From Escherichia coli (GTDB lineage Bacteria > Pseudomonadota > Gammaproteobacteria > Enterobacterales > Enterobacteriaceae): a stretch of DNA of 64,000 nt. The stretch lies in NCBI RefSeq assembly GCF_009931435.1, contig NZ_CP043414.1. One strand, written 5' to 3'. Below the pieces are notes generated by a model. The model ran no database searches, had not been told where the DNA came from, and saw only the letters and a list, made by a program, of their open reading frames with translations. Both the position numbers and the translations under genes were made by a program. Shown in pieces: positions 1 to 64,000 of this stretch; positions within the stretch are counted from its first letter, which is position 1; every line of letters starts with the position of its first letter.

Positions 1-1
1 T

Positions 2-1537
<1,536 letters not shown>

Positions 1538-1546
1538 GGAAGCTCG

Positions 1547-3631
1547 ATGGAAAGCAAACGTCTGGATAATGCCGCGCTGGCGGCGGGGATCAGCCCCAAT
1601 TACATCAATGCCCACGGTAAACCGCAGTCGATTAGCGCCGAAACCAAACGGCGTTTGCTTGACGCGATGCATCAACGTACCGCCACGAAAGTGGCGGTAA
1701 CGCCAGTCCCGAATGTCATGGTCTATACCAGCGGCAAAAAAATGCCGATGGCGGTGGAGGGCAGCGGCGAATATAGCTGGCTGCTGACCACCGAAGAAGG
1801 AACGCAATACAAAGGCCATGTAACGGGGGGCAAAGCGTTCAATTTACCGACGAAGTTGCCGGAAGGTTATCACACGTTGACACTCACCCAGGACGACCAG
1901 CGCGCGCATTGCCGGGTGATTGTCGCCCCGAAACGCTGTTACGAACCGCAGGCGTTGCTGAATAAACAAAAGCTGTGGGGCGCCTGCGTCCAGCTTTATA
2001 CGCTGCGATCGGAAAAAAACTGGGGTATTGGGGATTTTGGCGATCTCAAAGTGATGCTGGTGGATGTGGCAAAACGTGGCGGGGCTTTCATCGGTCTGAA
2101 CCCGATTCATGCGCTCTATCCGGCAAATCCGGAAAGTGCCAGTCCGTATAGCCCGTCTTCTCGTCGCTGGCTAAATGTGGTTTATATCGACGTTAACGCC
2201 GTCGAAGATTTCCATCTTAGCGAAGAGGCTCAGACCTGGTGGCAGTTACCGACCACGCAACAGACGCTGCAACAGGCACGGGATGCCGACTGGGTCGATT
2301 ACTCCACCGTCACTGCGCTGAAAATGACAGCATTGCGGATGGCGTGGAAAGGTTTTGCGCAACGTGATGATGAGCAGATGGCCGCGTTTCGCCAGTTTGT
2401 TGCAGAGCAGGGCGACAGCCTGTTCTGGCAGGCGGCGTTTGACGCGTTACATGCCCAGCAAGTGAAAGAAGACGAAATGCGCTGGGGCTGGCCTGCATGG
2501 CCAAAGATGTATCAGAACGTGGATTCACCAGAAGTGCGTCAGTTCTGCGAAGAACATCGTGATGACGTCGATTTTTATCTCTGGTTGCAGTGGCTGGCTT
2601 ACAGCCAGTTTGCCGCCTGCTGGGAGATAAGCCAGGGCCATGAAATGCCGATTGGCTTGTACCGTGATCTGGCGGTTGGCGTAGCAGAGGGTGGAGCAGA
2701 AACCTGGTGCGACCGGGAGTTGTATTGCCTGAAAGCGTCGGTGGGCGCGCCGCCGGATATCCTCGGCCCGTTGGGGCAGAACTGGGGATTGCCGCCGATG
2801 GATCCGCATATCATCACCGCGCGTGCCTATGAACCGTTTATCGAGCTGTTGCGTGCCAATATGCAAAACTGCGGCGCGTTGCGAATTGACCATGTGATGT
2901 CGATGCTGCGTTTGTGGTGGATACCGTATGGCGAGACGGCAGATCAGGGCGCGTATGTTCACTATCCGGTAGATGATCTGCTCTCGATTCTGGCACTCGA
3001 AAGTAAGCGCCATCGCTGCATGGTGATTGGTGAAGACCTCGGCACTGTACCGGTAGAGATTGTCGGTAAACTGCGCAGCAGCGGTGTGTACTCCTACAAA
3101 GTGCTCTATTTCGAAAGCGACCACGAGAAGACATTCCGCGCGCCGAAAGCGTATCCGGAGCAGTCGATGGCGGTTGCGGCGACACACGACCTGCCTACAC
3201 TGCGTGGCTACTGGGAGAGCGGGGATTTAACACTGGGCAAAACGCTGGGGCTGTACCCGGATGAAGTGGTATTGCGCGGTCTGTATCAGTATCGCGAACT
3301 GGCGAAGCAAGGGTTACTGGATGCACTGCATAAACATGGTTGCCTGCCAAAACGTGCGGGGCATAAGGCATCGTTAATGTCGATGACGCCGATGCTTAAT
3401 CGTGGTTTGCAACGTTATATCGCTGATAGTAACAGTGCTCTGTTAGGGCTTCAGCCAGAAGACTGGCTGGATATGGCCGAACCGGTAAATATTCCCGGAA
3501 CCAGTTACCAGTATAAAAACTGGCGACGTAAGCTTTCTGCAACGCTTGAGTCGATGTTTGCCGATGATGGCGTGAACAAGTTGCTGAAGGATTTGGACAG
3601 ACGGCGCAGAGCGGCTGCGAAGAAGCAGTAG
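1547..3631 (+). CDS. malQ: 4-alpha-glucanotransferase (amylomaltase)
   Basis: 694-aa ORF, recognised as MalQ; position directly after malP. Confidence 0.95.
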   Translation: MESKRLDNAALAAGISPNYINAHGKPQSISAETKRRLLDAMHQRTATKVAVTPVPNVMVYTSGKKMPMAVEGSGEYSWLLTTEEGTQYKGHVTGGKAFNLPTKLPEGYHTLTLTQDDQRAHCRVIVAPKRCYEPQALLNKQKLWGACVQLYTLRSEKNWGIGDFGDLKVMLVDVAKRGGAFIGLNPIHALYPANPESASPYSPSSRRWLNVVYIDVNAVEDFHLSEEAQTWWQLPTTQQTLQQARDADWVDYSTVTALKMTALRMAWKGFAQRDDEQMAAFRQFVAEQGDSLFWQAAFDALHAQQVKEDEMRWGWPAWPKMYQNVDSPEVRQFCEEHRDDVDFYLWLQWLAYSQFAACWEISQGHEMPIGLYRDLAVGVAEGGAETWCDRELYCLKASVGAPPDILGPLGQNWGLPPMDPHIITARAYEPFIELLRANMQNCGALRIDHVMSMLRLWWIPYGETADQGAYVHYPVDDLLSILALESKRHRCMVIGEDLGTVPVEIVGKLRSSGVYSYKVLYFESDHEKTFRAPKAYPEQSMAVAATHDLPTLRGYWESGDLTLGKTLGLYPDEVVLRGLYQYRELAKQGLLDALHKHGCLPKRAGHKASLMSMTPMLNRGLQRYIADSNSALLGLQPEDWLDMAEPVNIPGTSYQYKNWRRKLSATLESMFADDGVNKLLKDLDRRRRAAAKKQ

Positions 3632-3642
3632 AGAGCGGTTGA

Positions 3643-3665
3643 TGCCGGATGCGATGCATCCGGCA
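3643..3665. terminator. inverted repeat between convergent malQ and gntT
   Basis: Palindrome tgccggatgc/gcatccggca between two convergent stop codons; weak T-run. Confidence 0.3.
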
Positions 3666-3675
3666 GTCAGTATTA

Positions 3676-4992
3676 TCAAATCACCATATTCAGCAGCAGA
3701 CAGCCTACCAGACCGCACACCGAGATAATGGTTTCCAGCATCGACCAGGACTTGATGGTCTCGCCGATAGTCAGGTTAAAGTACTCTTTGAACAGCCAGA
3801 AGCCCGGATCGTTCACGTGAGAGAAAATCACACTACCGGAACCAACCGCAATAACCATCAGTTCCGGGCTAACACCCGTCGTTGCAATTAGTGGTGCCGC
3901 GATACCCCCCGCAGTGATTGCCGCAACGGTTGCGGAACCCAGCGCGATACGCAGTACGGCGGCAATCGACCAGGCCATCAGCAGCGGAGAAATGTTGGTT
4001 TCGTGCATCATGGAAGCAATGTATTTGTCCACGCCGCTGTCTACCAGCACCTGCTTGAACGCACCGCCACCACCGATGATCAACAGCATCATCGCGATGA
4101 TTTTGATGGAAGAAACCAGCGTGTCGTTAATCTGATCCATTGAACGACCACGGTTCAGACCAAAGGTGAACATCGCAATCAACACGGCAATCAGCGTTGC
4201 CATTACCGGGTCACCGAGGAACTCCGCCACTGGCAGGAAAGCGTGACCTTTCGGCAGGATCATTTCGGCAATTGCACGCATCGCCATCAGCACAACCGGC
4301 ACCAGAGAAGTCCAGACGCTGACGCCAAAGCTTGGCATCTCTTCTTCGCTGAAGGTTTTCGCGCTGTACAGACCTTCCGGGATTGGCTTATCGATACCTT
4401 TCAGCACGCGAGCGTAAACCGGACCCGCGAGAATAACGGTCGGGATTGCCAGAATAGTCCCGTACAGCAGGGTTTTACCCATATCGGCATTGAAAATGGT
4501 GGCAATCGCAGTTGGGCCCGGATGTGGCGGCAGGAAGCCGTGGGTCACAGACAGCGCAGCCGCCATTGGTACACCAACATACAGCAGCGGAATATTCGCG
4601 GAAGCCGCGATGGTAAACACCAGCGGCAGCATTAGCACGAAGCCCACTTCATAGAACAGGGCAAAACCGACAGTAAAACCGGTTAACACTACCGCCCATT
4701 GGATGTGTTTTTTACCAAATTTGGCAATCAGCGTGGTGGCGATACGTTGTGCACCACCGCAGTCTGCCAGCATTTTGCCCAGCATCGCGCCAAAACCCAT
4801 GATCAGGGCAAGGCTACCGAGCGTCCCGCCGACACCAGCTTTGATGGAGCCAATAACTTTATCCAGCGGCATTCCCTGCATTAATCCAACAGCAAGCGCC
4901 ACGAGGACGAGAGCGATGAATCCGTTCATTTTGAAGCGGATCATCAGGAGCAACAACAAGATTACACCGATAGCAACAATGACTAATGGCAT
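3676..4992 (-). CDS. gntT: high-affinity gluconate:H+ symporter
   Basis: 438-aa hydrophobic ORF recognised as GntT; GntR-type operators upstream. Confidence 0.93.
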   Translation of the reverse strand: MPLVIVAIGVILLLLLMIRFKMNGFIALVLVALAVGLMQGMPLDKVIGSIKAGVGGTLGSLALIMGFGAMLGKMLADCGGAQRIATTLIAKFGKKHIQWAVVLTGFTVGFALFYEVGFVLMLPLVFTIAASANIPLLYVGVPMAAALSVTHGFLPPHPGPTAIATIFNADMGKTLLYGTILAIPTVILAGPVYARVLKGIDKPIPEGLYSAKTFSEEEMPSFGVSVWTSLVPVVLMAMRAIAEMILPKGHAFLPVAEFLGDPVMATLIAVLIAMFTFGLNRGRSMDQINDTLVSSIKIIAMMLLIIGGGGAFKQVLVDSGVDKYIASMMHETNISPLLMAWSIAAVLRIALGSATVAAITAGGIAAPLIATTGVSPELMVIAVGSGSVIFSHVNDPGFWLFKEYFNLTIGETIKSWSMLETIISVCGLVGCLLLNMVI

Positions 4993-5011
4993 GATTTACC
5001 TGGCCTTTCAT

Positions 5012-5029
5012 TTGTTATGGGTAACGTCA
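5012..5029 (-). promoter_or_regulatory. putative GntR operator (gntT leader)
   Basis: Minus-strand sequence gacgTTACCCATAACAaa resembles the GntR operator half-site pattern. Confidence 0.4.
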
Positions 5030-5148
5030 ATTTTCTGACGACAAACTCTAATTATCCCAATCGGGAACAGAGATATTGCGGCACCACGACTGATACCCAC
5101 TAAAACTAATTATTGTAGTCAGATGTCAGGAGTATGTTTGGTACCCGC

Positions 5149-5168
5149 GTGAATGATACGGGTAACAT
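5149..5168 (-). promoter_or_regulatory. putative GntR operator (gntT promoter)
   Basis: Minus-strand ATGTTACCCGTATCATTCAC matches the gntT GntR operator as I recall it. Confidence 0.5.
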
Positions 5169-5289
5169 CTGGCGTTTGAGAATCACCAGAGCGGGGTAAA
5201 TTTAAATTATGAGAGGTTGGTCATATTATCGCGGGGAAACGTAGGGACTGGATTTGCCGAGGCAATGTAGCGCCAACGCCTGGCAGACG

Positions 5290-5322
5290 GCCCGATAAGA
5301 CGCTTTAGCGTCGCATCGGGCA
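5290..5322. repeat. REP-like extragenic palindrome
   Basis: gcccgataagacgctttagcgtcgcatcgggca; imperfect palindrome of the REP family between nfuA and gntT. Confidence 0.5.
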
Positions 5323-5343
5323 ATCTATAAAAGAGAGGATAAC

Positions 5344-5919
5344 TTAGTAGTAAGAGTGTTCGCCGCGCTGGTGTTCGGTGAGATCGCGTACACCTTTCAG
5401 CTCCGGGAATTCGTTCAGCAGCTGCTTTTCGATCCCTTCTTTCAGCGTCACATCGACCATTGAACAACCGTTACAACCGCCGCCAAATTGCAGAATGGCG
5501 TAACCGTCTTCGGTGATTTCCATCAGCGAAACGCGACCACCGTGACCGGCAAGCTGTGGGTTGATCTGCGACTGCAGCATATACTCCACGCGCTCCATCA
5601 GCGGCGCATCGTCAGCTACTTTGCGCATTTTGGCGTTTGGGGCTTTCAGCGTCAGCTGAGAACCCAACTGGTCGGTAACAAAGTCGATCTCTGCATCTTC
5701 CAGGTAAGGCGCGCTTAACTCATCAACATACGCGGTCAGCAGGTCAAATTTCAGGGCAGTGTCGGTGGCTTCCACAGCGTCCGGCGGACAATAAGAAACG
5801 CCACATTCAGCGTTAGGCGTGCCAGGGTTAATCACAAATACGCGGATTTGTGTCCCTTCTTCCTGATTTGCCAGCAGTTTGGCAAAGTGCGCTTGTGCAG
5901 CATCGGAAATACGGATCAT
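5344..5919 (-). CDS. nfuA: Fe-S cluster carrier protein NfuA
   Basis: 191-aa ORF; C-terminal Nfu CxxC motif ([10 protein letters not shown]); recognised as NfuA. Confidence 0.93.
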
Positions 5920-5977
5920 AGTAATGGCCTAATAGTTGACTATTTTAGTTGGTTATAATACGCCCATCATCGAGGCT

Positions 5978-6679
<702 letters not shown>

Positions 6680-6680
6680 A

Positions 6681-7469
<789 letters not shown>

Positions 7470-7497
7470 ACAGCTGTTGAAATGGCGAGACAGAACT

Positions 7498-8376
7498 TTA
7501 CTGGCTCGCCGCAGCCAACTCCTCTTCTGACACCCCGGTAAAACGCATGATGTCCGCAAGAGGGACTCCGGATTCAAGCATTATTTTTGCTATATGCAAG
7601 GCTTTGGATTGTTCCCCCTCTTGCCGCAATCTTTCCGCAATAGTCATTAAACTCTCCTTGTGTTTCGGTGAACGTTCGGCCACACCATCGATAAAATCAT
7701 TAAAACGTACTGCATCGCCAGTTTGCAGTATGTAATTAAACAGCCCTTTGATTTGTCTGTCATTAGCGTATCCACTACTTAATAAGCAGGCCATTTGCTC
7801 TACCAGTCCCATCAGATCGCGTTGACGAATATGTTTTTGAATTAACTCCAGCAGCGCCATGCGTCGGTGCTGCATGATTTCATCATCAGGCATGACGGTG
7901 ACATCAATCAGCGGAAATGCAGAGGCATAAAGCTGCCTTGCCAGTTTGGGATCGGCGAAACAATCAAGCCAACACAGCGAATAGGGATAGGGGCTTTCAA
8001 TACCATGGTAAAACAACAATGGCACCACCATCGGCAACGTTTTGTATCCGGCATCCAGGTGATTTTGCATTGCGGCAATGGCGTAACGCATCATGCGAAA
8101 TGCGATCAGTTTGTTTGAGGTGCTTTGATGTTCAATCAGACAATAGATATATCCCGGTCCTTGTTCCGTTTTCACCGACCACAGCACGTCGGAATAGCTT
8201 TCACGCAGATCGTCATCAATAAAGCTGCTCGACTCCAGCTTGAGGGTTTTCATATCACAGAGCGCGTGAATAGGTGCCGGTAAATGGAACGCAAGAAAAT
8301 CGCGCGCCGTCTCCGGTTGGCGTAAAAAGAGTTTGAACAGCGCATCGTGTGGGGTGGAACTCTGCTTTTTGCTCAT
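7498..8376 (-). CDS. rpnA: Rpn (transposase_31/PD-(D/E)xK) family recombination-promoting nuclease
   Basis: 292-aa ORF recognised as YhgA/RpnA; conserved core-genome position between bioH and feoC. Confidence 0.85.
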
Positions 8377-8577
8377 GGCGTTCCTTCACCTGTTGTTTGA
8401 ATGCCGCGACTCTACGCGCCACTCCACACCTGTGCATTAGCGAGTTTTCATCCCTGCGAGACGCTTTCAGAGGAATTTACGTCGCGCTGCAAGGGTTGCA
8501 TTTTTATGGAAAGCCGCACGCAAAAAAGCCCGGTTGCAAACGCATACCGGGCTTTCAAAACAGGTAGTAAAACAAGG

Positions 8578-8814
8578 TTAACGTAACGCCCACCACTCAC
8601 GCAGGCAGGCTTTGCCTTCCGGGCAGCTTTTACAACTGCCAGAGAGGCAGCCGTCAGGTTCTTCCTGAATTCGCACGGCTTTGCCCATACTTTCCAGCTG
8701 TTGCAGCATGGCGTTAATCATGGGTTGCGGAGTGTTCAATGTCTGGCTTATCTGGGCCGCTTCCATACGGCCCCGTAATGCCAGCAAATCGCGCACCTGA
8801 ATAAGTGAAGCCAT
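8578..8814 (-). CDS. feoC: ferrous iron transport protein FeoC
   Basis: 78-aa product with C-terminal Cys cluster; start overlaps feoB stop. Confidence 0.88.
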
Positions 8815-11135
8815 TAATGGCAATCACCGGTGGTGCTGGCTGCGCAGCAACTGCTTACCGATTTGCGTGTTGCCAGCAGTTCGATATCGACCCGGCTACG
8901 CGCGCGACGCAGCAAACCGATAACCACGATGTTAAACAGGATAACCGCCAGAATGCATACCAGGCTGTAGGTTGGATGCTGGCTGTAGCTGGCGACCTGG
9001 TAGAACAATGTTGCCAACGAGTAAGCGATATTTAGCCCCCACAGGATGGAGAAGCCCATCCAGCCACGGCTTGATTCACGGGCGATGGCTCCCATTACCG
9101 AGATACATGGTACATACAGCAGGACGAAAATCAGGTAGCTGTAAGCTGCTGCTGCGCTACCGAATTTCTGATCCATCACGCCCATCGCCCCGGTACCCAT
9201 TTCGCCGTCGCCTTTGCTCGCTTCAATGGGGTTCATCAGTACGCTAAGACTGAAGGTGTCTTTCAGGCTCTGCCAGGTTTCATCTACCGCGCTGAATAGC
9301 TCTTCACCGAGGTTAAATTCCGCCGGATTGAACTCTTCGTCCTGAATATTTTCTGCGGTGTAGAGGGTGTTGAGCGTACCCACCACCACTTCTTTCGCCA
9401 TTGCGCCTGTAAACAGGCCAACAGTTGCCTGCCAGTTATCTTCATGTACGCCAATCGGCTTGAAGACCGGGGTGATCACCCGGCTGACGGAAGCCAGCGC
9501 CGAGTCGTTGATGTTATCGACGATTTTCCCGCTCAGAGAGAAACTGTTGAAAGCGCTCAGGAAAATGCTGACGATGATAATCACTTTACCAGCACGCAGA
9601 ACGAAACCTTTCAGACGCTGCCAGGTCTGGATAATCAGGCTTTTAACGTGTGGTACATGGTAGACCGGTAGCTCCATGACAAACGGCGTCGCTTCACCGC
9701 GCATGATGGTGTACTTGAGCATCAGGCCAGTCAGCACCGCCATCACAATACCGAGCATATACAGCGAGAAGACCGCCAGCGCACCGTTCTGCCCGAAGAA
9801 GGCAGCCGCGAATACGGCGAAGATAGCCAGACGCGCGCCGCAGGACATAAACGGTGCCATCATGATGGTCATCAGACGTTCACGCGGTGCATCAAGCGTA
9901 CGTGCGCCCATTACCGACGGTACGTTACAACCGAAACCAACGATCAGCGGTACAAAGGATTTCCCGGGCAAGCCCAGCGCCTGCATCAGGCGGTCCATCA
10001 CAAACGCCGCACGCGCCATATACCCGGAGTCCTCAAGGAAGGAGAGGAACAGGTACATCATGCCGATCTGTGGCACCAGTGGCAGAACGGTGTTAATACC
10101 GCCACCCAAGCCCTGGGCGAGGAAGATAGTCAGCCAGTCCGGGAAGTGGAGCGTGTAGCCAATCCACTGAATACCATGCACAAATAGCGCCACGGAGCCG
10201 ACGTCAAACAGCGGCTGTAACGCCCCGCCGATGTTGATAGCCAGCAGGAACATCAGGTACATCACAAAGAGGAAAATCGGCAGACCGAGGAAACGGTTGA
10301 GCACGATTTTATCTACCGCAGTGGTGAAACGGCTGGGTTCTGCCGTCAGGGTGTTGCTTACCACATCACAGATGGCAGCAATGCACTGGTAACGCGCATC
10401 GGCAATGTGCAGCGCCGGATCGTCCATCTCATTACGCAGACGGGCGAGGGCGGCATCAAGATGCTGCGACGCTTCACCGGCGTAGGCGCGGCTGTAGATA
10501 TCGCCTTCCAGCATTTGCAGGCCCAGCCAGCGACGTTGTTTCAGCGGGATGTCGGAAGGCATCACTTTTGCCAGTGAATCTGCTTCGTTGAGCAGCGGCT
10601 GTGCGTAATGCACCAGTTCCACATTGTCGTTAGCTTTATAGCGGTCAATCGCCAGCTTGAGCGCTTCAATACCCCGACCACGGGTTGATACCAGCGGGAT
10701 CACCGGGCAGCCAAGACGTGCCGACAGCGCATCAATTTCAATGCGAATATTTTGCTTCTCGGCAATGTCGAGCATATTCAGCGCCACGATGCAGGGAATG
10801 CCGAGTTCCAGCAGTTGTAGCGTCAGGTACAGGTTACGCTCAAGGTTAGACGCATCCACCACGTTAATCAGCAGGTCAGCGTCGCCACTCAAAATGTAGT
10901 GACAGGCGATTTGCTCATCGAGCGAGGTCTGCGATGAGATGGTGGTCAGAGAATAGGTGCCGGGCAGGTCCACCAGCGTGACCTGATGATCGGTGGTGGA
11001 GAATTGCCCTTCTTTACGTTCGACGGTAACGCCAGCCCAGTTACCTACACGCTGACGTGCGCCAGTGAGCTGGTTAAATAAGGTTGTCTTGCCAGAATTT
11101 GGATTACCAATTAAGCCAATGGTTAATTTTTTCAT
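8814..11135 (-). CDS. feoB: ferrous iron transporter FeoB
   Basis: N-terminal G-domain ([12 protein letters not shown]) followed by polytopic membrane domain; 773 aa from the MKKLTIG start. Confidence 0.95.
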
Positions 11136-11151
11136 TGTTGTTATCACCGTA

Positions 11152-11379
11152 TTAACAGGAAACCGCTTCCACTTCTAATAAGGCCAGATCTTTTTTGCGT
11201 AATACCAGGCTCACTCGACGGGTTTCGATATGAATGGGGTCGCCAAGTGGAGCGACGCGCACCACATTAAAAGAGGAGCCAGGTAACATGCCAAGAGAAA
11301 GCAGTTTTTGGCGATATGCCGGGCTGATTTCACGGGAAAAGCCAGTGATTTTCCACGCAGTATCTGGAGTGTATTGCAT
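11152..11379 (-). CDS. feoA: ferrous iron transport protein FeoA
   Basis: 75-aa ORF immediately upstream of feoB; recognised as FeoA. Confidence 0.92.
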
Positions 11380-11492
11380 AGGTGCCTACTTGTTTCTCAT
11401 TAACTGGATAACTACCTCATGGGGCGTTTGACAGCGACATGAGACCAGATGATTTGCCAACGAAGGAGAGATTAAATAATCAACAACACAAT

Positions 11493-11511
11493 GATAATGA
11501 GAATGGTTTCT
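11493..11511. promoter_or_regulatory. putative Fur box upstream of feoABC
   Basis: gataatgagaatggtttc matches roughly 15 of 19 positions of the GATAATGATAATCATTATC consensus, about 115 bp upstream of the feoA start. Confidence 0.4.
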
Positions 11512-11762
11512 ATCAGCAATACTTAAAATGTGTGCGAATGTTGGTTTAGATAATAATCTGCGTGAATGTTGATGTGGCTCAAGGTTATATCGCAGCGAAA
11601 ATATAATTCGAATGGCGAATTATCAGGGCGGGTTAATGTTTAATTAAGGTTTCAGTTGTTAATGAAGTGATAAATATTGACGAAATATAGTGTGAGTTTG
11701 GTTGTGGAATAAAAATGCCGGAGATATTCTCCGGCATTTTTATGTCAGGCATGGCGTTTATT

Positions 11763-11796
11763 GCCAGATGCGGCGTGAACGCCTGATCTGGCCTAC
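11763..11796. repeat. REP element
   Basis: gccagatgcggcgtgaacgcctgatctggcctac, close to the canonical REP sequence; a near-identical copy lies at 41632. Confidence 0.7.
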
Positions 11797-11835
11797 GATC
11801 TTGTGCAAATTCGAACCGTAGGCCAATCAGGAGGT

Positions 11836-14157
11836 TTAACGTTTTTTGCCCATTGCCGCCGCCAGCGCATCCATCATCGCGCTGTTACCGGCAGGCTGCG
11901 CTTCACGACCGCGTGGTTTGGCTGCCGGGCGGTTGTTTTGCGGACGTTCATTACCGCCGCCGCGACGGGCGTTGGTTTCGCCAGGCTGCTCGTCCAGACG
12001 CATAGTCAGGGCGATACGTTTACGCTGAAGATCCACTTCCAGCACTTTCACCTTCACAATGTCGCCCGCTTTCACCACGGTATGCGGATCTTCCACAAAC
12101 TTGTTCGACAATGAAGAGATGTGAACCAGGCCGTCCTGATGCACGCCAATATCGACAAACGCGCCAAAGTTGGTGACGTTGGTCACCGCACCTTCGAGGA
12201 TCATACCCGGTTGCAGGTCGTTCATTGTCTCGACGCCATCGGCAAACTGAGCGGTTTTAAATTCCGGACGCGGATCGCGACCCGGTTTTTCCAGCTCTTT
12301 GATGATGTCAGTTACTGTCGGCACACCGAATTTCTCATCAGTAAAGTCAGACGCTTTCAGGTTACGCAGTTCGCTGCTGTTACCCATCAGATCTTTCAGT
12401 GCCTGCTGTGTTGCTGCCAGAATGCGTTCCACCACCGGATAGGCTTCCGGGTGAACAGTAGAGGCGTCCAGCGGGTTGTCACCGTGGTTAATGCGCAAGA
12501 AACCTGCGCACTGCTCGAAGGCTTTCGGCCCCACACGGCTCACTTTCAGCAGTTGCTGACGGTTCTGGAACTGACCGTTCTCATCGCGCCAGGCCACGAT
12601 GTTTTGCGCCATCATGCGCGTCAGGCCCGCCACGCGGGTTAACAGCGGAACGGAAGCGGTGTTGAGATCGACGCCAACGGCGTTTACGCAGTCTTCTACT
12701 ACTGCATCCAGTTTGCGGGCCAGTTGCGTCTGGCTGACATCATGCTGATACTGACCTACGCCGATAGATTTCGGATCGATTTTCACCAGCTCCGCCAGCG
12801 GATCCTGCAAACGGCGGGCGATAGACACTGCGCCACGCAGCGAAACATCGAGATCCGGGAACTCCTGCGCCGCCAGTTCGGAAGCCGAGTAAACCGACGC
12901 GCCTGCTTCGCTGACGATCACTTTCTGTGCGGTCACTTTCGGAAACTGCTTCTGAACGTCGAGATAGAAACGCTCGGTTTCGCGGGAAGCCGTACCGTTA
13001 CCGATTGCCACCAGTTCAACGTTATGTTTTTCACACAAGGCAGCAACGGTCATCGCTGCTTTTGCGGCTTGTCCGGTGTGCGGATAAATGGTGTCGGTGG
13101 CCACCAGTTTACCCGTCGCATCGACTACCGCCACTTTTACCCCAGTACGCAGACCCGGATCGAGGCCCATCGTTGCACGCAGTCCGGCAGGAGCCGCCAT
13201 CAGAAGATCGTGCAGGTTACGGGCAAAGACGTTGATTGCTTCATCTTCCGCGCGTTCGCGCACGGTACCCATCAGTTCGGTTTCCAGGTGCATCAGCACC
13301 TTGATGCGCCAGGTCCAGCTCACCACGCCTTTGCGCCAGCTATCCGCCGGGGCATTGTTCAGGCGCAGACCGAGGTGATCCATGATGATTTGCTCGCAAT
13401 AGCTCTCTTTTGGCGGTTCGTCGAACTGCGGATCGGCATTTAGCGAAAGCTGGAGTACGCCTTCGTTACGCCCACGGAACATCGCCAGCGCGCGGTGAGA
13501 AGGCACCGTTGACAGCGGTTCGTGATGATCGAAATAGTCGCGGAATTTCGCCCCTTCCTCTTCTTTACCGTTCACCACCGTAGAAACCAAATGCGCGTTC
13601 TTCCACAGATAATCACGCACTTTCGCCAGCAGCGCGGCATCTTCGGCAAACCGTTCCATCAGGATATAGCGCGCGCCGTCCAGCGCGGCTTTGGTATCTG
13701 CTACGCCTTTATCGGCATCAACATATTGTGCAGCGGCGACTTCTGGCGTGTGCGACGGATCGTTCCACAGCAGGTCGGCCAACGGCTCAAGCCCTGCTTC
13801 AATAGCAATTTGCCCGCGGGTGCGGCGTTTAGGTTTGTAGGGCAGGTAGAGGTCTTCGAGTTCGGTTTTACTTAAGGTGGCGTTGATAGCATTCGCCAGT
13901 TCGTCGGTGAGTTTACCTTGCTCGGAAATGGACTTGAGGATTGCCTGACGTCTCTCTTCCAGCTCGCGCAGATAGCTCAGACGCGTTTCCAGATTACGCA
14001 ACTGCGTGTCATCCAGACCGCCGGTGATTTCCTTACGATAACGTGCGATAAACGGCACGGTATTCCCTTCGTCAAGCAGGCGAACGGCAGCGTCAACCTG
14101 TTCCGGGCGCGCCTGAATTTCACCCGCAATAATGCGGCAGAACGAATCATTCATCAT
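11836..14157 (-). CDS. tex: Tex-like transcription accessory protein (S1 domain)
   Basis: 773-aa ORF recognised as YhgF/Tex; C-terminal S1 RNA-binding region. Confidence 0.93.
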
Positions 14158-14253
14158 GGTTTGAGTTCATCTTTTCGGATCAAAAATCAGGGGATAGTTA
14201 TACGGACTGGCTGGCAAAAATGCCAGCCATCGGCAGGAGGTTAAGACTCTTCC

Positions 14254-14730
14254 TTACGGTTTCACGTACTCGATAGCATTAACATACCAGCTCGCTTCCC
14301 CGGCAGGGGTATTGACCACCGCCAGATCGCCCACCTCTTTTTTCAGCAATGCGCGGGCCATTGGGGAATCGATAGAGATGTAATCTTTACGGCCAAAAAT
14401 TTCATCGTAGCCGACAATACGAAAACGGTGAGTCACGCCATCGTCGTTTTCAATCTCCACCCATGCGCCAAAAAAGACTTTGCCTTCCTGTTGCGGGGAG
14501 TAATCGACGATTTTGAGATTTTCCATGCATTTAGTGAGATAGCGCACGCGACGGTCGATTTCACGCAGACGCTTTTTATTATACTGATAGTCAGCATTTT
14601 CGCTGCGGTCGCCCAGACTTGCAGCCCAGGTCACTTTTTTTGTGACCTCCGGGCGCTCTTCACGCCAGAGATAATTTAGCTCTTGTTTGAGTTTTTCATA
14701 CCCTTCCCGGGTAACCAGGGGCGTTTTCAT
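14254..14730 (-). CDS. greB: transcription elongation factor GreB
   Basis: 158 aa from MKTPLVTREGYEKLKQEL; ORF track shows a 12-codon upstream extension. Confidence 0.93.
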   Translation of the reverse strand: MKTPLVTREGYEKLKQELNYLWREERPEVTKKVTWAASLGDRSENADYQYNKKRLREIDRRVRYLTKCMENLKIVDYSPQQEGKVFFGAWVEIENDDGVTHRFRIVGYDEIFGRKDYISIDSPMARALLKKEVGDLAVVNTPAGEASWYVNAIEYVKP

Positions 14731-14957
14731 CTCGTTGATTCCCTTTGTCTGTTTGATAATGCGCACATTGGGTATAACGTGATCATATCAACAGAATCAA
14801 TAATGTTTCGCCGAATAAATTGTATACTTAAGCTGCTGTTTAATATGCTTTGTAACAATTTAGGCTGAAATTCATACCAGATTTAGCTGGTGACGAACGT
14901 AAGCTTTTTTAAGAATACACGCTTACAAATTGTTGCGAACCTTTGGGAGTACAAAGA

Positions 14958-17026
<2,069 letters not shown>

Positions 17027-17034
17027 ATAAAACA

Positions 17035-17064
17035 GGAGGCGAAGGTGCCTCCCGTTTTATTTTG
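17035..17064 (+). terminator. rho-independent terminator after envZ
   Basis: Stem ggaggc/gcctcc followed by cgTTTTaTTTT. Confidence 0.7.
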
Positions 17065-17189
17065 TGCACTCAGTATCTACTGAATGAATACGGTTTCAGA
17101 CATCGGCACCATACGAAGTAAAGTGTACTGTAAGCTGATTGCAGGCTAGCGTATCCTGATTAGTAAAAGCACACTAAAGGAATAGCTTG

Positions 17190-18473
17190 ATGCAACTTAC
17201 CAACGAAGAACAAGTACAGATTGCTCGTATAAAAGAAAAAATCCCACGCATTGCCGCACTGGATCCTGAATGTAAGTTATTCGGTTCTGAAGGTTGGAAA
17301 TATCAATGGCCGAAGCCTGCCAGCGAGGCGGAAATAGCTTCCTGGGAGAAAAAACATAGCGTCACTTTGCCACGGGAATATCGAATTTTTCTTCGCTATA
17401 TCGCTAATGGCGGTCCGGCACATGCCTACGGTCTTGAATCTTTAGGCGGTACAGATATTTATGGCGATATAACAAAAGAAAGCCCTGTACCGCTTTATAT
17501 GACGCAGCAGGATGTTGATGTGTTGAATGCTGGCCGTACAGAAGATGATGAAGAATATAGTTTTTTTGACGGCGCATTGACCATTCTCACCCTGGGATGT
17601 ACTTATGATATTTGCCTGGTGGTGACGGGGCAGTATCGCGGAAGGTTAATGCTGACTGATGGTGATGAAGATTATCCGTTTGATTTTATATATGATAAAA
17701 ATTTCCTCAACTGGTATGAACGCTGGCTGGACGATTTTATTGCTGGCATGAGTATGAAGGGTTTCGATAGAAGTTTGCCAGGAACGCAAATTCAACTGCG
17801 TGAGTGGTTTTTAACTGAGAAAATCCCGGATTTACGTAGATCCATTTTATTCTCGCTATGCCGTTTTCCACAGATAGAACCCGAAACTTTTGCCCTTTGG
17901 GAACATGTTTGCCGCACAGAGAATGATAAAGAATTGTGTGAAGAGGCATTCATAAGATTACGCCAAAAAAAAGTTTCTTGTGCTGCAGATATTTTTCGAC
18001 TCTATTTTACAATGCCAGATGAATTACGTGATATTGCTATTAAAGATCTCCGTTTTGCCTGTAGAGATAGTGTGGTGAATATTGAGGATTATATTCATTC
18101 ACTGTTAATAATAATGCCTGAACTTGACGATGACACTCTATCCTCAGCTGTCTTTGCTATACGAGAAACAGAGTATAATAAATATGATACTTTTCTGCCG
18201 CTTCTCGAACGTATCACTGATGACCGTCAGCAAACATTATTGTGGGCGATGAGTAAGGTGCCTGATTTCAATGAAAGCCGAGGATTCGTTGAGTTGGTAT
18301 TACCGCTTTTTGCATCATCAAAGATGGAGAATGTAAGGAAGGCTATTTTGTTGCTCATTGAAGTTAAAGATAATCGTATTCCACCATTGGTTGATGAAGC
18401 TGCAACTCGTTTCCCTGAACTGACCATTTTACGAGAAAACTACTATCTCAGGACGTGGGGACATAAGCCATAA
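17190..18473 (+). CDS. SMI1/KNR4 (SUKH-1) domain protein with C-terminal helical-repeat extension; accessory cassette gene 1
   Basis: ATG at 17190 preceded by AGGA; N-terminal roughly 190 aa carries SUKH-1 hallmarks (WEKKHSVTLPREYRIFLRYIANGG ... FLNWYERWLDDFI); C-terminal roughly 230 aa is leucine-rich and helical; region visibly AT-rich. Confidence 0.7.
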   Translation: MQLTNEEQVQIARIKEKIPRIAALDPECKLFGSEGWKYQWPKPASEAEIASWEKKHSVTLPREYRIFLRYIANGGPAHAYGLESLGGTDIYGDITKESPVPLYMTQQDVDVLNAGRTEDDEEYSFFDGALTILTLGCTYDICLVVTGQYRGRLMLTDGDEDYPFDFIYDKNFLNWYERWLDDFIAGMSMKGFDRSLPGTQIQLREWFLTEKIPDLRRSILFSLCRFPQIEPETFALWEHVCRTENDKELCEEAFIRLRQKKVSCAADIFRLYFTMPDELRDIAIKDLRFACRDSVVNIEDYIHSLLIIMPELDDDTLSSAVFAIRETEYNKYDTFLPLLERITDDRQQTLLWAMSKVPDFNESRGFVELVLPLFASSKMENVRKAILLLIEVKDNRIPPLVDEAATRFPELTILRENYYLRTWGHKP

Positions 18474-18510
18474 ATTAATGGTTCAGAAATGATCTAACGC
18501 GGAGAAAAAT

Positions 18511-19041
18511 ATGATCAGGGAACATATTCAGCAAGCGATAAATAATAGGTTAGCATTTGATGGCCCATTCAATGTTGTTCCTGAACCTGCAAGCACTGCG
18601 TTTGATAGCCGGATCCCGACATTGAAAAACGGTGTCTGGCAGAAGGCCAGCCCTATGTTGCAGGCGCGTTTTGCACATTGTGGACGTTGGTTAAGCGCTA
18701 CACATGGAAGCTGGCTAAGTATAAGTGACATGGAAACGCTTTGGCAGGAACACATAGAAGATACGTTTCTTGATGAAATCAAAATGAATGCTGTAGCTTC
18801 AAGTGATAATTGGGATAACCATGCCTTGGGACTATTTCGTTCTCATCGCCTGTCACTTTTTGCCGGTAGTGATTACAGTTATGAGATGGTTTTTCTCCTT
18901 TGGCTAGATAGTACCGTTGAGCCAGAGGTCTGGGTTTATGACTGCAATGGGGAATCACGTTATAAAGATCTTAATGATTACCTGAATGCATATATTAATG
19001 ATGACGTAAGCGCCTGTGAGCGCTCCTGGCGAGTAGAATGA
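18511..19041 (+). CDS. hypothetical protein, possibly immunity-like; accessory cassette gene 2
   Basis: 176-aa ORF, ATG with GGAG RBS 7 bp upstream; 37 bp after gene 1; no TM segment seen; family not recognised. Confidence 0.55.
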   Translation: MIREHIQQAINNRLAFDGPFNVVPEPASTAFDSRIPTLKNGVWQKASPMLQARFAHCGRWLSATHGSWLSISDMETLWQEHIEDTFLDEIKMNAVASSDNWDNHALGLFRSHRLSLFAGSDYSYEMVFLLWLDSTVEPEVWVYDCNGESRYKDLNDYLNAYINDDVSACERSWRVE

Positions 19042-19664
19042 ATAGCCCCCCTTGCCCCTTTGATCCACAAACCGCACATTACCTCGGTACAGTGCAAATC
19101 CACTACACCTCAACCACCTTCAACGCTGCCGTTAAGCATTATACCTGTTACATTAAAAAGCGTTTTAAAGGGGTTAAATGGGGAATTGGTACCGCTGGCT
19201 TATTGGCTATATTGCCCATGATCCCACAATGGTTGAAACCTTCTCATGACTTTAAACTCAACGCAATCAGTACGTTAATTCTTCTATTAATGTTGCCACT
19301 CCTCTTATCAATGTTCCTGTTAATCAGCAGAAGAATTAACGATTTTAAGTCAAAAACAAAGCAAGTTACTTTTACGAAACCCGTGCGTTATGCGTTTTAT
19401 TTCGAGGGGATTGTTTTTTATGAATCTCATCAGCAGGGCATACTTCGCTGGGAAGATTTTTATAGCATTGAGTATGAAGAAGATTATTTGTGGCTTTTTC
19501 TGCATTTACCGAAGAGTTGGCCCAGAGAAGCGACGAAAGCGTTTTGCGATATTTTCATTCCCACCAGCGCGATAAAAGCGCAGCCTGAACTGGATACGTT
19601 TTTTCGTGAAACACGCCACTCGCTGGATTATCTGTTTGTCCCGTTTAATTCTGACAGAAAATAA
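19038..19664 (+). CDS. two-TM membrane protein with C-terminal soluble domain (YcxB/bacterial PH-like by eye); accessory cassette gene 3
   Basis: 208-aa ORF; start overlaps gene 2 stop by 4 bp (ATGA); two hydrophobic helices (WGIGTAGLLAILPMIPQWL; AISTLILLLMLPLLLSMFLLI) then about 100-aa soluble tail. Confidence 0.55.
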   Translation: MNSPPCPFDPQTAHYLGTVQIHYTSTTFNAAVKHYTCYIKKRFKGVKWGIGTAGLLAILPMIPQWLKPSHDFKLNAISTLILLLMLPLLLSMFLLISRRINDFKSKTKQVTFTKPVRYAFYFEGIVFYESHQQGILRWEDFYSIEYEEDYLWLFLHLPKSWPREATKAFCDIFIPTSAIKAQPELDTFFRETRHSLDYLFVPFNSDRK

Positions 19665-19700
19665 AAAATCCCCCGTATCTGGTGAAACGGGGGATTTCGT
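19662..19700 (-). terminator. rho-independent terminator of pck, also closing the cassette
   Basis: Stem tcccccgt/acggggga; on the minus strand it is followed by TTTTTTA; lies 3 bp after the gene 3 stop and 17 bp after the pck stop. Confidence 0.7.
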
Positions 19701-19716
19701 CGCTTAACTTATCGGA

Positions 19717-21339
19717 TTACAGTTTTGGACCAGCCGCTACCAGCGCGGCACCCGCAGGGGTGTCGGTGTATTTATCGAAGTTGTCGATAAACAGTTTCGC
19801 CAGCGTTTCAGCTTTTTCCTGCCACTGTTCCGGAGAAGCGTAGGTGTTACGCGGATCGAGGATCTTAGTGTCTACGCCCGGCAGTTCAGTCGGGATCGCC
19901 AGGTTAAACATCGGCAGAGTGAAGGTTTCTGCGTTATCCAGCGAACCGTTGAGGATAGCGTCGATAATGGCGCGGGTATCTTTAATGGAGATACGTTTGC
20001 CAGTACCGTTCCAGCCAGTGTTAACCAGATATGCCTGCGCACCCGCCGCTTGCATACGTTTCACCAGCACTTCTGCGTACTGAGTTGGGTGCAGCGACAG
20101 GAACGCCGCGCCGAAGCAAGCGGAGAAGGTTGGCGTCGGTTCGGTGATGCCACGTTCAGTACCGGCCAGTTTGGCGGTGAAGCCAGAGAGGAAGTGGTAC
20201 TGAGTTTGATCGGCAGTCAGGCGAGAAACCGGCGGCAGCACACCAAAGGCGTCTGCGGTCAGGAAGATAACTTTAGTTGCGTGGCCCGCTTTGGAAACCG
20301 GTTTAACGATGTTATCGATGTGATAGATCGGATAAGAAACGCGGGTGTTCTCGGTTTTTGAACCATCGTCAAAATCGATAGTGCCATCTTCACGTACGGT
20401 GACGTTTTCCAGCAGCGCATCGCGACGGATAGCGTTGTAGATTTCAGGTTCCGCTTCTTTCGACAGCTTGATGGTTTTCGCGTAGCAGCCGCCTTCGAAG
20501 TTAAACACGCCATCGTCATCCCAGCCGTGCTCGTCATCGCCAATCAGGCGACGTTTCGGGTCGGTGGAAAGGGTGGTTTTACCGGTGCCGGAAAGACCAA
20601 AGAACACCGCAACATCGCCTTTCTCGCCAACGTTGGCGGAGCAGTGCATAGAAGCGATGCCTTTCAGCGGCAGCAGGTAGTTCATCATTGAGAACATCCC
20701 TTTCTTCATTTCGCCGCCGTACCAGGTGCCACCAATCAGCTGCATGCGCTCGGTCAGGTTAAACGCCACGAAGTTTTCGGAGTTCAGACCCTGTTCTTTC
20801 CACTGCGGGTTAGTGCATTTTGCGCCGTTCATAACGATAAAGTCAGGTTTAAAACCAGCCAGCTCTTCATCGCTCGGGCGAATAAACATGTTTTTGACAA
20901 AATGCGCCTGCCAGGCCACTTCGGTGATGAAACGGACGGAAAGACGCGTGTCTGGGTTCGCACCACAGAAAGCGTCGACAACGAACAGACGTTTACCGGA
21001 AAGCTGTTTGGTCACCAGGCCCTTCAGATGCTGCCAGGTTTCCGGAGAGAGAGGTTTGTTGTCGTTCTTACCTTTGCCTTTATCAGCCCACCAGAAGGTA
21101 TCGCGAGTGGTATCGTCACGGACGATATATTTATCTTTTGGTGAGCGACCGGTGAATATACCGGTATCGACGGCAACGGCACCCAGATTAGTTAACACCC
21201 CGCGCTCATAACCTGTCAGGCTCGGATCGAGCTCTTCCTGATACAGCAGGTCGTAGCTTGGGTTGTAAACGATATCATGTACGTCACTGATACCATAAGC
21301 CTCGAGTTCTTGCGGGGTCAAACCATTGTTAACGCGCAT
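19717..21339 (-). CDS. pck: phosphoenolpyruvate carboxykinase (ATP)
   Basis: 540 aa from [12 protein letters not shown]; Walker-type GLSGTGKTT motif; ORF track extends 23 codons further upstream. Confidence 0.95.
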
Positions 21340-21717
21340 TTCACTGCTCCTTAGCCAATATGTATTGCCTGAATAGTAAAGTCTTTTTGGGGGTGTTAAC
21401 CGCGACAAGGCTCATAGATTTACGTATCTGGAGAAATTCATATTTGACAAAAAACTCCGTGATTCCTGTCACGAAACGGTTGCTATTATCGCAGAAATAG
21501 CATTTTAGGTGTGGAAAATGTTCTTAAAAGGTTAAATCTTGGTTTATATGGCGGGAATATTGTGAGTGGAATCGCATTCCTGAATGAAATTGATGCAAAT
21601 TCAATCAGTAAAGTATCGATTCACCACGCTAACTTTTTTTGATTATTTTCTGAAAAAAGCAAAATACTACGGCCCGGATGCGATAATTAATCCACCTTTT
21701 GATTCTGGATAACTAAC

Positions 21718-23442
21718 ATGGATAACGTTGAACTTTCACCCGCAACACGCTGGGGAATGATTGCTACCGGATTACTTCAGGGACTGGTTTGTTACCTGCT
21801 GATCGCCTGGCTTGCCGGAAAAAATCTCAGTTGGATTGTTTATGGCGTGCCTGCGACCGTCGCGTTTTCATCCGTTTTACTCTTCTCCGTGATCTCCTTT
21901 AAACAGAAGCGCCTTTGGGGATGGCTGGCGCTGGTGTTTATTGCCACGCTGGGAATGAGCGGCTGGCTGAAGTGGCAAACTGATGGCATGAACCCCTGGA
22001 TAGCTGAAAAGGCGCTTTGGGATTTTGGTTGCTATCTGCTGCTGATGGCAATGTTGTTGCTACCGTGGATACAACAAAGCCTTCGCATCCGCAATGACAG
22101 TAGCCGCTATCGCTATTTTTACCAGTCAGTATGGCATAACGTACTTATATTACTGGTGATTTTTCTCGCCAATGGCCTGACGTGGCTGGTACTTTTACTG
22201 TGGGGCGAGTTGTTTAAACTTGTTGGCATCACGTTTTTCAAAACGCTCTTTTTTTCAACCGACTGGTTTATTTATCTCACGTTAGGTCTGGTTACCGCAC
22301 TGGCGGTGATCCTCGCGCGTACACAGTCACGTTTAATCGACTCTATTCAAAAGTTGTTCACGTTAATCGCCACGGGGTTGCTGCCGTTAGTATCATTGCT
22401 AACCCTGATGTTTATCATCACCCTGCCGTTTACGGGCCTGAGCGCGATTTCTCGCCACATCTCCGCCGCCGGGTTGCTGTTGACGCTGGCCTTTTTGCAA
22501 TTGATTTTAATGGCTATTGTCCGCGATCCGCAAAAAGCGTCACTTCCCTGGACGGGGCCGTTGCGTTGCCTGATTAAAACCGCTCTGCTGGCTGCTCCGC
22601 TGTATGTGTTCGTCGCCGCCTGGGCGTTATGGCTGCGGGTCGCTCAGTACGGCTGGACTGTCGACCGCTTGCAGGGCGCGCTGGCGGTGCTGGTGTTACT
22701 GGTATGGTCGCTGGGGTATTTTGTCAGTATCGTCTGGCGTAAAGGGCAAACCCCTCTTGTTCTTCAGGGCAAAGTGAACCTTGCGGTTTCGTTATTGGTG
22801 TTGGTAATACTGGTGCTTCTTAATTCGCCGGTGCTGGATAGTATGCGCATTAGTGCGAACAGTCATATGGCACGTTATCAGAGCGGCAAGAACACGCCAG
22901 ATCAGGTAAGTCTCTACATGCTCGAACAGAACGGTCGCTATGGACGTGCGGCGCTTGAGTCGCTGAAAAGCGATGCCGAGTATATGAAAGACCCGAAACG
23001 CGCACGGGATCTGCTGATGACGTTAGATGGAGAGCAACATCTTCAGGAACAGGTATCGGAAAAAGTATTAGCCGAAAATGTGTTAATTGCCCCAGGCTCT
23101 GGCAAACCGGATACGGCATTCTGGTCGGCCTTAATCCAGGATCGCTATAACGTGATGACCTGTATTGAAAAACACGCCTGCGTACTGGTCGAGCAAGATC
23201 TGAATAGTGATGGTCAGGCGGAGCGGATCCTGTTTGCTTTTAATGATGACAGAGTCATTGTCTATGGCTTTGACCCGGCCAGAAAAGAATGGGACGCGCT
23301 TGATATGAGTATACTTCCGAACGAAATAACGAAAGAAAAATTACTCACAGCTGCGAAGGATGGAAAGCTGGGGACGAGGCCGAAAGCGTGGCGCGATCTG
23401 ACGGTAGATGGTGAAACGCTGGAAATAAACTTAAGCAAATGA
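21718..23442 (+). CDS. yhgE: inner membrane protein YhgE
   Basis: 574-aa polytopic membrane protein divergent from pck; recognised as YhgE. Confidence 0.85.
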
Positions 23443-23498
23443 CAATGCTTTTATCGGATACGACGCTTTATCTTACCAACAATAACTTGTGAATTATT

Positions 23499-23530
23499 GC
23501 GTAGGCCTGGTAAGCGCAGCGCATCAGGCC
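23499..23530. repeat. REP-like palindrome
   Basis: gcgtaggcctggtaagcgcagcgcatcaggcc. Confidence 0.55.
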
Positions 23531-23540
23531 ATTACGTCGT

Positions 23541-23568
23541 AAAATCCGGCAGAGCACTCTCTGCCGGA
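23541..23568 (-). terminator. putative terminator downstream of hslO
   Basis: Hairpin tccggcagag/ctctgccgga with T-run on the minus strand. Confidence 0.5.
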
Positions 23569-23576
23569 CATACTCA

Positions 23577-24455
23577 TTAATGAACTTGCGGATCTGCCGG
23601 AGACGCGTTGTTGCGGATTTCAGCAATATCCATCGCATTGAACAGATAGTGGTTACCGCAGTAATCACAATGCATGTCAATTTCGCCTTCTTCCGCCAGA
23701 ATGCTATCGACTTCTTCATCCGGCAGCGTTTTTAGCGCGTCGGCGCAACGTTCACGCGAACAGGTGCATTTGAACTCCACATCCTGCGGATCGTAAACCG
23801 TCACCTCTTCTTCGTGATACAAACGCCACAACACTTCGTTTGCCGGTAAGGTCAGCAGTTCTTCGGTTTTGATGGTTTCGGTTAGCGTTGCCAGGTGGTC
23901 AAAGTCGTCCTGCTGGGCATTTTGCGCAGGCATTACCTGCAACAACATACCGCCTGCAGCCGGTTTGCCGTCTACGTCGCCGGTGCGAATAAACAGGCGC
24001 GTCGGCAGCTGTTCAGAACGCATAAAGTAATCTTCCAGGCAGGCCGCCAGGGTATCACCTTCCAGACCAACCACGCCCTGATAGCGTTCACCTTCGCTCG
24101 GGGTGATGGTGATCACCACGTAACCATTGCCGACCAGCGTTTTCAGGTCGGCATTTTCCGGAATTTCGCCCTGTACGCGCGCGACGCCACGCATCTGCTG
24201 TTTGTTGTTTCCGTTGATGACCGCCAGACTCATCGGGCCGTCGCCTTGCAGTTGTACGGTGATATCACCATCAAACTTCAGCGTAGCGGTTAACAGGCTG
24301 GTCGCAACCAGCAGTTCTGCCAGCACGTTTTTAACGGGCTGCGGATAATCGTGATTCTCAAGGATCTGTTGCAGGGTTTCCGAAACGGTTACCAGTTCGC
24401 CGCGTACGGCAAAGTTTTCAAACAGATAGCGATGTAATTGGTCATGTTGCGGCAT
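23577..24455 (-). CDS. hslO: redox-regulated chaperone Hsp33
   Basis: 292 aa from [12 protein letters not shown]; C-terminal CxC...CxxC zinc centre (CTCSRERC ... CDYCGNHY). Confidence 0.94.
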
Positions 24456-24479
24456 AATCATCTCTCTTGCAGGTGACAG

Positions 24480-24881
24480 TTATTCACTGTCGCCGTGTTT
24501 AAATCGTAACAGGTCGCGGCGCTCTTTTTTGTCCGGGCGTCGGTCCGGGTGCGGCATGGTTAAGGCATTAAGTTTACGTGCCAGCGCCATTTTTTCGCGT
24601 TTCTCTACACTTTCTGCAGTCTCTTCATACAGCAAGACTGCCTCGCTGGCGGGGCGACGCTGTTCAGTAATCGCCTTTACAATCACCGTTCGTTCGTCAT
24701 TTCCCTGGCGCAGAGTGAGCGTGGCATTCAGCTCGACGATTTTGCTTGGCTTGCTGCGCTGCCCGTTGTAGTGCACCTTACCGCCTTCGATCATTTCGCG
24801 GGCCAGCGCGCGGGTTTTATAAAAACGGGCGGCCCATAGCCATTTATCCAGTCGAACCTCAACAGCAGGTTTTTCTTTCAT
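24480..24881 (-). CDS. hslR: ribosome-associated heat shock protein Hsp15 (S4 domain)
   Basis: 133-aa basic protein recognised as HslR. Confidence 0.92.
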   Translation of the reverse strand: MKEKPAVEVRLDKWLWAARFYKTRALAREMIEGGKVHYNGQRSKPSKIVELNATLTLRQGNDERTVIVKAITEQRRPASEAVLLYEETAESVEKREKMALARKLNALTMPHPDRRPDKKERRDLLRFKHGDSE

Positions 24882-24891
24882 GGCGTCTCCT

Positions 24892-25560
24892 TCACATTAG
24901 CGAGGGGATCAGGCGGCGGTAGTCATTCAGTGACGGATGGTGCTGATACTGTTTCTCGGCAATCCCGGAGTCAGGATTAGTCACGCCGAGGCAGTAACGA
25001 ATACCAAATTGTGCGGCAGCATCGAGAATCGCTTCGCTGTCATCAATAAACAGCGTTCTTTCAGCTTTCAGACCCGTAGCTTCGGCCACCGCATGCCATA
25101 ACCGCTGATCCTCTTTCGGATAACCAAATGTGTGGGTGGAAAGTAATAAATCAAGGTGTGCGTCCAGACCGGTATGCTCAAGTTTTACCGCCAGGTTATG
25201 CGGATGAGCATTGGTGAGCAAAATTCGTTGCTTACCACTGGCTTTCAGTGCCTCAAGAAACGGAATGGTATCTTCACGCAGTACGGCACGCGGTCCCATC
25301 TCGGTGGTCATCGCACAGATATCCAGACCCAGTTGCTCACTCCAGTAATCAAGACAGTACCAGTTTAGCGTATGCTGCACGTCGTGATATTGCTGGCGCA
25401 TATAGTCCATCGCTTCCTGTGGTGTGACCCCGTTTTTCGCCCCCCATGTTTCAGGCACCAGCTTTTGCCAGAAATAGTTATCGAAGGCGAGGTCGAGCAA
25501 CGTACCGTCCATATCCAGCAGAACGGTATCTACCTCCTGCCAGGCAATGTTGATATGCAT
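24892..25560 (-). CDS. yrfG: HAD-family GMP/IMP nucleotidase YrfG
   Basis: 222 aa from MHINIAWQEVDTVLLDMDGTLLD (HAD motif I); ORF track extends to an upstream start. Confidence 0.88.
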   Translation of the reverse strand: MHINIAWQEVDTVLLDMDGTLLDLAFDNYFWQKLVPETWGAKNGVTPQEAMDYMRQQYHDVQHTLNWYCLDYWSEQLGLDICAMTTEMGPRAVLREDTIPFLEALKASGKQRILLTNAHPHNLAVKLEHTGLDAHLDLLLSTHTFGYPKEDQRLWHAVAEATGLKAERTLFIDDSEAILDAAAQFGIRYCLGVTNPDSGIAEKQYQHHPSLNDYRRLIPSLM

Positions 25561-25624
25561 GAGAGAAATCTCCAGAGTGAAGCAATTTGCGCGACAGGGT
25601 AGCATAACCTGCCGCGCAAACGTG

Positions 25625-27760
25625 TTATTCGATAAGGCTTTCTGAAGGCGTGATCAGTTGCGGATTCAAGCAGCTTTCATAATAGGCCTGAATCTCTATC
25701 ATGCGAGTGCGATGACGCTGGTAACGACGCCATGCCTGTACGCCATTATAGATGGTGCTGCCCAGCATCGTCAGTAGCAAAAGTGTGGTGCTGAGATAGC
25801 GCCACAGGCCGGAACGATCCGGGATCGGATGAAGGCCTATATGCTGCGTACCATTGGCGTCGGTGAAGATTTTTGTGACGATGCCTTCGGCGTTAAACGG
25901 CGTATGCATTAACATTTGCGCCAGTTTCTGGAAAGCGTTCCACTGTTCTTGCGGCGGGTAGTCGTAAAGTGATGTTGAAGGCCAGGGTTGATCAACAAAA
26001 TCGCTGCCTTCGTCGCTGACAATCAGGAATCCGCCGGGGGCCGGACTGTTAAGTGACTGTGCCGCTCGGGCTGTTTCATGCGTGATGAACGGTGCGGTGG
26101 AGGTCGCCACCAGGTTATCCAGCGATTCCGCACTCACTGGGCGTAATAACACATTCACGCCATCGAGTTTCCCGGCGTTAGCGCGTTTAACCAGCGCGTC
26201 CCAGTCTTTACTGTTGCCGAGATTGACCAGCGCATTTTTCAGTCGCACACAGTCATCTTTGGCAGAACAAAGATCCGCTGTCTTCAGTACGATATCGCCA
26301 AAATCATCAAGCAATACCATGCCGGATTTTTGAATTGCTGAACGTAATGAGGCGCTGACGCGAGATTCATCTTCCGGTTTAGGGTGCAGCTGGCGATTAA
26401 CTGCTTCGGTCAATGCCGTCGCTTTGTTGACCAGTTCAGATTCTGGTAATGGCAATGAGCGGGCGTCATTCCATATGATCTGCGAGCAGTCAAACGGTAA
26501 AAAAGGTGAATTGGTTTTCGCGCTCCAGGTACCGGAAGTGCGAATATTACACATCCCCGTACCGCTAATACGCAATGTATCGCCAACCCGCACGCCAGCG
26601 TCAGCCAGTTGTTTCACGCTGGTGGCTTCAATGGTTTGCGCGCCTTTCATCCACGAGAGGGTGAATTTCAGCGGCATATCCAGCGGGATCCAGAATAACA
26701 GCATAAACAGCACCAGTAGCGAGCCCGCAGCGATAATCGTACTGCGCAGCCAGTGCTGTAACGGAAAGTTTTTTACTTCATCATGCAGCGAAAGATATCG
26801 CCCCTGACGCACTACGTGGCGGTCGAGATAGATATCGATATCGGTTTGTTGGCCGAGATCCTGAGCAATGTAGGGCTGCCAGTGTGCGGGATAGACCAGG
26901 TCGATAATACCGAGTGAAATATTGTTGATCTGTTCCTGATCGTTTTCGCCAAACAATCCCCAACGACGGGGTGTACCGCGCAGACAATGAATTTCCCGCA
27001 GGGAGGATTTTGCCGGGGGCGCGAATAGCCCCCACAGTCCTGCGCCCAGCAGCAGTAACGCGCCGCCTGCCAGCCACGGAACAAATACATCCGGGGTAAT
27101 CAGGCAGAAAAAGAACATCAGGAAGGAGGCGACAATCAGCAACGCTTCGCGCAGCCCGCGCGGACGACTTAGCGCATACTCTTCGTGCGTTTCTTTGCGA
27201 ATATTGAGTAGCTCGATTTGCTCACTCTCTTCCCCGCGAATAGACGCCTGTGTTGACGGAACAGGTTGCAAGGCATAGCCGCGAGTTTCCTGCATGTACT
27301 CCTGCAGCGTATGACCGTTGAGTGAAATAACCAGCGGCAGCGAATCGGTATGAATCAGTTCAACGCTATTCTCATCGTTGATGTACTGCTCCCAGAAAGG
27401 GGGCAGGTGGACTTCTACCGAATCGAGGTAGTAACGCCATTTATTCGGATCGTCGGTAGAGATGCCGTAACGCGTGATAGCGTGTGTCAGCATCATGACG
27501 TTGTTGCTTTCGGCATTCAGCGCCAGAGAGATCGGTGCCGCGCTGGCTCCCGTTGGGCCCGGCACCTGTAATACCTGCGTCAGGCTCTCAAGATAATTTT
27601 CAACGGCGCTACGTTCTTCAGGTGTGAGTTTACGCGTTTGCGCATCCGCGAAGGCGTTGGTCCAGGGCAGCTGACGCCGTCTGGATCGCACTTTTATCAG
27701 CCATCCCGCAAGTAGTGAGCAGGCCAGCAAAGCAGCTAAAAAAATCACAATGGTGCTCAT
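25625..27760 (-). CDS. igaA: Rcs phosphorelay attenuator IgaA
   Basis: 711-aa membrane protein recognised as IgaA/YrfF. Confidence 0.9.
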   Translation of the reverse strand: MSTIVIFLAALLACSLLAGWLIKVRSRRRQLPWTNAFADAQTRKLTPEERSAVENYLESLTQVLQVPGPTGASAAPISLALNAESNNVMMLTHAITRYGISTDDPNKWRYYLDSVEVHLPPFWEQYINDENSVELIHTDSLPLVISLNGHTLQEYMQETRGYALQPVPSTQASIRGEESEQIELLNIRKETHEEYALSRPRGLREALLIVASFLMFFFCLITPDVFVPWLAGGALLLLGAGLWGLFAPPAKSSLREIHCLRGTPRRWGLFGENDQEQINNISLGIIDLVYPAHWQPYIAQDLGQQTDIDIYLDRHVVRQGRYLSLHDEVKNFPLQHWLRSTIIAAGSLLVLFMLLFWIPLDMPLKFTLSWMKGAQTIEATSVKQLADAGVRVGDTLRISGTGMCNIRTSGTWSAKTNSPFLPFDCSQIIWNDARSLPLPESELVNKATALTEAVNRQLHPKPEDESRVSASLRSAIQKSGMVLLDDFGDIVLKTADLCSAKDDCVRLKNALVNLGNSKDWDALVKRANAGKLDGVNVLLRPVSAESLDNLVATSTAPFITHETARAAQSLNSPAPGGFLIVSDEGSDFVDQPWPSTSLYDYPPQEQWNAFQKLAQMLMHTPFNAEGIVTKIFTDANGTQHIGLHPIPDRSGLWRYLSTTLLLLTMLGSTIYNGVQAWRRYQRHRTRMIEIQAYYESCLNPQLITPSESLIE

Positions 27761-28079
27761 GCTTTCCCCATCTTACTTAGTCTGTCAGGCGTGGTCAGTC
27801 GCACCGGACACAATACATGATTCTGCGGTTGGCTATCGGCAAGCGTGGAGTTTAACTTGAGCATCATTAAGCACATCACAGTAACCGCTGATCATAGCAA
27901 ACCCTCTGAAGGCGGAATATCAGCAAATTCCTGGAGTTATTTCAACCTATTGACTTTTAATTTGATTTGAGGATGATTATTTAATAAGTTACATAAATGT
28001 AAATAACATGCAATTCACATTGCCGAAAGCGTGTCCGATATCGCACAATAACCGCTGATTTCACAGCATAGATCCCACG

Positions 28080-28640
28080 ATGAGCAAATCATTACAAAAA
28101 CCCACCATTCTGAATGTTGAAACTGTAGCCCGTTCACGACTGTTTACCGTCGAAAGCGTGGATCTGGAGTTCAGCAATGGCGTGCGGCGTGTTTATGAAC
28201 GAATGCGTCCAACCAACCGGGAAGCGGTGATGATTGTGCCGATTGTGGACGATCACCTGATCCTGATCCGCGAATACGCAGTGGGAACGGAATCCTACGA
28301 ATTAGGTTTTTCGAAAGGATTAATTGATCCGGGTGAAAGCGTCTACGAAGCCGCTAACCGCGAGCTAAAAGAAGAGGTTGGATTTGGTGCGAACGATCTG
28401 ACTTTTTTGAAGAAGCTCAGCATGGCACCGTCTTACTTTTCCAGCAAAATGAATATCGTAGTAGCGCAAGATCTCTACCCGGAATCGCTGGAAGGCGATG
28501 AGCCAGAGCCGCTACCACAGGTGCGCTGGCCGCTGGCGCATATGATGGATTTGCTGGAAGATCCTGACTTCAACGAAGCACGTAATGTCAGCGCACTGTT
28601 CCTCGTGCGCGAGTGGTTGAAGGAGCAGGGGCGAGTGTAA
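28080..28640 (+). CDS. nudE: ADP compounds hydrolase NudE (Nudix)
   Basis: 186 aa; Nudix box (GLIDPGESVYEAANRELKEEVG). Confidence 0.93.
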   Translation: MSKSLQKPTILNVETVARSRLFTVESVDLEFSNGVRRVYERMRPTNREAVMIVPIVDDHLILIREYAVGTESYELGFSKGLIDPGESVYEAANRELKEEVGFGANDLTFLKKLSMAPSYFSSKMNIVVAQDLYPESLEGDEPEPLPQVRWPLAHMMDLLEDPDFNEARNVSALFLVREWLKEQGRV

Positions 28641-28653
28641 ATGCGTGAAGTTT

Positions 28654-28683
28654 GCCTGATGCACAATGCTTATCAGGCCTGCG
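28654..28683. repeat. REP-like palindrome
   Basis: gcctgatgcacaatgcttatcaggcctgc. Confidence 0.5.
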
Positions 28684-28721
28684 CGGCTCCTGCAATATAT
28701 TGATTTTTATCGATATTTTCA

Positions 28722-28751
28722 GACGGATAACGTGTTCACGCCGTATCCGGT
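28722..28751. repeat. REP-like palindrome
   Basis: gacggataacgtgttcacgccgtatccggt, resembling the inverse orientation of canonical REP. Confidence 0.5.
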
Positions 28752-28781
28752 ATAAATAAAGTGACACTTTGTCAGCAAACA

Positions 28782-28807
28782 GAAAAAGGCGCCGAAGCGC
28801 CTTTTTA
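28782..28807. terminator. bidirectional terminator between nudE and mrcA
   Basis: aaaaaggcgc cgaa gcgccttttt; perfect stem with A-run and T-run on both sides. Confidence 0.75.
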
Positions 28808-28808
28808 A

Positions 28809-31361
28809 TCAGAACAATTCCTGTGCCTCGCCATTATCGATAATGGTCGTTCCCACCTCGTGCACCGCCTGTTGTGTCGGCTGTGTACCTTCGATGAAAT
28901 ACTCTTCGCGGCTGTTGCCACCATTAGCTAACTGCCCGGTGCTGCGATCGATATTCACCGTCACAATACCCGGCGGCGGCGTCAGCGGCTGTTCCGGCAC
29001 GCCTTCAAGAACGGCTTTCATATAAGCGTCCCATGCAGGCTGGGCACTCTTGGCACCGCCTTCGTAACCTGAGATCTGATCTTTAATCGCTCCGGAAGCC
29101 GTTGTATGACCGAGATTACGGCGGTGATCATCAAAGCCAATCCAAACCGAGGTCACAACGCCCGGACCGTAACCCGAGAACCACGCATCTTTCGAACTGT
29201 TAGTGGTACCCGTTTTTCCGCCGATATCATGCCGTTGTAAATCACGACCTGCTCGCCAGCCGGTACCCTGCCAGCCTGGCTCACCAAAAATATTGGTGTT
29301 CAGGGCGCTCTTAATCAGGAATGCCAGCGGAGTGTTGATGACGTGCGGTGCGTACTCCTGCGCGCCAGTCTTCGCGACTAACGCCTGATTCGCCTGCTCC
29401 AGCTGCGGCATTGGTACAGAAGCATTCTGCTGCTCGCGGGAGATAGCGACATCTTCAACATCGTTATTTTCCAGCACGTTCGATTTCTGCGTATCACCGT
29501 AAATCACCGGAATATCGCATTCCGGGCAGGCTACTTTCGGTTTCGCTTCGAAAATCACGCCGCCCTGATCGTTTTCAATTTTGCTGATAAACCACGGGTC
29601 CACCAGGAAGCCGCCGTTCGCCATTACCGCGTAGCCGCGCGCCACCTGCATTGGGGTGAAGGACGCTGAACCCAGCGCCAGCGATTCGGTGTGGACAATG
29701 TTTTGCGCCGGGAAGCCGAAGCGTTGCAGATATTCTGCAGCGTAGTCGACGCCCATCGCCCGCATTGCGCGTACCATCACCACGTTTTTCGACTGGCCCA
29801 GTCCCTGACGTAAGCGAATTGGACCGGCATACTGTGGTGGTGAGTTCTTCGGCTGCCAGTCAGAACCGGCACCTGCATCCCAGCGGGAAATTGGCACATC
29901 GTTCAACATACTTGCCAGCGTCAGACCTTTATCCATCGCCGCGGTGTAGAGGAACGGTTTGATGTTGGAACCTACCTGACGCAGTGCCTGGGTGGCGCGG
30001 TTAAACTTGCTCTGATTGAAATCAAAGCCACCGACCAGCGCCATAACGGCACCGTTTTGCGGATTGATCGACACCAGCGCCGAGTTCACTTCCGGCACTT
30101 GTGCCAGCCACCATGTATCGCCAACCTGACGAACCCAGATTTGCTGACCCGTTTGCAGAACATCGGTCACTTTACGCGGCGTCGGTCCCTGCTGAGTATC
30201 CGAACGGTAAGGACGCGCCCAGCGAACGCCTTCCATACTCAATGCGACGGTCGACCCGTCCGCCAGCATCGCCGTCGCTTCCTGAGGATTGGCGCTGGTG
30301 ACTGCGGCAGGCAGCAGCGGACCATAGGTCGGCAGCGCCTTCAGCGTATCGGTAATCTTGTTGTTATCCCACGCCGATTCGCCCACTTTCCACAGCACAT
30401 TTGCCGGGCCGCGATAGCCGTGGCGCATGTCGTAGTCCAGCACGTTATTACGTACTGCCTGCTGTGCGGCCTGCTGTACTTTGCGGGTGATGGTGGTGTA
30501 AATGCGATAACCGTCTTCATAGGCACTTTCGCCATAACGGTTATACATCTCCTGGCGCACCATTTCGCTCAGGTACGGCGCAGAGAAAGCAATCTCCGGC
30601 GCGTGATAGTTAGCGTTAATCGCCTCAGTGCGTGTCTGATCGAACTGTTGTTGGGTGATATACCCTTCATCCAGCATCCGCGACAGTACGACGTTACGCC
30701 GCGCGACGGCACGATCCATTGAGTAGAGCGGATTAAAGGTGGAAGGCGCTTTCGGCAGCCCGGCTATCACCGCCATTTCGTTCAGCGTCAGTTGGTCGAC
30801 CGTTTTACCGAAATAGACTTGTGCCGCAGCACCGACACCATAGGCGCGGTAACCGAGGTAAATCTTGTTCAGATAAAGCTCGAGGATCTCGTCTTTCGTC
30901 AGCAACTGTTCAATGCGAATCGCGAGGAAGACTTCCTTAATCTTACGCATCAGCGTGCGTTCTGGACTGAGGAAGAAGTTTCTCGCCAGCTGCTGGGTAA
31001 TGGTACTCGCCCCTTGTGACGCGTGGCCGGAGAACAGCGCCACACTTGCCGCACGGAAGATCCCCACCGGGTCAACGCCGTGATGCTCGTAGAAGCGGCT
31101 GTCTTCCGTCGCGATAAAGGCTTTCACCATCTCCGGCGGGATTTGATCCAACGTAACCGGAATACGACGTTTCTCACCGTATTGAGCAATCAGCTCGCCA
31201 TCGGCGCTGTAAATCTGCATCGGAATTTGCAGGCGAACATCTTTTAATGTCGCCACATCCGGCAGTTGTGGCTCGATGTAGCGGTATAGGCCATAAATCG
31301 AGCCTGCTCCCAGCAGAATGCAACAGACTGCAAGGATCAAAAAATACTTTACGAACTTCAC
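28809..31361 (-). CDS. mrcA: penicillin-binding protein 1A
   Basis: 850 aa from a GTG start (VKFVKYFLIL); ORF track shows an 8-codon upstream extension; glycosyltransferase and transpeptidase motifs. Confidence 0.93.
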   Translation of the reverse strand: MKFVKYFLILAVCCILLGAGSIYGLYRYIEPQLPDVATLKDVRLQIPMQIYSADGELIAQYGEKRRIPVTLDQIPPEMVKAFIATEDSRFYEHHGVDPVGIFRAASVALFSGHASQGASTITQQLARNFFLSPERTLMRKIKEVFLAIRIEQLLTKDEILELYLNKIYLGYRAYGVGAAAQVYFGKTVDQLTLNEMAVIAGLPKAPSTFNPLYSMDRAVARRNVVLSRMLDEGYITQQQFDQTRTEAINANYHAPEIAFSAPYLSEMVRQEMYNRYGESAYEDGYRIYTTITRKVQQAAQQAVRNNVLDYDMRHGYRGPANVLWKVGESAWDNNKITDTLKALPTYGPLLPAAVTSANPQEATAMLADGSTVALSMEGVRWARPYRSDTQQGPTPRKVTDVLQTGQQIWVRQVGDTWWLAQVPEVNSALVSINPQNGAVMALVGGFDFNQSKFNRATQALRQVGSNIKPFLYTAAMDKGLTLASMLNDVPISRWDAGAGSDWQPKNSPPQYAGPIRLRQGLGQSKNVVMVRAMRAMGVDYAAEYLQRFGFPAQNIVHTESLALGSASFTPMQVARGYAVMANGGFLVDPWFISKIENDQGGVIFEAKPKVACPECDIPVIYGDTQKSNVLENNDVEDVAISREQQNASVPMPQLEQANQALVAKTGAQEYAPHVINTPLAFLIKSALNTNIFGEPGWQGTGWRAGRDLQRHDIGGKTGTTNSSKDAWFSGYGPGVVTSVWIGFDDHRRNLGHTTASGAIKDQISGYEGGAKSAQPAWDAYMKAVLEGVPEQPLTPPPGIVTVNIDRSTGQLANGGNSREEYFIEGTQPTQQAVHEVGTTIIDNGEAQELF

Positions 31362-31480
31362 TGGAAATTTCCCATTTAGTTTCATTTGGGCAGTTTATAA
31401 ACAAACGCGCGGTAGTATAAAGGCAAGCCAGACGCATTGATATACCCGTCAGAGTGACGGGTGATAAGGAGATCATCACA

Positions 31481-32260
31481 ATGGCATTTAAGATCTGGCA
31501 AATTGGTTTGCATTTACAACAGCAAGAAGCGGTGGCGGTTGCGATCGTGCGGGGCGCAAAAGAATGCTTTTTGCAACGCTGGTGGCGGTTGCCGCTGGCG
31601 AACGACATAATCAAAGATGGGCGGATTGTCGATGCACAGCGGCTGGCTAAAACGTTGTTACCGTGGAGTCGCGAACTGCCGCAGCGTCATCACATTATGT
31701 TGGCGTTTCCCGCCAGTCGCACATTACAGCGGTCATTTCCGCGCCCGTCGATGTCCCTTGGTGAGCGGGAGCAAACGGCCTGGCTGTCCGGGACGATGGC
31801 CCGCGAGCTGGATATGGATCCGGACTCCCTGCGCTTCGATTACAGCGAAGACTCACTCAGTCCCGCCTATAACGTGACTGCCGCGCAAAGCAAAGAGCTG
31901 GCAACGCTGCTTACTTTGGCAGAAAGGTTGCGTGTTCATGTTAGTGCGATCACCCCGGATGCCAGTGCATTACAGCGATTCCTGCCTTTTTTACCTTCTC
32001 ATCAGCAATGTCTGGCCTGGCGTGATAACGAACAGTGGCTGTGGGCGACGCGCTATAGCTGGGGGCGCAAACTGGCGGTGGGGATGACTAGCGCGAAGGA
32101 GCTGGCGGCAGCGTTATCCGTTGATCCCGAAAGCGTCGCGCTATGTGGCGAAGGCGGATTTGACCCGTGGGAGGCGGTTTCTGTTCGTCAGCCGCCGCTA
32201 CCGCCGCCAGGTGGAGACTTTGCCATCGCGCTGGGGCTGGCGCTAGGGAAGGCGTACTGA
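31481..32260 (+). CDS. hofM: type IV pilus assembly protein HofM (PilM-like)
   Basis: 259 aa from MAFKIWQIG; first gene of the hofMNOPQ cluster divergent from mrcA. Confidence 0.88.
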   Translation: MAFKIWQIGLHLQQQEAVAVAIVRGAKECFLQRWWRLPLANDIIKDGRIVDAQRLAKTLLPWSRELPQRHHIMLAFPASRTLQRSFPRPSMSLGEREQTAWLSGTMARELDMDPDSLRFDYSEDSLSPAYNVTAAQSKELATLLTLAERLRVHVSAITPDASALQRFLPFLPSHQQCLAWRDNEQWLWATRYSWGRKLAVGMTSAKELAAALSVDPESVALCGEGGFDPWEAVSVRQPPLPPPGGDFAIALGLALGKAY

Positions 32261-32799
32261 TGAACCCGCCAATTAATTTTTTGCCCTGGCGACAGCAACG
32301 CCGGACCGCTTTTCTTCGTTTCTGGTTGCTGATGTTCGTTGCGCCTCTGCTGCTGACCGTCGGGATAACGCTAATATTGCGTCTGACAAGCAACGCCGAA
32401 GCTCGCGTAGATGCCGTTTTGCTTCAGGCGGAACAACAACTCGCCCACAGCTTACAAATAACGAAACCACGTTTGCTGGAGCGCCAACAAATTCGTGAGC
32501 AGCGTTTGCAAAGGCAGCGCCAGCGACAATTTACCCGTGACTGGCAATCTGCGCTGGAAGCACTGGCGGCGCTTTTACCCGAGCACGCCTGGCTGACAAC
32601 GATAAGCTGGCAGCAGGGAACGCTGGAGATCAAGGGGCTAACAACAAGCATTACCGCGTTAAACGCGCTGGAAACGTCACTCCGCCAGGATGCTTCTTTT
32701 CATCTCAATCAGCGGGGGGCCACGCAGCAGGATGCGCAGGGACGCTGGCAATTTGAGTATCAGTTAACAAGGAAGGTTAGCGATGGACATGCTCTTTGA
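32260..32799 (+). CDS. hofN: type IV pilus assembly protein HofN (PilN-like)
   Basis: 179 aa from MNPPINFLPWRQQRR; start overlaps hofM stop. Confidence 0.85.
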   Translation: MNPPINFLPWRQQRRTAFLRFWLLMFVAPLLLTVGITLILRLTSNAEARVDAVLLQAEQQLAHSLQITKPRLLERQQIREQRLQRQRQRQFTRDWQSALEALAALLPEHAWLTTISWQQGTLEIKGLTTSITALNALETSLRQDASFHLNQRGATQQDAQGRWQFEYQLTRKVSDGHAL

Positions 32800-33223
32800 C
32801 TGGTGGTTCGCCACATCACCCCGCCTCCGCCAGCTTTGCTGGGCATTCTGGTTGATGATGTTAGTTACGCTCATTTTTCTGTCATCGACACACCAGGAAG
32901 AGAGCGACGCATTAATTCGACTACGGGCAAGTCATTACCAGCAGTGGACCGCACTGTATCGCCAGGTAAACACCACTCCCTTCAGCGAGGAAAAAACGCA
33001 GCCCTTTTCGCCACTGGATTTTCAGTTATCCGGCGCGCAACTGGTTTACTGGCATCCATCCGCGCAGGGAGGTGAGTTGGCGTTGAAAACGCTGTGGGAA
33101 GCAGTGCCGTCGGCATTTACACGGCTGGCAGAGCGCAACGTCAGCGTGAGCCGTTTTTCGTTAAGCGTGGAAGGTGATGACCTTTTGTTCACGCTACAAC
33201 TGGAGACGCCGCATGAGGGTTAA
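32783..33223 (+). CDS. hofO: type IV pilus assembly protein HofO
   Basis: 146-aa ORF overlapping hofN. Confidence 0.85.
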   Translation: MDMLFDWWFATSPRLRQLCWAFWLMMLVTLIFLSSTHQEESDALIRLRASHYQQWTALYRQVNTTPFSEEKTQPFSPLDFQLSGAQLVYWHPSAQGGELALKTLWEAVPSAFTRLAERNVSVSRFSLSVEGDDLLFTLQLETPHEG

Positions 33224-33617
33224 ACGCTGGTTGTTAGCAGGCATTGCATTGTGCCTTTTAACCGGTATGCGTGACCCTTTTAAACCGCCGGAAGATCTAT
33301 GCCGGATTAGCGAACTTAGCCAGTGGCGCTATCAGGGGATGGTAGGGCGAGGCGAGCGCATCATCGGTGTAATAAAAGATGGGCAAAAAAAATGGCGACG
33401 GGTGCAGCAAAACGATGTGCTGGAAAACGGCTGGACGATCTTACAGCTAACGCCAGACGCACTAACGCTGGGAACCGGGACAAACTGCGAACCGCCACAA
33501 TGGTTGTGGCAACGGCAAGGAGATACAAATGAAGCAATGGATAGCCGCACTACTGTTGATGCTGATACCCGGCGTACAGGCGGCAAAGCCGCAAAAAGTG
33601 ACGCTGATGGTGGATGA
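33213..33617 (+). CDS. hofP: type IV pilus assembly lipoprotein HofP
   Basis: 134 aa from MRVKRWLLAGIALCLLTG (lipoprotein-like signal). Confidence 0.82.
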   Translation: MRVKRWLLAGIALCLLTGMRDPFKPPEDLCRISELSQWRYQGMVGRGERIIGVIKDGQKKWRRVQQNDVLENGWTILQLTPDALTLGTGTNCEPPQWLWQRQGDTNEAMDSRTTVDADTRRTGGKAAKSDADGG

Positions 33618-34767
33618 CGTTCCGGTAGCTCAGGTGTTGCAGGCGCTGGCTGAACAGGAGAAGTTGAACCTGGTGGTGTCGCCAGACGTCAGCGGTACGG
33701 TGTCGTTACATCTAACAGATGTTCCCTGGAAGCAAGTACTACAAACTGTAGTGAAAAGCGCCGGACTGATAACGCGTCAGGAGGGCAACATTCTCTCGGT
33801 GCATTCCGTTGCCTGGCAGAATGACAATATCGCCCGTCAGGAGGCGGAGCAGGCGCGGGCGCAGGCAAATCTGCCGCTGGAAAATCGCAGTATAACCCTG
33901 CAATACGCCGACGCGGGAGAACTGGCGAAAGCGGGGGAGAAGCTACTGAGTGCCAAAGGGAGTATGACCGTCGATAAACGCACCAATCGCCTTTTGCTGC
34001 GAGATAACAAAGCGGCGTTAAGCGCGCTTGAACAGTGGGTAGCGCAAATGGATCTGCCGGTCGGGCAGGTTGAGCTGTCGGCGCATATTGTCACCATTAA
34101 TGAAAAAAGTTTGCGTGAGTTAGGCGTGAAATGGACGTTGGCTGATGCGCAACAAACTGGTGGCGTTGGGCAAGTCACCACGCTTGGCAGCGACCTCTCC
34201 GTAGCGACGGCGACAACGCATGTCGGTTTTAACATTGGACGCATCAACGGACGTTTACTGGATCTTGAGCTTTCCGCGCTCGAACAAAAACAGCAGCTGG
34301 ATATTATCGCCAGCCCGCGTCTGCTGGCCTCACATCTTCAGCCTGCCAGCATTAAACAAGGGAGCGAAATTCCATATCAGGTTTCCAGCGGGGAAAGTGG
34401 CGCGACGTCGGTGGAATTTAAAGAGGCCGTCCTGGGGATGGAAGTTACGCCCACGGTGTTACAAAAAGGTCGCATCCGGCTGAAATTACACATCAGCCAG
34501 AACGTTCCGGGGCAGGTGCTACAGCAGGCCGATGGCGAAGTGCTGGCGATTGATAAGCAGGAGATCGAAACGCAGGTCGAGGTCAAAAGCGGAGAAACGT
34601 TGGCGCTGGGTGGCATTTTTACCCGTAAAAATAAATCGGGTCAGGATAGCGTACCGTTGCTTGGCGACATTCCCTGGTTCGGGCAATTATTTCGTCATGA
34701 CGGAAAAGAAGATGAACGACGCGAGTTAGTGGTGTTTATCACGCCACGACTGGTTTCCAGTGAGTAA
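33529..34767 (+). CDS. hofQ: secretin HofQ (PilQ/ComE-like)
   Basis: 412 aa; signal peptide; secretin C-terminus (GETLALGGIF ... VPLLGDIPWFGQLF). Confidence 0.92.
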   Translation: MKQWIAALLLMLIPGVQAAKPQKVTLMVDDVPVAQVLQALAEQEKLNLVVSPDVSGTVSLHLTDVPWKQVLQTVVKSAGLITRQEGNILSVHSVAWQNDNIARQEAEQARAQANLPLENRSITLQYADAGELAKAGEKLLSAKGSMTVDKRTNRLLLRDNKAALSALEQWVAQMDLPVGQVELSAHIVTINEKSLRELGVKWTLADAQQTGGVGQVTTLGSDLSVATATTHVGFNIGRINGRLLDLELSALEQKQQLDIIASPRLLASHLQPASIKQGSEIPYQVSSGESGATSVEFKEAVLGMEVTPTVLQKGRIRLKLHISQNVPGQVLQQADGEVLAIDKQEIETQVEVKSGETLALGGIFTRKNKSGQDSVPLLGDIPWFGQLFRHDGKEDERRELVVFITPRLVSSE

Positions 34768-35167
34768 ACAGCCGTAAAAGCGGTAATGTTTTTACGCTGA
34801 ACGTGTTTCATCTATTTGACGCGCGCAGGTATTTAGCATACAAGGAGTACCGATTTGAGAGTTGGTGCTCTTCGCTGCCTGCGTTCCATGATGATGATTT
34901 ATCATTCAGGCGGCATTTTGCTGTCTTTTTTACGCTAATCTTACCCGGTGATTTATCGCCAGAGCGGTGGTAGCAAGGCAGCGCGCTTGCAGCGACCAGA
35001 TATGCAGAGGGATGGGTGATTTATTCAGTTGCCAAACCCGCTGGAGTATTGAGATAATTTTCAGTCTGACTCTCGCAATATCTTATGAGGTTTCAGTTCA
35101 TGTCCTGCGGCGCTCTCTGAGCGAAGCGGGTTTATCATTAACGAATAGTCTTAGTAGTACCGAAAAA

Positions 35168-35689
35168 ATGGCAGAGAAACGCAATATCTTTCTGGTTGGG
35201 CCTATGGGTGCCGGAAAAAGCACTATTGGGCGCCAGTTAGCTCAACAACTCAATATGGAATTTTACGATTCCGATCAAGAGATTGAGAAACGAACCGGAG
35301 CTGATGTGGGCTGGGTTTTCGATTTAGAAGGCGAAGAAGGCTTCCGCGATCGCGAAGAAAAGGTCATCAATGAGTTGACCGAGAAACAGGGTATTGTGCT
35401 GGCTACTGGCGGCGGCTCTGTGAAATCCCGCGAAACGCGTAACCGTCTTTCCGCTCGTGGCGTTGTCGTTTATCTTGAAACGACCATCGAAAAGCAACTT
35501 GCACGCACGCAGCGTGATAAAAAACGCCCGTTGCTGCACGTTGAAACACCGCCGCGTGAAGTTCTGGAAGCGTTGGCCAATGAACGCAATCCGCTGTATG
35601 AAGAGATTGCCGACGTGACCATTCGTACTGATGATCAAAGCGCTAAAGTGGTCGCAAACCAGATTATTCACATGCTGGAAAGCAACTAA
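35168..35689 (+). CDS. aroK: shikimate kinase I
   Basis: 173 aa from [19 protein letters not shown] (Walker A); ORF track shows a long upstream in-frame extension that is not the gene. Confidence 0.95.
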
Positions 35690-35745
35690 TTCTGGCTTTA
35701 TATACACTCGTCTGCGGGTACAGTAATTAAGGTGGATGTCGCGTT

Positions 35746-36834
35746 ATGGAGAGGATTGTCGTTACTCTCGGGGAACGTAGTTACCCAATTACCATCGCAT
35801 CTGGTTTGTTTAATGAACCAGCTTCATTCTTACCGCTGAAATCGGGCGAGCAGGTTATGTTGGTCACCAACGAAACCCTGGCTCCTCTGTATCTCGATAA
35901 GGTCCGCGGCGTACTTGAACAGGCGGGTGTTAACGTCGATAGCGTTATCCTCCCTGACGGCGAGCAGTATAAAAGCCTGGCTGTACTCGATACCGTTTTT
36001 ACGGCGTTGTTACAAAAGCCGCATGGTCGCGATACTACGCTGGTGGCGCTTGGCGGCGGCGTAGTGGGCGATCTGACCGGCTTCGCGGCGGCGAGTTATC
36101 AGCGTGGTGTACGTTTCATTCAAGTCCCGACGACGTTACTGTCGCAGGTCGATTCCTCCGTTGGCGGCAAAACTGCGGTCAACCATCCCCTCGGTAAAAA
36201 CATGATTGGCGCGTTCTACCAGCCAGCTTCAGTGGTAGTGGATCTCGACTGTCTGAAAACGCTTCCCCCGCGTGAGTTAGCGTCGGGGCTGGCAGAAGTC
36301 ATCAAATACGGCATTATTCTTGACGGTGCGTTTTTTAACTGGCTGGAAGAGAATCTGGATGCGTTGTTGCGTCTGGACGGTCCGGCAATGGCGTACTGTA
36401 TTCGCCGTTGTTGTGAACTGAAGGCAGAAGTTGTCGCCGCCGACGAGCGCGAAACCGGGTTACGTGCTTTACTGAATCTGGGACACACCTTTGGTCATGC
36501 CATTGAAGCTGAAATGGGGTATGGCAATTGGTTACACGGTGAAGCGGTTGCTGCGGGTATGGTGATGGCGGCGCGGACGTCGGAACGTCTCGGGCAGTTT
36601 AGTTCTGCCGAAACGCAGCGTATTATAACCCTGCTCACGCGGGCTGGGTTACCGGTCAATGGGCCGCGCGAAATGTCCGCGCAGGCGTATTTACCGCATA
36701 TGCTGCGTGACAAGAAAGTCCTTGCGGGAGAGATGCGCTTAATTCTTCCGTTGGCAATTGGTAAGAGTGAAGTTCGCAGCGGCGTTTCGCACGAGCTTGT
36801 TCTTAATGCCATTGCCGATTGTCAATCAGCGTAA
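35746..36834 (+). CDS. aroB: 3-dehydroquinate synthase
   Basis: 362 aa recognised as AroB. Confidence 0.95.
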
Positions 36835-36925
36835 CAACAAGAAAGGTCAGGCCGCTTATCAAGCGGTCTATTAGCTTCAGGTTAATTGCAACGTGGTAAG
36901 CATTAACCTTTTAGTGGGGTGTTAA

Positions 36926-38212
36926 ATGGATGAATTCAAACCAGAAGACGAGCTGAAACCCGATCCCAGCGATCGTCGTACTGGTCGTTCTCGTCAATCT
37001 TCTGAACGTTCTGAGCGTACTGAACGTGGCGAACCGCAGATCAATTTTGATGATATTGAACTTGATGACACTGACGATCGCCGTCCGACTCGTGCGCAAA
37101 AAGAGCGCAATGAGGAACCGGAAATCGAAGAAGAAATTGACGAATCCGAAGATGAAACCGTGGATGAAGAGCGCGTAGAGCGTCGTCCGCGTAAGCGCAA
37201 AAAAGCAGCCAGTAAACCCGCTTCTCGTCAGTATATGATGATGGGCGTCGGCATTCTGGTTCTCCTGCTGTTGATCATCGGTATCGGTTCTGCGCTAAAA
37301 GCCCCCTCGACCTCTTCCAGCGATCAAACCGCGTCTGGCGAGAAGAGTATTGATCTTGCTGGCAATGCGACCGATCAGGCGAATGGCGTGCAGCCAGCGC
37401 CGGGAACCACGTCTGCGGAAAATACTCAGCAGGATGTTTCTCTGCCGCCGATCTCTTCTACGCCGACTCAAGGGCAAACCCCGGCGGCAACGGATGGTCA
37501 ACAACGTGTTGAAGTGCAGGGTGACCTGAACAATGCGCTGACCCAGCCACAAAATCAGCAACAGTTGAATAATGTGGCGGTCAATTCCACGTTGCCGACT
37601 GAACCCGCGACGGTCGCGCCTGTTCGCAATGGCAATGCATCGCGTGACACGGCGAAAACGCAAACCGCTGAACGTCCGGCCACTACGCGTCCAGCTCGCC
37701 AGCAGGCGGTGATTGAACCGAAAAAACCGCAAGCAACCGTGAAAACGGAACCGAAGCCGGTAGCACAGACGCCGAAGCGTACTGAACCAGCTGCTCCTGT
37801 GGCGAGCACGAAGGCACCGGCTGCGACCTCTACGTCAGCACCAAAAGAGACCGCAACTACGGCTCCAGTACAGACGGCATCCCCGGCGCAAACCACGGCA
37901 ACACCAGCCGCTGGAGGGAAGACCGCAGGTAATGTTGGTTCGTTGAAATCGGCACCGTCCAGCCATTACACTTTGCAGCTGAGCAGTTCCTCTAACTACG
38001 ACAACCTGAACGGTTGGGCGAAGAAAGAGAATCTGAAAAACTACGTTGTCTATGAAACGACGCGTAATGGTCAGCCGTGGTATGTCCTGGTTTCTGGCGT
38101 GTACGCTTCGAAAGAAGAGGCGAAAAAAGCGGTATCTACATTGCCAGCAGATGTCCAGGCCAAAAACCCGTGGGCGAAACCGCTGCGTCAGGTACAGGCC
38201 GATCTGAAGTAA
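36926..38212 (+). CDS. damX: cell division protein DamX (SPOR domain)
   Basis: 428 aa; acidic N-terminus, single TM, Pro/Thr/Ala/Gln-rich linker, C-terminal SPOR-like domain. Confidence 0.93.
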
Positions 38213-38318
38213 TCAAGGTTATCTCCCGCAATGGTTTATCATCGCGGGAGTTGCCTGAAGCGCTGGATGCTGTCGGAGCTTTCTCCACAGCCGGAGAAGG
38301 TGTAATTAGTTAGTCAGC

Positions 38319-39155
38319 ATGAAGAAAAATCGCGCTTTTTTGAAGTGGGCAGGGGGCAAGTATCCCCTGCTTGATGATATTAAACGGCATTTGCCCAAGG
38401 GCGAATGTCTGGTTGAGCCTTTTGTAGGTGCCGGGTCGGTGTTTCTCAACACCGACTTTTCTCGTTATATCCTTGCCGATATCAATAGCGACCTGATCAG
38501 TCTCTATAACATTGTGAAGATGCGTACTGATGAGTACGTACAGGCCGCACGCGAGCTGTTTGTTCCCGAAACAAATTGCGCCGAGGTTTACTATCAGTTC
38601 CGCGAAGAGTTCAACAAAAGCCAGGATCCGTTCCGTCGGGCGGTACTGTTTTTATATTTGAACCGCTACGGTTACAACGGCCTGTGTCGTTACAATCTGC
38701 GCGGTGAGTTTAACGTGCCGTTTGGCCGCTACAAAAAACCCTATTTCCCGGAAGCAGAGTTGTATCACTTCGCTGAAAAAGCGCAGAATGCCTTTTTCTA
38801 TTGTGAGTCTTACGCCGATAGCATGGCGCGCGCAGATGATGCATCCGTCGTCTATTGCGATCCGCCTTATGCGCCGCTGTCTGCGACCGCCAACTTTACG
38901 GCGTATCACACAAACAGTTTTACGCTTGAACAACAAGCGCATCTGGCGGAGATCGCCGAAGGTCTGGTTGAGCGCCATATTCCAGTGCTGATCTCCAATC
39001 ACGATACGATGTTAACGCGTGAGTGGTATCAGCGCGCAAAATTGCATGTCGTCAAAGTTCGACGCAGTATAAGCAGCAACGGCGGCACACGTAAAAAGGT
39101 GGACGAACTGCTGGCTTTGTACAAACCAGGAGTCGTTTCACCCGCGAAAAAATAA
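38319..39155 (+). CDS. dam: DNA adenine methyltransferase (GATC)
   Basis: 278 aa; DPPY catalytic motif (YCDPPYAPL). Confidence 0.96.
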
Positions 39156-39172
39156 TTCTCAAGGAGAAGCGG

Positions 39173-39850
39173 ATGAAACAGTATTTGATTGCCCCCTCAA
39201 TTCTGTCGGCTGATTTTGCCCGCCTGGGTGAAGATACCGCAAAAGCCCTGGCAGCTGGCGCTGATGTCGTGCATTTTGACGTCATGGATAACCACTATGT
39301 TCCCAATCTGACGATTGGGCCAATGGTGCTGAAATCTCTGCGTAATTATGGCATTACTGCCCCTATTGATGTGCATCTGATGGTGAAACCGGTCGATCGC
39401 ATTGTGCCAGATTTCGCTGCCGCTGGTGCCAGCATCATAACCTTTCATCCAGAAGCCTCCGAGCATGTTGACCGCACGCTGCAACTGATTAAAGAAAATG
39501 GCTGTAAAGCGGGGCTGGTATTTAACCCGGCGACACCGCTGAGCTATCTGGATTACGTGATGGATAAGCTGGATGTGATCCTGCTGATGTCCGTCAACCC
39601 TGGTTTCGGCGGTCAGTCTTTCATTCCTCAAACACTGGATAAACTGCGCGAAGTACGTCGTCGTATCGACGAGTCTGGCTTCGACATTCGACTGGAAGTG
39701 GACGGCGGCGTGAAGGTGAACAACATTGGCGAAATCGCTGCGGCAGGTGCCGATATGTTCGTCGCTGGTTCGGCCATTTTCGATCAGCCAGACTACAAAA
39801 AGGTCATTGATGAAATGCGCAGTGAACTGGCAAAGGTAAGTCATGAATAA
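39173..39850 (+). CDS. rpe: ribulose-phosphate 3-epimerase
   Basis: 225 aa recognised as Rpe. Confidence 0.95.
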
Positions 39851-40601
39851 GTTTGAAGATATTCGCGGCGTCGCTTTTGATCTCGATGGTACGCTGGTGG
39901 ACAGTGCTCCTGGTCTGGCTGCTGCGGTAGATATGGCGCTGTATGCGCTGGAGTTGCCCGTCGCAGGTGAAGAGCGTGTTATTACCTGGATTGGTAATGG
40001 CGCAGATGTTCTGATGGAGCGAGCATTGACCTGGGCGCGTCAGGAACGTGCGACTCTGCGTAAAACAATGGGTAAACCGCCCGTTGATGACGACATTCCG
40101 GCAGAAGAACAGGTACGTATTCTGCGTAAACTGTTCGATCGCTACTATGGCGAGGTTGCCGAAGAGGGGACGTTTTTGTTCCCGCACGTTGCCGATACGC
40201 TTGGCGCATTGCAGGCAAAAGGCCTGCCGCTAGGTCTGGTCACCAACAAACCGACGCCGTTCGTCGCGCCACTGCTCGAAGCCTTAGATATCGCAAAATA
40301 CTTTAGCGTGGTCATTGGCGGCGATGATGTGCAAAACAAAAAACCGCATCCGGACCCACTGTTACTGGTGGCTGAGCGGATGGGCATTGCCCCACAACAG
40401 ATGCTGTTTGTTGGCGACTCACGCAATGATATTCAGGCAGCAAAAGCAGCTGGTTGCCCTTCTGTTGGTTTAACCTATGGATATAACTACGGCGAGGCTA
40501 TCGATCTTAGCCAGCCTGATGTAATTTATCAGTCTATAAATGACCTTCTGCCCGCATTAGGGCTTCCGCATAGCGAAAATCAGGAATCGAAAAATGACTA
40601 A
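39843..40601 (+). CDS. gph: phosphoglycolate phosphatase
   Basis: 252 aa; HAD motif FDLDGTL; overlaps rpe and trpS. Confidence 0.94.
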
Positions 40602-41598
40602 GCCCATCGTTTTTAGTGGCGCACAGCCCTCAGGTGAATTGACCATTGGTAACTACATGGGTGCGCTGCGTCAGTGGGTAAACATGCAGGATGACTACCA
40701 TTGCATTTACTGTATCGTTGACCAACATGCGATCACCGTGCGCCAGGATGCACAGAAGCTGCGTAAAGCAACACTGGATACGCTGGCGTTGTATCTGGCT
40801 TGTGGTATCGATCCTGAGAAAAGCACCATTTTTGTTCAGTCCCACGTGCCGGAACATGCGCAGTTAGGCTGGGCACTGAACTGCTATACCTACTTCGGCG
40901 AACTGAGCCGTATGACCCAGTTTAAAGACAAATCTGCGCGTTATGCCGAGAATATCAATGCTGGTCTGTTTGATTATCCGGTGCTGATGGCGGCGGATAT
41001 TCTACTGTATCAAACCAATCTGGTGCCGGTGGGTGAAGACCAGAAACAGCACCTGGAACTGAGCCGCGATATCGCTCAGCGTTTTAACGCGCTGTACGGC
41101 GACATTTTTAAAGTGCCGGAACCGTTTATTCCGAAATCCGGCGCGCGCGTAATGTCGCTGCTGGAGCCGACCAAGAAGATGTCCAAGTCTGACGATAATC
41201 GCAATAACGTTATCGGCCTGCTGGAAGATCCGAAATCGGTCGTGAAGAAAATCAAACGCGCGGTCACTGACTCCGACGAGCCGCCGGTAGTTCGCTACGA
41301 TGTGCAGAATAAAGCGGGCGTTTCCAACCTGCTGGATATTCTTTCTGCGGTAACTGGCCAGAGTATCCCGGAACTGGAAAAACAGTTCGAAGGCAAGATG
41401 TATGGTCATCTGAAAGGCGAAGTGGCTGATGCCGTTTCTGGTATGCTGACTGAATTGCAGGAACGTTATCACCGTTTCCGCAACGATGAAGCCTTCCTGC
41501 AACAGGTGATGAAAGACGGCGCGGAAAAAGCCAGTGCACACGCTTCTCGTACGCTGAAAGCGGTGTACGAAGCGATTGGTTTTGTGGCGAAGCCGTAA
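40594..41598 (+). CDS. trpS: tryptophan--tRNA ligase
   Basis: 334 aa; class I motifs (HIGN-type TIGNYMG, KMSKS). Confidence 0.96.
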
Positions 41599-41631
41599 TT
41601 CACTATTGCTGGCAAATTGCGCTTTGTTCAT

Positions 41632-41729
41632 GCCAGATGCGGCGTGAACGCCTTATCTGGCCTACAAAGTAATGCACATTCAACATATTGCAAGGAAATG
41701 TAGGCCTGATAAGCGTAGCGCATCAGGTA
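41632..41729. repeat. BIME (two inverted REP units)
   Basis: gccagatgcggcgtgaacgccttatctggcctac ... gtaggcctgataagcgtagcgcatcaggta. Confidence 0.7.
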
Positions 41730-41894
41730 ATTTTGCTTTTATCATCACTCTGAAACCGGGGAAACTCGGTTTTTTATCCTCTTTTCGCAACAACCCGAAA
41801 AAATGTGAAGCGCCTCGCCATTTCCATATCTCATAGTTGCCACTTATCTTCAATTTAATGAAGATATAAATATTCACTTTATTGAAAATTTACT

Positions 41895-42800
41895 ATGCGT
41901 CGAACGTTTATCAAAAAAGAAGGCGTCGTCATCACGACTCTGGCTCGTTATCTGTTAGGTGAAAAGTGCGGTAATCGACTGAAAACCATAGATGAACTGG
42001 CAACTGAATGCCATTCATCGGTTGGTCTGACACAGGCCGCGTTGAAAACGCTGGAATCAAGCGGAGCGATACGGATAGAACGCCGTGGGCGTAATGGCAG
42101 TTATCTGGTGGAAATGGATAACAAAGCGCTGCTGAGTCATGTGGATATCAACAATGTGGTATGTGCGATGCCCTTGCCCTATACCCGTTTGTACGAAGGC
42201 CTGGCGAGCGGATTGAAAGCCCAATTTGATGGCATTCCTTTTTACTATGCGCATATGCGCGGCGCGGATATTCGCGTGGAGTGTTTACTTAACGGCGTGT
42301 ATGACATGGCGGTGGTTTCCCGACTGGCGGCGGAAAGTTATCTCACGCAAAAAGGCTTATGCCTCGCGCTGGAGTTGGGGCCGCATACCTACGTTGGTGA
42401 GCATCAGTTGATTTGCCGTAAAGGAGAGGCTGCAAAGGTGAAACGCGTGGGGTTGGATAACCGTTCGGCGGATCAGAAAATTATGACCGATGTCTTTTTT
42501 GGCAGTAGCGATGTAGAACGTGTCGATCTCTCTTATCACGAGAGTTTACAACGCATTGTTAAAGGCGATGTCGATGCGGTGATCTGGAACGTGGTAGCGG
42601 AGAGCGAACTGGCCATGCTGGGATTAGAAGCGATGCCGCTGACGAACGATCCGCGATTTTTACAGGCCACTGAAGCCGTGATACTCACGCGTGCCGATGA
42701 TTACCCAATGCAACAACTGCTACGTACGGTTGTAGATAAACACGTCCTGCTTGCTCATCAACAGCGAGTAGTCAGTGGGGAACAGGAACCCAGTTATTAA
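41895..42800 (+). CDS. yhfZ: putative transcriptional regulator YhfZ
   Basis: 301-aa ORF recognised as YhfZ; first gene of the yhfZ-yhfS cluster. Confidence 0.85.
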   Translation: MRRTFIKKEGVVITTLARYLLGEKCGNRLKTIDELATECHSSVGLTQAALKTLESSGAIRIERRGRNGSYLVEMDNKALLSHVDINNVVCAMPLPYTRLYEGLASGLKAQFDGIPFYYAHMRGADIRVECLLNGVYDMAVVSRLAAESYLTQKGLCLALELGPHTYVGEHQLICRKGEAAKVKRVGLDNRSADQKIMTDVFFGSSDVERVDLSYHESLQRIVKGDVDAVIWNVVAESELAMLGLEAMPLTNDPRFLQATEAVILTRADDYPMQQLLRTVVDKHVLLAHQQRVVSGEQEPSY

Positions 42801-42816
42801 ACGAAAGGCATCTGAA

Positions 42817-43179
42817 ATGGAAACCAGACTCAACCTGCTTTGTGAGGCAGGCGTTATTGATAAGGACATCTGCAAAGGCATGATGCAGGTCGTCAACGTA
42901 CTGGAAACAGAGTGCCATCTACCGGTGCGCAGCGAGCAAGGAATGATGGCGATGACACATATGGCGAGCGCACTGATGCGCAGTCGCCGTGGTGAAGAAA
43001 TAGAGCCGCTGGATAACGAATTGCTGGCAGAGCTGGCGCAATCCAGCCACTGGTCAGCCATTTTACAATTGCATCAGGTGTTGTTGAAGGAATTCGCACT
43101 GGAAGTTAACCCGTGTGAAGAAGGCTATTTGCTGGCCAACCTTTATGGATTATGGATGGCTGCTAACGAAGAGGTTTGA
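42817..43179 (+). CDS. yhfY: PRD-like domain protein YhfY
   Basis: 120 aa from ATG at 42817 (METRLNLL); ORF track allows an earlier start at 42775. Confidence 0.78.
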   Translation: METRLNLLCEAGVIDKDICKGMMQVVNVLETECHLPVRSEQGMMAMTHMASALMRSRRGEEIEPLDNELLAELAQSSHWSAILQLHQVLLKEFALEVNPCEEGYLLANLYGLWMAANEEV

Positions 43180-43262
43180 GGCTCCCGACAAATCCACGTC
43201 GCACAACCTAAATATTCAAAAAAATGAATGTTTAATTCAAGGAACAGAAACGAGGCAACAAG

Positions 43263-44426
43263 ATGTTTGTAGAAGCATTGAAACGCCAGAACCCGGCACT
43301 GATTTCCGCCGCACTAAGATTGTGGCAACAGGGCAAGATCGCCCCGGACAGTTGGGTAATCGACGTCGATCAGGTACTGGAAAACGGTAAGCGGCTGATT
43401 GAGACTGCACGGCTTTACGGTATTGAACTGTATCTGATGACCAAACAGTTCGGTCGTAATCCGTGGCTGGCAGAAAAACTGCTGGCGCTGGGTTACAGCG
43501 GCATTGTGGCGGTGGATTACAAAGAGGCACGAATCATGCGCCGCGCAGGTTTACCGGTGGCGCATCAGGGGCATCTGGTGCAAATCCCTTGTCATCAGGT
43601 GTATGACGCTGTTGAACAGGGCACCGACGTCATCACCGTGTTTACACTCGACAAAGCGCGGGAAGTTTCTGCGGCAGCGGTGACGGCCGGGCGGGTCCAG
43701 CCTGTGCTGCTCAAAGTTTATAGCGACGATGATTTTCTTTATCCGGGGCAGGAGAGCGGTTTTGCACAGCATTCGCTGCATGAGGTGGTTGCTGAAATCC
43801 AGAAACTACCGGGGTTACATTTAGCCGGATTAACCCATTTCCCTTGCCTGCTATGGGATGAGGCTGCCGGGAAAGTTTTGCCAACACCGAACCTCCAGAC
43901 GCTGGTCAATGCTCGTAACCAACTTCTGAAGTCTGGAGTTGTACTTGAGCAATTAAACGCGCCTTCAGCGACCAGCTGCACTTCGCTGCCATTACTGGCG
44001 GAATACGGTGTGACTCATGCCGAACCCGGCCATGCGCTGACGGGGACGATTCCGGCAAACCAGCAGGGCGACCAGCCTGAACGTATCGCCATGCTTTGGT
44101 TAAGTGAAATTTCCCATCACTTCCGTGGCGACAGTTATTGCTATGGCGGTGGCTATTACCGTCGTGGGCATGCGCATAACGCACTGGTATTTACGCCAGA
44201 AAATCAAAGCATTACTGAAACATATCTCAAAGCCGTAGATGACAGCAGTATCGACTACACCCTGCCGCTGGCAGGCGAGCATTCGGTAAGCAGTGCTGTG
44301 GTGCTCTGCTTTCGCACGCAGATTTTTGTCAGCCGTAGCGATGTGGTGCTGGTGTCCGGTATTCACCGTGGCGAACCGGAAATCGTTGGTCGTTATGACA
44401 GTCTTGGAAGCTCTCTGGAGGCGTAA
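43263..44426 (+). CDS. yhfX: alanine racemase-fold PLP enzyme YhfX
   Basis: 387-aa ORF recognised as YhfX. Confidence 0.85.
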
Positions 44427-45652
44427 TGGCGCGATTTGTGGTGTTAGTGATTGATAGCTTTGGCGTAGGGGCAATGAAAGATGTCACGTTGGTGCGTCCG
44501 CAGGATGCCGGGGCGAATACCTGTGGTCACATCCTGAGCCAGTTGCCGCATTTACAGCTACCAACGCTGGAGAAAATGGGGCTAATCAACGCATTAGGTT
44601 ATGCGCCTGGCGATATGCAGCCGTCAGACTCCGCAACCTGGGGCGTTGCAGAGTTGCAACATGAAGGTGGCGACACCTTTATGGGGCATCAGGAAATTTT
44701 AGGCACGCGCCCGTTACCGCCGCTGCGGATGCCCTTTCGCGATGTGATTGACCGTGTTGAGCAGGCATTAGTCACCGCTGGCTGGCGGGTTGAGCGCCGT
44801 GGCGAAGAGTTGCAATTTCTGTGGGTTAATCAGTCGGTTGCCATTGGCGATAACCTCGAGGCGGATTTAGGCCAGGTCTATAACATCACCGCCAATCTCT
44901 CTGCGATCTCTTTTGACGACGCAATCAAAATTGGTCGTATCGTGCGTGAGCAGGTACAGGCCGGTCGGGTCATTACATTTGGCGGCCTGTTAACTGACAG
45001 TCAGCGCATTCTCGATGCCGCAGAAAGCAAAGAAGGGCGCTTTATTGGCATCAATGCGCCGCGTTCTGGCGCTTATGACAACGGTTTCCAGGTCGTACAT
45101 ATGGGCTATGGCGTCGATGAAAAAGTGCAGGTGCCGCACCAACTGCATCAAGTGGGCGTGCCCACGGTGCTGGTGGGTAAGGTGGCAGATATCGTCAGCA
45201 ATCCTTATGGCGTGAGCTGGCAAAACCTGGTGGATAGCCAGCGGATTATGGATATCACCCTCGACGAATTTAACACGCATCCGACGGCGTTTATTTGCAC
45301 CAATATCCAGGAAACCGACCTCGCTGGTCACGCAGAAGACGTCGCACGTTATGCCGAACGTTTGCAGGTCGTTGACCGTAACCTTGTCCGGCTTGTTGAG
45401 GCGATGCAGCCAGATGATTGCCTGGTCGTGATGGCGGATCACGGTAACGATCCGACCATTGGTCACAGCCACCATACCCGTGAAGTAGTGCCAGTGCTGG
45501 TTTATCAGCAAGGGCTGGTCCACACGCAACTCGGTGTGCGCACCACGCTTTCTGATGTGGGGGCTACCGTGTGTGAATTTTTCCGTGCGCCACCGCCACA
45601 AAATGGTCGCTCTTTTCTTTCCTCCCTCCGGTTTGCAGGAGACACCCTATGA
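44426..45652 (+). CDS. yhfW: phosphopentomutase-like (alkaline phosphatase superfamily) YhfW
   Basis: 408-aa ORF recognised as YhfW; overlaps yhfX and php. Confidence 0.85.
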
Positions 45653-46527
45653 GTTTTGATCCGACGGGCTTCACCCTCGCCCATGAGCATCTGCATATTG
45701 ATCTCTCCGGCTTTAAAAACAACGTGGACTGCCGCTTTGATCAGTATGCGTTCATTTGCCAGGAGATGAACGACCTGATGGCACTGGGTGTGCGTAATGT
45801 GATTGAGATGACCAACCGTTACATGGGGCGCAATGCACAATTTATGCTCGATGTAATGCACGAGACGGGGATCAACGTGGTGGCCTGCACCGGTTATTAC
45901 CAGGACGCGTTTTTCCCGCAACATGTGGCGACCCGCAGCGTGCAGGAACTGGCGCAGGAGATGGTCGATGAAATTGAACAGGGTATCGATGGCACGGAGC
46001 TGAAAGCCGGGATCATCGCGGAGATCGGCTCCAGCGAAGGAAAGATTACGCCGCTGGAAGAGAAGGTGTTTATTGCCGCCGCGTTGGCGCATAACCAGAC
46101 CGGATGCCCCATCTCCACGCATACGTCGTTCAGCACGATGGGGCTGGAGCAACTGGCTCTGTTGCAAGCCCACGGAGTTGATCTTTCGCGCGTCACCGTC
46201 GGGCACTGCGATCTGAAAGACAACCTCGACAACATTTTGAAGATGATCGATCTCGGCGCGTATGTACAGTTCGACACCATCGGCAAGAACAGTTACTACC
46301 CGGACGAAAAGCGCATTGCGATGCTTCATGCGCTACGCGACCGTGGGTTGCTTAACCGCGTCATGCTGTCGATGGATATTACGCGGCGCTCTCATTTAAA
46401 AGCCAACGGTGGTTATGGCTATGACTTTTTATTAACCACCTTTATTCCGCAATTGCGCCAGTCAGGATTCAGTCAGGCCGATGTGGATGTGATGTTACGT
46501 GAAAATCCCTCTCAATTTTTCCAATAA
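45649..46527 (+). CDS. php: phosphotriesterase homology protein
   Basis: 292 aa; N-terminal HxH metal-binding motif ([11 protein letters not shown]). Confidence 0.9.
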
Positions 46528-46537
46528 GGACAGACTC

Positions 46538-46891
46538 ATGAAAAAGATTGGCGTTGCAGGCTTACAGCGTGAGCAGATTAAAAAAACCATTGAAGCGACG
46601 GCTCCTGGCTGTTTTGAAGTTTTCATTCATAACGACATGGAAGCGGCGATGAAGGTGAAATCCGGGCAACTGGATTACTACATCGGCGCGTGTAATACCG
46701 GTGCGGGCGCGGCATTGTCGATTGCCATCGCGGTGATTGGGTATAACAAAAGTTGCACTATTGCTAAGCCGGGTATTAAAGCGAAAGACGAGCATATCGC
46801 CAAAATGGTTGCCGAAGGGAAAGTGGCGTTTGGGCTTTCCGTTGAGCACGTCGAACATGCGATTCCGATGCTGATTAACCATCTGAAATAA
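46538..46891 (+). CDS. yhfU: DUF2620 protein YhfU
   Basis: 117 aa from MKKIGVAG with AAGGA RBS; ORF track shows a 13-codon upstream extension. Confidence 0.82.
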   Translation: MKKIGVAGLQREQIKKTIEATAPGCFEVFIHNDMEAAMKVKSGQLDYYIGACNTGAGAALSIAIAVIGYNKSCTIAKPGIKAKDEHIAKMVAEGKVAFGLSVEHVEHAIPMLINHLK

Positions 46892-46902
46892 AAGGCACGA
46901 CT

Positions 46903-48207
46903 ATGGATCTGTATATTCAGATTATCGTGGTGGCGTGCCTGACGGGTATGACATCGCTTCTGGCGCATCGCTCGGCGGCTGTTTTTCATGACGGTATCCG
47001 CCCGATCCTGCCGCAACTGATTGAAGGCTATATGAACCGTCGCGAGGCGGGGAGTATCGCTTTTGGTCTGAGCATTGGTTTTGTGGCCTCGGTGGGGATC
47101 TCTTTTACCCTGAAAACCGGGTTGCTCAACGCATGGTTACTCTTTCTTCCTACCGATATCCTCGGTGTCCTGGCGATAAACAGCCTGATGGCGTTTGGCC
47201 TTGGTGCACTCTGGGGCGTACTGATCCTCACCTGCCTGCTGCCGGTAAACCAGCTGCTGACCGCGCTACCGGTGGATGTATTAGGTAGTCTGGGGGAATT
47301 AAGCTCGCCAGTGGTTTCAGCTTTTGCACTGTTCCCGTTGGTGGCGATTTTCTACCAGTTTGGCTGGAAGCAAAGTCTGATCGCCGCCGTGGTAGTGTTG
47401 ATGACCCGTGTGGTGGTAGTGCGCTATTTCCCGCATCTCAATCCGGAATCCATCGAAATCTTTATTGGCATGGTGATGCTGCTGGGGATCGCGATAACTC
47501 ACGACCTGCGTCATCGTGATGAAAATGACATCGATGCCAGCGGTATGTCGGTGTTTGAAGAACGTACGTCGAGGATTATCAAAAATTTACCCTATATCGC
47601 CATCGTAGGGGCGCTGATTGCCGCCGTTGCCAGCATGAAGATTTTTGCTGGTAGTGAAGTGTCGATCTTCACCCTGGAGAAAGCATATTCCGCAGGTGTA
47701 ACGCCGGAACAATCACAAACGCTGATCAACCAGGCGGCGCTGGCGGAATTTATGCGCGGGCTGGGTTTTGTGCCGTTGATTGCCACCACCGCGTTAGCAA
47801 CAGGTGTGTATGCAGTTGCGGGCTTTACCTTTGTTTATGCGGTGGGCTATCTCTCGCCGAATCCGATGATTGCAGCGGTATTAGGCGCAGTGGTTATTTC
47901 GGCGGAAGTCCTGTTACTTCGTTCGATCGGCAAATGGCTGGGACGCTATCCATCGGTACGTAACGCGTCGGATAACATCCGTAACGCCATGAATATGCTG
48001 ATGGAAGTGGCGTTGCTGGTCGGTTCGATTTTCGCAGCAATTAAAATGGCGGGCTATACCGGATTCTCCATCGCGGTTGCCATTTACTTCCTCAACGAAT
48101 CCCTGGGCCGTCCGGTACAGAAAATGGCGGCACCGGTCGTGGCAGTAATGATCACCGGTATTCTGCTGAATGTTCTTTACTGGCTTGGCCTGTTCGTTCC
48201 GGCTTAA
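46903..48207 (+). CDS. yhfT: inner membrane transporter-like protein YhfT
   Basis: 434-aa polytopic membrane protein. Confidence 0.85.
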   Translation: MDLYIQIIVVACLTGMTSLLAHRSAAVFHDGIRPILPQLIEGYMNRREAGSIAFGLSIGFVASVGISFTLKTGLLNAWLLFLPTDILGVLAINSLMAFGLGALWGVLILTCLLPVNQLLTALPVDVLGSLGELSSPVVSAFALFPLVAIFYQFGWKQSLIAAVVVLMTRVVVVRYFPHLNPESIEIFIGMVMLLGIAITHDLRHRDENDIDASGMSVFEERTSRIIKNLPYIAIVGALIAAVASMKIFAGSEVSIFTLEKAYSAGVTPEQSQTLINQAALAEFMRGLGFVPLIATTALATGVYAVAGFTFVYAVGYLSPNPMIAAVLGAVVISAEVLLLRSIGKWLGRYPSVRNASDNIRNAMNMLMEVALLVGSIFAAIKMAGYTGFSIAVAIYFLNESLGRPVQKMAAPVVAVMITGILLNVLYWLGLFVPA

Positions 48208-48218
48208 GGAAGGCACCT

Positions 48219-49304
48219 ATGAAGACGTTTCCTCTGCAAAGCCTGACGCTTATTGAGGCGCAGCAAAAGCAGTTTGCGCTGGTGGATAGCATTTGCCGTC
48301 ACTTTCCCGGCGCGGAGTTTCTTACCCGCGGGGATTTAGGCTTAACGCCAGGGCTGAATCAACCGCGCATTACCCAGCGTGTGGAACAGGTGCTGGCTGA
48401 CGCGTTTCATGCGCCAGCGGCGGCGCTGGTACAGGGCGCGGGTACTGGAGCGATTCGTGCGGCGTTGGCGGCTTTGCTCAAACCGGGGCAGCGTCTTCTG
48501 GTGCATGACGCGCCGGTTTACCCGACGACTCAGGTCATTATTGAGCAGATGGGGCTGACGCTTATTACTGCTGATTTCAACGACCTGTCGGCGCTTAAAC
48601 AGGCCATTGAAGAGCAACAACCTGATGCCGCGCTGGTGCAGCATACGCGCCAACAGCCGCAGGACAGCTATGTGCTGGCAGATGTGCTGGCAACATTGCG
48701 TTCGGCTGGCGTTCCTGCGTTAACCGATGACAATTATGCGGTGATGAAGGTGGCGCGCATTGGCTGCGAATGCGGCGCGAATGTTTCGACATTCTCCTGT
48801 TTCAAGCTGTTTGGACCAGAGGGTGTTGGCGCAGTGGTAGGTGATGCCGATGTTATTAACCGGATCCGCGCCACGCTCTATTCCGGCGGCAGTCAGATCC
48901 AGGGCGCACAGGCGCTGGAAGTATTGCGTGGTCTGGTGTTTGCGCCAGTGATGCACGCGGTGCAGGCGGGGGTATCTGAACGGTTGCTGGCTTTACTTAA
49001 CGGTGGCGCAGTGGCGGAAGTGAAAAGCGCCGTTATTGCCAATGCGCAGTCGAAGGTGTTGATTGTGGAGTTTCATCAACCGATTGCCGCCAGAGTGCTT
49101 GAAGAGGCGCAAAAGCGCGGTGCCTTGCCTTACCCGGTGGGTGCAGAGTCGAAATATGAAATCCCGCCGCTCTTCTATCGACTTTCAGGAACGTTTCGTC
49201 AGGCGAATCCACAACTCGAACATTGCGCGATTCGCATTAACCCGAATCGCAGCGGTGAAGAGACGGTGCTGCGGATTTTGCGTGAGAGTATTGCCAGCGT
49301 TTAA
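48219..49304 (+). CDS. yhfS: PLP-dependent aminotransferase-like protein YhfS
   Basis: 361-aa ORF recognised as YhfS; last gene of the cluster. Confidence 0.85.
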   Translation: MKTFPLQSLTLIEAQQKQFALVDSICRHFPGAEFLTRGDLGLTPGLNQPRITQRVEQVLADAFHAPAAALVQGAGTGAIRAALAALLKPGQRLLVHDAPVYPTTQVIIEQMGLTLITADFNDLSALKQAIEEQQPDAALVQHTRQQPQDSYVLADVLATLRSAGVPALTDDNYAVMKVARIGCECGANVSTFSCFKLFGPEGVGAVVGDADVINRIRATLYSGGSQIQGAQALEVLRGLVFAPVMHAVQAGVSERLLALLNGGAVAEVKSAVIANAQSKVLIVEFHQPIAARVLEEAQKRGALPYPVGAESKYEIPPLFYRLSGTFRQANPQLEHCAIRINPNRSGEETVLRILRESIASV

Positions 49305-49343
49305 TTCTGGGACCGATGTTTTCGCAGAGTATGGAGAAAAATA

Positions 49344-49367
49344 CGCCCTCGGAAAATTCAGAGGGCG
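49344..49367. terminator. bidirectional terminator between yhfS and yhfL
   Basis: cgccctc ggaaaattca gagggcg between two convergent stop codons. Confidence 0.6.
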
Positions 49368-49408
49368 TTAGCTCATTAAATCGGTGTTAGCCGATTTCTG
49401 TCAGAGAC

Positions 49409-49576
49409 TTACTGTGCAGTAGGACCGCAACCGCCAATGATTTTAGAAATAGAAATTGCCGGGTGCAGCAGGTAGTCGTAAGAGCAGTTCTTATCACGGT
49501 TTTCAATATGACCAGTACATGCAGTTAACGTAGCCAGTACCGCACCAACCAGTGCAACTTTAATAAATTTGTTCAT
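49409..49576 (-). CDS. yhfL: small lipoprotein YhfL
   Basis: 55-aa ORF (below ORF-track cutoff) translated by hand: MNKFIKVALVGAVLATLTACTGHIENRDKNCSYDYLLHPAISISKIIGGCGPTAQ; lipobox LTAC. Confidence 0.85.
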   Translation of the reverse strand: MNKFIKVALVGAVLATLTACTGHIENRDKNCSYDYLLHPAISISKIIGGCGPTAQ

Positions 49577-49822
49577 TTACATTCCCTATGTATTATATAT
49601 TAATTAATATTCATTGATTATATGAATATAAGCAGACTGCTCATTAAGAACGATACAGGAATATTTAATTGGCGTCAGTGAGTGAATGACTTAATTTTGT
49701 AAGTCGCTGTAACGGTGAAAATAACCCATTAGCAAATGATATTTACTAAGAGGCTATGATTTATTTACTGAATATATAAAAAGAGTGATAAAGAGGGCCA
49801 GAATTCTCTGGCCCGGGTAAAA

Positions 49823-51196
49823 TTAATGGTTAGAGAACCAGTTCAATTTATCGCGCAGGCCAACGACCCGACCAATAATAATTAATGAGGGGCTGTTCAT
49901 TTGCTGCGCCAGCTCGCCCAGTTGCGTGAGCGTACCGTCAATCACGCGTTGCGTTACCGCCGTTCCGTTTTCGACAATTGCCACCGGCATTTCGCCAGGC
50001 ATACCGTGTTCAATCAGCTTTTGCTGAATAGTCGCGGCCTGATTCAACCCCATATAGAACACCAGCGTCTGTTTTTCTGCCGCCAGGTTTTCCCAGTCCA
50101 GTTCGCCACCGGTTTTTAAGTGTCCGGTAATTAAGCGTACGCTCTGGGCATAATCGCGATGCGTGAGCGGAATGCCCGAATAGGCAGAGCAACCAGACGC
50201 TGCGGTAATACCTGGAACCACCGAGAATGGAATGCCTGCATTGCACAGTGTTTCCAGCTCTTCGCCACCACGGCCAAAAATAAACGGATCGCCGCCTTTC
50301 AGCCGCACCACGCGTTTGCCTTTTTGCGCTTCCCGCAGCAGGATCTGGTTAATCTCTTCCTGCGGTACGCAGTGGTATCCCGCGCGTTTACCGACGAAGA
50401 CACGATCCGCATCGCGCCGTACCAGATTCATAATATCGTCTGAAACCAGACGGTCGTAGACCACCACATCTGCCTGCTGAATTTGTTGCAGACCTTTCAG
50501 CGTCAGCAGACCGGCATCGCCCGGACCTGCGCCAACCAGCACCACTTCACCGCGATGATCGAGCGGTTCATTGATTAACTGTTCGGTCGTTTCGGTAATG
50601 GCTTTCTGATCGTTGTTCGCCAGCGACTGCGCCAGGCGATCATTAACGAACAGTTTTTCCCAGAAACGGCGACGTTCACCCATCGTGGCGAACTGTCGTT
50701 TGACCCGACCGCGTAACTGCCCCGCATATTTTGCTACCTGGCCGAGATGCAGCGGCAGCAGTGATTCAAGTTTTTCGCGCAACAGTCGCGCCAGAACCGG
50801 AGAGGTGCCGCCAGAGGAGACCGCTACCATGAGCGGGGAGCGGTCAATAATCGACGGCATAATAAAGCTGGCGGCTTTCGGCGCATCGACCACGTTACAG
50901 AAGATACGACGAGATTCGGCGGCTTCGCTGACGCGCTGGTTAAGCGCGTCATCATTCGTCGCCGCAATTGCCAGCCAGCAGGTGTCGAGAAGGCTTTCAT
51001 CAAATGGCCCTTCGACGAGGGTTAACATGCCTGCATCTGCCCATGCGGTGAACTGTGGAATAAACGCTAATGCATTCACCGTTAAGCGAGCACCTGCGTC
51101 TAACAGCAACCTTGCTTTGCGTTCCGCGACATCACCACCGCCGACAATCAAACAGTCGCGGTCGCGTAATTGGCAAAATATAGGCAAATGATCCAC
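49823..51196 (-). CDS. cysG: siroheme synthase
   Basis: 457 aa recognised as CysG. Confidence 0.95.
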
Positions 51197-51214
51197 GTAA
51201 AAACCCCTTAATAA

Positions 51215-52021
51215 TTAACCGGCAGCCGTTTCAGTTTGATTAAATTTGTCCGCAACCGGACGATTAGCTTTCGGCGTAGCATACCAATAACCCAATCCCA
51301 TGAATACGGCACCCGATAAAGTATTACCCAGCGTCACCCACAGCAGGTTATGACCAATACCCGCCAGCGTGTAGGCTTCGCTGTGGTTGCCGAACCATGA
51401 GAGCGCGAACAGCGTCATGTTAGCGATGGAGTGCTCGTAACCGGACGCAATAAACGCCAGCAGACACCACCAGATTGCGATAAATTTCGCCGCGCCTTCA
51501 GTACGCAGTGCCATCCAGATTGCCAGACAAACCAGCCAGTTACACAATGCGCCTTTGAAGAACAGTACCATTGCCGGTGCGGTGGTTTTAGCCAGCGCGA
51601 CGGAGTGAACAATACTGGTATCTATTGGTAAAAGGCTACCACCGCCCCAGCTATAAAGCATGGCAACAAAGACGGAACCGACCAGGTTACCCAGCCAGGT
51701 TTGCGGCAGGATTGCCCACATTTGCCCGTGGCTAATGGTGCCCGCTTTCACCCCAAAGGTGAGGAACATGGTGTGTCCGGTGAACAGTTCAGAACCGGCG
51801 ATAATGACCAGCGTTAAAGCGATACCAAAGGTCGCGCCCATCACCAGAGGACGTACGGACGGATCGAGCAAATTACCGAGCGTGAAAATCAGGATGATCC
51901 CCAGCCCCACATACGCGCCCGCCATCGCGGAGCTTACCCAGAAGCCGAGCGGGTTATTTGCCGACAGGCGTGCAATGCGCGCAGCGTTAGCCGCACACTT
52001 ATTAATAGTGTCTGTAAACAT
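51215..52021 (-). CDS. nirC: nitrite transporter NirC (FNT family)
   Basis: 268-aa membrane protein recognised as NirC. Confidence 0.94.
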   Translation of the reverse strand: MFTDTINKCAANAARIARLSANNPLGFWVSSAMAGAYVGLGIILIFTLGNLLDPSVRPLVMGATFGIALTLVIIAGSELFTGHTMFLTFGVKAGTISHGQMWAILPQTWLGNLVGSVFVAMLYSWGGGSLLPIDTSIVHSVALAKTTAPAMVLFFKGALCNWLVCLAIWMALRTEGAAKFIAIWWCLLAFIASGYEHSIANMTLFALSWFGNHSEAYTLAGIGHNLLWVTLGNTLSGAVFMGLGYWYATPKANRPVADKFNQTETAAG

Positions 52022-52147
52022 TTGATTATCCTTTAAAAAATAAAAACAAAAAATAAAACAAAAAGTTTAAAAAATGTCCTGCAATATACTTAAGGTCATT
52101 ACAGGACAATGCAAAAAGGGGAGGCATTGCGCCTCCCGTTAAAACAA

Positions 52148-52474
52148 TTAACCGCGTAGCTGTACCACGCCGTCTTTCACTCGTGCCTCGTAATGCTTGA
52201 CGGAAAACTGTTCATCTTCCATGCATAAACCGTCGCTTAAGCGAAAACGCTGTTTTTTCAGCGGACTGGCGACCCACAGCTCGCCCTGGTGTTCCGCAAT
52301 CAGCCCGCGTGACAGCACGCTGGATTCGAAGAACGGATCGATGTTGCTGATCGCAAACACCTGGTCGCTGTGATACGGGCGGAAAATCGCTACCTGCTCG
52401 TCACCTAACAGCGCGCAGACGCCGGTTTCAGGCAGGATGTCATCAATTTTGCAGATGTCTTTCCACTGGCTCAT
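52148..52474 (-). CDS. nirD: nitrite reductase small subunit
   Basis: 108 aa; start overlaps nirB stop. Confidence 0.94.
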   Translation of the reverse strand: MSQWKDICKIDDILPETGVCALLGDEQVAIFRPYHSDQVFAISNIDPFFESSVLSRGLIAEHQGELWVASPLKKQRFRLSDGLCMEDEQFSVKHYEARVKDGVVQLRG

Positions 52475-55014
52475 GCGTTGTCCTCCACCAGAGTTACCGG
52501 GATACGTTCATACGGCGTTGCCGGACGGTGCTGTTCGCGCTCTGGCACCATCTGCACGTTCGGGTCACGCTTGTCGCTGTTGATGAAGTGTTTGAAGCGA
52601 ATCTGCGCGGACGGTGTATTGACCGTTTCAGTCCACTCACACACTACCGCTTCACGCAGGCGCGCCATCTCTTCTTCCAGATGTGCGTTCAGCCCCAGTT
52701 TGTCGTCAATGATCACCGCTTTCAGGTAATCAATGCCGCCTTCGAGGTTTTCTAACCACGGTGCGGTACGCGTCAGTTTGTCGGCAGTACGGATGTAGAA
52801 CATCATGAAGCGGTCAAGATATTTGATCAGTGTTTCGCGATCGATATCCGCTGCCAGCAGATCCGCATGACGCGGTTTCATGCCGCCGTTACCGCACACA
52901 TACAGGTTCCAGCCTTTTTCAGTGGCGATAATACCCACATCTTTACCTTGCGCTTCTGAACATTCACGGGTACAGCCGGAGACACCGAACTTCATTTTGT
53001 GCGGCGTACGGATGCCTTTGTAGCGGTTTTCCAGTTCCACGCCGAGGCCGACGCTGTCGCCAACGCCGTAGCGGCACCAGGTGCTACCCACGCAGGTTTT
53101 CGCCATACGCAGTGCTTTCGCATAGGCATGACCGGTTTCGAAACCTGCTTCAATCAGCTGACGCCAGATCTCCGGCAGATCGTCTTTCTGTGCGCCAAAC
53201 ATCGCCAGACGCTGGGAGCCGGTGATTTTGGTGTAGAGATTAAATTCACGCGCGATACGACCCACTGCCATCAGCCCTTCTGGGGTGATTTCACCACCTG
53301 GAGAACGCGGGATCACCGAGTAGGTGCCGTCTTTCTGGATGTTCGCGAGGAAGTTGTCGTTAGAATCCTGTAGCGGAGTATGTTCCGGCTTCAGAATGTA
53401 TTCGTTCCAGCAGGAGGCCAGCAGTGAACCGACGGTCGGTTTACAAACCTCACAACCGTAGCCTTTACCGTGTTTCGCCAGCAGTTCTTCGAAGGTTTTA
53501 ATGCCTTCAACGCGGATCAAATGGAACAGTTCCTGACGTGAATAAGCAAAGTGTTCGCACAGGTTATTGTTAACTTCGATACCCTGTTTTGCCAGTTCCG
53601 CGTTCAGTACCTGAGTGACCAGCGGGATACAGCCACCGCAGCCAGTACCCGCTTTGGTTTCGGCTTTCAGCGCCGCAACGGTGTGGCAGCCTTTGTTGAT
53701 GGCAGCAATCAGATCGCCTTTGGTGACGTCGAAGCAGGAGCAGATTTGCGCGCTGTCCGGCAGTTTATCAACACCAATAGACGGCTTGCCGCTACCTGAG
53801 TGCGCCGGCAGAATCAGAGAATCCGGGTTTTCCGGCAGCTCGATTGCGTTCAGCACCAGTTGCAGCAGGTTACCGTAGTCGCTGGTATCACCCACCAGTA
53901 CTGCACCGAGCAGGGTTTTGTTGTCTTCGCTGACAATCAGGCGTTTGTAGATCTCTTTACTTTCGTCGAGGTAAACGTAGCTACGTGCGCCAGGCGTGCG
54001 ACCGTGAGCATCACCAATACCGCCTACGTCTACGCCCAGCAATTTCAGCTTGGCGCTAAGGTCAGCACCTTCAAAGGCGTTTTCGCTACCGAGAATATGG
54101 TCAACGGCGACCTGCGCCATTTTGTAGCCAGGTGCTACCAGACCAAATACACGGTTGTTCCAGCTTGCGCATTCACCGATGGCGTAGATATCTGGATCGG
54201 AAGTCTGGCAGGAATCATTAATGACGATACCCCCACGCGGAGCAACTTCCAGACCACACTGGGTTGCCAGCTTATCGCGCGGACGGATACCGGTAGAGAA
54301 GACGATAAAGTCGACTTCCAGTTCGCTGCCGTCGGCAAAACGCATGGTTTTACGCGCTTCAACACCTTCCTGCACAATCTCAAGGGTGTTTTTGCTGGTG
54401 TGAACGCGCACGCCCATACTTTCGATTTTGCGACGCAGCTGCTCGCCGCCCATCTGATCAAGCTGTTCCGCCATCAGCATAGGGGCAAATTCGATAACGT
54501 GGGTTTCAATGCCTAAGTTTTTCAGCGCGCCAGCGGCTTCCAGACCTAACAGGCCGCCACCAACAACGGCACCGCGTTTGCTGCGACGGGCGCAGGATTC
54601 AATGGCGTTGAGGTCTTCAATGGTGCGATAGACAAAGCAGTCCTGAGTATCAGAACCTTTAATTGGCGGGATCCACGGGTAGGAACCGGTCGCCATGATC
54701 AGCTTGTCATAAAAAACGGTGCGCCCGGCGCTGGAGTGAATCACCTTCTCCTGACGGTTGATGGTGATAGCGCGTTCGCCGACCAGAACTTTAATACCGT
54801 GTTTTTCGTAAAAGCCTTCGCGCACCAGCGACAGCTCTTCGGCGGTGTGGTGAGAGAAGTAAGACGAGAGGTGTACGCGGTCATAAGCGATGCGCGGTTC
54901 TTCACAGAAAACGGTAATATCAAAGTTGGCCGCATCAGATTTATCAAGAAGATCTTCGATAAAGCGATGGCCGACCATACCGTTACCGATAATTGCGAGT
55001 CTGACTTTGCTCAT
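52471..55014 (-). CDS. nirB: NADH-dependent nitrite reductase large subunit
   Basis: 847 aa; N-terminal FAD/NAD fold (IIGNGMVG) and siroheme/Fe-S region. Confidence 0.96.
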   Translation of the reverse strand: MSKVRLAIIGNGMVGHRFIEDLLDKSDAANFDITVFCEEPRIAYDRVHLSSYFSHHTAEELSLVREGFYEKHGIKVLVGERAITINRQEKVIHSSAGRTVFYDKLIMATGSYPWIPPIKGSDTQDCFVYRTIEDLNAIESCARRSKRGAVVGGGLLGLEAAGALKNLGIETHVIEFAPMLMAEQLDQMGGEQLRRKIESMGVRVHTSKNTLEIVQEGVEARKTMRFADGSELEVDFIVFSTGIRPRDKLATQCGLEVAPRGGIVINDSCQTSDPDIYAIGECASWNNRVFGLVAPGYKMAQVAVDHILGSENAFEGADLSAKLKLLGVDVGGIGDAHGRTPGARSYVYLDESKEIYKRLIVSEDNKTLLGAVLVGDTSDYGNLLQLVLNAIELPENPDSLILPAHSGSGKPSIGVDKLPDSAQICSCFDVTKGDLIAAINKGCHTVAALKAETKAGTGCGGCIPLVTQVLNAELAKQGIEVNNNLCEHFAYSRQELFHLIRVEGIKTFEELLAKHGKGYGCEVCKPTVGSLLASCWNEYILKPEHTPLQDSNDNFLANIQKDGTYSVIPRSPGGEITPEGLMAVGRIAREFNLYTKITGSQRLAMFGAQKDDLPEIWRQLIEAGFETGHAYAKALRMAKTCVGSTWCRYGVGDSVGLGVELENRYKGIRTPHKMKFGVSGCTRECSEAQGKDVGIIATEKGWNLYVCGNGGMKPRHADLLAADIDRETLIKYLDRFMMFYIRTADKLTRTAPWLENLEGGIDYLKAVIIDDKLGLNAHLEEEMARLREAVVCEWTETVNTPSAQIRFKHFINSDKRDPNVQMVPEREQHRPATPYERIPVTLVEDNA

Positions 55015-55072
55015 TTTTGCCTCGATTTCTTTTCTATTACCGCCTACCTTAACGATTCAGCAACCCCGCTTA

Positions 55073-55086
55073 TTGATGTAAATCAA
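55073..55086. promoter_or_regulatory. FNR binding site of the nir promoter
   Basis: TTGATgtaaATCAA, perfect FNR consensus half-sites, about 60 bp upstream of the nirB start codon. Confidence 0.8.
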
Positions 55087-55275
55087 ATTCACCTTTATAT
55101 ACTCCTTAAGAGGTATATTGCTGATTTGTATAAATTTTCTTAAGTCACGGAATTGTCTGACATTTCATTCGTGTGCAAAAAATAGACAAAATGAAAGGGT
55201 TTATAGAAATAGACGTACGTAGCGGGGTAAGTGAGGAAAAGGCCGGACGACGATAGCGCCGCCCGGCATGAGCAA

Positions 55276-56457
55276 TTAATGAGAGGTCAGGGTGTTATGC
55301 TGACGGTGACGGCTGACGAAACCTAACAGGAAGCACATTACAAAGACGACAGCGTACAGACCGTTTGCCGTCAGCAGCGCCGCCTTTGGACCGCTATGTT
55401 CAACAATCGGGCCGGTAACGACAAAGGTCAGCATGGTACCGATGGTCCCGCAAGTCAGGACAAAGTTAACCAGTTTTGGTGACGGTACTTTGGTTTGCTG
55501 TGAACCCAGGGTGATGATGGTGGTATAGATCGCGCTGGAGAAGAAGCCCAGGGCGAGAATTGACCACGCCATATGTGCCGGTGTTCCGGTGTTAAAGACG
55601 TACATCAGAATCGCAGCCAGACCGGCCAGTACGGTCAGAATACGTTGCAAATCAAAGAAGCGAAGAATAAAGCTGAACGCCCACATGCCGACCATATAGG
55701 ACATCCAGAAGTTACTCACCAGCGTACCTGCGTCGTTCAGGCTCATGCCCAGGCCTTTGGCATACTCTGGTACCCAGGAGATAAAACCTAACTGACCGAG
55801 GATGTAGCACAGCGCTGCAATTGAGAGAAACAGTACGCCGATGCCCCATTTTTCTTTCGCTACTGGAGCATCCGTTTTTGGCGCATGTTTGCCCAGTGCC
55901 GGAAACTCACAGCCGAAGGTCAGAATAAAAATAGCGACGTAAACCAGCCCGATGCAGGCATAAACCCAGTACCACTCAATGCTGCGCGCCAGTAGAAACG
56001 CGGCGATCATTGGGAAAATCATCCCAGCCATACTGAAGAAGGAGTCGGTAAATAACAGGCGGGAACCGCGCTGACGCCCTTCATACATTTGTGTTATCAG
56101 GAATGTACCAATCGACATAGTAATGCCGCTGACCACCCCGAGAATGAACATCGCCGCCGAGAACAGCGCCAGGCTGTGGCTAAACATCAAACCAGCAACC
56201 GCTAGCACCATCAGGAGAAAGCCAAAACGTAACTGCGTTTTTAACGGGACGATTTCCATCAGCCAGGCATTGAGGAAGATAGAGATTAAAATGCCAGCAT
56301 TGAGGAAGGTGAAGGTGTTACTCATACTGGAAACAGGCAGATTGAAATAATCGGCGATATTTCCCATCACCATCCCGGTGACAATAACCAACGCACCCGT
56401 CAGTGCGTAGGAGAGAAAGCTAATCCATGTGAGCTTGATGCGATTGCTGTTAGTCAT
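55276..56457 (-). CDS. tsgA: MFS transporter TsgA
   Basis: 393-aa membrane protein recognised as TsgA. Confidence 0.9.
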
Positions 56458-56717
56458 GATTGGCCTGCGTTCAAAAATAAAATGGCATAGCGGGATATGC
56501 CGCGAGCGGGCGATTTTAGGTGATTTTGTGATCTGTTTAAATGTTTTATTGCAATCGGTTGCTAAATTGCATTTTAAGGGTGATTTTGATCACGGAATAA
56601 AAAGTGATCGTCAGGTTACATATATTTCAGATACGTAAAATTAGGTAAAGGGATGGCCTTGTTCTTGAAGGCTATTTAGAATCTCTTCACTTGCTTTTTT
56701 TCTGCTCTGTTTGTTAA

Positions 56718-57299
<582 letters not shown>

Positions 57300-57306
57300 T
57301 GATTTC

Positions 57307-57336
57307 TCGCGCGGGCAATCTTGCCCGCGCTTCTGC
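57307..57336 (+). terminator. putative terminator after ppiA
   Basis: cgcgcgggcaa tc ttgcccgcgc hairpin followed by a T-rich tract. Confidence 0.55.
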
Positions 57337-57403
57337 TCTCCCGGCGTAACCCGGATTTGCCGCTTATACTTGTGGCAAATGGACACGTTCAGGGAGGCAT
57401 CAA

Positions 57404-57571
57404 GTGAAGAAACTCACCGATAAGCAAAAGTCCCGTCTCTGGGAGCTTCAGCGTAATCGTAATTTCCAGGCCAGTCGCCGTCTTGAAGGCGTCGAGATGC
57501 CATTAGTCACTCTTACTGCCGCAGAGGCTTTAGTGCGCCTTGAAGAGCTGAGGAGGCACTATGAGCGATAA
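57404..57571 (+). CDS. yhfG: small protein YhfG (Fic partner, antitoxin-like)
   Basis: 55-aa ORF with GTG start after AGGGAGG RBS ([22 protein letters not shown]...); stop overlaps fic start. Confidence 0.8.
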
Positions 57572-58163
57572 ATTCGGCGAAGGGCGCGATCCGTATCTTT
57601 ATCCTGGCCTTGATATCATGCGTAACCGGCTGAACATCCGCCAGCAACAGCGGCTGGAACAGGCCGCTTACGAAATGACGGCGCTGCGTGCTGCGACCAT
57701 TGAGCTTGGTCCGCTGGTGCGCGGTTTACCGCATTTGCGCACTATCCATCGCCAGCTGTATCAGGATATTTTCGACTGGGCGGGGCAACTGCGTGAAGTT
57801 GATATTTATCAGGGCGATACGCCTTTCTGCCACTTTGCTTATATCGAAAAAGAGGGCAATGCCCTGATGCAGGATCTGGAGGAAGAAGGGTATCTGGTTG
57901 GCCTGGAGAAAACGAAGTTCGTCGAGCGGCTGGCACACTACTATTGTGAAATCAACGTCCTGCATCCCTTCCGGGCGGGAAGTGGTCTGGCACAGCGGAT
58001 CTTCTTCGAGCAACTGGCGATTCATGCTGGTTATCAACTGAGCTGGCAGGGTATCGAAAAAGAGGCCTGGAATCAGGCAAATCAGAGTGGGGCAATGGGT
58101 GATCTCACTGCGCTGCAGACGATATTTAGCAAAGTGGTAAGCGAAGCCGGGGAATCTGAGTAA
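57561..58163 (+). CDS. fic: Fic-domain AMP transferase
   Basis: 200 aa; Fic motif [12 protein letters not shown]. Confidence 0.94.
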
Positions 58164-58194
58164 AATAGCGCGGTTCTTTCGTACCGGAGCCGCC

Positions 58195-58758
58195 ATGATC
58201 CTGCTTATTGATAACTACGATTCTTTCACCTGGAACCTCTACCAGTATTTTTGTGAACTGGGGGCCGACGTGTTGGTTAAGCGCAACGATGCGTTAACGC
58301 TGGCGGATATCGACACACTCAAACCGCAGAAAATTGTTATCTCACCTGGACCCTGTACGCCGGACGACGCAGGGATCTCCCTGGACGTTATTCGCCACTA
58401 CGCCGGGAGTTTGCCGATTCTTGGCGTCTGCCTCGGTCATCAGGCAATGGCGCAGGCTTTTGGTGGCAAAGTTGTGCGCGCAGCAAAGGTCATGCACGGC
58501 AAAACCTCGCCGATCACACATAACGGTGAGGGCGTTTTTAAGGGGCTGGCAAATCCACTCACCGTGACACGCTACCATTCGCTGGTGGTGGAGCCTGACT
58601 CATTACCGGAGTGCTTTGAAGTGACGGCCTGGAGCGAAACCCGCGAGATTATGGGGATTCGTCATCGCCAGTGGGATCTGGAAGGTGTGCAGTTCCATCC
58701 AGAAAGTATTCTCAGCGAACAAGGGCATCAACTGCTGGCTAATTTCCTGGAACGCTGA
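58195..58758 (+). CDS. pabA: aminodeoxychorismate synthase glutamine amidotransferase subunit
   Basis: 187 aa; class I GATase (GVCLGHQ). Confidence 0.95.
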
Positions 58759-58828
58759 TTTCTGATTGCCATTCAGTGATTTTTTATGCATATTTTGTGA
58801 TTATAATTTCACATTGAGTTATGCGTAA

Positions 58829-60064
<1,236 letters not shown>

Positions 60065-60098
60065 ATAAGACACGTCAGCGTCGCATCAGGCAAAAGAT

Positions 60099-60128
60099 GT
60101 CGGATGCGGCGTGAACGCTGTATCCGAA
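60099..60128. repeat. REP-like palindrome
   Basis: gtcggatgcggcgtgaacgctgtatccga between argD and yhfK. Confidence 0.55.
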
Positions 60129-60139
60129 GGTAGCCTGTA

Positions 60140-62230
60140 TTACGCCTTCGAATCCCGCAACTTGCGACTCAGCCAAATCCCATGATGTGGTCGCTGACGC
60201 CATGCCATCGACGAAATGGTGTGCATGGTGTTCAGATGACCAATAACCCGCTGTAAATGCTGCTCCAGCGTACCTGCCGCGCCTTCGTGCGGCTGCATCT
60301 CCGGCGCATCCATGATATTGGCATCGCCAGAACTCCCCGGTTCGTCATATTCCAGTCGCTGCTGACAACGCTGAATGGCGATTTCACAAGACTGCAAATA
60401 TTCTTGCGCCAGTTCAGGTGGTAATGCCCGGTGTTCCCGTGCCAGCGTGGTCATGGCATTGATATGCTCAACAATAAACTGACTGTGCGTTACCCACAGT
60501 TTCATATCTGCCAGATAATGGCTGTTGAATGCCGGTTCCTGCATCGCCTGATTCAATGAGTTATACAGAGTGTTATGCGCCTGATTCACCCGCATTCGCT
60601 GCCAGGCCAGTGGCGTTGGTTGCGGATCTTCACTCAGAATCAAACGAATCGCTTCCTGATAGGCTTCTAAAGCGTCATGGGCGTTTTTACGCAATAACCC
60701 GCTCTGCCACTGCGGCCACAGCCAGACTGTTCCGCCGAAAGCAATCAAACAACCAATAATGGTGTCGATAAGACGCGGAAGGATGTACTGCTCACCGTTC
60801 AGCCACAACAGTTGCAGGGTATATACTGCGGTAATGGTAAAACCGACCGTCGCCCAGCCGTAGTTTTTGCGCAATATCAGGTAGCTGGCGAGGGTGGTAA
60901 TCAGCATCAAGGTCAGGGTGTAACCTTCGGGAATTTTAAAGTGCAGCGCCACGCCCGCAATGATTAACCCGACCACGGTTCCCACGGAGCGATTCACAAT
61001 CCTCAGACGGGTTGCGCCATAGCCATTTTGCGTTACCAGCAATACTGTCATCAGGATCCAGTACGACTTCGGCAGATGCAGCGCGGTGCCCATCAGGCTG
61101 GCAACGCTTAACATCACACTGAGTCGTCCAGCATTGCGTAGCGCTGGAGATTTCAGTGACAGATAACTTTTTAGCGCCGGCAGTAACGGCATTCGCCGCT
61201 GTTTATCGGCCAGTAAATCACGGGCATAGAGCGGTTTTTGGGTGCGTAGTACACGAGCGATGCGGCTGAAGTGCCAATAGCAGAATTGCCCAACAGGATT
61301 ATCCGGATGCTGGCGGGCGATTTTTTCCAGTGCGCCAATTTGTTTTTCCATCGTAAAGCGCGTCGGCAGGCGATGGTAAAGAATGTCATCAGCCAGCACG
61401 CGCAGGCGAGTGGCGACAGTTTGCGCATTCCAGCGGATAACTTCTTCTGCATGGCTACGCTCGACCAGCTTTTGCACCTCTTCCGGCTGATGCAAACTGA
61501 CCGAAATATGTTCCTGCAAATCCAGCGCCTCCTGGAAAATACGCAGCATCCGCTTGTAATCGGTATTATTTTGCGCGGAAAGCATATGCATTTGCTGATA
61601 GCACTGGGTAATTAAATCGACCGCTTTTTGCTGGCGCACCAGCAGCGGCGGCAGCGCTTTTTCAGGGTCGGTGTGCTGGGTAAGCAGGCTGTATTTAGCT
61701 TCGCAATAATCTGCCAGTTCACGGTACAGCAGACTTAGTGACTCGCGCAGCGGTTGTTCGCGCCAGATCCAGAACCAAAACCAGTTAAACAATCCGTACC
61801 AGAGAGTGCCCAACGCATAGATGAGCAACGGTTCCCAGACTGGCATGTATCCCGCCAGACTGAGGGTAAAAATGGCGGCGAGCAGCGATGCGGGAAGCAA
61901 TTTTGCGTGCAATGGCCCCAGCTCAGCAGTGACGCCAAGTACCAGCGTTAGTCCAGTCAGCAAAAAGGGCAAGGGAACATCTTTTGCCAGTAACAGCTGT
62001 GTCAGCAAGCTACAGGTGGCAAACAGCGACGCACCAATGATTAAGCGTTTGAAAAAACGTTTATGAGGCGTATCAAGGCCCGCAATATTGCAACAAGCAG
62101 GAACGAGGGAGAAGAGCAGACCGAATCGTAATTCGCCAAGCATTAACCCAACGGCCACGGGCAAACATAGCACTAGCGTTTGTCGTAGTGCATAGTTGAT
62201 ATCGGGGTGATAAATCAGTCTGCGCCACAT
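60140..62230 (-). CDS. yhfK: inner membrane protein YhfK (FUSC-like)
   Basis: Large membrane protein; ATG start at 62230 (MWRRLIYHP); ORF track begins 4 codons upstream at a TTG. Confidence 0.85.
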   Translation of the reverse strand: MWRRLIYHPDINYALRQTLVLCLPVAVGLMLGELRFGLLFSLVPACCNIAGLDTPHKRFFKRLIIGASLFATCSLLTQLLLAKDVPLPFLLTGLTLVLGVTAELGPLHAKLLPASLLAAIFTLSLAGYMPVWEPLLIYALGTLWYGLFNWFWFWIWREQPLRESLSLLYRELADYCEAKYSLLTQHTDPEKALPPLLVRQQKAVDLITQCYQQMHMLSAQNNTDYKRMLRIFQEALDLQEHISVSLHQPEEVQKLVERSHAEEVIRWNAQTVATRLRVLADDILYHRLPTRFTMEKQIGALEKIARQHPDNPVGQFCYWHFSRIARVLRTQKPLYARDLLADKQRRMPLLPALKSYLSLKSPALRNAGRLSVMLSVASLMGTALHLPKSYWILMTVLLVTQNGYGATRLRIVNRSVGTVVGLIIAGVALHFKIPEGYTLTLMLITTLASYLILRKNYGWATVGFTITAVYTLQLLWLNGEQYILPRLIDTIIGCLIAFGGTVWLWPQWQSGLLRKNAHDALEAYQEAIRLILSEDPQPTPLAWQRMRVNQAHNTLYNSLNQAMQEPAFNSHYLADMKLWVTHSQFIVEHINAMTTLAREHRALPPELAQEYLQSCEIAIQRCQQRLEYDEPGSSGDANIMDAPEMQPHEGAAGTLEQHLQRVIGHLNTMHTISSMAWRQRPHHGIWLSRKLRDSKA

Positions 62231-62280
62231 CGGGGGAAACAAAATGGCGCGCTACTCAGTAACGCGCCACTCCGACGGGA

Positions 62281-62913
62281 TTAACGAGTGCCGTAAACGA
62301 CGATGGTTTTACCGTGTGCGGAGATCAGGTTCTGATCTTCCAGCATCTTCAGAATGCGTCCCACGGTTTCACGAGAACAGCCGACAATCTGACCGATTTC
62401 CTGACGGGTAATTTTGATTTGCATACCGTCCGGGTGAGTCATGGCATCCGGTTGTTTTGCCAGGTTCAGCAGAGTCTGTGCAATGCGGCCCGTCACGTCG
62501 AGGAACGCCAGGTTGCCCACTTTCTCTGAAGTGACTTGCAGACGACGCGCCATCTGTGCAGACAGACGCATCAGAATGTCCGGGTTTACCTGAATCAATT
62601 GGCGAAATTTTTTGTACGAAATTTCAGCCACTTCACAGGCGGTTTTCGCACGTACCCATGCGCTACGTTCCTGGCCCTCTTCAAACAGGCCCAGTTCGCC
62701 AATAAAATCACCCTGATTCAGATAGGAGAGGATCATTTCTTTACCCTCTTCGTCTTTGATCAGCACTGCCACAGAGCCTTTAACGATGTAGTACAGCGTT
62801 TCCGCTTTTTCACCCTGGTGAATAAGCGTGCTCTTGGATGGGTACTTATGAATGTGGCAATGAGACAAGAACCATTCGAGAGTCGGGTCTGTTTGCGGTT
62901 TGCCAAGCACCAT
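62281..62913 (-). CDS. crp: cAMP receptor protein
   Basis: 210 aa; cNMP-binding domain and HTH ([20 protein letters not shown]). Confidence 0.97.
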
Positions 62914-63214
62914 GCGCGGTTATCCTCTGTTATAAGCTTTCTCCAGAGCCAGATAACGCCGCTGTCTCTGGATTGCCGAAATATGCTTCCCGCTACCTGG
63001 GAAGGGGCTATCAACTGTACTGCACGGTAATGTGACGTCCTTTGCATACATGCAGTACATCAATGTATTACTGTAGCATCCTGACTGTTTTAGCATAGCT
63101 TTCGCTTTGTGTCTCCTGGTGTCTCGCTTCAGCATGACCCAGGTCGCCTTCCGTTGCGCGATTTGGTTAGTACGCGTACTCTGTCAGGAAAATTGACGCA
63201 GTGGAGTAGCAAAA

Positions 63215-63619
63215 ATGCAAGCGCGAGTGAAGTGGGTCGAAGGGTTAACTTTTCTGGGCGAATCCGCCTCTGGTCACCAGATTTTAATGGACGGCAACTC
63301 AGGCGATAAAGCGCCAAGTCCGATGGAAATGGTGTTGATGGCGGCGGGGGGCTGTAGCGCCATCGATGTGGTTTCTATCCTGCAAAAGGGGCGTCAGGAT
63401 GTGGTCGATTGTGAAGTAAAATTGACCTCTGAACGCCGCGAAGAGGCACCACGCCTGTTTACGCACATTAATCTGCATTTTATCGTCACCGGTCGCGACC
63501 TGAAAGACGCAGCGGTTTCGCGTGCGGTAGATCTCTCTGCCGAGAAATATTGTTCAGTGGCGTTGATGCTGGAAAAAGCGGTGAATATTACTCACTCGTA
63601 TGAAGTGGTTGCCGCGTGA
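63215..63619 (+). CDS. yhfA: OsmC-family protein YhfA
   Basis: 134 aa divergent from crp. Confidence 0.9.
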   Translation: MQARVKWVEGLTFLGESASGHQILMDGNSGDKAPSPMEMVLMAAGGCSAIDVVSILQKGRQDVVDCEVKLTSERREEAPRLFTHINLHFIVTGRDLKDAAVSRAVDLSAEKYCSVALMLEKAVNITHSYEVVAA

Positions 63620-63637
63620 TTTGATGTCAGGAGTACG

Positions 63638-63663
63638 ATGCCGGATAATTGTTTATCCGGCAT
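63638..63663. terminator. bidirectional hairpin between yhfA and prkB
   Basis: atgccggata attgtt tatccggcat. Confidence 0.6.
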
Positions 63664-63673
63664 ATTAGCAGAG

Positions 63674-64000
63674 TTACTCGATTTTCTTTCCTTCCATCAA
63701 TCGTTGCACCAGTGGCAGCATAATTAACTCCATTGCCAGACCCATTTTACCGCCCGGCACCACTAATGTATTGATGTGGGAAATGAATGAGCCCTGCAAC
63801 ATCGCCAGCAGCCAGGGGAAATCGATCCCTTCCAGATTACGAAAATGGATCACCACAAAGCTTTCATCCAGCGACGGGATAGCTTTTGCCGCGAACGGGT
63901 TTGAGGTGTCAACGGTGGGGACGCGCTGGAAGTTAAGATGGGTGCGGGAAAACTGCGGTGTGATGTAGTTGATATAGTCTTCCATTGAGCGCACTACTGA
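63674..64000 (-). CDS. prkB: phosphoribulokinase-like protein, 3' part only (N-terminus beyond window)
   Basis: C-terminal about 108 codons readable; frame continues to window edge. Confidence 0.8.
   Translation of the reverse strand, partial: SVVRSMEDYINYITPQFSRTHLNFQRVPTVDTSNPFAAKAIPSLDESFVVIHFRNLEGIDFPWLLAMLQGSFISHINTLVVPGGKMGLAMELIMLPLVQRLMEGKKIE

Follow-up and report, generated by a model that had tools for sequence, protein, structure and literature searches.

The palindromic units in the analyzed stretch of Escherichia coli DNA (64,000 nt, hereafter the window) are textbook REP/BIME repeats. Such repeats have been known since the 1980s, so that the elements described here are already known as a class. 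Their identity as REPs is near certain. In addition, we consider it very probable that the following, more comprehensive reading applies: the units belong to the E. coli REP (palindromic unit) family, are partly organised as BIMEs, were spread by the transposase TnpA_REP and are now transcribed as hairpins of 3' untranslated regions (3' UTRs), where they would act as context-dependent decay barriers or partial terminators. The window itself is an ordinary E. coli-type chromosome.

Detection, position, and folding of the REP units

The 34-nt pattern GCCAGATGCGGCGTGAACGCCTNATCTGGCCTAC has two exact matches in the window, at 11763-11796 (+) and 41632-41665 (+), and the two 34-mers differ solely at the N position (G vs. 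T). Allowing up to three mismatches added no further match in the window and gave none in 100 dinucleotide-preserving shuffles. A preliminary description of this DNA had called these units near-identical, a term that is borne out for the two y units, while the remaining ones are degenerate or fall into other REP classes. Both strands were scanned, with edit distance as the measure, for the classical consensus sequences of the three E. coli REP classes y, z1, and z2 (class lengths of ~35, ~29, and ~37 nt; PMC8266576, PMC3333891), employing a threshold of ≤24% edits and 40 dinucleotide shuffles as control. Nine REP units at six loci were obtained, four of them with ≤4 edits, and zero matches were found in the shuffles. 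The proposed similarity to the REP consensus is thereby confirmed. A looser threshold of ≤32% edits was dropped as noise, given ~22 matches per shuffle, and was not used to add members. The nine units are:

5290-5321, minus strand: z2-like REP unit, C.G at stem pair 4, hairpin of -22.5 kcal/mol (z -5.0)
11763-11796, plus strand: y-type REP unit (the focal copy), 3 edits from the y consensus, A.T at stem pair 4, CTAC foot intact
23501-23529, minus strand: lone z1-type REP unit between yhgE and hslO, GTAG foot intact
28654-28682, plus strand: z1-type REP unit, foot degenerate (CTGC)
28720-28751, minus strand: degenerate y-type REP unit, inverted partner of the former, 8 edits, foot lost, -9.5 kcal/mol (z -1.0)
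41632-41665, plus strand: y-type REP unit of a BIME-1, -19.8 kcal/mol (z -5.0), CTAC foot intact
41700-41728, minus strand: z1-type REP unit, inverted partner of the former, 1 edit from consensus, GTAG foot intact
60065-60091, minus strand: truncated z2-type REP unit directly past the argD stop codon (60062-60064), cut short by the end of argD
60100-60127, plus strand: degenerate y-like REP hairpin, no CTAC foot, -20.2 kcal/mol (z -5.7)

On direct reading, all six palindromes that had been listed as relatives of the two y units (5290-5321, 23501-23529, 28654-28682, 28720-28751, 41700-41728, and 60100-60127) proved to be of REP type. The earlier listing stands for these eight units; the two BIME-1 elements, the partial unit 11818-11831, the truncated unit 60065-60091, and the hairpin 3643-3665 had been overlooked. 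The families of a repeat search join 11763, 41632, and 60099 (D4), 23501 and 41700 (D15), 28652 and 41702 (I7), and 28724 and 60101 (I20). At gathering thresholds, Rfam delivered no match at all in the window, and none of its families covers these elements at this cutoff.

Gene positions were taken from K-12 genes mapped onto the window and from the PGAP annotation of 2013C-4282, a related strain. Each of the nine units is extragenic, the extragenic share of the window being 9.0%, and the probability that six independent loci are all extragenic by chance is ~5e-7. At least one gene 3' end is present at every locus, in agreement with the earlier claim that the units always occur in intergenic regions past gene 3' ends. 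Three spacers are tandem, three are convergent and none is divergent:

REP 5290: nfuA > gntT, tandem, 22 nt past the nfuA stop
REP 11763: tex (yhgF) > feoA, tandem, 39 nt past the tex stop
REPs 41632/41700: trpS > yhfZ, tandem, 33 nt past the trpS stop
REP 23501: yhgE / hslO, convergent
REPs 28654/28720: nudE / mrcA, convergent, 13 nt past the nudE stop
REPs 60065/60100: argD / yhfK, convergent, first base right after the argD stop

This split matches the one reported genome-wide, which comprises ~40% tandem, 60% convergent, and 1% divergent spacers (bioRxiv 10.64898/2026.03.23.713779).

The well-kept units fold as bulged hairpins of -11 to -22.5 kcal/mol (z -2 to -5.7), in which a 2x2 interior loop separates an outer stem of 7 bp from an inner stem, while the truncated 60065 unit and the decayed 28720 unit fold weakly. 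In an alignment of 14 units from the window and K-12, 94.5% of the stem cells pair, vs. 25-40% with slid partners. Stem pair 4, by which y units (G.C) are told apart from z units (T.A), occurs as G.C, U.A, A.U, and C.G across these 14 units. However, since the copies are paralogous, part of this covariation reflects sub-family structure and not independent events. The GTAG/CTAC foot is intact in four of the nine units (11763, 23501, 41632, and 41700) and mutated or lost in the other five (5290, 28654, 28720, 60065, and 60100).

Neither 11763 nor 41632 carries a U-run, and a terminator scanner flags nothing at them; one terminator-like site that it does flag, 60087-60069, lies within the truncated z2 unit. 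Hairpins followed by U-runs were found instead next to the REPs:

11711-11741, minus strand: intrinsic terminator of tex, GC-rich hairpin and U-run, fold of -23.1 kcal/mol (z -9.1)
~23546-23570: hslO terminator, hairpin and U-run
28783-28806: nudE/mrcA terminator, hairpin and U-run, bidirectional
~41752-41775: trpS terminator, hairpin and U-run

The tex, trpS, and hslO terminators were demonstrated by folding, as the simple scanner missed all three, at tex because A/T runs were absorbed into the stem. Since terminators lie beyond the REPs at tex, trpS, and nudE, these REPs are located in 3' UTRs, upstream of the real terminators.

The individual loci in comparison with K-12 and strain 2013C-4282

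The window is collinear with positions 3,551,616 to 3,485,033 of K-12 MG1655 (malP to prkB) in reversed orientation and at an identity of ~96%; gene by gene, identity ranges from 89.5% (yhfX) to 99.8% (dam). All but one of 5426 complete E. coli genomes contain the tested 1.6 kb segment (11000-12600), the best match having 99.0% identity. Close relatives at the two tested loci amount to ~13-19 of the 5426 genomes, with 98.6-99.0% identity across 11000-12600 and 99.2-99.4% across the envZ-pck insert described below. Given so few close relatives and ~96% identity to K-12, the source is a rare, divergent lineage of E. coli. As the MG1655 RefSeq annotation no longer contains REP features, REP units of K-12 were located by our own consensus scan. 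K-12 has a REP/BIME at the orthologous site for five of the six loci and half a unit at the sixth (yhgE/hslO). The four loci within the compared segment of 2013C-4282 are identical to the window.

Besides the units and terminators, the loci comprise the following features:

3643-3665, no strand assigned: collapsed BIME, a perfect 23-nt hairpin TGCCGGATGCGATGCATCCGGCA, -20.2 kcal/mol (z -5.0)
11797-11831, minus strand: 21-nt linker (11797-11817) and truncated inverted REP partner GTAGGCCAATCAGG (11818-11831)
28683-28719, minus strand: L linker of the nudE/mrcA BIME-1, with the perfect IHF consensus AATCAATATATTG at 28693-28705 (-)
41666-41699, no strand assigned: long (L-type) linker of the trpS BIME-1, 34 nt, with a near-IHF site ATTCAACATATTG (1 mismatch)

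At the focal locus, tex is transcribed on the minus strand, and an orthologous copy of the REP is present in both K-12 and strain 2013C-4282. The hairpin of the focal unit folds at -18.8/-19.3 kcal/mol (z -4.1 to -4.8). Its truncated partner at 11818-11831 abuts the tex stop codon (11836-11838) and can be aligned to z1 units at their GTAGGCC...ATCAGG ends, and both together form what we read as a degenerate tail-to-tail REP doublet. In the tex-sense RNA, this partner is predicted to pair with the y-unit foot in an 18-bp helix (MFE -31.4, z -4.4). The tex terminator follows 21 nt downstream of the focal REP on the transcribed strand. Consequently, the REP lies inside the tex 3' UTR, past the stop codon. 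A distinct and strong intrinsic terminator follows it, so the REP is not itself the terminator. By analogy to other REPs, and with modest confidence, we suggest that, within the tex 3' UTR and before the feoABC promoter region is reached, it most likely provides a pause element or a secondary barrier to decay.

The spacer between trpS and yhfZ harbors a BIME-1. Stem pair 4 of its y unit is A.T in the window vs. G.C in K-12; both sides have changed and pairing is kept. In the y unit at K-12 glpD, this pair is in the intermediate state G.T. Compared with K-12, the linker is 7 bp longer, and with this insertion (ACATTCA) it comes to one mismatch from the IHF consensus. The corresponding spacer of strain 2013C-4282 (L006 493-761, equivalent to window 41599-41745) contains no BIME-1. 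In the same slot, from the trpS stop codon to the trpS terminator, a different, G-rich repeat is found (…CCCCTCGCCCCTTTGGGGAGAGGGTTAGGGTGAGGGG…), which presumably resembles the E. coli Box C repeat. The window is nearest to 2013C-4282 at envZ-pck, yet K-12-like at the trpS-yhfZ spacer, and such mixed affinity suggests a recombinant mosaic. An allele ≥99% identical to the trpS BIME-1 was found in only one of 5426 genomes; 3717 of the 5452 matching records reach just 80-90% identity and probably represent matches to a paralogous copy.

A second BIME-1 occupies the nudE/mrcA spacer. Its linker aligns with that of the trpS BIME-1 and contains an exact match to WATCAANNNNTTR (28693-28705). The IHF pattern by itself is not enriched in the window (5 matches vs. 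2.5 expected); the weight of this match comes from its location in a linker in which the family is known to carry an IHF site. The inverted y unit at 28720 has decayed, whereas its K-12 ortholog is nearer to the consensus (4 edits).

At nfuA, the 5290 unit lost its foot through a 10-bp deletion compared with K-12. In the yhgE/hslO spacer the window holds a complete z1 unit, whereas K-12 has just half of one left, the AGCGCATCAGG half. Around this site, window 23422-23518 (yhgE 3' end and hslO spacer) comprises ~85 bp extra vs. K-12, and the final 21 nt of K-12 yhgE do not align to the window. Between argD and yhfK, the z2 fragment at 60065 includes 11 nt that are absent in K-12, and the hairpin at 60100 lies 12 nt before the yhfK stop codon (60140-60142), which is on the opposite strand. 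In the malQ/gntT spacer, 3643-3665 consists of the fused outer halves of two inverted REP units that are present in K-12; the window lacks the inner 66 bp of K-12, and its junction shows a GC microhomology. In 2013C-4282 the spacer has the same length of 44 nt as in the window. Judged from the junction, replication slippage across the BIME hairpin would fit this deletion better than excision by TnpA_REP, because the deletion ends in hairpin loops and not at CT sites by the foot.

Between envZ and pck, a 2.66 kb insert (17060-19716) takes the place of a K-12 spacer of ~57 bp. Three plus-strand ORFs lie in it, an SMI1/KNR4 (SUKH-1) protein of 428 aa followed by two of 176 and 208 aa. Only 19 of 5426 complete E. 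coli genomes share the insert. No REP-like sequence is present from 15698 to 22430, even at the noisy ≤32% threshold, the nearest units being 11763 and 23501, and the consensus scan revealed no REP at the empty site of K-12. Thus two earlier statements are supported: no REP flanks the envZ-pck cassette and, with none within or beside the insert, REP-mediated recombination is not obviously responsible for it; the present result goes further and excludes such recombination as the source of the insert. Furthermore, the window lacks the frlABCDR fructoselysine operon at 49310-49339 (5.2 kb; K-12 3,499,686-3,504,928). In this K-12 segment, a z2-like REP is located ~107 bp inside the yhfS-side edge (comparison segment L002 24787-24822).

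Probable spread and present role of the REP units

By analogy with the family, REPs would have spread through intergenic DNA by means of the single-strand HUH transposase TnpA_REP (RAYT), which reads the hairpin plus the GTAG foot. TnpA_REP requires an unmutated GTAG (PMC8266576, PMC3479197), so only the four units with an intact foot are potential substrates; judged from their feet, the other five are likely immobile relics. Most copies are by now fixed at orthologous sites. They would be transcribed into 3' UTRs, because each is located past a stop codon but before its transcription unit ends. There, according to the family literature, the hairpin may, depending on context, hinder 3'-to-5' exonucleases and/or cause partial Rho-dependent termination, and the long linker of BIME-1 elements is expected to bind IHF. 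The degenerate units 28720, 60065, and 60100 may do nothing. REPs within ~15 nt of a stop codon reportedly reduce translation. The effects of REPs on half-life are reported to be non-uniform, and terminal REPs to have no global effect on it (10.64898/2026.03.23.713779).

The comparison with known systems is consistent with this picture. The window units resemble the E. coli y, z1, and z2 REPs in consensus, in the bulged hairpin with an AA/GC-type interior mismatch, in the GTAG/CTAC foot, in their extragenic location at 3' ends, and in high copy number. Nothing categorical sets them apart: stem pair 4 of the two y units 11763 and 41632 is A.T and not G.C, which makes them a minor sub-variant, and degeneration or truncation affects five of the nine units. 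BIME-1 elements consist of one y and one z1 unit plus a long linker, often with an IHF site, while BIME-2 elements are tandem y/z2 arrays (PMC8266576, PMC3333891). Accordingly, 28654-28751 and 41632-41728 each combine a y and a z1 unit of opposite orientation, as BIME-1 (RIB/RIP) elements do, and occur as a single copy per locus with a linker of 34-37 nt and, at nudE/mrcA, a predicted IHF site. They deviate from the type in the imperfect IHF match and the insertion of the trpS linker and in the footless y unit at 28720. With BIME-2 elements, which are gyrase targets, the window shares z2-like units (5290 and 60065). However, no tandem or short-linker y/z2 array exists in the window, with at most two units per locus.

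The main rival is that the units are purely selfish, non-autonomous mobile DNA, i.e. REPIN-like doublets moved by a RAYT, that fulfill no host function and whose position reflects nothing but tolerance to insertion. The doublets at four loci do resemble REPINs, being inverted REPs with a spacer. Presence/absence and indel polymorphism among the window, K-12, and 2013C-4282 at malQ/gntT, yhgE/hslO, trpS/yhfZ, and argD/yhfK, the decay of feet or stems in more than half of the units, and the REPIN/RAYT literature (PMC3116915, PMC3337134) point the same way. In contrast, the sites at tex, nfuA, and nudE are kept in K-12, 2013C-4282, and the window despite ~4% divergence, and double changes such as G.C to A.T at trpS keep pairing, although gene conversion could mimic such a pattern. 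Published effects of REPs on termination and mRNA stability argue against a lack of function as well (10.64898/2026.03.23.713779). As for the REPIN/RAYT system, the window sites are orthologous with those of K-12, so they give no sign of recent mobility, and the changes resemble slippage deletions within hairpins and not transposase cuts at the foot. No RAYT or transposase gene is among the window genes, all of which map to K-12 genes except for the three ORFs at envZ-pck; a RAYT elsewhere in this genome is assumed. We regard the purely selfish explanation as unlikely, while granting it a substantial minority share of the probability.

Far less probable is the proposal that the units are independently evolved Rho-independent terminators that are alike merely as GC-rich hairpins. 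They follow gene 3' ends and fold stably, and the scanner site at 60087-60069 falls into the truncated z2 unit. However, the REPs have no U-run and are adjoined by distinct terminators that do (11711-11741, 41752-41775, and 28783-28806); their identity runs, unlike that of terminators, through loops, bulges, and the CTAC foot, and the same sequences occur at at least 18 places per genome. We consider it highly improbable. Chance similarity, in the sense that short GC-rich palindromes are to be expected in 64 kb of enterobacterial DNA, agrees with the many matches in shuffles at ≤32% edits and can practically be dismissed in view of the empty shuffles of both the pattern search and the ≤24% scan, against nine real units that all fall into the 9% extragenic fraction.

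Copy number, strain variation, and implications

REP units are abundant in E. coli genomes. In 5425 of 5426 genomes a 137-nt BIME-1 query finds matches, all unannotated, with a median of at least 18 per genome, and ~600 REPs have been reported for K-12 (PMC8266576). Of the A.T variant, the exact 34-mer has a median of two copies in E. coli genomes; the convergent ybaL/gsk spacer holds one in most E. coli. One might speculate that A.T at stem pair 4, as in the tex, trpS, and ybaL/gsk copies, marks a small and actively homogenised REP sub-class, whose scattered copies are maintained by gene conversion among them or by selection for a protein partner of their own. We consider this improbable. If it were true, the trpS copy would have been converted recently, as its allele is shared by one genome in 5426.

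REP locations are reported to vary between strains, isolates differ in the presence of BIME-1 elements (PMC1187871), and according to published statements BIMEs are a main source of intergenic variation in E. coli. The finding has little meaning beyond annotation, for which the units provide reliable landmarks of six 3' UTRs, the use as internal landmarks that had been proposed for them. What the window documents is typical REP/BIME micro-polymorphism compared with K-12, namely a collapsed BIME, half-deleted units, and one paired substitution, together with an element that is swapped for a different repeat in a related strain. These micro-polymorphisms are the sole mildly notable points, and they are of a kind long described for BIMEs.

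Follow-up and report, generated by a model that had tools for sequence, protein, structure and literature searches.

A candidate recombinase-free orphan immunity cassette as one allele of a multi-state envZ–pckA slot in Escherichia cryptic clade I

The segment between envZ and pckA in the 64-kb stretch of DNA analysed here (the window) probably represents, at a rough probability of 0.6, a recombinase-free chromosomal orphan immunity cassette that forms one allele of a multi-state envZ–pckA slot. Judged from 18 complete genomes, it is fixed in the lineage to which the window belongs, Escherichia cryptic clade I. We use orphan immunity in its broad sense: the locus is flanked by envZ and pckA, and the products of its three genes (g1, g2 and g3) contain no toxin domains. 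A literature search returned no paper describing the envZ–pckA slot.

ORF calls in the window place three same-strand ORFs between envZ and pckA, forming a 2.66-kb AT-rich block with a GC content of 37–45% versus 53–59% in the flanks. The same three genes are annotated by RefSeq in related genomes. The features of the segment, in window coordinates, are as follows.

17024–17026: stop codon of envZ, the left core flank
17025–17062, both strands: envZ terminator hairpin (G/C core 17035–17052), the unchanging left edge of the slot in all states examined
17063–17189, plus strand: untranslated leader 5' of g1, 127 nt, found only in the g1-type cassette
17190–18473, plus strand: g1, 427 aa
18511–19041, plus strand: g2, 176 aa
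19038–19664, plus strand: g3, 208 aa, with its TAA stop at 19662–19664
19666–19697, minus strand: second hairpin, cassette-borne and followed by UUUUUUAUUUU on the minus strand; a functional-looking pckA terminator in cassette-bearing genomes
19698–19716: spacer from the hairpin to the pckA stop, kept in the states that carry g3 and not related to that of K-12
19717–21339, minus strand: pckA, the right core flank (stop codon 19717–19719; from the RefSeq annotation of the equivalent gene)

The start of g3 overlaps the stop of g2 by 4 nt. The leader is non-coding, and conservation between the clade I sequence and that of the E. albertii type strain is ~90%; in HEAT-type variants the corresponding region is just ~35 nt long. 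No plus-strand sigma-70 promoter in the leader passed a scan with a threshold of 9 of 12 matches, and a search of the cassette region against Rfam produced sub-threshold chance hits only.

An earlier note on this DNA had placed the cassette between two terminator hairpins, and both structures proved sound, as neither was equalled in stability by any of 200 shuffles. The left hairpin folds at −21.5 (plus) and −23.7 (minus) kcal/mol and was found on both strands by a terminator scan; because it is preceded by an A-run and followed by a U-run, it looks bidirectional. It is kept in the K-12, toxin-antitoxin (TA), A30, Salmonella and L018 states of the slot. The right hairpin (−20.3 plus and −21.3 minus kcal/mol; z-scores −3.9 and −4.6) was listed on neither strand by the simple terminator scan. 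It has the features of a Rho-independent terminator on the minus strand, and has them in part on the plus strand. Since the U-run lies on the pckA strand and the cassette strand offers just AUUUCGUC, this hairpin appears to be primarily a pckA terminator, supplied by the cassette. In alignments it is absent from the K-12 and TA states, and it accompanies g3 in seven variants, that is, in every g3-bearing variant; the stem in Salmonella carries a compensatory G:C to A:U change. The earlier description of this structure as a pck terminator within the pckA flank is thus mistaken, because it is missing from K-12, belongs to the variable segment and travels with g3. The distance of 3 bp given there between the g3 stop and the stem was about right (1 nt to the extended stem, 4 nt to the G/C core). 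The suggestion that the cassette transcript shares the hairpin is possible, but the weak plus-strand tail would make such use less canonical; here we infer the transcription pattern of the cassette. K-12 pckA lacks its own hairpin, so its sole candidate terminator is the envZ hairpin, which lies 45 nt past the pckA stop. Each allele of the slot would bring its own pckA-side terminator, and annotators should be aware that a hairpin adjoining a core gene need not be that gene's, with the likely pckA terminator changing from one slot allele to another.

The slot has at least five alternative fillings, and common to all its states are the envZ hairpin at the left and homology that resumes at the pckA stop. 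Among 5,426 complete E. coli genomes, 4,074 (75%) have an empty slot, defined as a contiguous K-12-type spacer; nadS/relE occupies it in 1,331, the cassette in 18, and a HEAT::g3 fusion, in which g3 is joined to the upstream gene, in one (strain A30). The carriers coincide exactly with the 18 genomes that best match a core segment 4–8 kb away from the slot (98.6–99.0% identity; next best 97.8%); one of them, 2013C-4282, has been published as a clade I strain. In each of the 18, g1, g2 and g3 are all annotated as coding sequences, and in the window the ORFs of all three are open. Presence of the cassette in every complete clade I genome, as well as in the window itself, accords with the earlier proposal of an old acquisition. 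As a whole, the window is ~96% identical to K-12, so the divergence is not local. What had been read as a clean insertion is better described as a replacement: the 45-nt spacer of K-12 is wholly gone, homology with K-12 resuming at ATTACAG, the pckA stop. When that spacer was aligned with five cassette types on both strands, no score rose above those of shuffles, and the two are therefore alternative alleles rather than an insert and its target. On the same scores, an apparent similarity of the K-12 spacer in a MAFFT alignment, and with it a deletion scar, was rejected.

Cassettes related to this one fill the slot in E. albertii, E. whittamii, Escherichia sp. MOD1-EC7003 and one Salmonella isolate. 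The last of these, L008, carries an Escherichia-like tract that begins in the last ~100 nt of envZ, runs through a related cassette and ends at a sharp breakpoint 1.1 kb inside pckA, at about 7750 in L008. Its identity to E. coli A30 is 82–84% in envZ and 94–99% at the envZ end, then 90–97% across g3 and the 1.1 kb of pckA, and 78% thereafter. In E. albertii, core-gene scars lie between the cassette and a TA pair: two pckA remnants (55 nt and 73 nt) and 278 nt derived from envZ. Both the Salmonella tract and these scars bear out the recombination-mediated acquisition suggested in the earlier note. A Salmonella allele of the slot contains CdiI_5 immunity genes. At the 3' end, every cassette variant in the slot has g3 as its constant module; homologues of g3 adjoin pckA in A30, Salmonella, E. 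albertii, E. whittamii, Escherichia sp. MOD1-EC7003 and L018.

The N-terminal part of g1 (residues 43–169) gives significant SUKH-1 (SMI1/KNR4) profile matches (Pfam SMI1_KNR4 2.7e-6, SUKH_6 3.4e-5), which places it in the SUKH superfamily; RefSeq names it an SMI1/KNR4 family protein. Its C-terminal region probably consists of HEAT repeats, judging from homologues (29–49% identity) that carry PF13646 HEAT_2, and also PF09346, rather than from g1 itself. No match to g1 was found among PDB sequences. We regard g1 as a putative immunity protein. In the contexts examined, no homologue of g1 was found directly after a toxin C-terminal domain; homologues elsewhere are solitary genes between core genes, a setting that is uninformative on an immunity role. 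Those in Superficieibacter, Klebsiella and the E. coli yoaA–yoaB slots come without a YcxB gene, and for this reason a fixed three-gene system was rejected. In one E. albertii strain, g1 is broken into two ORFs.

Though it lacks a Pfam match, g2 has the SUKH fold and belongs to that superfamily, sharing the fold with the T6SS/Rhs immunity proteins Tdi1 (8g0k), RhsPI (8bd1) and Atu4351 (6itw). A homologue with 56% identity lies directly after a PAAR-Rhs gene in a T6SS locus of Pectobacterium parmentieri (L010); this was the one example of a cognate position found, with none for g1 or g3. Another homologue (57% identity) belongs to an immunity array of the Bacteroidales type, next to a tyrosine recombinase (L021–L023). 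The C-terminal toxin domain of the Pectobacterium Rhs protein, for which Pfam and PDB sequence searches returned no family, recurs at Rhs C-termini in Salmonella enterica (76% identity) and in gut Bacteroides (56%).

The third product combines two long hydrophobic helices with a beta-rich, PH-like C-terminal domain in an AF2 model (pLDDT 74). Its Pfam YcxB match is not significant (E 0.57); a Foldseek search of AFDB50 with the model returned YcxB-family proteins (E 6e-10 to 1e-5, probability 1.0), and this structural prediction places g3 among the YcxB-family membrane proteins. It might act in immunity at the membrane, or it might just be a long-standing resident of the slot. A literature search yielded no relevant work that connects YcxB with immunity, and we flag the family as worth testing.

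Several other accounts of the segment have to be weighed against an orphan immunity cassette carried as a slot allele. A recent insertion by a mobile element (an integrative island, transposon or phage remnant), with its mobility genes lying outside the cassette or decayed, would be compatible with the foreign base composition and with a marginal repeat near the edges. The best such repeat, 17050–17064 versus 19639–19653, matches at 13 of 15 positions; it was rejected as an att site because 13 of 500 shuffles (2.6%) did as well and the copy on the right falls within the coding sequence of g3, 63 nt away from the boundary. This computational search agrees with the visual impression in the earlier note that the edges carry no direct repeats. 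The cassette likewise contains no IS remnant, and the absence of mobility genes reported there extends to the whole window, in which no integrase, transposase or tRNA was found: positions 1–17058 and 19716–49310 are collinear with K-12 core genes, 49.8–62.9 kb is also made up of core genes, and with collinear core genes on both sides there is no integrase anywhere in the 64 kb. The cassette DNA had no match in sensitive blastn searches of 72,556 plasmid and 50,697 phage records. Its flanks are protein-coding core genes, and it is fixed in a lineage of ~1% internal divergence, so that a mobile-element origin is highly improbable. A better-founded alternative is a one-off acquisition, in which the empty state is ancestral for E. 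coli and a clade I ancestor with a K-12-like slot gained the whole cassette horizontally from an E. albertii-like donor. The GC contrast and the predominance of the empty state in E. coli speak for this, as does a dS between clade I and E. albertii of 0.20 for both g1 and g2, about half that of the flanking envZ and pckA (0.39–0.46), which suggests transfer after the species split. Several observations speak against it. The dS of g3 (0.36) resembles that of core genes. Alleles with g3 are present in E. albertii, E. whittamii and MOD1-EC7003, all of them deep Escherichia lineages, and Escherichia sp. E4742 is the named source of a close homologue of g3. Nor does the K-12 spacer retain any trace of a split target. 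The direction of change is ambiguous from dS, with g1 and g2 at half the flank value and g3 in line with the flanks. An ancestral cassette that was lost in K-12, which the earlier note had set against its own reading, has to be taken seriously in view of the g3 cassettes of several Escherichia species and the core-like dS of g3. Within clade I, g1 shows a single difference in 1,284 nt versus 20 synonymous differences in envZ, counts that do not fit simple co-divergence. Our own reading is that the g3-bearing state would be ancient in the genus and that the lineages of E. albertii and clade I would have exchanged the g1–g2 module once they had diverged; a one-off acquisition is possible, though we doubt it.

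Two further explanations concern function. The segment might be a non-functional, slowly decaying remnant kept by its linkage to envZ and pckA alone, in line with the lack of a demonstrated function, the split g1 of E. albertii, the upstream fusion of g3 in A30, and the 8 non-synonymous versus 2 synonymous differences in g3 within clade I. Yet the genes are annotated as coding in all carriers, their ORFs are open in the window, and the g2 family is kept across Proteobacteria and Bacteroidota with 35 invariant columns. Between clade I and E. albertii, dN/dS is 0.19–0.37 in the cassette genes (with g1 at 0.19) versus 0.005 in the flanks; over a dS of 0.2–0.36 the cassette values indicate purifying selection, and decay is an unlikely explanation. 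A three-gene anti-phage defence or toxin-antitoxin-like system would fit the other contents of the slot, which holds the type II TA pair RelE/NadS in the 1,331 genomes mentioned above, a quarter of E. coli; a weak PADLOC match of g3 to PycTM (E 0.0099) and the g2/g3 overlap, as expected of co-translated partners, point the same way. However, nothing significant was found when g1–g3 and the A30 fusion protein were searched against NCBIfam, PADLOC and PHROGs, and the cassette proteins have no enzymatic or toxin-like domain. Homologues of g1 and g2 occur singly elsewhere rather than in a conserved triad, and the modules upstream of g3 are freely swapped, all of which makes such a system very unlikely. 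An orphan immunity cassette is the reading that we retain.

If so, g1 and g2 would act as immunity proteins, neutralising polymorphic toxins of the kind that Rhs/T6SS or contact-dependent inhibition systems deliver. Because no toxin gene accompanies them, their likely job would be defence against toxins that competitors inject into the cell; we infer both the immunity function in the clade I host and the toxins that might be countered. Within clade I, the cassette would be inherited vertically without mobility machinery. Between lineages or species it would be replaced by homologous recombination, with the 3' end of envZ and its hairpin as the left arm and g3 and/or pckA as the right, and the modules exchanged upstream of g3 would include SUKH-HEAT genes, a HEAT-only gene, a diverged g2 and CdiI_5 genes.

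AID/rAID clusters of gut Bacteroidales, reportedly first described in 2019, are among the closest known systems. They include rAID and SUKH orphan immunity genes (PMC12247911). Like the cassette, rAID clusters contain immunity genes without an adjacent toxin, have SUKH members and are presumed to defend against the toxins of others; the 57%-identical g2 homologue lies within such an array, and the matching Rhs toxin domain occurs in Bacteroides. Unlike rAID, which forms a long array beside a tyrosine recombinase on mobile DNA, the cassette comprises two or three genes, and no such recombinase or conjugative-element context was found in it or in the window. It also differs in occupying a fixed chromosomal address between two core genes, in being exchanged by flanking homologous recombination, and in being fixed in a whole clade where rAID is strain-variable. 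Cognate Rhs/T6SS pairs, in which an immunity gene follows PAAR-Rhs-CT as in Pectobacterium, resemble the cassette in their SUKH fold and in having the g2 family in the immunity position, whereas the cassette has no Rhs, VgrG, PAAR or toxin fragment in or beside it and its leader is non-coding. Orphan cdiA-CT/cdiI and rhs-CT/rhsI modules have been described in Enterobacteriaceae (PMC3150448). Those modules likewise stack immunity genes in E. coli and Salmonella chromosomes, a likeness strengthened by the CdiI_5 genes of the Salmonella slot allele, but they follow a complete cdi or rhs locus and keep toxin C-terminal fragments that enable recombination with the main gene; the envZ–pckA cassette has neither parent locus nor toxin fragment. 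The E. coli pangenome also contains variable slots free of mobility genes (“hotspots”) between core genes. The envZ–pckA slot is similar to these in having alternative contents at one core-gene junction, a common empty state and turnover by flanking homologous recombination, and it is distinctive in its very small size (0–2.7 kb), in the pckA-side terminator that each allele would bring, and in g3 as a shared internal homology arm.

A broader proposition, which we put forward as speculation, is that Escherichia and Salmonella keep a dedicated recombinase-free “immunity slot”, in which g3 and its terminator would serve as a docking module and homology arm for SUKH-HEAT, SUKH, HEAT and CdiI_5 genes swapped even across species. 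In such a scheme g3 itself might be a new membrane-associated immunity or sensing component, and the slot would parallel Bacteroidales rAID in function, operating through homologous recombination alone.

Strains that produce Shiga toxin or enterotoxin are emerging from clade I (PMC10100065); that paper lists 453 clade I genomes. If our interpretation is right, clade I carries a fixed, lineage-marking pair of orphan immunity genes, and g1 and g2 may protect it against Rhs/T6SS toxins in circulation in Salmonella and gut Bacteroides. Current ideas are not overturned by these findings, which offer the orphan-immunity literature a well-resolved enterobacterial example. With a crossover in pckA of Salmonella and core-gene scars in E. 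albertii, the locus illustrates how candidate orphan immunity genes can cross species without a mobile element.

The envZ-pckA junction of the window, which is collinear with K-12 from malP/malQ through crp, carries a block of three genes (g1, g2 and g3, together the cassette) between the two core genes.

Stop at 17026: envZ, left flank of the three-gene block
17035-17052: core of the envZ hairpin, left bracket of the cassette, stable fold
17190-18473, + strand: g1, 427 aa
18511-19041, + strand: g2, 176 aa
19038-19664, + strand: g3, 208 aa, its start overlapping the g2 stop by 4 nt
19666-19697: second hairpin, right bracket, starting 1-4 nt past the g3 stop, stable fold
19717-19719, - strand: stop codon of pckA, right flank of the block

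ORF coordinates and folding confirm the physical layout described in the earlier note, a cassette bracketed by two hairpins, and the stability of neither hairpin was matched by any shuffled sequence. The GC content of the block is 37-45%, versus 53-59% in its flanks; in related genomes, RefSeq lists these three genes as well, one as an SMI1/KNR4 family protein and two as hypothetical proteins.

The window was aligned across the junction with K-12 and with a strain in which a RelE/ParE-NadS pair fills the slot (the TA allele). The envZ stop and hairpin are common to these alleles through ...CCTCCCGTTTT, after which they diverge completely, and on the pckA side homology does not restart before ATTACAG, at the pckA stop. 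Compared on both strands, the 45-nt K-12 spacer is not significantly similar to any cassette. The slot is therefore occupied by alternative alleles, rather than being the site of the clean insertion proposed previously. A census of complete E. coli genomes distinguished four states, and a fifth, comprising a HEAT gene with diverged g2 (66%) and diverged g3, was found in draft genomes and in Escherichia sp. MOD1-EC7003.

States of the envZ-pckA slot among 5,426 complete E. coli genomes (5,424 accounted for)
Empty, contiguous K-12-type spacer: 4,074 genomes
nadS/relE pair: 1,331 genomes
g1-g2-g3 cassette: 18 genomes
346-aa HEAT-like::g3 fusion: 1 genome (strain A30)

Arrangement of the slot in other lineages
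E. whittamii: envZ / HEAT / g3 / pckA
E. albertii type strain: envZ / g1 g2 g3 / scars / nadS relE / pckA
Escherichia sp. MOD1-EC7003: envZ / HEAT / g2' / g3' / pckA
Salmonella enterica isolate: envZ / HEAT / CdiI_5 / CdiI_5 fragment / g3 / pckA

The RelE/ParE-NadS pair, on the - strand (1659-2331 of comparison locus L003), fills the slot in 24.5% (1,331/5,426) of the complete E. coli genomes. A30 (L005 4566-5606) has a HEAT-like domain and a g3 homologue joined in a single 346-aa ORF, the two being separate genes in Salmonella and E. whittamii; the EnvZ and PckA of this strain have RefSeq protein accessions identical to those of MG1655.

The hairpin at 19666-19697, which the earlier note had assigned to pck, is instead cassette-borne: neither the K-12 allele nor the TA allele has it or the 19-nt spacer beyond it, the TA allele having its own, different hairpin beside pckA, and both elements are kept beside g3 in every one of the seven g3-bearing variants compared. 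The Salmonella copy of the hairpin shows a compensatory G:C to A:U change. Since UUUUUUAUUUU comes after the stem on the pckA strand versus only AUUUCGUC on the cassette strand, the hairpin looks mainly like a candidate pckA terminator that the cassette brings with it; the cassette transcript, for which it is less canonical, may use it too. As pckA of K-12 has no hairpin of its own, its only candidate terminator would be the bidirectional-looking envZ hairpin, 45 nt past the stop.

That the region lacks mobility genes and edge repeats, as first noted by eye, was borne out. Cassette aside, alignment of the window with K-12 gives four collinear blocks that extend to 49310, past which all genes are core (cysG, nirC, nirB, tsgA, ppiA, fic, pabA, argD, yhfK and crp), and neither this alignment nor gene content revealed an integrase, transposase or tRNA in the 64 kb. 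The best direct repeat between the cassette edges matches at 13/15 positions, a score that 13 of 500 shuffles also reached, and has its right copy inside the g3 coding sequence, away from the junction. Sensitive blastn of the cassette against 72,556 plasmid and 50,697 phage records gave no match, and an Rfam search of the region found nothing. Elsewhere in the window, the K-12 fructoselysine operon frlABCDR (between yhfS and cysG) is missing at 49305-49822, where ~500 bp remain, carrying a small lipoprotein-like ORF on the - strand (~49410-49578), presumably yhfL; ~97 nt of the yhgE-hslO intergenic region (23422-23517) have no counterpart in the K-12 alignment.

Of the origin first suggested for the cassette, the recombination component stood, in the form of homologous recombination attested by a Salmonella tract and E. 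albertii scars, while simple insertion gave way to alternative alleles. Salmonella enterica GCA_011001715.1 and A30 share 82-84% identity over envZ, 94-99% in its final ~100 nt and the first cassette gene, 90-93% in g3 and 94-97% over 1.1 kb at the pckA 3' end, falling to 78% thereafter. This profile is that of an import by homologous recombination with a crossover inside pckA. The Escherichia-like tract (L008 4200-7750; 90-99% identity versus about 80% in its flanks) comprises the envZ end, the HEAT gene, CdiI_5 immunity genes, g3 and 1.1 kb of pckA, with a sharp right breakpoint near 7750, in pckA. Downstream of the E. albertii cassette lie, in order, 55 nt from the 3' end of pckA, an internal pckA piece of 73 nt, and 278 nt from the 3' end of envZ including its hairpin, with nadS-relE and an intact pckA beyond; these scars show that the cassette moved together with pieces of its core flanks. 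The scar (L007 6690-7101; L028 6647-7013) is a tandem junction of the cassette and TA alleles of the same slot. Upstream of the cassette in L007, fimbrial usher genes stand in place of envZ, indicating local rearrangement. Because slot variants are homologous from the conserved 5' part of g3 on and differ in the modules before it, g3 probably serves as an internal homology arm.

The window is ~96% identical to K-12 along its entire length, so its divergence is spread over the genome rather than imported locally. The 18 best matches (98.6-99.0%) to a core segment lying 4-8 kb away from the cassette coincide exactly with the 18 carriers, ahead of the next one at 97.8%, and one carrier, 2013C-4282, is a cryptic clade I strain (PMC10100065). 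On these grounds the cassette is fixed in clade I (18/18 genomes and also the window) and all but missing from E. coli sensu stricto. Homologues of g3 occur only in Escherichia, Salmonella and close relatives, in three species representatives when one genome per species was scanned. As several deep Escherichia lineages carry g3, an ancient g3-bearing state is a more economical reading than gain. Relative to the E. albertii type strain, dS and dN/dS are 0.46 and about 0.005 for envZ, 0.39 and about 0.005 for pckA, 0.20 and 0.19 for g1, 0.20 and 0.37 for g2, and 0.36 and 0.37 for g3. All three cassette genes are under purifying but relaxed selection; g3 is about as old as the species split, and the apparently younger age of g1 and g2 agrees with their having been exchanged later. 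Between the window and one clade I carrier (L001), g1 differs at a single position out of 1,284 nt, envZ shows 20 synonymous differences, and g3 8 non-synonymous versus 2 synonymous differences, an unevenness that could reflect recombination inside the cassette or diversifying selection on g3. In E. albertii GCA_027564875.1 (L006 4151-5436), g1 is broken into two ORFs of 296 and 132 aa, which suggests a pseudogene.

The g1 N-terminus is a SUKH-1 domain (Pfam E 2.7e-6), and homologues at 29-49% identity also have HEAT_2; by its predicted fold, which combines two long helices with a PH-like domain, g3 is a YcxB-family protein. In Pectobacterium parmentieri, a g2 homologue (56% identity) directly follows Hcp-VgrG-DcrB-PAAR/Rhs, the cognate immunity position. 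Another (57%) lies inside an Imm19, SUKH, Imm21, Imm32 and Imm17 array adjoining a tyrosine recombinase, which resembles Bacteroidales rAID clusters (PMC12247911). The toxin domain at the C-terminus of the Pectobacterium Rhs matched nothing in Pfam or the PDB; it recurs, always C-terminally, in 83 representative proteins (including P0077 and P0089), among them Rhs proteins at 76% identity in Salmonella enterica and at 56% in Bacteroides and Phocaeicola, so a matching toxin family circulates among gut bacteria. Elsewhere, g1 and g2 homologues are often solitary and wedged between core genes, at yoaA-yoaB (E. coli, Superficieibacter), beside dkgA (Klebsiella aerogenes), and in Brenneria and Caulobacter. 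A fixed three-component machine is less fitting for such a distribution, which fits putative scattered orphan immunity genes. Solitary g1-like SUKH-HEAT genes (40-57% identity) were seen at L015-L017 (E. coli), L030 (Superficieibacter) and L011-L013 (Klebsiella aerogenes), with no toxin or mobility gene beside them; the yoaA/yoaB slot holds one in two genera, once adjoining a DUF4253 gene.

The best-supported reading is an orphan immunity cassette without a recombinase, one allele of an envZ-pckA slot that has several states, fixed in cryptic clade I and exchanged within and between species through homologous recombination in its flanks. Its immunity function is putative, deduced from protein family, fold and context. 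Among known systems, AID/rAID orphan-immunity clusters and orphan cdi/rhs modules come closest; unlike these, the cassette has no recombinase or parent toxin locus, and it combines a fixed core-gene address with a constant YcxB gene and a candidate built-in terminator.

Follow-up and report, generated by a model that had tools for sequence, protein, structure and literature searches.

Polyimmunity loci are recognized by co-oriented, close-packed genes with no toxin among them and by a content that varies between lineages, and they are called "extended" when they comprise four or more genes (PMC3482391). In the same work, SUKH domains and HEAT repeats are both listed as immunity classes, and SUKH fusions are called "polyimmunity proteins." Here, we analyzed an insert located between envZ and pckA in a 64-kb stretch of DNA assigned to Escherichia coli (referred to here as the window). 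The insert is likely to be a small operon of orphan immunity genes on the chromosome, that is, a polyimmunity locus without a toxin gene or a recombinase, and it probably protects against toxins injected by rival bacteria. Two tandem same-strand genes of immunity type (g1 and g2) were found in it, with short gaps and no toxin among them, and its content differs between related lineages. With three genes, two of them of immunity type, and no recombinase within the annotated 15.8 kb, it does not reach the extended kind. The first-pass annotation of this DNA could match the gene set to no nameable system. That statement has to be revised, given that the layout fits a polyimmunity locus or orphan immunity, g1 and g2 are SUKH proteins, and the family of g2 is one of Rhs immunity proteins. 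Since orphan immunity genes are already well known, the locus is a further instance of an established kind and not a new system.

The insert had been estimated at about 2.6 kb, against a short spacer in K-12, and we found it to span 2,657 bp (positions 17059..19715), compared with an envZ-pckA spacer of 75 bp in a K-12-type strain. Blastn homology to the latter ended at position 17058 and restarted at 19716, with ca. 43 bp of the K-12 spacer replaced by a sequence that, by blastn, has no counterpart in K-12-type E. coli. The envZ gene ends at 17026 and pckA, on the minus strand, at 19717. The left edge of the variable site is the terminator-like hairpin and T-run of envZ (17025..17064, plus strand), an inverted repeat at 17025..17062 with 16-nt arms (94% complementary) followed by the T-run. 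This hairpin is common to K-12 and all other locus variants, and homology to all of them stops at ca. 17058 to 17062. On the pckA side, there is an inverted repeat at 19666..19697 (minus strand) with 14-nt arms (93% complementary). A homologous hairpin is found in the variant of strain A30, and the toxin-antitoxin variant described below has a different hairpin of its own. The hairpin at 19666..19697 came with the insert and, with its T-run on the minus strand, acts as the terminator of pckA as well as closing the operon.

Within these boundaries lie three same-strand ORFs, with a gap of 37 bp between g1 and g2 and an overlap of 4 bp (ATGA) between g2 and g3. This arrangement, reported in the first pass, was confirmed from the sequence, and the packing is operon-like; the three genes are presumably cotranscribed. 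The leader (17065..17189, plus strand) carries an AAGGA ribosome-binding site 8 nt 5' of the g1 ATG, and a consensus promoter scan of this segment returned no site. The first gene, g1 (17190..18473, plus strand), encodes 427 aa from the ATG at 17190 used by RefSeq, or 428 aa from an alternative TTG start at 17187. It is followed by g2 (18511..19041, plus strand; 176 aa) and g3 (19038..19664, plus strand; 208 aa), whose start overlaps the g2 stop. The previous description of the three products as a SUKH fusion, a small unmatched protein, and a protein with two transmembrane (TM) helices holds.

The AT richness noted for the insert was borne out by the GC check, with a GC content of 0.417 versus 0.518 for the whole window and GC3 values of 0.35 to 0.44 for g1, g2, and g3 versus 0.57 to 0.67 for ompR, envZ, pckA, and yhgE. 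The three ORFs are real genes rather than chance reading frames, because each has conserved homologs and a dN/dS ratio below 1. The dN/dS values (0.14 to 0.50) were nevertheless 10 to 50 times higher than that of envZ, a pattern that would be consistent with fast-evolving yet constrained genes involved in conflict. As in the first pass, no integrase, transposase, tRNA, or flanking repeat was found. The insert contained no tRNA and no Rfam match, its boundaries showed no meaningful repeat, and there was no integrase, transposase, or recombinase among the neighbors in the 15.8 kb of annotated sequence surrounding the locus. Therefore, the envZ-pckA insert shows none of the hallmarks by which a classical genomic island is known, namely, a gene for an integrase or transposase, insertion at a tRNA or att site, and direct repeats at its flanks. 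Along similar lines, a plasmid search gave no match for g3 or for the whole cassette, one partial match in Sphingomonas for g2, and only SUKH/HEAT relatives for g1.

The product of g1 is annotated in RefSeq as an SMI1/KNR4 family protein. Its SUKH-1 domain (aa 43 to 169; 17316..17696, plus strand) matched the Pfam models SMI1_KNR4 (E value of 2.7e-6 over aa 43 to 152), which places it in the SUKH superfamily, and SUKH_6 (E value of 3.4e-5). On the Serratia plasmid pAM01, a SUKH gene that stands alone encodes a product 54% identical to this domain, and its neighbors are CdiA fragments, Imm31 genes, and pieces of deaminase toxins. Farther downstream, HEAT-like repeats of the alphaRep/PBS-HEAT type (approximately 18066..18461, plus strand) were detected by comparing the family profile with PDB chains: profile positions ca. 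300 to 430 matched alphaRep and HEAT-repeat chains with E values down to 4e-18. Pfam HEAT_2 is recorded for four g1 relatives (P0011 and P0017 to P0019), and a Pfam search of g1 itself gave no HEAT match. A search of 5.8 billion proteins gave 24 clusters for this small family, whose members are found either as single genes between core genes or in arrays of small co-oriented genes, including Imm-NTF2. The nearest homologs stand alone in Klebsiella aerogenes and E. coli, without a toxin context. From its predicted domains, the architecture of g1 is that of a polyimmunity protein, and with a SUKH-1 domain and HEAT-like repeats, both of immunity type, it would neutralize at least one other polymorphic toxin.

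For g2, there was no Pfam match, and its assignment came from a confident structure model with the alpha+beta SUKH fold, so that, like g1, it belongs to the SUKH superfamily. The link to toxins was provided by the genomic context of its homologs. In five taxa, they lie 10 to 20 bp 3' of an Rhs sequence: a full-length Rhs gene in Pectobacterium parmentieri, P. zantedeschiae, and Azovibrio, one truncated where the contig stops in Burkholderia turbans, and an orphan Rhs tip in Serratia rubidaea. The five Rhs tips paired with these homologs are 60 to 91% identical to one another. In E. coli 05-3629, the gene order is VgrG, a DcrB-like gene, an Rhs gene with a tip of the same family (motif GHTPDVGWGG), and a gene encoding 176 aa that are 54% identical to g2. 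The Rhs protein of this strain is WP_032141712, whose final ~125 residues form the tip, and the cognate immunity protein is WP_023155453. Hence, in five taxa and in E. coli, a gene of the g2 family occupies the position of an immunity gene, directly 3' of a recurring Rhs tip. The identity of g2 to the cognate immunity proteins of these pairs extends over the full length (54 to 56%). Other homologs were found in Bacteroidales arrays, beside SMI1_KNR4, SUKH_5/6, Ank, LRR, Imm11, and Imm68 genes and tyrosine recombinases.

No toxin, Rhs, VgrG, or toxin tip was found beside g2 or elsewhere in the 64-kb window, and for this reason we regard g2 as an orphan copy and not as a cognate immunity gene. 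It is an orphan homolog of the immunity protein for the Rhs C-terminal toxin with the motif GHTPDVGWGG. The module formed by this tip and a g2 homolog is present in 70 of 5,426 complete E. coli genomes, and among the 60 listed of these 70, there was no overlap with the 18 genomes that carry the cassette. The tip had no match in Pfam, NCBIfam, or PDB and was absent from the plasmids searched. Its GHTPD stretch may resemble the GH-E nucleases, a likeness that no search supported. As a cytoplasmic protein with a SUKH fold, g2 would bind and neutralize the GHTPDVGWGG tip when a neighboring cell injects it by a type VI secretion system (T6SS). Given that g2 is only 54% identical to the cognate immunity protein of E. 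coli, cross-protection would not be assured. Orphan SUKH immunity proteins that are 37 to 39% identical to the cognate still protect (bioRxiv 10.1101/2025.05.03.651265).

The third gene encodes an inner-membrane protein of the YcxB family. The AlphaFold2 model of g3 shows an N-terminal transmembrane helical hairpin (aa 44 to 108; 19167..19361, plus strand; helices at 44 to 58, 61 to 66, and 76 to 108) followed by a PH-like beta-sandwich domain (aa 116 to 192; 19383..19613, plus strand), which is the layout of YcxB proteins. The folds of the products had been proposed as a check in the first-pass annotation, and besides the SUKH fold of g2, this gave Foldseek matches of g3 that were almost all YcxB-like, with a probability of 1.0 for many AlphaFold models. 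They included an E. coli entry named "YcxB family protein" that is 98% identical to g3. At the sequence level, the match to the Pfam model (PF14317) was not significant (E value of 0.57). The sequence subfamily of g3 is tiny (15 representatives among 1.84 billion) and confined to the envZ-pckA site of Enterobacteriaceae, where it is found fused, in either order, to a helical domain of 142 aa: HEAT-YcxB in E. coli A30 and Escherichia sp. E4742 and the reverse order in several Salmonella serovars. In other variants, the helical domain and the YcxB part are split by inserted immunity genes. The 142-aa N-terminal domain of the A30-type protein had only a faint HEAT_2 match (E value of 0.29) and no match in PDB. 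We make no claim of homology between this domain and the helical region of g1, given those results and a profile-profile probability of 2%.

In all contexts examined (Escherichia, Salmonella, and one other enterobacterial genome), g3 was the last gene before pckA, and it was kept in every locus variant examined while its upstream partners varied. Thus, g3 is the long-standing resident of the site, and it may act as a protective factor at the membrane level together with the upstream helical-domain protein. We also considered, as a speculation to which we give little weight, that the core of the site may be a module of the helical (faintly HEAT-like) domain and YcxB, acting as a hitherto unrecognized device, anchored in the membrane, for protection or toxin sensing, whose linker is a preferred landing pad for immunity genes without a dedicated recombinase. 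When every ORF in the other immunity arrays examined was searched with a YcxB profile, no member was found, and g3 showed no link to immunity away from envZ-pckA. A literature search on YcxB function retrieved nothing relevant.

The presence or absence of the cassette was mapped in 5,426 complete E. coli genomes, a comparison already called for in the first pass. It proved to be accessory, as expected there, being present in 18 genomes (99.2 to 99.5% identity), always between envZ and pckA, and in none of the other 5,408, K-12 included. These 18 carriers are exactly the 18 genomes nearest to the window, both by its two flanks and by sequence 30 to 40 kb away, and each of them has the three ORFs annotated as intact. 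Therefore, the cassette is not sporadic; every one of the 18 complete "E. coli" genomes that belong to the same divergent lineage as the window has it. E. albertii has the same cassette at the same site, with g1 frameshifted or broken in three genomes, and in Enterobacteriaceae G50, g2 is an internally deleted remnant. Variants containing g3 fill the site in Salmonella and in one other enterobacterial genome. Altogether, six different arrangements were found between envZ and pckA. For instance, other strains hold a RelE/ParE-NadS toxin-antitoxin pair, and Salmonella has captured CdiI_5 immunity modules. NCBIfam gave no match for CdiI_5, a 91-aa ORF, or the A30 protein, and a literature search for envZ-pckA as a hotspot found nothing relevant.

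The synonymous divergence of g3 was well below that of envZ in the comparisons with Salmonella (0.22 for g3 and 0.79 for envZ) and G50, and therefore, the locus was exchanged after speciation. Judging from these divergences, horizontal exchange is real, and the level at which it acts is that of the locus. The horizontal acquisition proposed in the first-pass annotation thus stands as regards exchange but not as a sporadic recent insertion in E. coli, given that the cassette is lineage-wide and shared with E. albertii. Raw identity values, by which the cassette diverges like the core genes, had pointed to purely vertical inheritance, a reading revised by the dN/dS analysis and the synonymous divergence of g3. 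Cotransfer of flanking DNA was also considered. The 3' end of pckA is highly identical to that of Salmonella, but equally so in K-12, and is therefore uninformative. In the Salmonella insert, both junctions cut inside genes, which argues against site-specific cassette capture at the "FDPQTAH" linker, leaving it only as part of the improbable landing-pad speculation, and points to illegitimate or homologous recombination.

Two other functions were weighed against orphan immunity. An anti-phage or abortive-infection system, in which the SUKH/HEAT proteins would sense infection and g3, with its two TM helices, would be the membrane-disrupting effector, seems improbable to us. Defense systems often use membrane effectors with two TM helices, the operon is compact, AT rich, and made up of three genes, and the site is a variable one that holds a RelE/ParE-NadS pair in other strains. 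The PADLOC screen recommended in the first pass lent no support to a defense system: g1 and g2 had no match, and the weak match of g3 to the Pycsar effector PycTM (E value of 0.0099; aa 54 to 151) overlaps the TM hairpin. Moreover, g3 ends in a PH-like (YcxB) domain and not in one that binds cyclic nucleotides. Scans of the three proteins against NCBIfam, PHROGs, and PADLOC gave nothing usable, and the lack of a PHROG match counts against this explanation, as does the fact that the genes travel apart, with g1 homologs alone, g2 with Rhs genes or in arrays, and g3 with other partners or alone. Less probable still is a function in the envelope or in housekeeping that is linked to the neighboring EnvZ/OmpR system. 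The operon shares its strand with envZ and lies directly 3' of it, g3 is a membrane protein, the Pfam text for SUKH families reads "SMI1-KNR4 cell-wall," and Smi1/Knr4 proteins are cell-wall regulators in yeast. However, a terminator hairpin separates envZ from g1, the cassette is missing from 99.7% of complete E. coli genomes, K-12 included, the genes evolve fast, and homologs of g1 and g2 occur at unrelated loci in unrelated phyla.

A different possibility is that a toxin-immunity or other accessory locus once present here is decaying, with its remaining ORFs still open but of no present benefit. The broken g1 of E. albertii and the deleted g2 of G50 would fit decay, as would the dN/dS values so far above that of envZ, the promoter scan without a match, and AT-rich DNA that may be silenced by H-NS. 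Nonetheless, we consider a remnant unlikely, given the intact annotation of all three ORFs in the 18 carriers, a dN/dS ratio clearly below 1 for each gene, and the retention of g3 across genera in every variant despite the turnover of its upstream partners.

If the orphan immunity reading is true, the divergent Escherichia lineage of the window, like E. albertii, would be prearmed against an Rhs toxin carried by ca. 1.3% of sequenced E. coli genomes. A family now annotated as "hypothetical" and without a Pfam model, that of g2, would be given a role and paired with a defined toxin family. The fixed spacer between two core genes, envZ and pckA, is a place where, across genera, small modules of conflict have gathered (immunity genes, CdiI_5 modules, and a RelE/ParE pair), and the widespread YcxB family becomes a candidate for study in an immunity-locus setting. 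Current understanding is not overturned, orphan immunity genes being well established.

In order to put the locus into perspective, we compared it with the known systems that it most resembles. From the defense systems of PADLOC-DB 2.0 it differs in that g1 and g2 belong to none of the families and g3 has PycTM as its only match. With the YcxB family (PF14317), g3 shares the topology (two TM helices and a PH-like domain) and the fold, although its sequence does not match the Pfam model significantly and its subfamily is distinguished by the helical fusion of 142 aa. In the T6SS Rhs effector-immunity pairs of E. coli 05-3629 and Pectobacterium parmentieri (VgrG, DcrB-like chaperone, PAAR-Rhs, and immunity gene), the immunity gene is a g2 homolog, whereas g2 in the window has no adjacent Rhs, VgrG, or toxin tip. 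The rAID/AID arrays are likewise made up of diverged orphan versions of immunity genes whose cognate copies accompany T6SS toxins, and the recombinase-headed arrays of Bacteroides and Parabacteroides themselves contain g2 homologs. Unlike these long arrays, the window locus has three genes, shows no tyrosine recombinase or sign of a mobile element, belongs to the Enterobacteriaceae, and is fixed in one lineage. The closest likeness is with polyimmunity loci and proteins (Zhang, Iyer & Aravind 2011, PMC3113570; Zhang et al. 2012, PMC3482391), which are likewise tandem, co-oriented, closely spaced, toxin free, and dominated by SUKH, and which include proteins that, like g1, have SUKH fused to a second immunity-type domain (here, HEAT-like repeats). 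In contrast to them, the locus has two clear immunity-type genes, no adjacent XerC/D-type recombinase, and a third gene for a YcxB-family membrane protein that is not among the listed immunity families, and its site, which several genera have in common, is fixed between two core genes.

The interval between the end of envZ (17026) and that of the convergent pckA (19717) holds three plus-strand open reading frames, g1 (17190..18473; 427 aa counted from the ATG of RefSeq), g2 (18511..19041; 176 aa), and g3 (19038..19664; 208 aa). As the first-pass annotation had described, they are tightly packed, with a g1-g2 gap of 37 bp and an ATGA overlap between g2 and g3; ribosome-binding sites are recognisable for g1 and g2. 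A hairpin with a T-run lies 3' of envZ (17025..17062) and a second one ahead of the pckA stop codon (19666..19697). The short K-12 spacer measures 75 bp in a K-12-type strain, whose homology stops at 17058 and restarts at 19716, so that ca. 43 bp of K-12 spacer is replaced by 2,657 bp. The AT richness noticed at first sight was borne out (GC of 0.417 in the insert versus 0.518 in the window; GC3 of 0.35 to 0.44 in the cassette versus 0.57 to 0.67 in neighbouring genes), and scans of the locus agreed with the first reading in finding no integrase, transposase, tRNA, or boundary repeat at the insert, nor any Rfam family. Elsewhere in the window, ca. 97 bp of the yhgE-hslO spacer (23421-23518), including the REP-like palindrome GCCTGGTAAGCGCAGCGCATCAGGC, did not align to the K-12-type strain.

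Presence/absence mapping detected the cassette in 18 of 5,426 complete E. coli genomes, in all of them at envZ-pckA and with 99.2 to 99.5% identity; it is absent from K-12. The same 18 genomes also ranked highest for the 8-kb flank on either side and for a stretch 30 to 40 kb away (97.8 to 99.0% identity, versus ≤97.1% for all other genomes), and over 30 kb the window is only ca. 96 to 97% identical to K-12. Given that the carriers are the closest genomes at all stretches tested, the window genome and these 18 make up a single divergent lineage with the cassette fixed in it, and sporadic insertion was discounted. Throughout 1575-35375 and 50000-58000, identity to K-12 was ca. 96 to 97%, and only the 18 genomes were close relatives (98 to 99%). 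This constancy at every tested position points to a separate, deep-branching lineage, perhaps one of the cryptic Escherichia clades. At 11500-12000, inside yhgF/tex, identity to K-12 and to the close relative RMDEC465 alike dips to ca. 90 to 93%, with adjoining 500-bp bins at 98 to 99%, which could reflect a short recombination tract. E. albertii shares all three genes and their location (89.5% identity over 2.7 kb), with g1 frameshifted. Between pckA and hslO, E. albertii (L012:8845-9237) is missing yhgE, the gene for a DUF4153 membrane protein present in the window (21718-23442) and K-12.

By sequence, g2 had no matches in Pfam, NCBIfam, PADLOC, PHROGs, or PDB, and homologs turned up in 20 of 100,044 species-representative genomes, with a patchy spread through Gamma-, Beta-, and Alphaproteobacteria, Bacteroidota, and Deferribacterota. 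An Rhs gene lies immediately 5' of the homolog in Pectobacterium parmentieri, P. zantedeschiae, Azovibrio restrictus, and Burkholderia turbans, and in Serratia rubidaea the homolog comes after an orphan Rhs tip (the variable C-terminal toxin domain). The five tips are one family, with ca. 125 residues past the DPxGL motif, mutual identities of 60 to 91%, a common GHTPDVGWGG motif, and no Pfam, NCBIfam, or PDB match. In E. coli, 70 of the 5,426 genomes carry a module of VgrG, a DcrB-like protein, Rhs with this tip, and then a 176-aa gene with 54% identity to the window g2 (L042:2855-7909 in strain 05-3629; further loci of this Rhs type are L014, L028, L037, L038, and L024). Besides E. coli, the tip occurs in Pectobacterium, Serratia, Burkholderia, and Azovibrio, with a g2-type gene next in the loci examined. 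None of the 60 module carriers listed (of 70) was among the 18 cassette carriers, and the 64-kb window has no toxin of this type. Bacteroidales homologs stand in recombinase-headed arrays beside SMI1_KNR4, SUKH_5/6, ankyrin, LRR, Imm11, and Imm68 proteins. With its homologs following Rhs tips or lying in immunity arrays, and no toxin in the window, g2 is an orphan representative of a true immunity family.

The g1 protein has a SUKH-1 domain (Pfam, E value of 2.7e-6) and a C-terminal region of HEAT-like repeats, recognised at family-profile level by matches to alphaRep/HEAT-repeat PDB chains (best E value of 4e-18); Pfam HEAT_2 is present in relatives. The family is small (24 clusters among 5.8 billion proteins). 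Its nearer members stand alone, flanked by core genes, in Klebsiella aerogenes and at another location in E. coli. There, in the spacer between the helicase gene yoaA and yoaB of some E. coli (L009-L011:6001-7275), we observed a 424-aa SUKH plus HEAT-like paralog (40% identity). Remoter homologs sit within long co-oriented arrays of small genes, that of Capnocytophaga having Imm-NTF2, and the SUKH domain alone (54% identity) was found on a Serratia plasmid amid fragments of CdiA and of deaminase toxins as well as Imm31 genes. Just ahead of the g1 homolog, Saccharibacillus (Bacillota) and Capnocytophaga (Bacteroidota) alike encode a DUF7638/DUF7639 protein (L043:6026-6961 and L044:5492-6511), a pairing that may be conserved.

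The third gene was kept at envZ-pckA in every variant examined, always as the last gene ahead of pckA, while the upstream genes differ. Its product, which runs from a strand and a helix through two TM helices to a PH-like sandwich, was assigned by Foldseek to the YcxB family; among 1.84 billion proteins its sequence subfamily numbers just 15 representatives, the YcxB profile found no relative in the other immunity arrays examined, and a literature search on YcxB function returned nothing relevant. The window and E. albertii have g1, g2, and g3, and the E. albertii type strain adds a RelE/ParE-NadS pair side by side with the cassette (L022:8626-9298); many E. coli have that pair at the site without the cassette (L004:2059-2731; database hits H5, H9, H13, H24, and H27-H29), and a single strain (H30) has an IS200/IS605 transposase there instead. 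The Escherichia sp. MOD1-EC7003 type (L020, L023) has a 142-aa helical protein, a g2 homolog (66%), and g3 (65%), and Enterobacteriaceae bacterium G50 (L019) an internally deleted g2 remnant and g3. E. coli A30 and Escherichia sp. E4742 have a single 346-aa ORF, the helical domain fused to g3. A 365-aa protein of several Salmonella enterica serovars (P0077; cluster members P0089-P0100) has the reverse order, a g3-like YcxB part and then the 142-aa helical domain; fusions in both orders suggest that the two parts function together. At the site itself, S. enterica (L017) has a 152-aa helical protein, CdiI_5, a 91-aa ORF, a CdiI_5 fragment, and g3. The insert (4806-6033) is a tandem pair of truncated modules, both made up of a toxin-tip fragment and cdiI_5, and it splits an A30-like ORF exactly between the H and Y codons of "...FDPQTAH|YLGTVQ...". 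The second cdiI_5 copy is joined in frame to g3, and the annotated g3 start (MPFGLKPVMTQ) is therefore cdiI_5 sequence. Both ends of the insert fall inside genes, which speaks for illegitimate recombination and against site-specific capture.

Values of dN/dS were 0.14 to 0.27 for g1, 0.39 for g2, 0.27 to 0.50 for g3, and 0.007 to 0.05 for envZ; the cassette genes are constrained yet fast-evolving. Purely vertical descent, our first reading from raw identity, was overturned by synonymous divergence, which was lower in g3 than in envZ both against Salmonella (0.22 versus 0.79) and against G50 (0.41 versus 1.01). This difference indicates that the locus was swapped between genera after their split, and we infer homologous recombination via the conserved flanks as the route. 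The original observation is confirmed, and the interpretation given with it partly supported.

We propose that the operon would supply cytoplasmic binding proteins neutralising toxin domains injected by competitors, g2 acting against the GHTPDVGWGG Rhs toxin and g1 against one or more others. There is a precedent from experiments, in which orphan SUKH proteins with only 37 to 39% identity to the cognate immunity protein were still protective (bioRxiv 10.1101/2025.05.03.651265). An anti-phage system is unlikely, since one weak match, which overlaps the TM-hairpin region, was all that the PADLOC screen gave, and at other loci the three genes are not found together. Decay to a remnant is possible for g1, given its breakage in E. 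albertii, but is at odds with the 18 genomes in which all ORFs are intact and with dN/dS values <1. That the cassette is missing from 99.7% of E. coli genomes speaks against a function tied to EnvZ/OmpR.

The novelty of the immunity reading is modest, and lies in an unannotated SUKH-fold immunity family partnered with an uncharacterised Rhs toxin and in a YcxB protein anchoring a conserved site between core genes. The first-pass annotation could name no matching system; the cassette is an orphan, small polyimmunity locus, a kind of element already known, and its layout agrees with how polyimmunity loci and polyimmunity proteins have been defined in print (PMC3482391), save that it is small and has no recombinase.

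Follow-up and report, generated by a model that had tools for sequence, protein, structure and literature searches.

The window analysed here, a 64,000-nt stretch of Escherichia coli DNA, carries an accessory islet of about 2.6 kb and low GC content between envZ and pckA (17063..19705, + strand), recognised by comparison with K-12, by GC content and by a genome survey. The islet consists of three closely spaced genes on the same strand. Gene A, the first (17190..18473, +), encodes a 427-aa protein with a SUKH-1 domain and HEAT-like repeats, described from its ORF, RefSeq, Pfam, an AF2 model and dN/dS; gene B (18511..19041, +) encodes a divergent protein of 176 aa that has a SUKH fold and belongs to an Rhs-immunity family; and the pckA-proximal gene C (19038..19664, +), which overlaps gene B by 4 nt, encodes a 208-aa protein with two predicted TM segments, as judged from the ORF listing and homology. 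The pck-envZ interval of K-12 measures 75 bp only, and homology with K-12 stops at window position 17058 and restarts at 19716. GC content is 0.38–0.44 in the islet compared with 0.53–0.58 in the flanks. A survey of 5,426 complete E. coli genomes located the whole islet in 18 of them; it also occurs in E. albertii. This three-gene arrangement around gene A was absent from the earlier note on this DNA.

The ORF listing gives gene A as an intact frame at 17187..18473 (+), opening at a TTG. The identical RefSeq protein WP_032185310.1 ('SMI1/KNR4 family protein') has 427 aa and begins at the ATG at 17190, with AGGA located about 9 nt 5' of it. The stop codon of envZ ends at 17026, leaving a gap of 163 nt to the gene A ATG. 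This space is too small for a toxin ORF, and neither the ORF listing nor reading of the sequence disclosed one that fits, in agreement with the statement in the earlier note that no toxin lies upstream in the roughly 160 bp to envZ. The envZ terminator hairpin is retained 5' of the islet (17035..17062, +; terminator-like site GGAGGCGAAGGTGCCTCC followed by a T-run) and occurs in K-12 as well. Its presence implies that gene A needs a promoter of its own within 17063–17189; a promoter scan of this interval returned no strong consensus match. Residues 5–24 form an amphipathic helix in the AF2 model, and neither the translation nor the model displays a hydrophobic N-terminus; on this basis the protein belongs in the cytoplasm, where immunity proteins against nuclease or deaminase toxins also reside.

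Residues 1 to about 190 (17190..17759, +) constitute an alpha+beta SUKH-1 (SMI1/KNR4) domain, as indicated by Pfam, fold matches and invariant residues. Pfam matches were significant for SMI1_KNR4 (PF09346; i-E=2.7e-6, residues 43–152) and SUKH_6 (PF14568; 3.4e-5, residues 46–169). NCBIfam models provided nothing useful for genes A, B, and C, gene A being without a match. The AF2 model (pLDDT 89.9, pTM 0.82) agrees with Pfam. Foldseek matched its N-terminal domain to BF1740 (3d5p), YobK (2prv) and Knr4 (6qbr/8aj2); the SUKH matches had a probability of 1.0 and a TM normalised to the target of 0.5–0.58. Profile-HMM significance and the alpha+beta fold together place the protein in the SUKH superfamily, as the earlier note had proposed for its first 190 or so residues. 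That note had named two observations as contrary to its proposal, lack of a SUKH HMM match and a match of the whole protein to an enzyme; the former match is present, and HMM, profile and fold searches disclosed no enzyme of the latter kind. The strings quoted there occur at residues 172–183 (FLNWYERWLDDF), 215–226 (LRRSILFSLCRF) and 385–403 (ILLLIEVKDNRIPPLVDEA). Its N-terminal motif is present too, with the spacing W-x3-E-x5-LP slightly in error; the actual motif reads W52-E53-x6-L60-P61-x2-Y64-x2-F67-L68-x4-N73-G74-G75. A near-invariant helix, FLxWYERWLD, forms the end of the SUKH domain and the junction to the solenoid, and the residues invariant in the family are G147, G151, R152, F166, F172, L173, W175, Y176, E177, W179, and D181.

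Residues from about 200 to 423 (17787..18458, +) form a HEAT/ARM-type helical-repeat solenoid according to DSSP, profile searches against the PDB and Foldseek. DSSP assigned 13 helices between residues 200 and 423 of the AF2 model. The gene A family profile matched alphaRep/HEAT-like designed repeats in the PDB (E=8e-18 to 1e-15) as well as YibA (1oyz, 0.016) and MTH187 (0.013), and Foldseek returned ARM/HEAT proteins, YibA, and CpcE/F. HEAT was not called by Pfam on gene A itself; HEAT_2 (PF13646) is annotated in precomputed form on its homologues P0011 and P0017–P0019. The tandem helices and the repeat-profile matches make this a HEAT/ARM repeat protein of the PBS-lyase HEAT-like type, and the earlier assignment of the C-terminal 230 or so residues to that type holds. 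The best explanation is that the solenoid packs against the SUKH domain. An hhalign comparison of the gene A family with YibA gave a probability of 5%, a generic repeat similarity only.

The SUKH-HEAT layout defines a fixed two-domain family found in several phyla and comprising at least 517 clusters at E<=1e-30; its recurrence in hundreds of protein clusters indicates more than a chance fusion. The two parts always occur together with a conserved junction, and longer members have gained only extra SUKH, HEAT or membrane segments. Many gene A homologues are solitary genes amid housekeeping genes, and a single copy per genome is common. Together with the fixed architecture, the highly conserved junction and the appearance of the SUKH superfamily regulators Knr4, Syd, and FBXO3 among the fold matches, this distribution could reflect a non-conflict protein-protein scaffold that acts on the cell's own machinery, like yeast Smi1/Knr4 or Syd with SecY, the HEAT repeats recruiting a second host partner. 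We consider such a role unlikely for a low-GC gene that is very rare and patchy in E. coli (18/5,426), occupies a slot of variable cargo with an Rhs immunity gene beside it, is interrupted prematurely by a stop codon in the type strain of E. albertii and has no conserved housekeeping neighbour among those found.

The premature stop lies at codon 212 of gene A in that strain, NBRC 107761. This lesion, the 5'-truncated appearance of gene C, a remnant of gene B in another enterobacterium and the lack of a convincing promoter 5' of gene A would all fit an islet left over from horizontal acquisition and now in decay, with gene A no longer functional in this strain. Such decay seems improbable, given that gene A is intact with >=99% DNA identity in 18 complete E. 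coli genomes from different hosts and countries and that its dN/dS against E. albertii is 0.20, with purifying selection on both domains. As far as sequence comparison goes, the latter value indicates a gene that is maintained but fast-evolving.

Gene B has a SUKH fold, which Pfam misses; for both gene B and gene C the Pfam matches were insignificant. An Hcp-VgrG-DcrB cluster of P. parmentieri contains a PAAR-Rhs gene that is followed, after 20 nt, by a gene B homologue. In E. coli AR0349, which belongs to another lineage, an orphan Rhs C-terminal gene lies within a VgrG-DUF2169-PAAR cluster, and a gene B homologue overlaps its stop by 4 nt. The Rhs tips of Pectobacterium and AR0349 are homologous beyond the DPxGL motif; Pfam assigned this cognate tip to no family. 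Gene B homologues are thus located directly downstream of their cognate toxin, as is characteristic of immunity genes, and this position after homologous tips identifies gene B as an Rhs immunity gene. The finding places its large, unnamed protein family in the SUKH fold and with an Rhs toxin type. The cognate tip was detected in 31 E. coli genomes and in none of the islet-bearing genomes listed, which makes gene B an orphan here. A 170-aa gene following the Superficieibacter gene A homologue was tested as a gene B homologue and proved not to be one.

Gene C has only weak matches (YcxB, MASE8, PycTM), and its homologues are confined to Escherichia, Salmonella and relatives. It is the constant, pckA-proximal resident of the envZ-pckA site. 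An uninterrupted form of 346 aa exists in E. coli A30, and gene C is apparently the 3' two-thirds of this longer gene. Derivation of the HEAT-like N-terminal part of the A30 protein from the HEAT repeats of gene A was tested and rejected. Homology with the cargo-free A30 gene starts at window position 19059, the beginning of a recurrent cargo junction, TTTGATCCACAAACCGCACATTA (19059..19081, +), defined by homology breakpoints in A30 and in Salmonella L101. The same 23 nt end a split-off 152-aa ORF in L101, where CdiI_5 immunity genes occupy the same envZ-pckA slot and gene C homology restarts at window position 19077, past a 1.2-kb CdiI_5 insert. The envZ-pckA junction appears in this light as a slot for immunity-gene swapping between Escherichia and Salmonella.

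E. coli and E. albertii are the only species in which genes A, B, and C co-occur; elsewhere they are found apart, and on this ground a three-component system was rejected. The same distribution weighs against the earlier suggestion that gene A is a SUKH-based sensor, which would here serve as the sensing subunit of a defence system, anti-phage or other, formed together with genes B and C. Three co-oriented genes in a low-GC islet and a very weak PADLOC match of gene C to PycTM (E=0.0099) are consistent with such a system. PADLOC returned nothing for genes A and B, PHROG nothing for all three, and no effector or enzymatic domain was recognised in any of them; the extra segments of longer family members are of the kinds named above, and conserved effector neighbours are missing. 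The sensor proposal thus found no support and is highly improbable.

Examination of about 75 non-redundant loci revealed no recognisable polymorphic toxin beside SUKH-HEAT family members. The position downstream of a cognate toxin that marks immunity proteins was accordingly not found for gene A in these loci, where a mini-EndoV is the only gene that recurs upstream. Pfam assignments for 149 operon-like neighbours showed no enrichment of toxin/Imm families and disclosed only this EndoV-like gene; conserved effector or housekeeping neighbours of the family were not found. Five large upstream proteins (Paenibacillus, Chitinophaga, Lewinellaceae) were rejected as toxins for want of a match to a polymorphic-toxin family; their matches were of pilus/DUF11 type, to a surface protein sorted by T9SS and, weakly, to NACHT or caspase. 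The Xenorhabdus locus L090 contained fragmented ORFs only. Two further settings point towards immunity. A distant gene A homologue in Capnocytophaga belongs to a long series of small genes on one strand that includes Imm-NTF2, and a SUKH-only relative (54% identity) is carried by a Serratia plasmid in a CDI/polymorphic-toxin orphan array.

The EndoV-like gene raises the possibility that the SUKH-HEAT family inhibits, as antitoxin or immunity partner, a small intracellular EndoV-like nuclease, the two genes making up a mobile cassette. The copy in E. coli would then descend from such a pair without its partner, and would either protect against nucleases of this type or have acquired a different target. 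Among the immediate neighbours of family members only this 169-aa ORF recurs; it ends about 20 nt upstream of the SUKH-HEAT gene in nine Paenibacillaceae loci whose outer flanks are all different, so that nuclease and SUKH gene follow the usual toxin-then-immunity order. It matches Pfam PF04493 in 9/9 cases (best 1.5e-10) and the NCBIfam deoxyribonuclease V model (1e-6), keeps the catalytic-type motifs AVDV, KRELP, VVDG, and IGVAK and, like its partner, is about 80% identical over the nine loci. The pairing is nevertheless restricted to one clade, whose SUKH-HEAT proteins are about 25% identical to that of E. coli, and no EndoV-like gene was found near any enterobacterial copy. Moreover, the putative toxin could equally be a repair enzyme backing up immunity to deaminase toxins. 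We consider this cassette reading rather unlikely. A phmmer search of the PDB with the mini-EndoV and a 239-aa Paenibacillus neighbour found nothing. The deaminase-toxin paper PMC3239186 mentions no EndoV link, and a parallel with YwqL/EndoV was accordingly not counted as evidence. Carried further, and with similarly little confidence, the idea would make SUKH-HEAT a dedicated inhibitor of an undescribed mini-Endonuclease V toxin and not a generic polyimmunity fusion. The mobile toxin-immunity or defence-like pair would then be intact in Paenibacillaceae, and enterobacteria would possess the inhibitor as an orphan, taken up into a site-specific cargo slot within a resident gene between envZ and pckA; in a Salmonella genome this slot has taken up CdiI genes as well.

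The reading that we find reasonably likely makes the product of gene A an orphan immunity protein of the cytoplasm, encoded in a small polyimmunity locus that lacks a toxin gene, and we infer that it binds a toxin. Small toxin-less loci and immunity proteins joining SUKH with other binding domains are described by Zhang et al. 2012 (PMC3482391), in which SUKH domains are the commonest immunity domains and HEAT repeats constitute an immunity type. Like the loci described there (Zhang, de Souza, Anantharaman, Iyer, Aravind 2012), the islet is small, toxin-less and made of 2–3 immunity-type genes on the same strand, and gene A joins SUKH, the common denominator domain, to a second protein-binding module. 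In form, gene A corresponds to a polyimmunity protein, with SUKH and HEAT parts encoded in a toxin-less islet of three genes; the HEAT part, only generically similar to YibA, may or may not be an immunity module of its own. It also stands in a co-oriented array with immunity genes, as shown by gene B, the CdiI_5 slot and the Capnocytophaga Imm-NTF2 array. The kind of locus is already known, and gene A adds a member to it; the results overturn nothing in current understanding.

Several differences temper this assignment. SUKH+HEAT is not among the fusions named in the parts of PMC3482391 consulted. The polyimmunity proteins typical of that account are shuffled combinations, which counts the fixed, ancient architecture of gene A with its invariant junction against a polyimmunity reading, and no cognate toxin is known. 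Stand-alone SUKH immunity proteins, such as YobK for YobL (B. subtilis), RhsPI of RhsP-WHH (8bd1) and Tdi1 of Tde1 (8g0k), are single-domain proteins of 130–200 aa encoded right after the toxin, whereas gene A has an extra 230-aa solenoid and no toxin neighbour. YibA (HEAT, 1oyz) of E. coli, encoded after rhsA, is reported in PMC3150448, citing Vlazny and Hill, to neutralise RhsA-CT. Gene A resembles it as an E. coli HEAT-type solenoid with a putative immunity role, YibA being among the structural and profile matches; unlike gene A, YibA lacks a SUKH domain and adjoins its toxin. Serratia Rhs NADase orphan immunities (PMC10539506) and gut Bacteroidales orphan immunity genes (PMC12247911) are examples of orphan immunity genes and acquired interbacterial defence arrays. 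As in those arrays, the islet is strain-variable, has no cognate effector in the genome and is proposed to protect against non-kin. Such arrays are usually found next to T6SS/Rhs loci or carried by mobile elements, whereas the gene A islet is inserted between two housekeeping operons at a recurrent junction.

The orphan-immunity-with-scaffold option of the earlier note is thus sustained in part, by the islet context, gene B and the CdiI_5 slot; the lack of a recognisable toxin beside the family in about 75 loci leaves the immunity reading of gene A only partly supported. We counted the Capnocytophaga Imm-NTF2 array, the Serratia CDI orphan array and the dN/dS of 0.20 in its favour, and the solitary homologues, the lack of Imm enrichment and the merely generic YibA similarity against it. 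Under the orphan immunity reading, the islet proteins would be made constitutively and would inhibit, by binding to them, toxin domains that non-kin Enterobacteriaceae inject via T6SS/Rhs or CDI, the protected strain itself being without those toxins. The HEAT solenoid might either enlarge the SUKH binding surface for one toxin or serve as a second immunity module. If this is true, a small number of E. coli lineages come already protected from toxins that they do not produce, and protection of this kind helps decide the winners when bacteria in the gut compete by contact. Members of the SUKH-HEAT family are widespread and uncharacterised; identifying the toxin that they target would provide one more toxin-immunity pair and would test whether repeat solenoids extend SUKH specificity.

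At the distal end of the islet, a hairpin read from the sequence, ATCCCCCGT-N10-ACGGGGGAT, lies between the gene C and pckA stops (19668..19695, no strand assigned). It was missed by the terminator scan because its loop exceeds 8 nt, and with a T-run on the pckA strand it is a probable terminator.

The window is E. coli chromosome, its genes running tex(yhgF)-greB-ompR-envZ-[insert]-pckA-yhgE, with the pck and envZ stops 75 bp apart in K-12 versus approximately 2.7 kb apart in the window. Homology to K-12 breaks off at window position 17058, directly past the envZ terminator hairpin, and restarts at 19716; the GC content of the insert is 0.38-0.44, compared to 0.53-0.58 in the flanks. This islet carries three ORFs, all co-oriented: gene A (17190-18473; 427 aa), which RefSeq already labels as an SMI1/KNR4 family protein, gene B (18511-19041; 176 aa), and gene C (19038-19664; 208 aa), which overlaps gene B by 4 nt. 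Genes B and C are both annotated as hypothetical proteins. The complete insert was found in only 18 of 5,426 complete E. coli genomes, each copy being at least 99% identical.

Gene A had been described in the earlier note as a SUKH-1 domain followed by HEAT/ARM-type helical repeats, and both halves of this description held. Pfam matched SMI1_KNR4 (PF09346; 2.7e-6) at residues 43-152, as well as SUKH_6 (3.4e-5). A confident AlphaFold2 model built from 24 homologues (pLDDT 89.9, pTM 0.82) predicts an alpha+beta domain up to approximately residue 190, followed by 13 helices across residues 200-423. Foldseek searches of the PDB paired the N-terminal domain with BF1740 (3d5p), YobK (2prv), and Knr4, and the C-terminal domain with designed armadillo/HEAT repeats, adaptor-complex subunits, CpcE/F, and E. 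coli YibA; the same searches returned no enzyme as a match to the whole protein. A profile of the gene A homologues (A-family) also matched alphaRep HEAT-like repeats (8e-18, profile positions 306-428). The sequence strings quoted previously are present in gene A, while the spacing given for the N-terminal motif needed a slight correction, as it reads W52-E53-x6-LP-x2-Y-x2-FL-x4-NGG.

Close homologues of gene A (40-80% identity) occur in Escherichia, Klebsiella aerogenes, and Superficieibacter, and distant ones (23-33%), some with a precomputed HEAT_2 match, in Saccharibacillus, Capnocytophaga, and Flavobacterium. When one genome per species was scanned, 322 relatives bearing the WYERWLD motif came up, mostly from Paenibacillus; the remainder are spread over Chitinophaga, Capnocytophaga, Providencia, Kitasatospora, and other taxa. 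An exhaustive search of 1.84 billion cluster representatives with the A-family profile gave 7,083 matches at E<=1e-3, 2,858 at 1e-10, and at least 517 at 1e-30. The majority of the best 150 matches are 430-480 aa long and align in a single stretch spanning both domains, with the invariant residues (G147, G151, R152, F166, F172, L173, W175, Y176, E177, W179, D181, F192, and G198) concentrated in the final strand-helix of the SUKH domain and in the linker. This coverage and conservation argue that SUKH-HEAT is a fixed, old two-domain unit rather than an occasional fusion, and its recognition as a large family of this kind is new. The extra sequence of longer members is limited to a second SUKH domain, additional HEAT repeats, or membrane segments; enzymatic or signalling domains were never seen in them. 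One metagenomic protein, P0202 (404 aa), has a tandem SUKH-SUKH arrangement with a WYERWLD-type helix in both copies and no HEAT domain, which is a polyimmunity-style architecture inside the gene A subfamily.

ORFs were called in every fetched locus and the neighbours of the gene A homologues were clustered, disclosing no universal partner family. In K. aerogenes, Superficieibacter, and a second E. coli lineage (yoaA/yoaB interval), the homologue is a solitary insertion amid housekeeping genes. In Capnocytophaga, it belongs to a long same-strand array of small uncharacterised genes, with Imm-NTF2 immediately downstream, and the Saccharibacillus homologue lies in a similar array. A DUF7638/DUF7639 protein was observed just upstream of the homologue in both of these genera, a linkage that spans two phyla, directly adjacent in Saccharibacillus (Bacillota; L013 7026-7961) and separated by a 125-aa ORF in Capnocytophaga (Bacteroidota; L012 6492-7508). 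Among 149 operon-like neighbours searched with Pfam, neither toxin nor Imm families were over-represented. Five large upstream proteins were scanned as candidate polymorphic toxins and rejected, their matches being pilus/DUF11-type, T9SS-sorted, or weak and unrelated. Serratia marcescens plasmid pAM01 encodes a SUKH-only relative (L099 6001-6627; 54% identity) that ends right past WYERWLDD and is probably a truncated A-family member. Its surroundings form a CDI/polymorphic-toxin orphan array that includes Ntox17/Imm31, DUF637 (CdiA) fragments, DUF596, and a deaminase cassette, but the relative itself is flanked by IS/intron debris (IS21 istB remnant, group II intron).

The sole recurrent partner of the A-family is a 169-aa Endonuclease V-like ORF (mini-EndoV) ending approximately 20 nt upstream of it in nine Paenibacillaceae loci from Paenibacillus/Cohnella (L038, L053, L059, L061, L070, L074, L076, L077, and L081; ORF at ~9450-9970, A-family gene from ~10001). 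Mini-EndoV keeps the AVDV, KRELP, VVDG, and IGVAK motifs but is missing the regions found at either end (N- and C-terminal) of normal EndoV. Over the nine loci, each of the two genes is ~80% identical while the outer flanks all differ, which gives the pair the look of a mobile two-gene cassette. This recurrent pairing in Paenibacillaceae could mean that mini-EndoV is the true target of the SUKH-HEAT family and that the cassette is a new toxin-inhibitor pair, a reading to which we give a small probability; it is compatible with an orphan role of gene A in E. coli.

It is gene B that settles what kind of islet this is. It has no Pfam or NCBIfam matches. Its conserved family includes members in Pectobacterium, Dickeya, Brenneria, Lonsdalea, Shigella/E. 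coli, E. albertii, Corticimicrobacter, and Caulobacter, and lies directly 3' of an Rhs toxin in two independent loci. In P. parmentieri, a 1,423-aa PAAR-Rhs gene inside an Hcp-VgrG-DcrB-Rhs cluster is followed after 20 nt by the homologue (56% identity). In E. coli AR Bank #0349 (AR0349), an orphan Rhs C-terminal gene inside a VgrG-DUF2169-PAAR cluster has its stop in a 4-nt overlap with the homologue (49% identity), and another Rhs-CT/Imm11 pair comes next. Homology between the two Rhs proteins extends through the variable tip past the DPxGL motif, and no Pfam family covers this tip. The AR0349-type tip occurs in exactly 31 E. coli genomes, the same count as the distant gene B homologue, with accessions overlapping among the matches listed, and in none of the listed islet-bearing genomes. 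The pairing of the family with Rhs, together with the placement of the tip outside the listed islet carriers, identifies gene B of the window as a putative orphan Rhs immunity gene; its placement in the SUKH fold and its link with a specific Rhs toxin tip are new.

The islet resembles the small polyimmunity loci of Zhang et al. 2012 (PMC3482391), whose account of such loci names SUKH as the commonest domain and HEAT repeats as one immunity type; loci of this type and the concept of a composite immunity protein were thus already published. YibA, an E. coli HEAT-repeat immunity protein, is reported to neutralise RhsA-CT (PMC3150448), and protection by orphan immunity genes against non-kin effectors has been established experimentally in other systems (e.g. 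PMC10539506, PMC12247911). Taken together, these precedents make it reasonably likely that gene A encodes a cytoplasmic immunity-type binder retained within an orphan immunity islet. Of the two roles proposed in the earlier note, the orphan immunity protein agrees with the absence of an upstream toxin and with the Rhs-immunity gene next door; this absence and the gap between envZ and gene A (163 nt) are as claimed there. That the gene A product would bind an incoming toxin we infer from the combination of SUKH and HEAT in an immunity islet. The other, a SUKH-based sensor, found no support, and a defence function of this type seems highly improbable.

In E. albertii NBRC 107761 (L015 9712-12950), the A-B-C islet is arranged as in the window, and beyond it the 159-bp envZ 3' end and terminator occur a second time, so the islet is bounded by a direct repeat. 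Here, gene A has a premature stop at codon 212 (AAA>TAA), exactly between the two domains. SUKH regulators such as Knr4, Syd, and FBXO3 exist, and gene A could by analogy be a housekeeping scaffold; this is unlikely, as it fits poorly with such pseudogenisation and with the rarity, low GC, and cargo-slot position of the gene. In the comparison of E. coli with E. albertii, gene A has a dN/dS of 0.20 (SUKH part 0.15, HEAT part 0.28), B and C each have 0.37, and envZ has 0.006. Pure decay of the islet is contradicted by the gene A value and by its intactness in 18 genomes, and we regard it as quite improbable. Comparing window 17190-19041 and envZ (15674-17026) each against L015, dS is 0.20 for genes A and B versus 0.46 for envZ, with 0.36 for gene C; the lower values of the islet genes suggest exchange of the islet after the two species diverged.

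The envZ-pckA interval is a cargo slot with polymorphic content, newly described here. In E. coli A30 (L096 3566-4606), the slot contains a single 346-aa gene, comprising a HEAT-like N-terminal part of 140 aa and the gene C sequence; genes A and B of the window stand where A30 has the N-terminal part, and homology between the two starts at window 19059. In a Salmonella enterica genome (L101 3348-5618), the N-terminal part is a separate 152-aa ORF (95% identical), followed by a CdiI_5 immunity gene, a CdiI_5 fragment, and gene C. There, the 23 nt of window 19059-19081 close the 152-aa ORF, and gene C homology restarts at the equivalent of window 19077, beyond the 1.2-kb CdiI insert. These breakpoints place a recurrent cargo boundary, within approximately 20 nt, at TTTGATCCACAAACCGCACATTA. 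Gene C, which has two predicted TM helices and a weak YcxB-like region, seems to represent the 3'-terminal two-thirds of a once longer gene, with a newly acquired start codon; its homologues occur solely in Escherichia, Salmonella, and close relatives. In Enterobacteriaceae bacterium G50 (L102 4744-4958), a stretch of approximately 215 nt located upstream of the gene C homologue matches the 5' portion of gene B at 76% identity, a remnant indicating that the B-C linkage is older than the present islet.

Follow-up and report, generated by a model that had tools for sequence, protein, structure and literature searches.

Immunity proteins with the SUKH fold are well known, as are Rhs nuclease effectors encoded next to an immunity gene (RhsI) and orphan immunity genes. 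A close precedent for the gene examined here is provided by the orphan SUKH genes (I2) of the Bacteroidales rAID, which encode two SUKH domains and neutralise a WHH nuclease. SUKH orphan immunity proteins that are 38–39% identical to the cognate protein still protect against the WHH nuclease, and these orphan copies bind it with nanomolar affinity via an acidic patch (PMC12247911). Canonical SUKH immunity is represented by Bacillus subtilis YobK (PDB 2prv) and Vibrio parahaemolyticus RhsPI (PDB 8bd1), and the DUF1851 protein Tdi1 (PDB 8g0k) provides immunity to the Ntox15 DNase Tde1. We analysed a 176-aa protein of Escherichia coli, encoded by a gene designated g2 below. The evidence makes it probable that g2 belongs to an undescribed SUKH-fold immunity family directed against one Rhs C-terminal toxin domain (CT), and that it functions as orphan immunity at this locus. 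The novelty is modest and consists of an immunity family without a sequence model, together with its toxin domain, present in E. coli in both armed and orphan forms.

The gene lies within a 64,000-nucleotide stretch of an E. coli chromosome (the window), in the order tex, greB, ompR, envZ, g1, g2, g3, pckA, yhgE. The coordinates of the relevant features are collected in Table 1. The original prediction had placed g2 in the middle of a cassette, and this is what we found: g1 lies upstream and g3 downstream, and all three are contained in the low-GC insert between envZ and pckA. GC content falls from 0.566 in envZ to 0.425 past the envZ terminator. The insert is small and horizontally acquired; g1, g2 and g3 are the only genes between envZ and pckA, and no recombinase ORF was found there. 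A second immunity-type gene is present in the form of g1, named 'SMI1/KNR4 family protein' by PGAP, which matches the Pfam models SMI1_KNR4 (E = 2.7e-6) and SUKH_6 (E = 3.4e-5); its remaining ~250 residues received no family assignment. Two other explanations of the insert were considered and rejected. A phage origin was dismissed because there was no PHROGs match and no phage genes lie nearby, and a role in partnership with envZ or pckA because the insert is missing from >99% of E. coli. In the mechanical ORF list greB (14254–14766) begins at a GTG and encodes 170 aa, as against 158 aa in RefSeq, which is merely a difference in ORF calling.

Table 1 Features of the envZ-pckA insert (positions within the window)
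Feature	Position	Strand	Basis or remark
Entire envZ-pckA insert g1-g2-g3, 2.7 kb	17027..19716	.	41–44% GC, flanks 52–57%; in 18 of 5,426 complete E. coli genomes
envZ terminator hairpin, left edge of the low-GC insert	17035..17062	+	Terminator-like stem-loop, then a run of T
g1, 428 aa, N-terminal SMI1_KNR4/SUKH_6 domain (residues 44–170) and ~250-aa C-terminal extension	17187..18473	+	Pfam
GGAG ribosome-binding site, 6 nt 5' of the g2 ATG	18501..18504	+	Sequence read
g2, 176 codons (ATG at 18511, TGA stop ending at 19041), predicted SUKH-fold protein; putative orphan homologue of the RhsI for a predicted NucB/HNH-like Rhs C-terminal nuclease toxin	18511..19041	+	
g3, 208-aa basic membrane protein	19038..19664	+	Hydropathy; pI 9.15

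g2 is a true conserved gene and not a chance ORF. This conclusion is based on its annotation by PGAP (hypothetical protein WP_000617564.1), on its homologue clusters and on the excess of synonymous over non-synonymous change. Homologues form 34 clusters at 90% identity in a set of 5.8 billion proteins, and the family comprises 184 representatives at E ≤ 0.001 in a 50%-clustered set. Comparison with the E. albertii orthologue gave pN = 0.074 and pS = 0.178, a relaxed dN/dS of about 0.39, and pN was far below pS in all remoter pairs compared. The near-invariant residues of the family (L50, R53, W60, L69, L129, W131, E137 and P138) are all present in g2, and D133, E137, D144 and E148 are conserved acidic residues. 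The original prediction had described a soluble, acidic, Trp-rich protein with a good ribosome-binding site and no transmembrane segment, and each of these properties was borne out. The product has a pI of 4.79, with 26 Asp and Glu against 14 Lys and Arg residues, and contains eight Trp (4.5%); since its highest 19-residue Kyte-Doolittle mean is just 1.0, it lacks a transmembrane segment. The C-terminal pattern singled out in the same prediction, VWVYDCNGESRYKDLNDYLNAYI, occupies residues 140–162 and turned out to be the best-conserved block of the family, with the consensus EPExWVYDxNGESRYxxLxxYL. In a separate observation, nine stretches of the 1630-aa protein P0152 match g2 residues 131–167, which suggests a repeat resembling the EPExWVYDxNG strand pair.

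The likeness of g2 to SUKH/Imm-type proteins, also noted earlier, is upheld by its predicted structure and not by sequence models. The best Pfam match of g2 was DUF3884 at E = 0.22. When 132 relatives were searched singly, none matched a Pfam model at E ≤ 0.001, the best result being SUKH_5 at E = 0.053 for one member. NCBIfam, PADLOC and PHROGs returned no match to g2, and no family was found when the PDB was searched with g2 by phmmer and with the family profile; N-terminal matches of the family profile to beta-lactamases in the PDB (E 0.02–1.5) were judged to be due to chance. Alignment of the family profile by hhalign to two canonical SUKH sequences, the SUKH domain of g1 and a Bacteroidales SMI1_KNR4 protein, gave a probability below 1%. 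In contrast to these negative results, Foldseek of g2 against AFDB50 yielded 28 matches at E ≤ 0.001, mostly labelled 'SMI1/KNR4 family' by UniProt, among them relatives from Lonsdalea and Phocaeicola with 49–54% identity. Lin2918, PSPTO_5518, 4iqn and Syd were also listed in connection with the g2 fold. Because the SUKH sequence models and hhalign were negative, the placement of g2 in the SUKH superfamily is based on its predicted structure, in which the alpha+beta fold of this superfamily is seen; g2 is thus predicted to have a SUKH fold yet falls outside the current sequence models. Unlike YobK and RhsPI, g2 matches no SUKH-clan Pfam model significantly, and its family has motifs of its own (IPTL..G.Y...SPML..RF, ATHG.WLS and EPE.WVYD.NGESRY) and pairs with another, unnamed toxin domain. 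Tdi1 differs further: g2 is only 7% identical to it, and Tdi1 belongs to another Pfam family and counters another toxin fold (Ntox15).

The evidence for immunity comes from the gene neighbourhoods of the relatives. Proteins with 40–57% identity to g2 are encoded immediately after a single type of Rhs C-terminal toxin domain, the CT, which is conserved but unnamed. A profile scan of one genome per species retrieved 30 loci encoding g2 relatives. In 10 of these 30 species genomes, which span four bacterial classes and more than one phylum (Serratia rubidaea, Lonsdalea iberica, Pectobacterium zantedeschiae, Azovibrio restrictus, two Sphingomonas, Burkholderia turbans, Aggregatibacter kilianii, a Bacteroides MAG and Phocaeicola coprophilus) the same CT ends 5–114 nt before the relative, each time behind an Rhs DPxGL junction; no toxin adjoins the homologue in the other 20. 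Some of the linked loci carry a full-length Rhs and others orphan CT fragments. In toxin-bearing strains the immunity gene follows the rhs stop at a distance of 5–20 nt. A complete example is found in Pectobacterium parmentieri, where VgrG, DcrB/Eag and a 1423-aa PAAR-Rhs are followed, after a gap of 20 nt, by a homologue 56% identical to g2. The P. parmentieri Rhs ends, past its DPFGL cleavage motif, in a 125-aa domain without a Pfam match. On a metagenome contig this CT is fused ahead of the homologue P0036, a short CT tail precedes the distant member P0147, and a JGI locus has a CT remnant upstream of the homologue in another frame. The linked relatives have the position expected of RhsI, directly downstream of the CT on the same strand, and g2 does not. 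Relatives on Bacteroidales contigs lie in arrays with Imm19, SMI1_KNR4, Imm21 and Imm32 and a tyrosine recombinase, a relative in Corticimicrobacter adjoins a SUKH_6 gene, and a few relatives stand alone. Taken together with the predicted SUKH fold, the Rhs linkage and the immunity arrays support the earlier suggestion that g2 is an immunity-like module, and at the level of the family we hold this assignment with high confidence. It is extremely improbable that g2 is instead a SUKH-fold housekeeping or regulatory protein, like Syd or yeast Smi1/Knr4, with no tie to toxins: the same CT lies immediately upstream of g2 relatives at no fewer than 12 independent loci, relatives occur in immunity-gene arrays, and the gene is sporadic, strain-specific and low in GC.

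The CT is about 125 aa long and has the invariant signature GHxPDVGWGG ... VNxYxGG. Its homologues are borne by Rhs and PT-HINT proteins of Salmonella, Serratia, Pectobacterium, Lonsdalea and Dickeya. For the toxin, Pfam searches with one sequence and with 22 members, an NCBIfam search and a PDB profile picked up the Rhs core and PT-HINT parts only, and never the CT. The structural model of the CT is similar to the DNase NucB and to the HNH-type Rhs2-CT, with a moderate fold match. In beta-beta-alpha-metal nucleases, strand 1 ends in a catalytic His or acid, and the helix carries an Asn or His that binds the metal. In the CT model the invariant H81 ends the strand 77–81 and the invariant N103 starts the helix 100–112, an arrangement that would correspond to this layout. 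The CT is predicted to be a beta-beta-alpha-metal (NucB/HNH-like) DNase; since no sequence model supports the nuclease assignment, we infer it from the moderate fold match. NucB carries an acidic DE motif at the place where the CT has GHxPD. Unlike the CT, NucB is a secreted enzyme and no toxin cargo; the CT is 11% identical to the Bacillus licheniformis protein (PDB 6ejs) and has no match to Pfam DNase_NucA_NucB. The toxin of the Serratia marcescens Rhs2-CT/RhsI2 pair (PDB 9t38; bioRxiv 10.1101/2025.10.28.685041) belongs to a different sequence family from the CT, and RhsI2 is absent among the structural neighbours of g2.

The armed form of this system is present in E. coli itself. When E. 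coli genomes were searched by blastn with the Serratia CT, 70 of 5,426 (~1.3%) carried the domain, in the arrangement VgrG-Eag-Rhs-immunity, and across these 70 the segment spanning CT and immunity gene has ≥99% identity. In strain 05-3629 (L050, 2855–7909), genes for VgrG, a DcrB-related protein and a 1503-aa Rhs with the CT (6990–7366) are followed after 12 nt by one for a 176-aa 'hypothetical protein', which shares 54% identity with g2 along its entire length. The CT motif of that locus reads GHTPDVGWGG ... VNSYVGG; CT and immunity protein are annotated only generically, and the pair appears uncharacterised. Among the enterobacterial members of the family g2 is the most diverged, with 52–57% identity to the toxin-linked copies. 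None of the 18 genomes with the insert is among the 69 listed of the 70 toxin genomes, and tblastn of the CT against the window found no copy or remnant. These two results make g2 an orphan in its own genome, a gene with toxin-linked homologues in a genome without the toxin, within the reach of a DNA-level search that passes over a CT below ~70% DNA identity. Since relatives of g2 lie immediately after a nuclease-type Rhs toxin in many bacteria, g2 itself is most likely an antidote gene that stands alone, without a toxin, and since it has no toxin partner and lies beside the SUKH gene g1 in a small acquired insert, its likely role is orphan immunity. The earlier reading of g2 as orphan immunity is supported. 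The insert has just three genes and no recombinase. Islands of the rAID/AID type hold many immunity genes and a tyrosine recombinase, as do the arrays of the Bacteroidales relatives and as the insert does not.

Nearly all complete E. coli genomes other than the 18 that carry the insert at ≥99% identity are empty at this site. Diverged versions were found at the same site in related lineages. In E. albertii, g2 and g3 are 84% and 76% identical and g1 is either whole or split; in some strains it forms two ORFs, of 295 aa and 132 aa. In a cryptic Escherichia lineage (L018-type), g2 and g3 are 66% and 60% identical, and an unrelated 142-aa first gene is present instead of g1; this version was not found among complete E. 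coli genomes. At the same site E. coli A30 (L002, 3089–4129) has a single ORF of 346 aa. It joins in frame to g3 a HEAT-like protein of 142 aa, which has 85% identity to the first L018-type island gene. g2 is exactly missing from A30, as if its cassette had been cleanly deleted. Outside Escherichia, neither g1 nor g3 neighbours any g2 homologue. A search of plasmids gave just one match, from Sphingomonas, so plasmid carriage is no feature of this gene.

These comparisons bear on two other readings of the locus. In the first, g2 and g3, perhaps with g1, would form a locus-specific system, for example for stress or anti-phage defence, with a soluble SUKH sensor and a membrane effector. The g2 stop and the g3 start overlap (ATGA, 19038–19041), and g3, whose hydropathy peaks at 2.6 near residue 78, has weak family matches throughout, to MASE8, YcxB and the PADLOC model PycTM (E = 0.0099). 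Within the site g2 and g3 also stay together, in three diverged versions (99%, 84/76% and 66/60% identity). Against this reading, g3 is retained without g2 in A30 and g2 homologues outside Escherichia have no g1 or g3 neighbour. Moreover, the g3 family comprises 18 homologue clusters whose organism-named sources are all Enterobacteriaceae (Escherichia, Salmonella and close relatives), whereas the relatives of g2 span four classes and are paired with a toxin, the PycTM match is marginal and spans the transmembrane region only, and PADLOC and PHROGs found nothing for g1 or g2. We therefore regard such a system as very unlikely. The second reading, in which g2 is left over from a former toxin-immunity module and is decaying, an open frame without function, draws on its rarity in E. 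coli, its clean loss in A30, the relaxed dN/dS, the splitting of g1 in some E. albertii and the lack of a toxin or toxin remnant beside it. It is opposed by a reading frame that is intact in all 18 island genomes and both diverged variants, by pN far below pS throughout, by the retention of every near-invariant family residue and by a good ribosome-binding site, and we consider it unlikely.

Orphan immunity thus remains the favoured role of g2. Our overall judgement that it is probable combines the strong family-level assignment with a lower confidence in this particular copy, for which protection against a circulating toxin is about an even chance. The cognate toxin would be the CT carried by T6SS Rhs proteins and PT-HINT proteins. 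The immunity protein presumably binds the nuclease domain as a tight 1:1 complex in the cytoplasm and, by analogy with other SUKH immunity proteins, may block its active site or DNA-binding face. As an orphan, g2 would protect against attackers that inject the CT, including the E. coli with the VgrG-Eag-Rhs locus. DNase activity, direct binding and cross-protection by the 54%-identical g2 are what we infer from these comparisons. That an acidic protein (pI 4.8) of this divergence might still recognise the toxin has a precedent, though not a proof, in the Bacteroidales orphans (PMC12247911). Like g2, the I2 genes have diverged from the cognate copy, occur in effector-less strains and encode acidic proteins; the effector is a nuclease in both cases (for g2 a predicted one), and some g2 relatives share with I2 an array with a tyrosine recombinase. 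In contrast, g2 has one SUKH domain and pairs with the NucB-like CT, and its protection is a prediction for a three-gene insert without a recombinase, where that of I2 in the rAID has been demonstrated (PMC12247911). As the most diverged enterobacterial member, with its dN/dS of 0.39 and its loss in A30, g2 may no longer neutralise any circulating toxin. More speculatively, the insert could be a within-species defence islet, in which g2 (perhaps with g1) makes a rare E. coli lineage resistant to the T6SS Rhs nuclease of ~1.3% of other E. coli despite 54% identity to the cognate immunity protein, or g2 and its translationally coupled membrane partner g3 could be a sensor-effector pair that answers the injected toxin rather than sequestering it; we think either improbable.

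The analysis provides a well-supported functional prediction, immunity to an Rhs-delivered nuclease, for WP_000617564.1 and ~180 representative relatives. The toxin-immunity pair has no Pfam, NCBIfam or PADLOC model and could enter catalogues of effectors and immunity proteins. Because E. coli holds the armed form in 70 genomes and the orphan form in 18, it offers a tractable natural system in which one could ask by how much a SUKH immunity protein may diverge before protection is lost, as has recently begun to be asked in gut Bacteroidales.

Several loci of the family have incomplete toxins. At the two Sphingomonas loci the CT is disrupted, by a frameshift in one (L035, 5512–5884) and by an in-frame stop in the other (L038, 5513–5884), with an intact immunity ORF in both; judged from their sequences, these look like toxin loss in progress. 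A small ORF upstream of the homologue in Brenneria was considered as a toxin remnant and rejected, as it encodes an unrelated secreted peptide. At three further loci (L006, 5815–5984; L007 and L008, 257–426) just the last ~55 residues of the CT are left upstream of the immunity homologue. The first of these is part of a long series of small genes without annotation, along with a transposase; this region is likely an immunity island.

Follow-up and report, generated by a model that had tools for sequence, protein, structure and literature searches.

Proteins of the YcxB family (PF14317, the YcxB-like C-terminal domain, named after YcxB of B. subtilis) are about 170-220 amino acids long and are built in a constant order: an N-terminal strand and helix, two transmembrane helices, then a β-rich C-terminal domain resembling the pleckstrin homology (PH) fold. 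Two transmembrane helices and a small β-rich ligand-binding domain also make up the Cap15-type effectors, represented by Cap15 of CBASS, with PycTM of Pycsar showing a comparable layout. A further set of small proteins with two transmembrane helices and a cytoplasmic PH-like domain is formed by the bPH_2 proteins YdbS/YdbT and DdE/DdF, in which the PH domain follows the membrane hairpin. Bacterial PH domains frequently assemble into rings. DdE and DdF, membrane-anchored bacterial PH proteins, are needed for export of the leaderless bacteriocin EntDD14 (enterocin DD14), which in their absence builds up in the cytoplasm and becomes toxic to its producer (PMC8657885). The other kind of system relevant here is the poly-immunity locus, a same-strand, tightly packed and toxin-less array of genes of the SUKH, Imm-HEAT or CdiI types that is horizontally acquired, rare and variable between strains; SUKH arrays and Imm-HEAT proteins are described as immunity against non-self toxins (PMC3113570, PMC3482391).

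The locus described here places a YcxB-type gene beside orphan immunity genes. The window, which is the whole stretch of 64,000 nucleotides of Escherichia coli DNA analysed (contig NZ_CP043414.1), has tex (yhgF), greB, ompR and envZ on one side of the locus and pckA, yhgE, hslO and hslR on the other. envZ and pckA are convergent, and in K-12-type strains a spacer of about 75 bp separates them; here 2.6 kb with three same-strand open reading frames lies between the envZ terminator and a hairpin common to pckA. The features of this islet, in window coordinates, are:

17035-17062, plus strand: intrinsic terminator of envZ, the left edge of the islet, kept 5' of the insert (terminator scan; alignment with the empty envZ-pckA spacer of K-12-type strains).
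17187-18473, plus strand: gene 1, 427/428 amino acids (RefSeq start at 17190), an N-terminal SMI1/KNR4 (SUKH-1) domain and C-terminal HEAT-type helical repeats (Pfam; homologues).
18511-19041, plus strand: gene 2, 176 amino acids, predicted SUKH fold, without a Pfam match (fold; context of homologues).
19038-19041, plus strand: ATGA overlap between the gene 2 stop and the gene 3 start (sequence).
19038-19664, plus strand: gene 3, 208 amino acids, predicted inner-membrane protein of the YcxB family (reading frame, family search, AlphaFold model, Foldseek).
19666-19697, no strand assigned: GC-rich hairpin between an A-run and a T-run, where the islet ends on the right (RNA folding).

The islet has a GC content of 42%, against 53-57% in its flanks, and is carried by 18-19 of 5,426 complete E. 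coli genomes (the full stretch by 18, always at envZ-pckA); its low GC and its rarity point to a horizontal origin. The same slot is empty in K-12-type strains and occupied in others by a NadS/RelE toxin-antitoxin pair. The hairpin at its right edge folds at -20.3 and -21.3 kcal/mol on the two strands (z of -3.9 and -4.6) and is probably a bidirectional terminator common to gene 3 and the convergent pckA. A promoter scan of the cassette did no better than shuffled expectation, so none was assigned, and Rfam gave no match between 16500 and 20000. A search for related loci by close alignment returned three Escherichia species only. Same-strand, tightly packed, toxin-less, horizontally acquired, rare and strain-variable, the islet resembles the poly-immunity loci; it differs from them in comprising only three genes, in having no recombinase in the locus, and in including a gene of the YcxB type, which is no recognised immunity family.

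The initial annotation had placed the start of gene 3 over the stop of gene 2 in an ATGA arrangement, and the sequence bears this out: the junction reads GTA GAA TGA / ATG AAT, with the gene 3 ATG lying within the ATGA of the gene 2 stop. The junction is identical in five E. coli strains, and in E. albertii, too, the genes are annotated with this 4-nt overlap. Other arrangements exist: in Escherichia sp. MOD1-EC7003 the two genes stand 3 nt apart, and at other loci gene 2 is absent. In two strains PGAP starts gene 3 at a GTG, codon 19, despite identical DNA there; conservation of residues 8-18 across all orthologues, fused forms included, favours the ATG at 19038 as the likely start. The frame is intact in the six E. 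coli carriers that were read (the window and five strains) and in E. albertii, and PGAP annotates a coding sequence under the gene 3 match in all 19 E. coli carriers. Across lineages (Escherichia, Salmonella) its dN/dS is 0.2-0.5, and gene 3 is therefore coding and under constraint. Frameshifted or truncated variants also occur in the family (P0012, P0016, P0017).

An AlphaFold (AF2) model of the gene 3 product was computed from an alignment of 20 sequences (pLDDT 82, pTM 0.75). It has a strand at residues 15-21, a helix at 25-42, long helices at 44-66 and 76-106, six strands within 116-175 and a C-terminal helix at 183-191, which with the hydropathy and conservation profiles divides the gene into three parts:

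19080-19163, plus strand: residues 15-42, a conserved β-strand (YLGTVQIHY) and helix, the first elements of a split PH-like domain, followed by a K/R-rich membrane-proximal stretch (AF2 secondary structure; invariant columns).
19167-19328, plus strand: a two-helix transmembrane hairpin, in which TM1 (about 44-66) is joined to TM2 (about 76-97) by a short periplasmic loop, KPSHDFK (hydropathy, AF2, highest dN of the gene).
19383-19610, plus strand: residues 116-191, six β-strands and a C-terminal helix, the PH-like or YcxB C-terminal domain (AF2, Foldseek, conservation).

In the model the PH-like β-sandwich is thus composed of the N-terminal strand and helix together with the C-terminal 100 amino acids, and the hairpin appears to be inserted inside the fold. 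Positions conserved throughout the family are Y118, Y121, E129, Q132, G134, W138, D140, F141, I172, I174 and P175. The aromatic-rich peptide singled out earlier, FYFEGIVFYESHQQGILRWEDFYSIEYEEDYLWLFLHLP, corresponds to residues 120-158; it had been likened by eye to YcxB-type PH-like domains, a resemblance that the PH-like fold of the model and its Foldseek matches both uphold. Foldseek against AFDB50 gave 1,571 matches at E<1e-3, nearly all named YcxB family or YcxB-like, with E from 1e-12 to 1e-6, 180-220 aligned columns and TM-scores of 0.4-0.68; the best is an E. coli entry of 98% identity that also carries the name YcxB family protein. By sequence the similarity is marginal. Pfam YcxB (PF14317) reaches only E 0.57 in the window protein, short of significance, and among 20 members of the gene 3 family attains E<=0.1 in seven and E<=1e-3 in one (6.2e-4, the best). 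Length and order of elements are those of YcxB proteins, and on the strength of the structural model we regard gene 3 as a divergent enterobacterial member of that family. The bPH_2 proteins are less close: their PH domain comes after the hairpin, that of gene 3 would enclose it, and Pfam found no bPH match in the window protein or its 20 relatives.

The sequence family to which gene 3 belongs is very narrow: a search of 5.8 billion sequences gave 18 clusters, and one of 1.84 billion proteins gave 15 representatives at E<=1e-3. Its members come mostly from Enterobacterales, the close ones only from Escherichia, Salmonella and their relatives, and none was found in the plasmid and phage collections. 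Distant homologues stand by themselves in unrelated surroundings, behind secDF or close to abgT. Some members, unlike the YcxB family at large, are fused to a helical domain of about 140 amino acids, in either order. NCBIfam and PHROGs returned nothing meaningful for the products of genes 1-3, a PDB sequence search with the gene 3 profile returned only noise, and a literature search on YcxB, on the RefSeq accessions and on an envZ-pckA hotspot brought up nothing functional.

Two consecutive hydrophobic helices had been proposed for gene 3, and hydropathy finds both of them in all 20 family members. TM2 is strongly hydrophobic (Kyte-Doolittle up to 2.6-3.0); TM1 is marginal in the window protein (1.3-1.55) and reaches at least 1.9 in most relatives. 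Clusters of K and R flank the pair on both outer sides in all 20, which by the positive-inside rule indicates a hairpin with both ends in the cytoplasm, so that the soluble domain is predicted to lie on the cytoplasmic face of the inner membrane. The short N-terminus suggested earlier is accordingly predicted to be cytoplasmic by the same rule; it is no mere tail, the N-terminal 47 residues belonging in the model to the soluble domain. The transmembrane segments have the highest dN within the gene: their sequence varies yet is always hydrophobic, without conserved polar residues. The soluble parts are near-invariant, the soluble domain being the most constrained of all. Variable helices joined to near-invariant soluble parts are to be expected of an anchor rather than of a specific pore.

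Upstream, gene 1 matches Pfam SMI1_KNR4 (2.7e-6) and SUKH_6 (3.4e-5), is named SMI1/KNR4 family protein in RefSeq, and has homologues that carry PF09346 together with PF13646 (HEAT_2). In the two loci examined, a homologue stands alone in Klebsiella aerogenes and has other partners in Superficieibacter; at neither does it lie directly downstream of a toxin gene. For gene 2 the surroundings of its homologues point to the role. In Pectobacterium parmentieri a homologue of 55% identity starts 20 nt after a VgrG-DcrB-PAAR-Rhs toxin gene, and in E. coli AR Bank #0349 another, of 49% identity, has its start 4 nt inside the end of an orphan Rhs-CT that belongs to a type VI secretion locus of the form VgrG-DUF2169-PAAR-Rhs. 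Homology between the two Rhs proteins extends past the DPxGL cleavage motif and through the toxin tips. Since its homologues stand directly behind Rhs toxins with homologous tips, gene 2 appears to represent the cognate immunity family of one family of Rhs C-terminal toxins. Other homologues lie in metagenomic contigs, within a long same-strand array with Imm19, SMI1_KNR4, Imm21 and Imm32 and an adjoining integrase, and in Corticimicrobacter, among SUKH genes. No matching Rhs tip is encoded in the window, and gene 2 is therefore an orphan here, in agreement with published descriptions of SUKH arrays and Imm-HEAT proteins. Neither gene has an enzymatic domain, gene 1 consisting of SUKH and HEAT and gene 2 of a SUKH fold. 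NCBIfam had no match for the Rhs toxin tip or for the helical domain, and PDB searches with the gene 2 profile and with the Rhs tip gave only noise or the Rhs DPxGL motif. The tip contains a motif, GHxPDVGWGG, which is at most a lead to its activity.

The history of the association between these genes and gene 3 can be followed by comparing the occupants of the envZ-pckA slot, of which we distinguished six types:

Gene 1, gene 2, gene 3: the window and E. albertii.
A 142-amino-acid helical-domain reading frame, gene 2, a 3-nt gap, gene 3: Escherichia sp. MOD1-EC7003.
A 346-amino-acid fusion of helical domain and YcxB body as the sole occupant: E. coli A30, E. whittamii and Escherichia sp.
The same fusion split, exactly between FDPQTAH and YLGTVQ, by CdiI_5, a 91-amino-acid reading frame and a truncated CdiI_5: Salmonella.
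A 365-amino-acid protein in which a divergent YcxB body precedes the helical domain: Salmonella.
A variant of E. albertii, after which come fragments of envZ and pck and a toxin-antitoxin pair.

In all six the constant element is the YcxB body beside pckA, and it is the upstream content that is swapped. Genes of immunity type just upstream of it are the SUKH genes 1 and 2 in the window, gene 2 alone in MOD1-EC7003, and CdiI genes in Salmonella, where at the split locus the YcxB frame takes 11 codons from CdiI. Four of the six types have the helical domain along with the YcxB body (the 346-amino-acid fusion, the MOD1 form, and Salmonella L005 and L007). This domain gives only E 0.29 to Pfam HEAT_2 and is unrelated to gene 2; we considered whether it might be the C-terminus of gene 1 and rejected this, since BLASTP found no relation and hhalign gave a probability of 0.3%. 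New points of detail are the recurrent insertion of immunity genes at a point directly upstream of a YcxB gene, the fusion of the YcxB body with a helical domain in both orders, and a SUKH-fold immunity family, missed by Pfam, whose apparent counterpart is one particular Rhs toxin tip, present in E. coli and in Pectobacterium.

Synonymous diversity among five E. coli strains is 0.004 for gene 1, 0.011 for gene 2, 0.040 for gene 3 and 0.052 for pckA. Gene 3 is thus 4-10 times more diverse in these strains than its two neighbours, and this higher diversity suggests that gene 3 settled in the islet first and that genes 1 and 2 are later arrivals, on a comparison of five strains. The three genes also occur separately, in Klebsiella, Superficieibacter, Pectobacterium, Caulobacter and Corticimicrobacter, and a profile search of all reading frames in a small sample of loci with gene 1 or gene 2 homologues (toxin loci and poly-immunity arrays) yielded no YcxB-like gene. 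Since each gene is found elsewhere without the other two, gene 3 is not obligately tied to genes 1 and 2.

How far gene 3 shares in the business of its neighbours is the question on which the readings of this locus divide. On the chief rival to the reading preferred below, it is an incidental neighbour, with a function unrelated to immunity, in envelope or stress physiology for example; immunity genes would gather beside it only because the spacer between the convergent envZ and pckA is a permissive landing site, and the overlap with gene 2 would reflect nothing beyond compaction of an acquired operon. The polymorphism of the slot, empty in some strains and holding NadS/RelE in others, is what this reading leads one to expect, as are the solitary distant homologues, the want of a YcxB gene in the other immunity arrays examined, and the differing population histories of genes 1-2 and gene 3. 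We nevertheless consider it on the unlikely side: immunity-type genes lie immediately upstream of the YcxB body, co-oriented and tightly spaced, in at least three independent configurations, and between the window and MOD1-EC7003 gene 2 and gene 3 have diverged to similar degrees (67% and 65% identity), which suggests long co-residence. The recurrent company of the helical domain raises another prospect, that the functional unit is the 346-amino-acid fusion, that genes 1 and 2 displaced its helical domain, and that the 208-amino-acid frame is a decaying relic. The frameshifted and truncated variants of the family, the gene 1 split in one E. albertii strain, and a within-lineage pN/pS of 0.37 for gene 3 against 0.01 for pckA all lean that way. 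They are outweighed by the intact frame in the carriers read and the coding sequence annotated in every carrier, by a dN/dS between lineages that is well below 1, with the soluble domain the most constrained part, and by retention of an in-frame start with the conserved N-terminal strand, so that decay strikes us as very unlikely.

The proposal made at the outset was of another kind: gene 3 as the effector arm of an abortive-infection module, held at fixed stoichiometry with a cytoplasmic recognition protein. Such a module would have genes 1 and 2 sense an invader and the two-helix product disrupt the membrane in the manner of Cap15 or PycTM. There is a superficial likeness in layout to Cap15-type effectors; the islet is low in GC and its slot is variable and able to hold a toxin-antitoxin pair; and PADLOC gave one weak match to PycTM, at E 0.0099, in the window protein. 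That match was absent from all ten relatives tried and is probably an artefact of composition, so that no reproducible profile match to these effectors is left, and for genes 1 and 2 PADLOC, PHROG and NCBIfam gave none. The cassette lacks a nucleotide cyclase or any other signal-generating enzyme; the partners are SUKH proteins of immunity type with toxin-linked homologues; the three genes are not inherited together outside Escherichia; the transmembrane helices are the least conserved part of gene 3; and the gene is missing from phage and plasmid collections. With its partners of a different nature and its genes able to occur independently, we hold the effector proposal to be highly improbable, and that gene 3 kills its host cell to be unlikely. 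The evidence sits better with the alternative offered alongside, that of a membrane anchor without toxicity: the anchor itself is supported by the variable helices and near-invariant soluble parts, and the want of a toxic role is probable.

The reading we prefer, and to which we give about an even chance, is that gene 3 encodes a binding module, tethered to the membrane but non-lytic and expressed along with orphan immunity genes, that probably adds protection at the inner membrane. Gene 3 would be co-transcribed with gene 2 and translationally coupled to it. Its product would have a binding role, neither enzymatic nor pore-forming, retaining a ligand at the inner leaflet, be it a protein, a peptide or a lipid. 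In this islet it would most likely help to shield the cell from antibacterial toxins coming in, whether it is itself an immunity protein close to the membrane or gives immunity proteins a place to dock. The only analogues with experimental study behind them that we found, DdE/DdF with their link to the handling of an antibacterial peptide (PMC8657885), offer an analogy and no sign of membership. No bacteriocin or ABC transporter genes are found near gene 3. Against the preferred reading stands the fact that distant members of the family are solitary, which confines the link with immunity to a single chromosomal slot in a single bacterial family. A wider proposition, that YcxB proteins in general serve as membrane-tethered protection against interbacterial toxins, whether as inner-membrane immunity proteins or as docks for SUKH/HEAT immunity proteins at the site of toxin entry, seems to us distinctly unlikely as it stands.

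The cassette belongs to a known type, the small islet of orphan immunity genes, and gene 3 is a new, divergent member of a known family; what might have been an abortive-infection effector is reclassified as a divergent YcxB-family membrane protein beside two orphan immunity genes. The pairing of gene 2 with its Rhs tip predicts that the 18 carrier strains resist that Rhs toxin. These findings will not greatly surprise the specialist, and a role for YcxB in toxin immunity merits testing, given the size of the family and the want of any known function for it. Were gene 3 to act in toxin protection, a family with thousands of members across bacteria would gain its first functional foothold, and immunity would seem to have a spatial layer close to the membrane. 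If YcxB proteins at large shared that role, the repeated upstream insertions of immunity genes and the helical-repeat-domain fusions of the envZ-pckA islet would be the first genomic clue to it.

The spacer between the convergent genes envZ and pckA, in which the islet lies (window 17027-17186 and 19665-19716), is polymorphic across E. coli. It is empty, at about 75 bp, in K-12-type strains; in many other strains it is occupied by a NadS/RelE toxin-antitoxin pair, in 18 genomes by the islet, and in one (strain A30) by a 346-aa gene that fuses the helical domain to the YcxB body, the part corresponding to gene 3. A search of the literature found no paper on this spacer as a hotspot. Traces of its flanks are seen in E. 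albertii, where short pieces of two genes, pck (residues 344-375 and 541-563) and envZ (residues 371-450, from its 3' end), lie immediately beyond the gene 3 homologue, followed by a NadS/RelE-type toxin-antitoxin pair and an intact pckA. These pieces look like a scar, the cassette having been brought in with its flanks by recombination.

The features bearing on these points and on those below are:
L019 8647-9013 and L003/L004 6698-7066, E. albertii pck/envZ fragments
window 18511-19041 (+), L015 1710-6525 and L032 7445-9192, gene 2 and its pairing with an Rhs tip
window 19038-19092 (+), L029 and L030 2213-2785, gene 3 start region

The immunity family defined by gene 2 has a SUKH fold and is missed by Pfam, NCBIfam and PADLOC. 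Both Pectobacterium parmentieri and 31 other E. coli genomes carry it paired with a homologous Rhs C-terminal toxin tip that has the conserved sequence ...WNxQIxANGGSMxR...GHxPDVGWGG...VNSYIGGxTQAVPVGTTY; the HxxD-like motif of the tip is only a lead to a putative toxin activity.

The start of gene 3 is called differently from strain to strain in RefSeq/PGAP, at GTG codon 19 (190 aa) versus the ATG of the ATGA overlap (208 aa), on identical DNA; the shorter call loses the conserved FDPQTAHYLG segment. An alternative-frame ORF of 61 aa within gene 3 (window 19390-19575, +) matches the C-terminal tail of P0016, a database protein of E. albertii type; frameshifted copies of gene 3 are therefore in circulation, and are probably pseudogenised. 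In one E. albertii assembly (L003), gene 1 too is broken into two parts, of 296 and 132 aa.

At a Salmonella enterica locus (L005 4306-6618) a module comprising CdiI_5, a 91-aa ORF and a truncated CdiI_5 is inserted exactly at the junction of helical domain and YcxB body of the 346-aa gene. The YcxB ORF that remains is a chimera, its start codon being an internal Met within the truncated copy of CdiI. In a 365-aa Salmonella protein (L007 6001-7098; database protein P0019) the order is reversed, the helical domain coming after a YcxB body that is divergent (43% identity); this suggests either an ancestral YcxB - helical domain - YcxB tandem or neighbouring genes that fused more than once.

Comparison of the islet genes (window 17187-19664) with pckA (19717-21408) in five E. 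coli carriers showed synonymous diversity rising from gene 1 (0.004) through gene 2 (0.011) and gene 3 (0.040) to pckA (0.052). This gradient implies that what appears to be a single operon has parts of differing age or recombination history.
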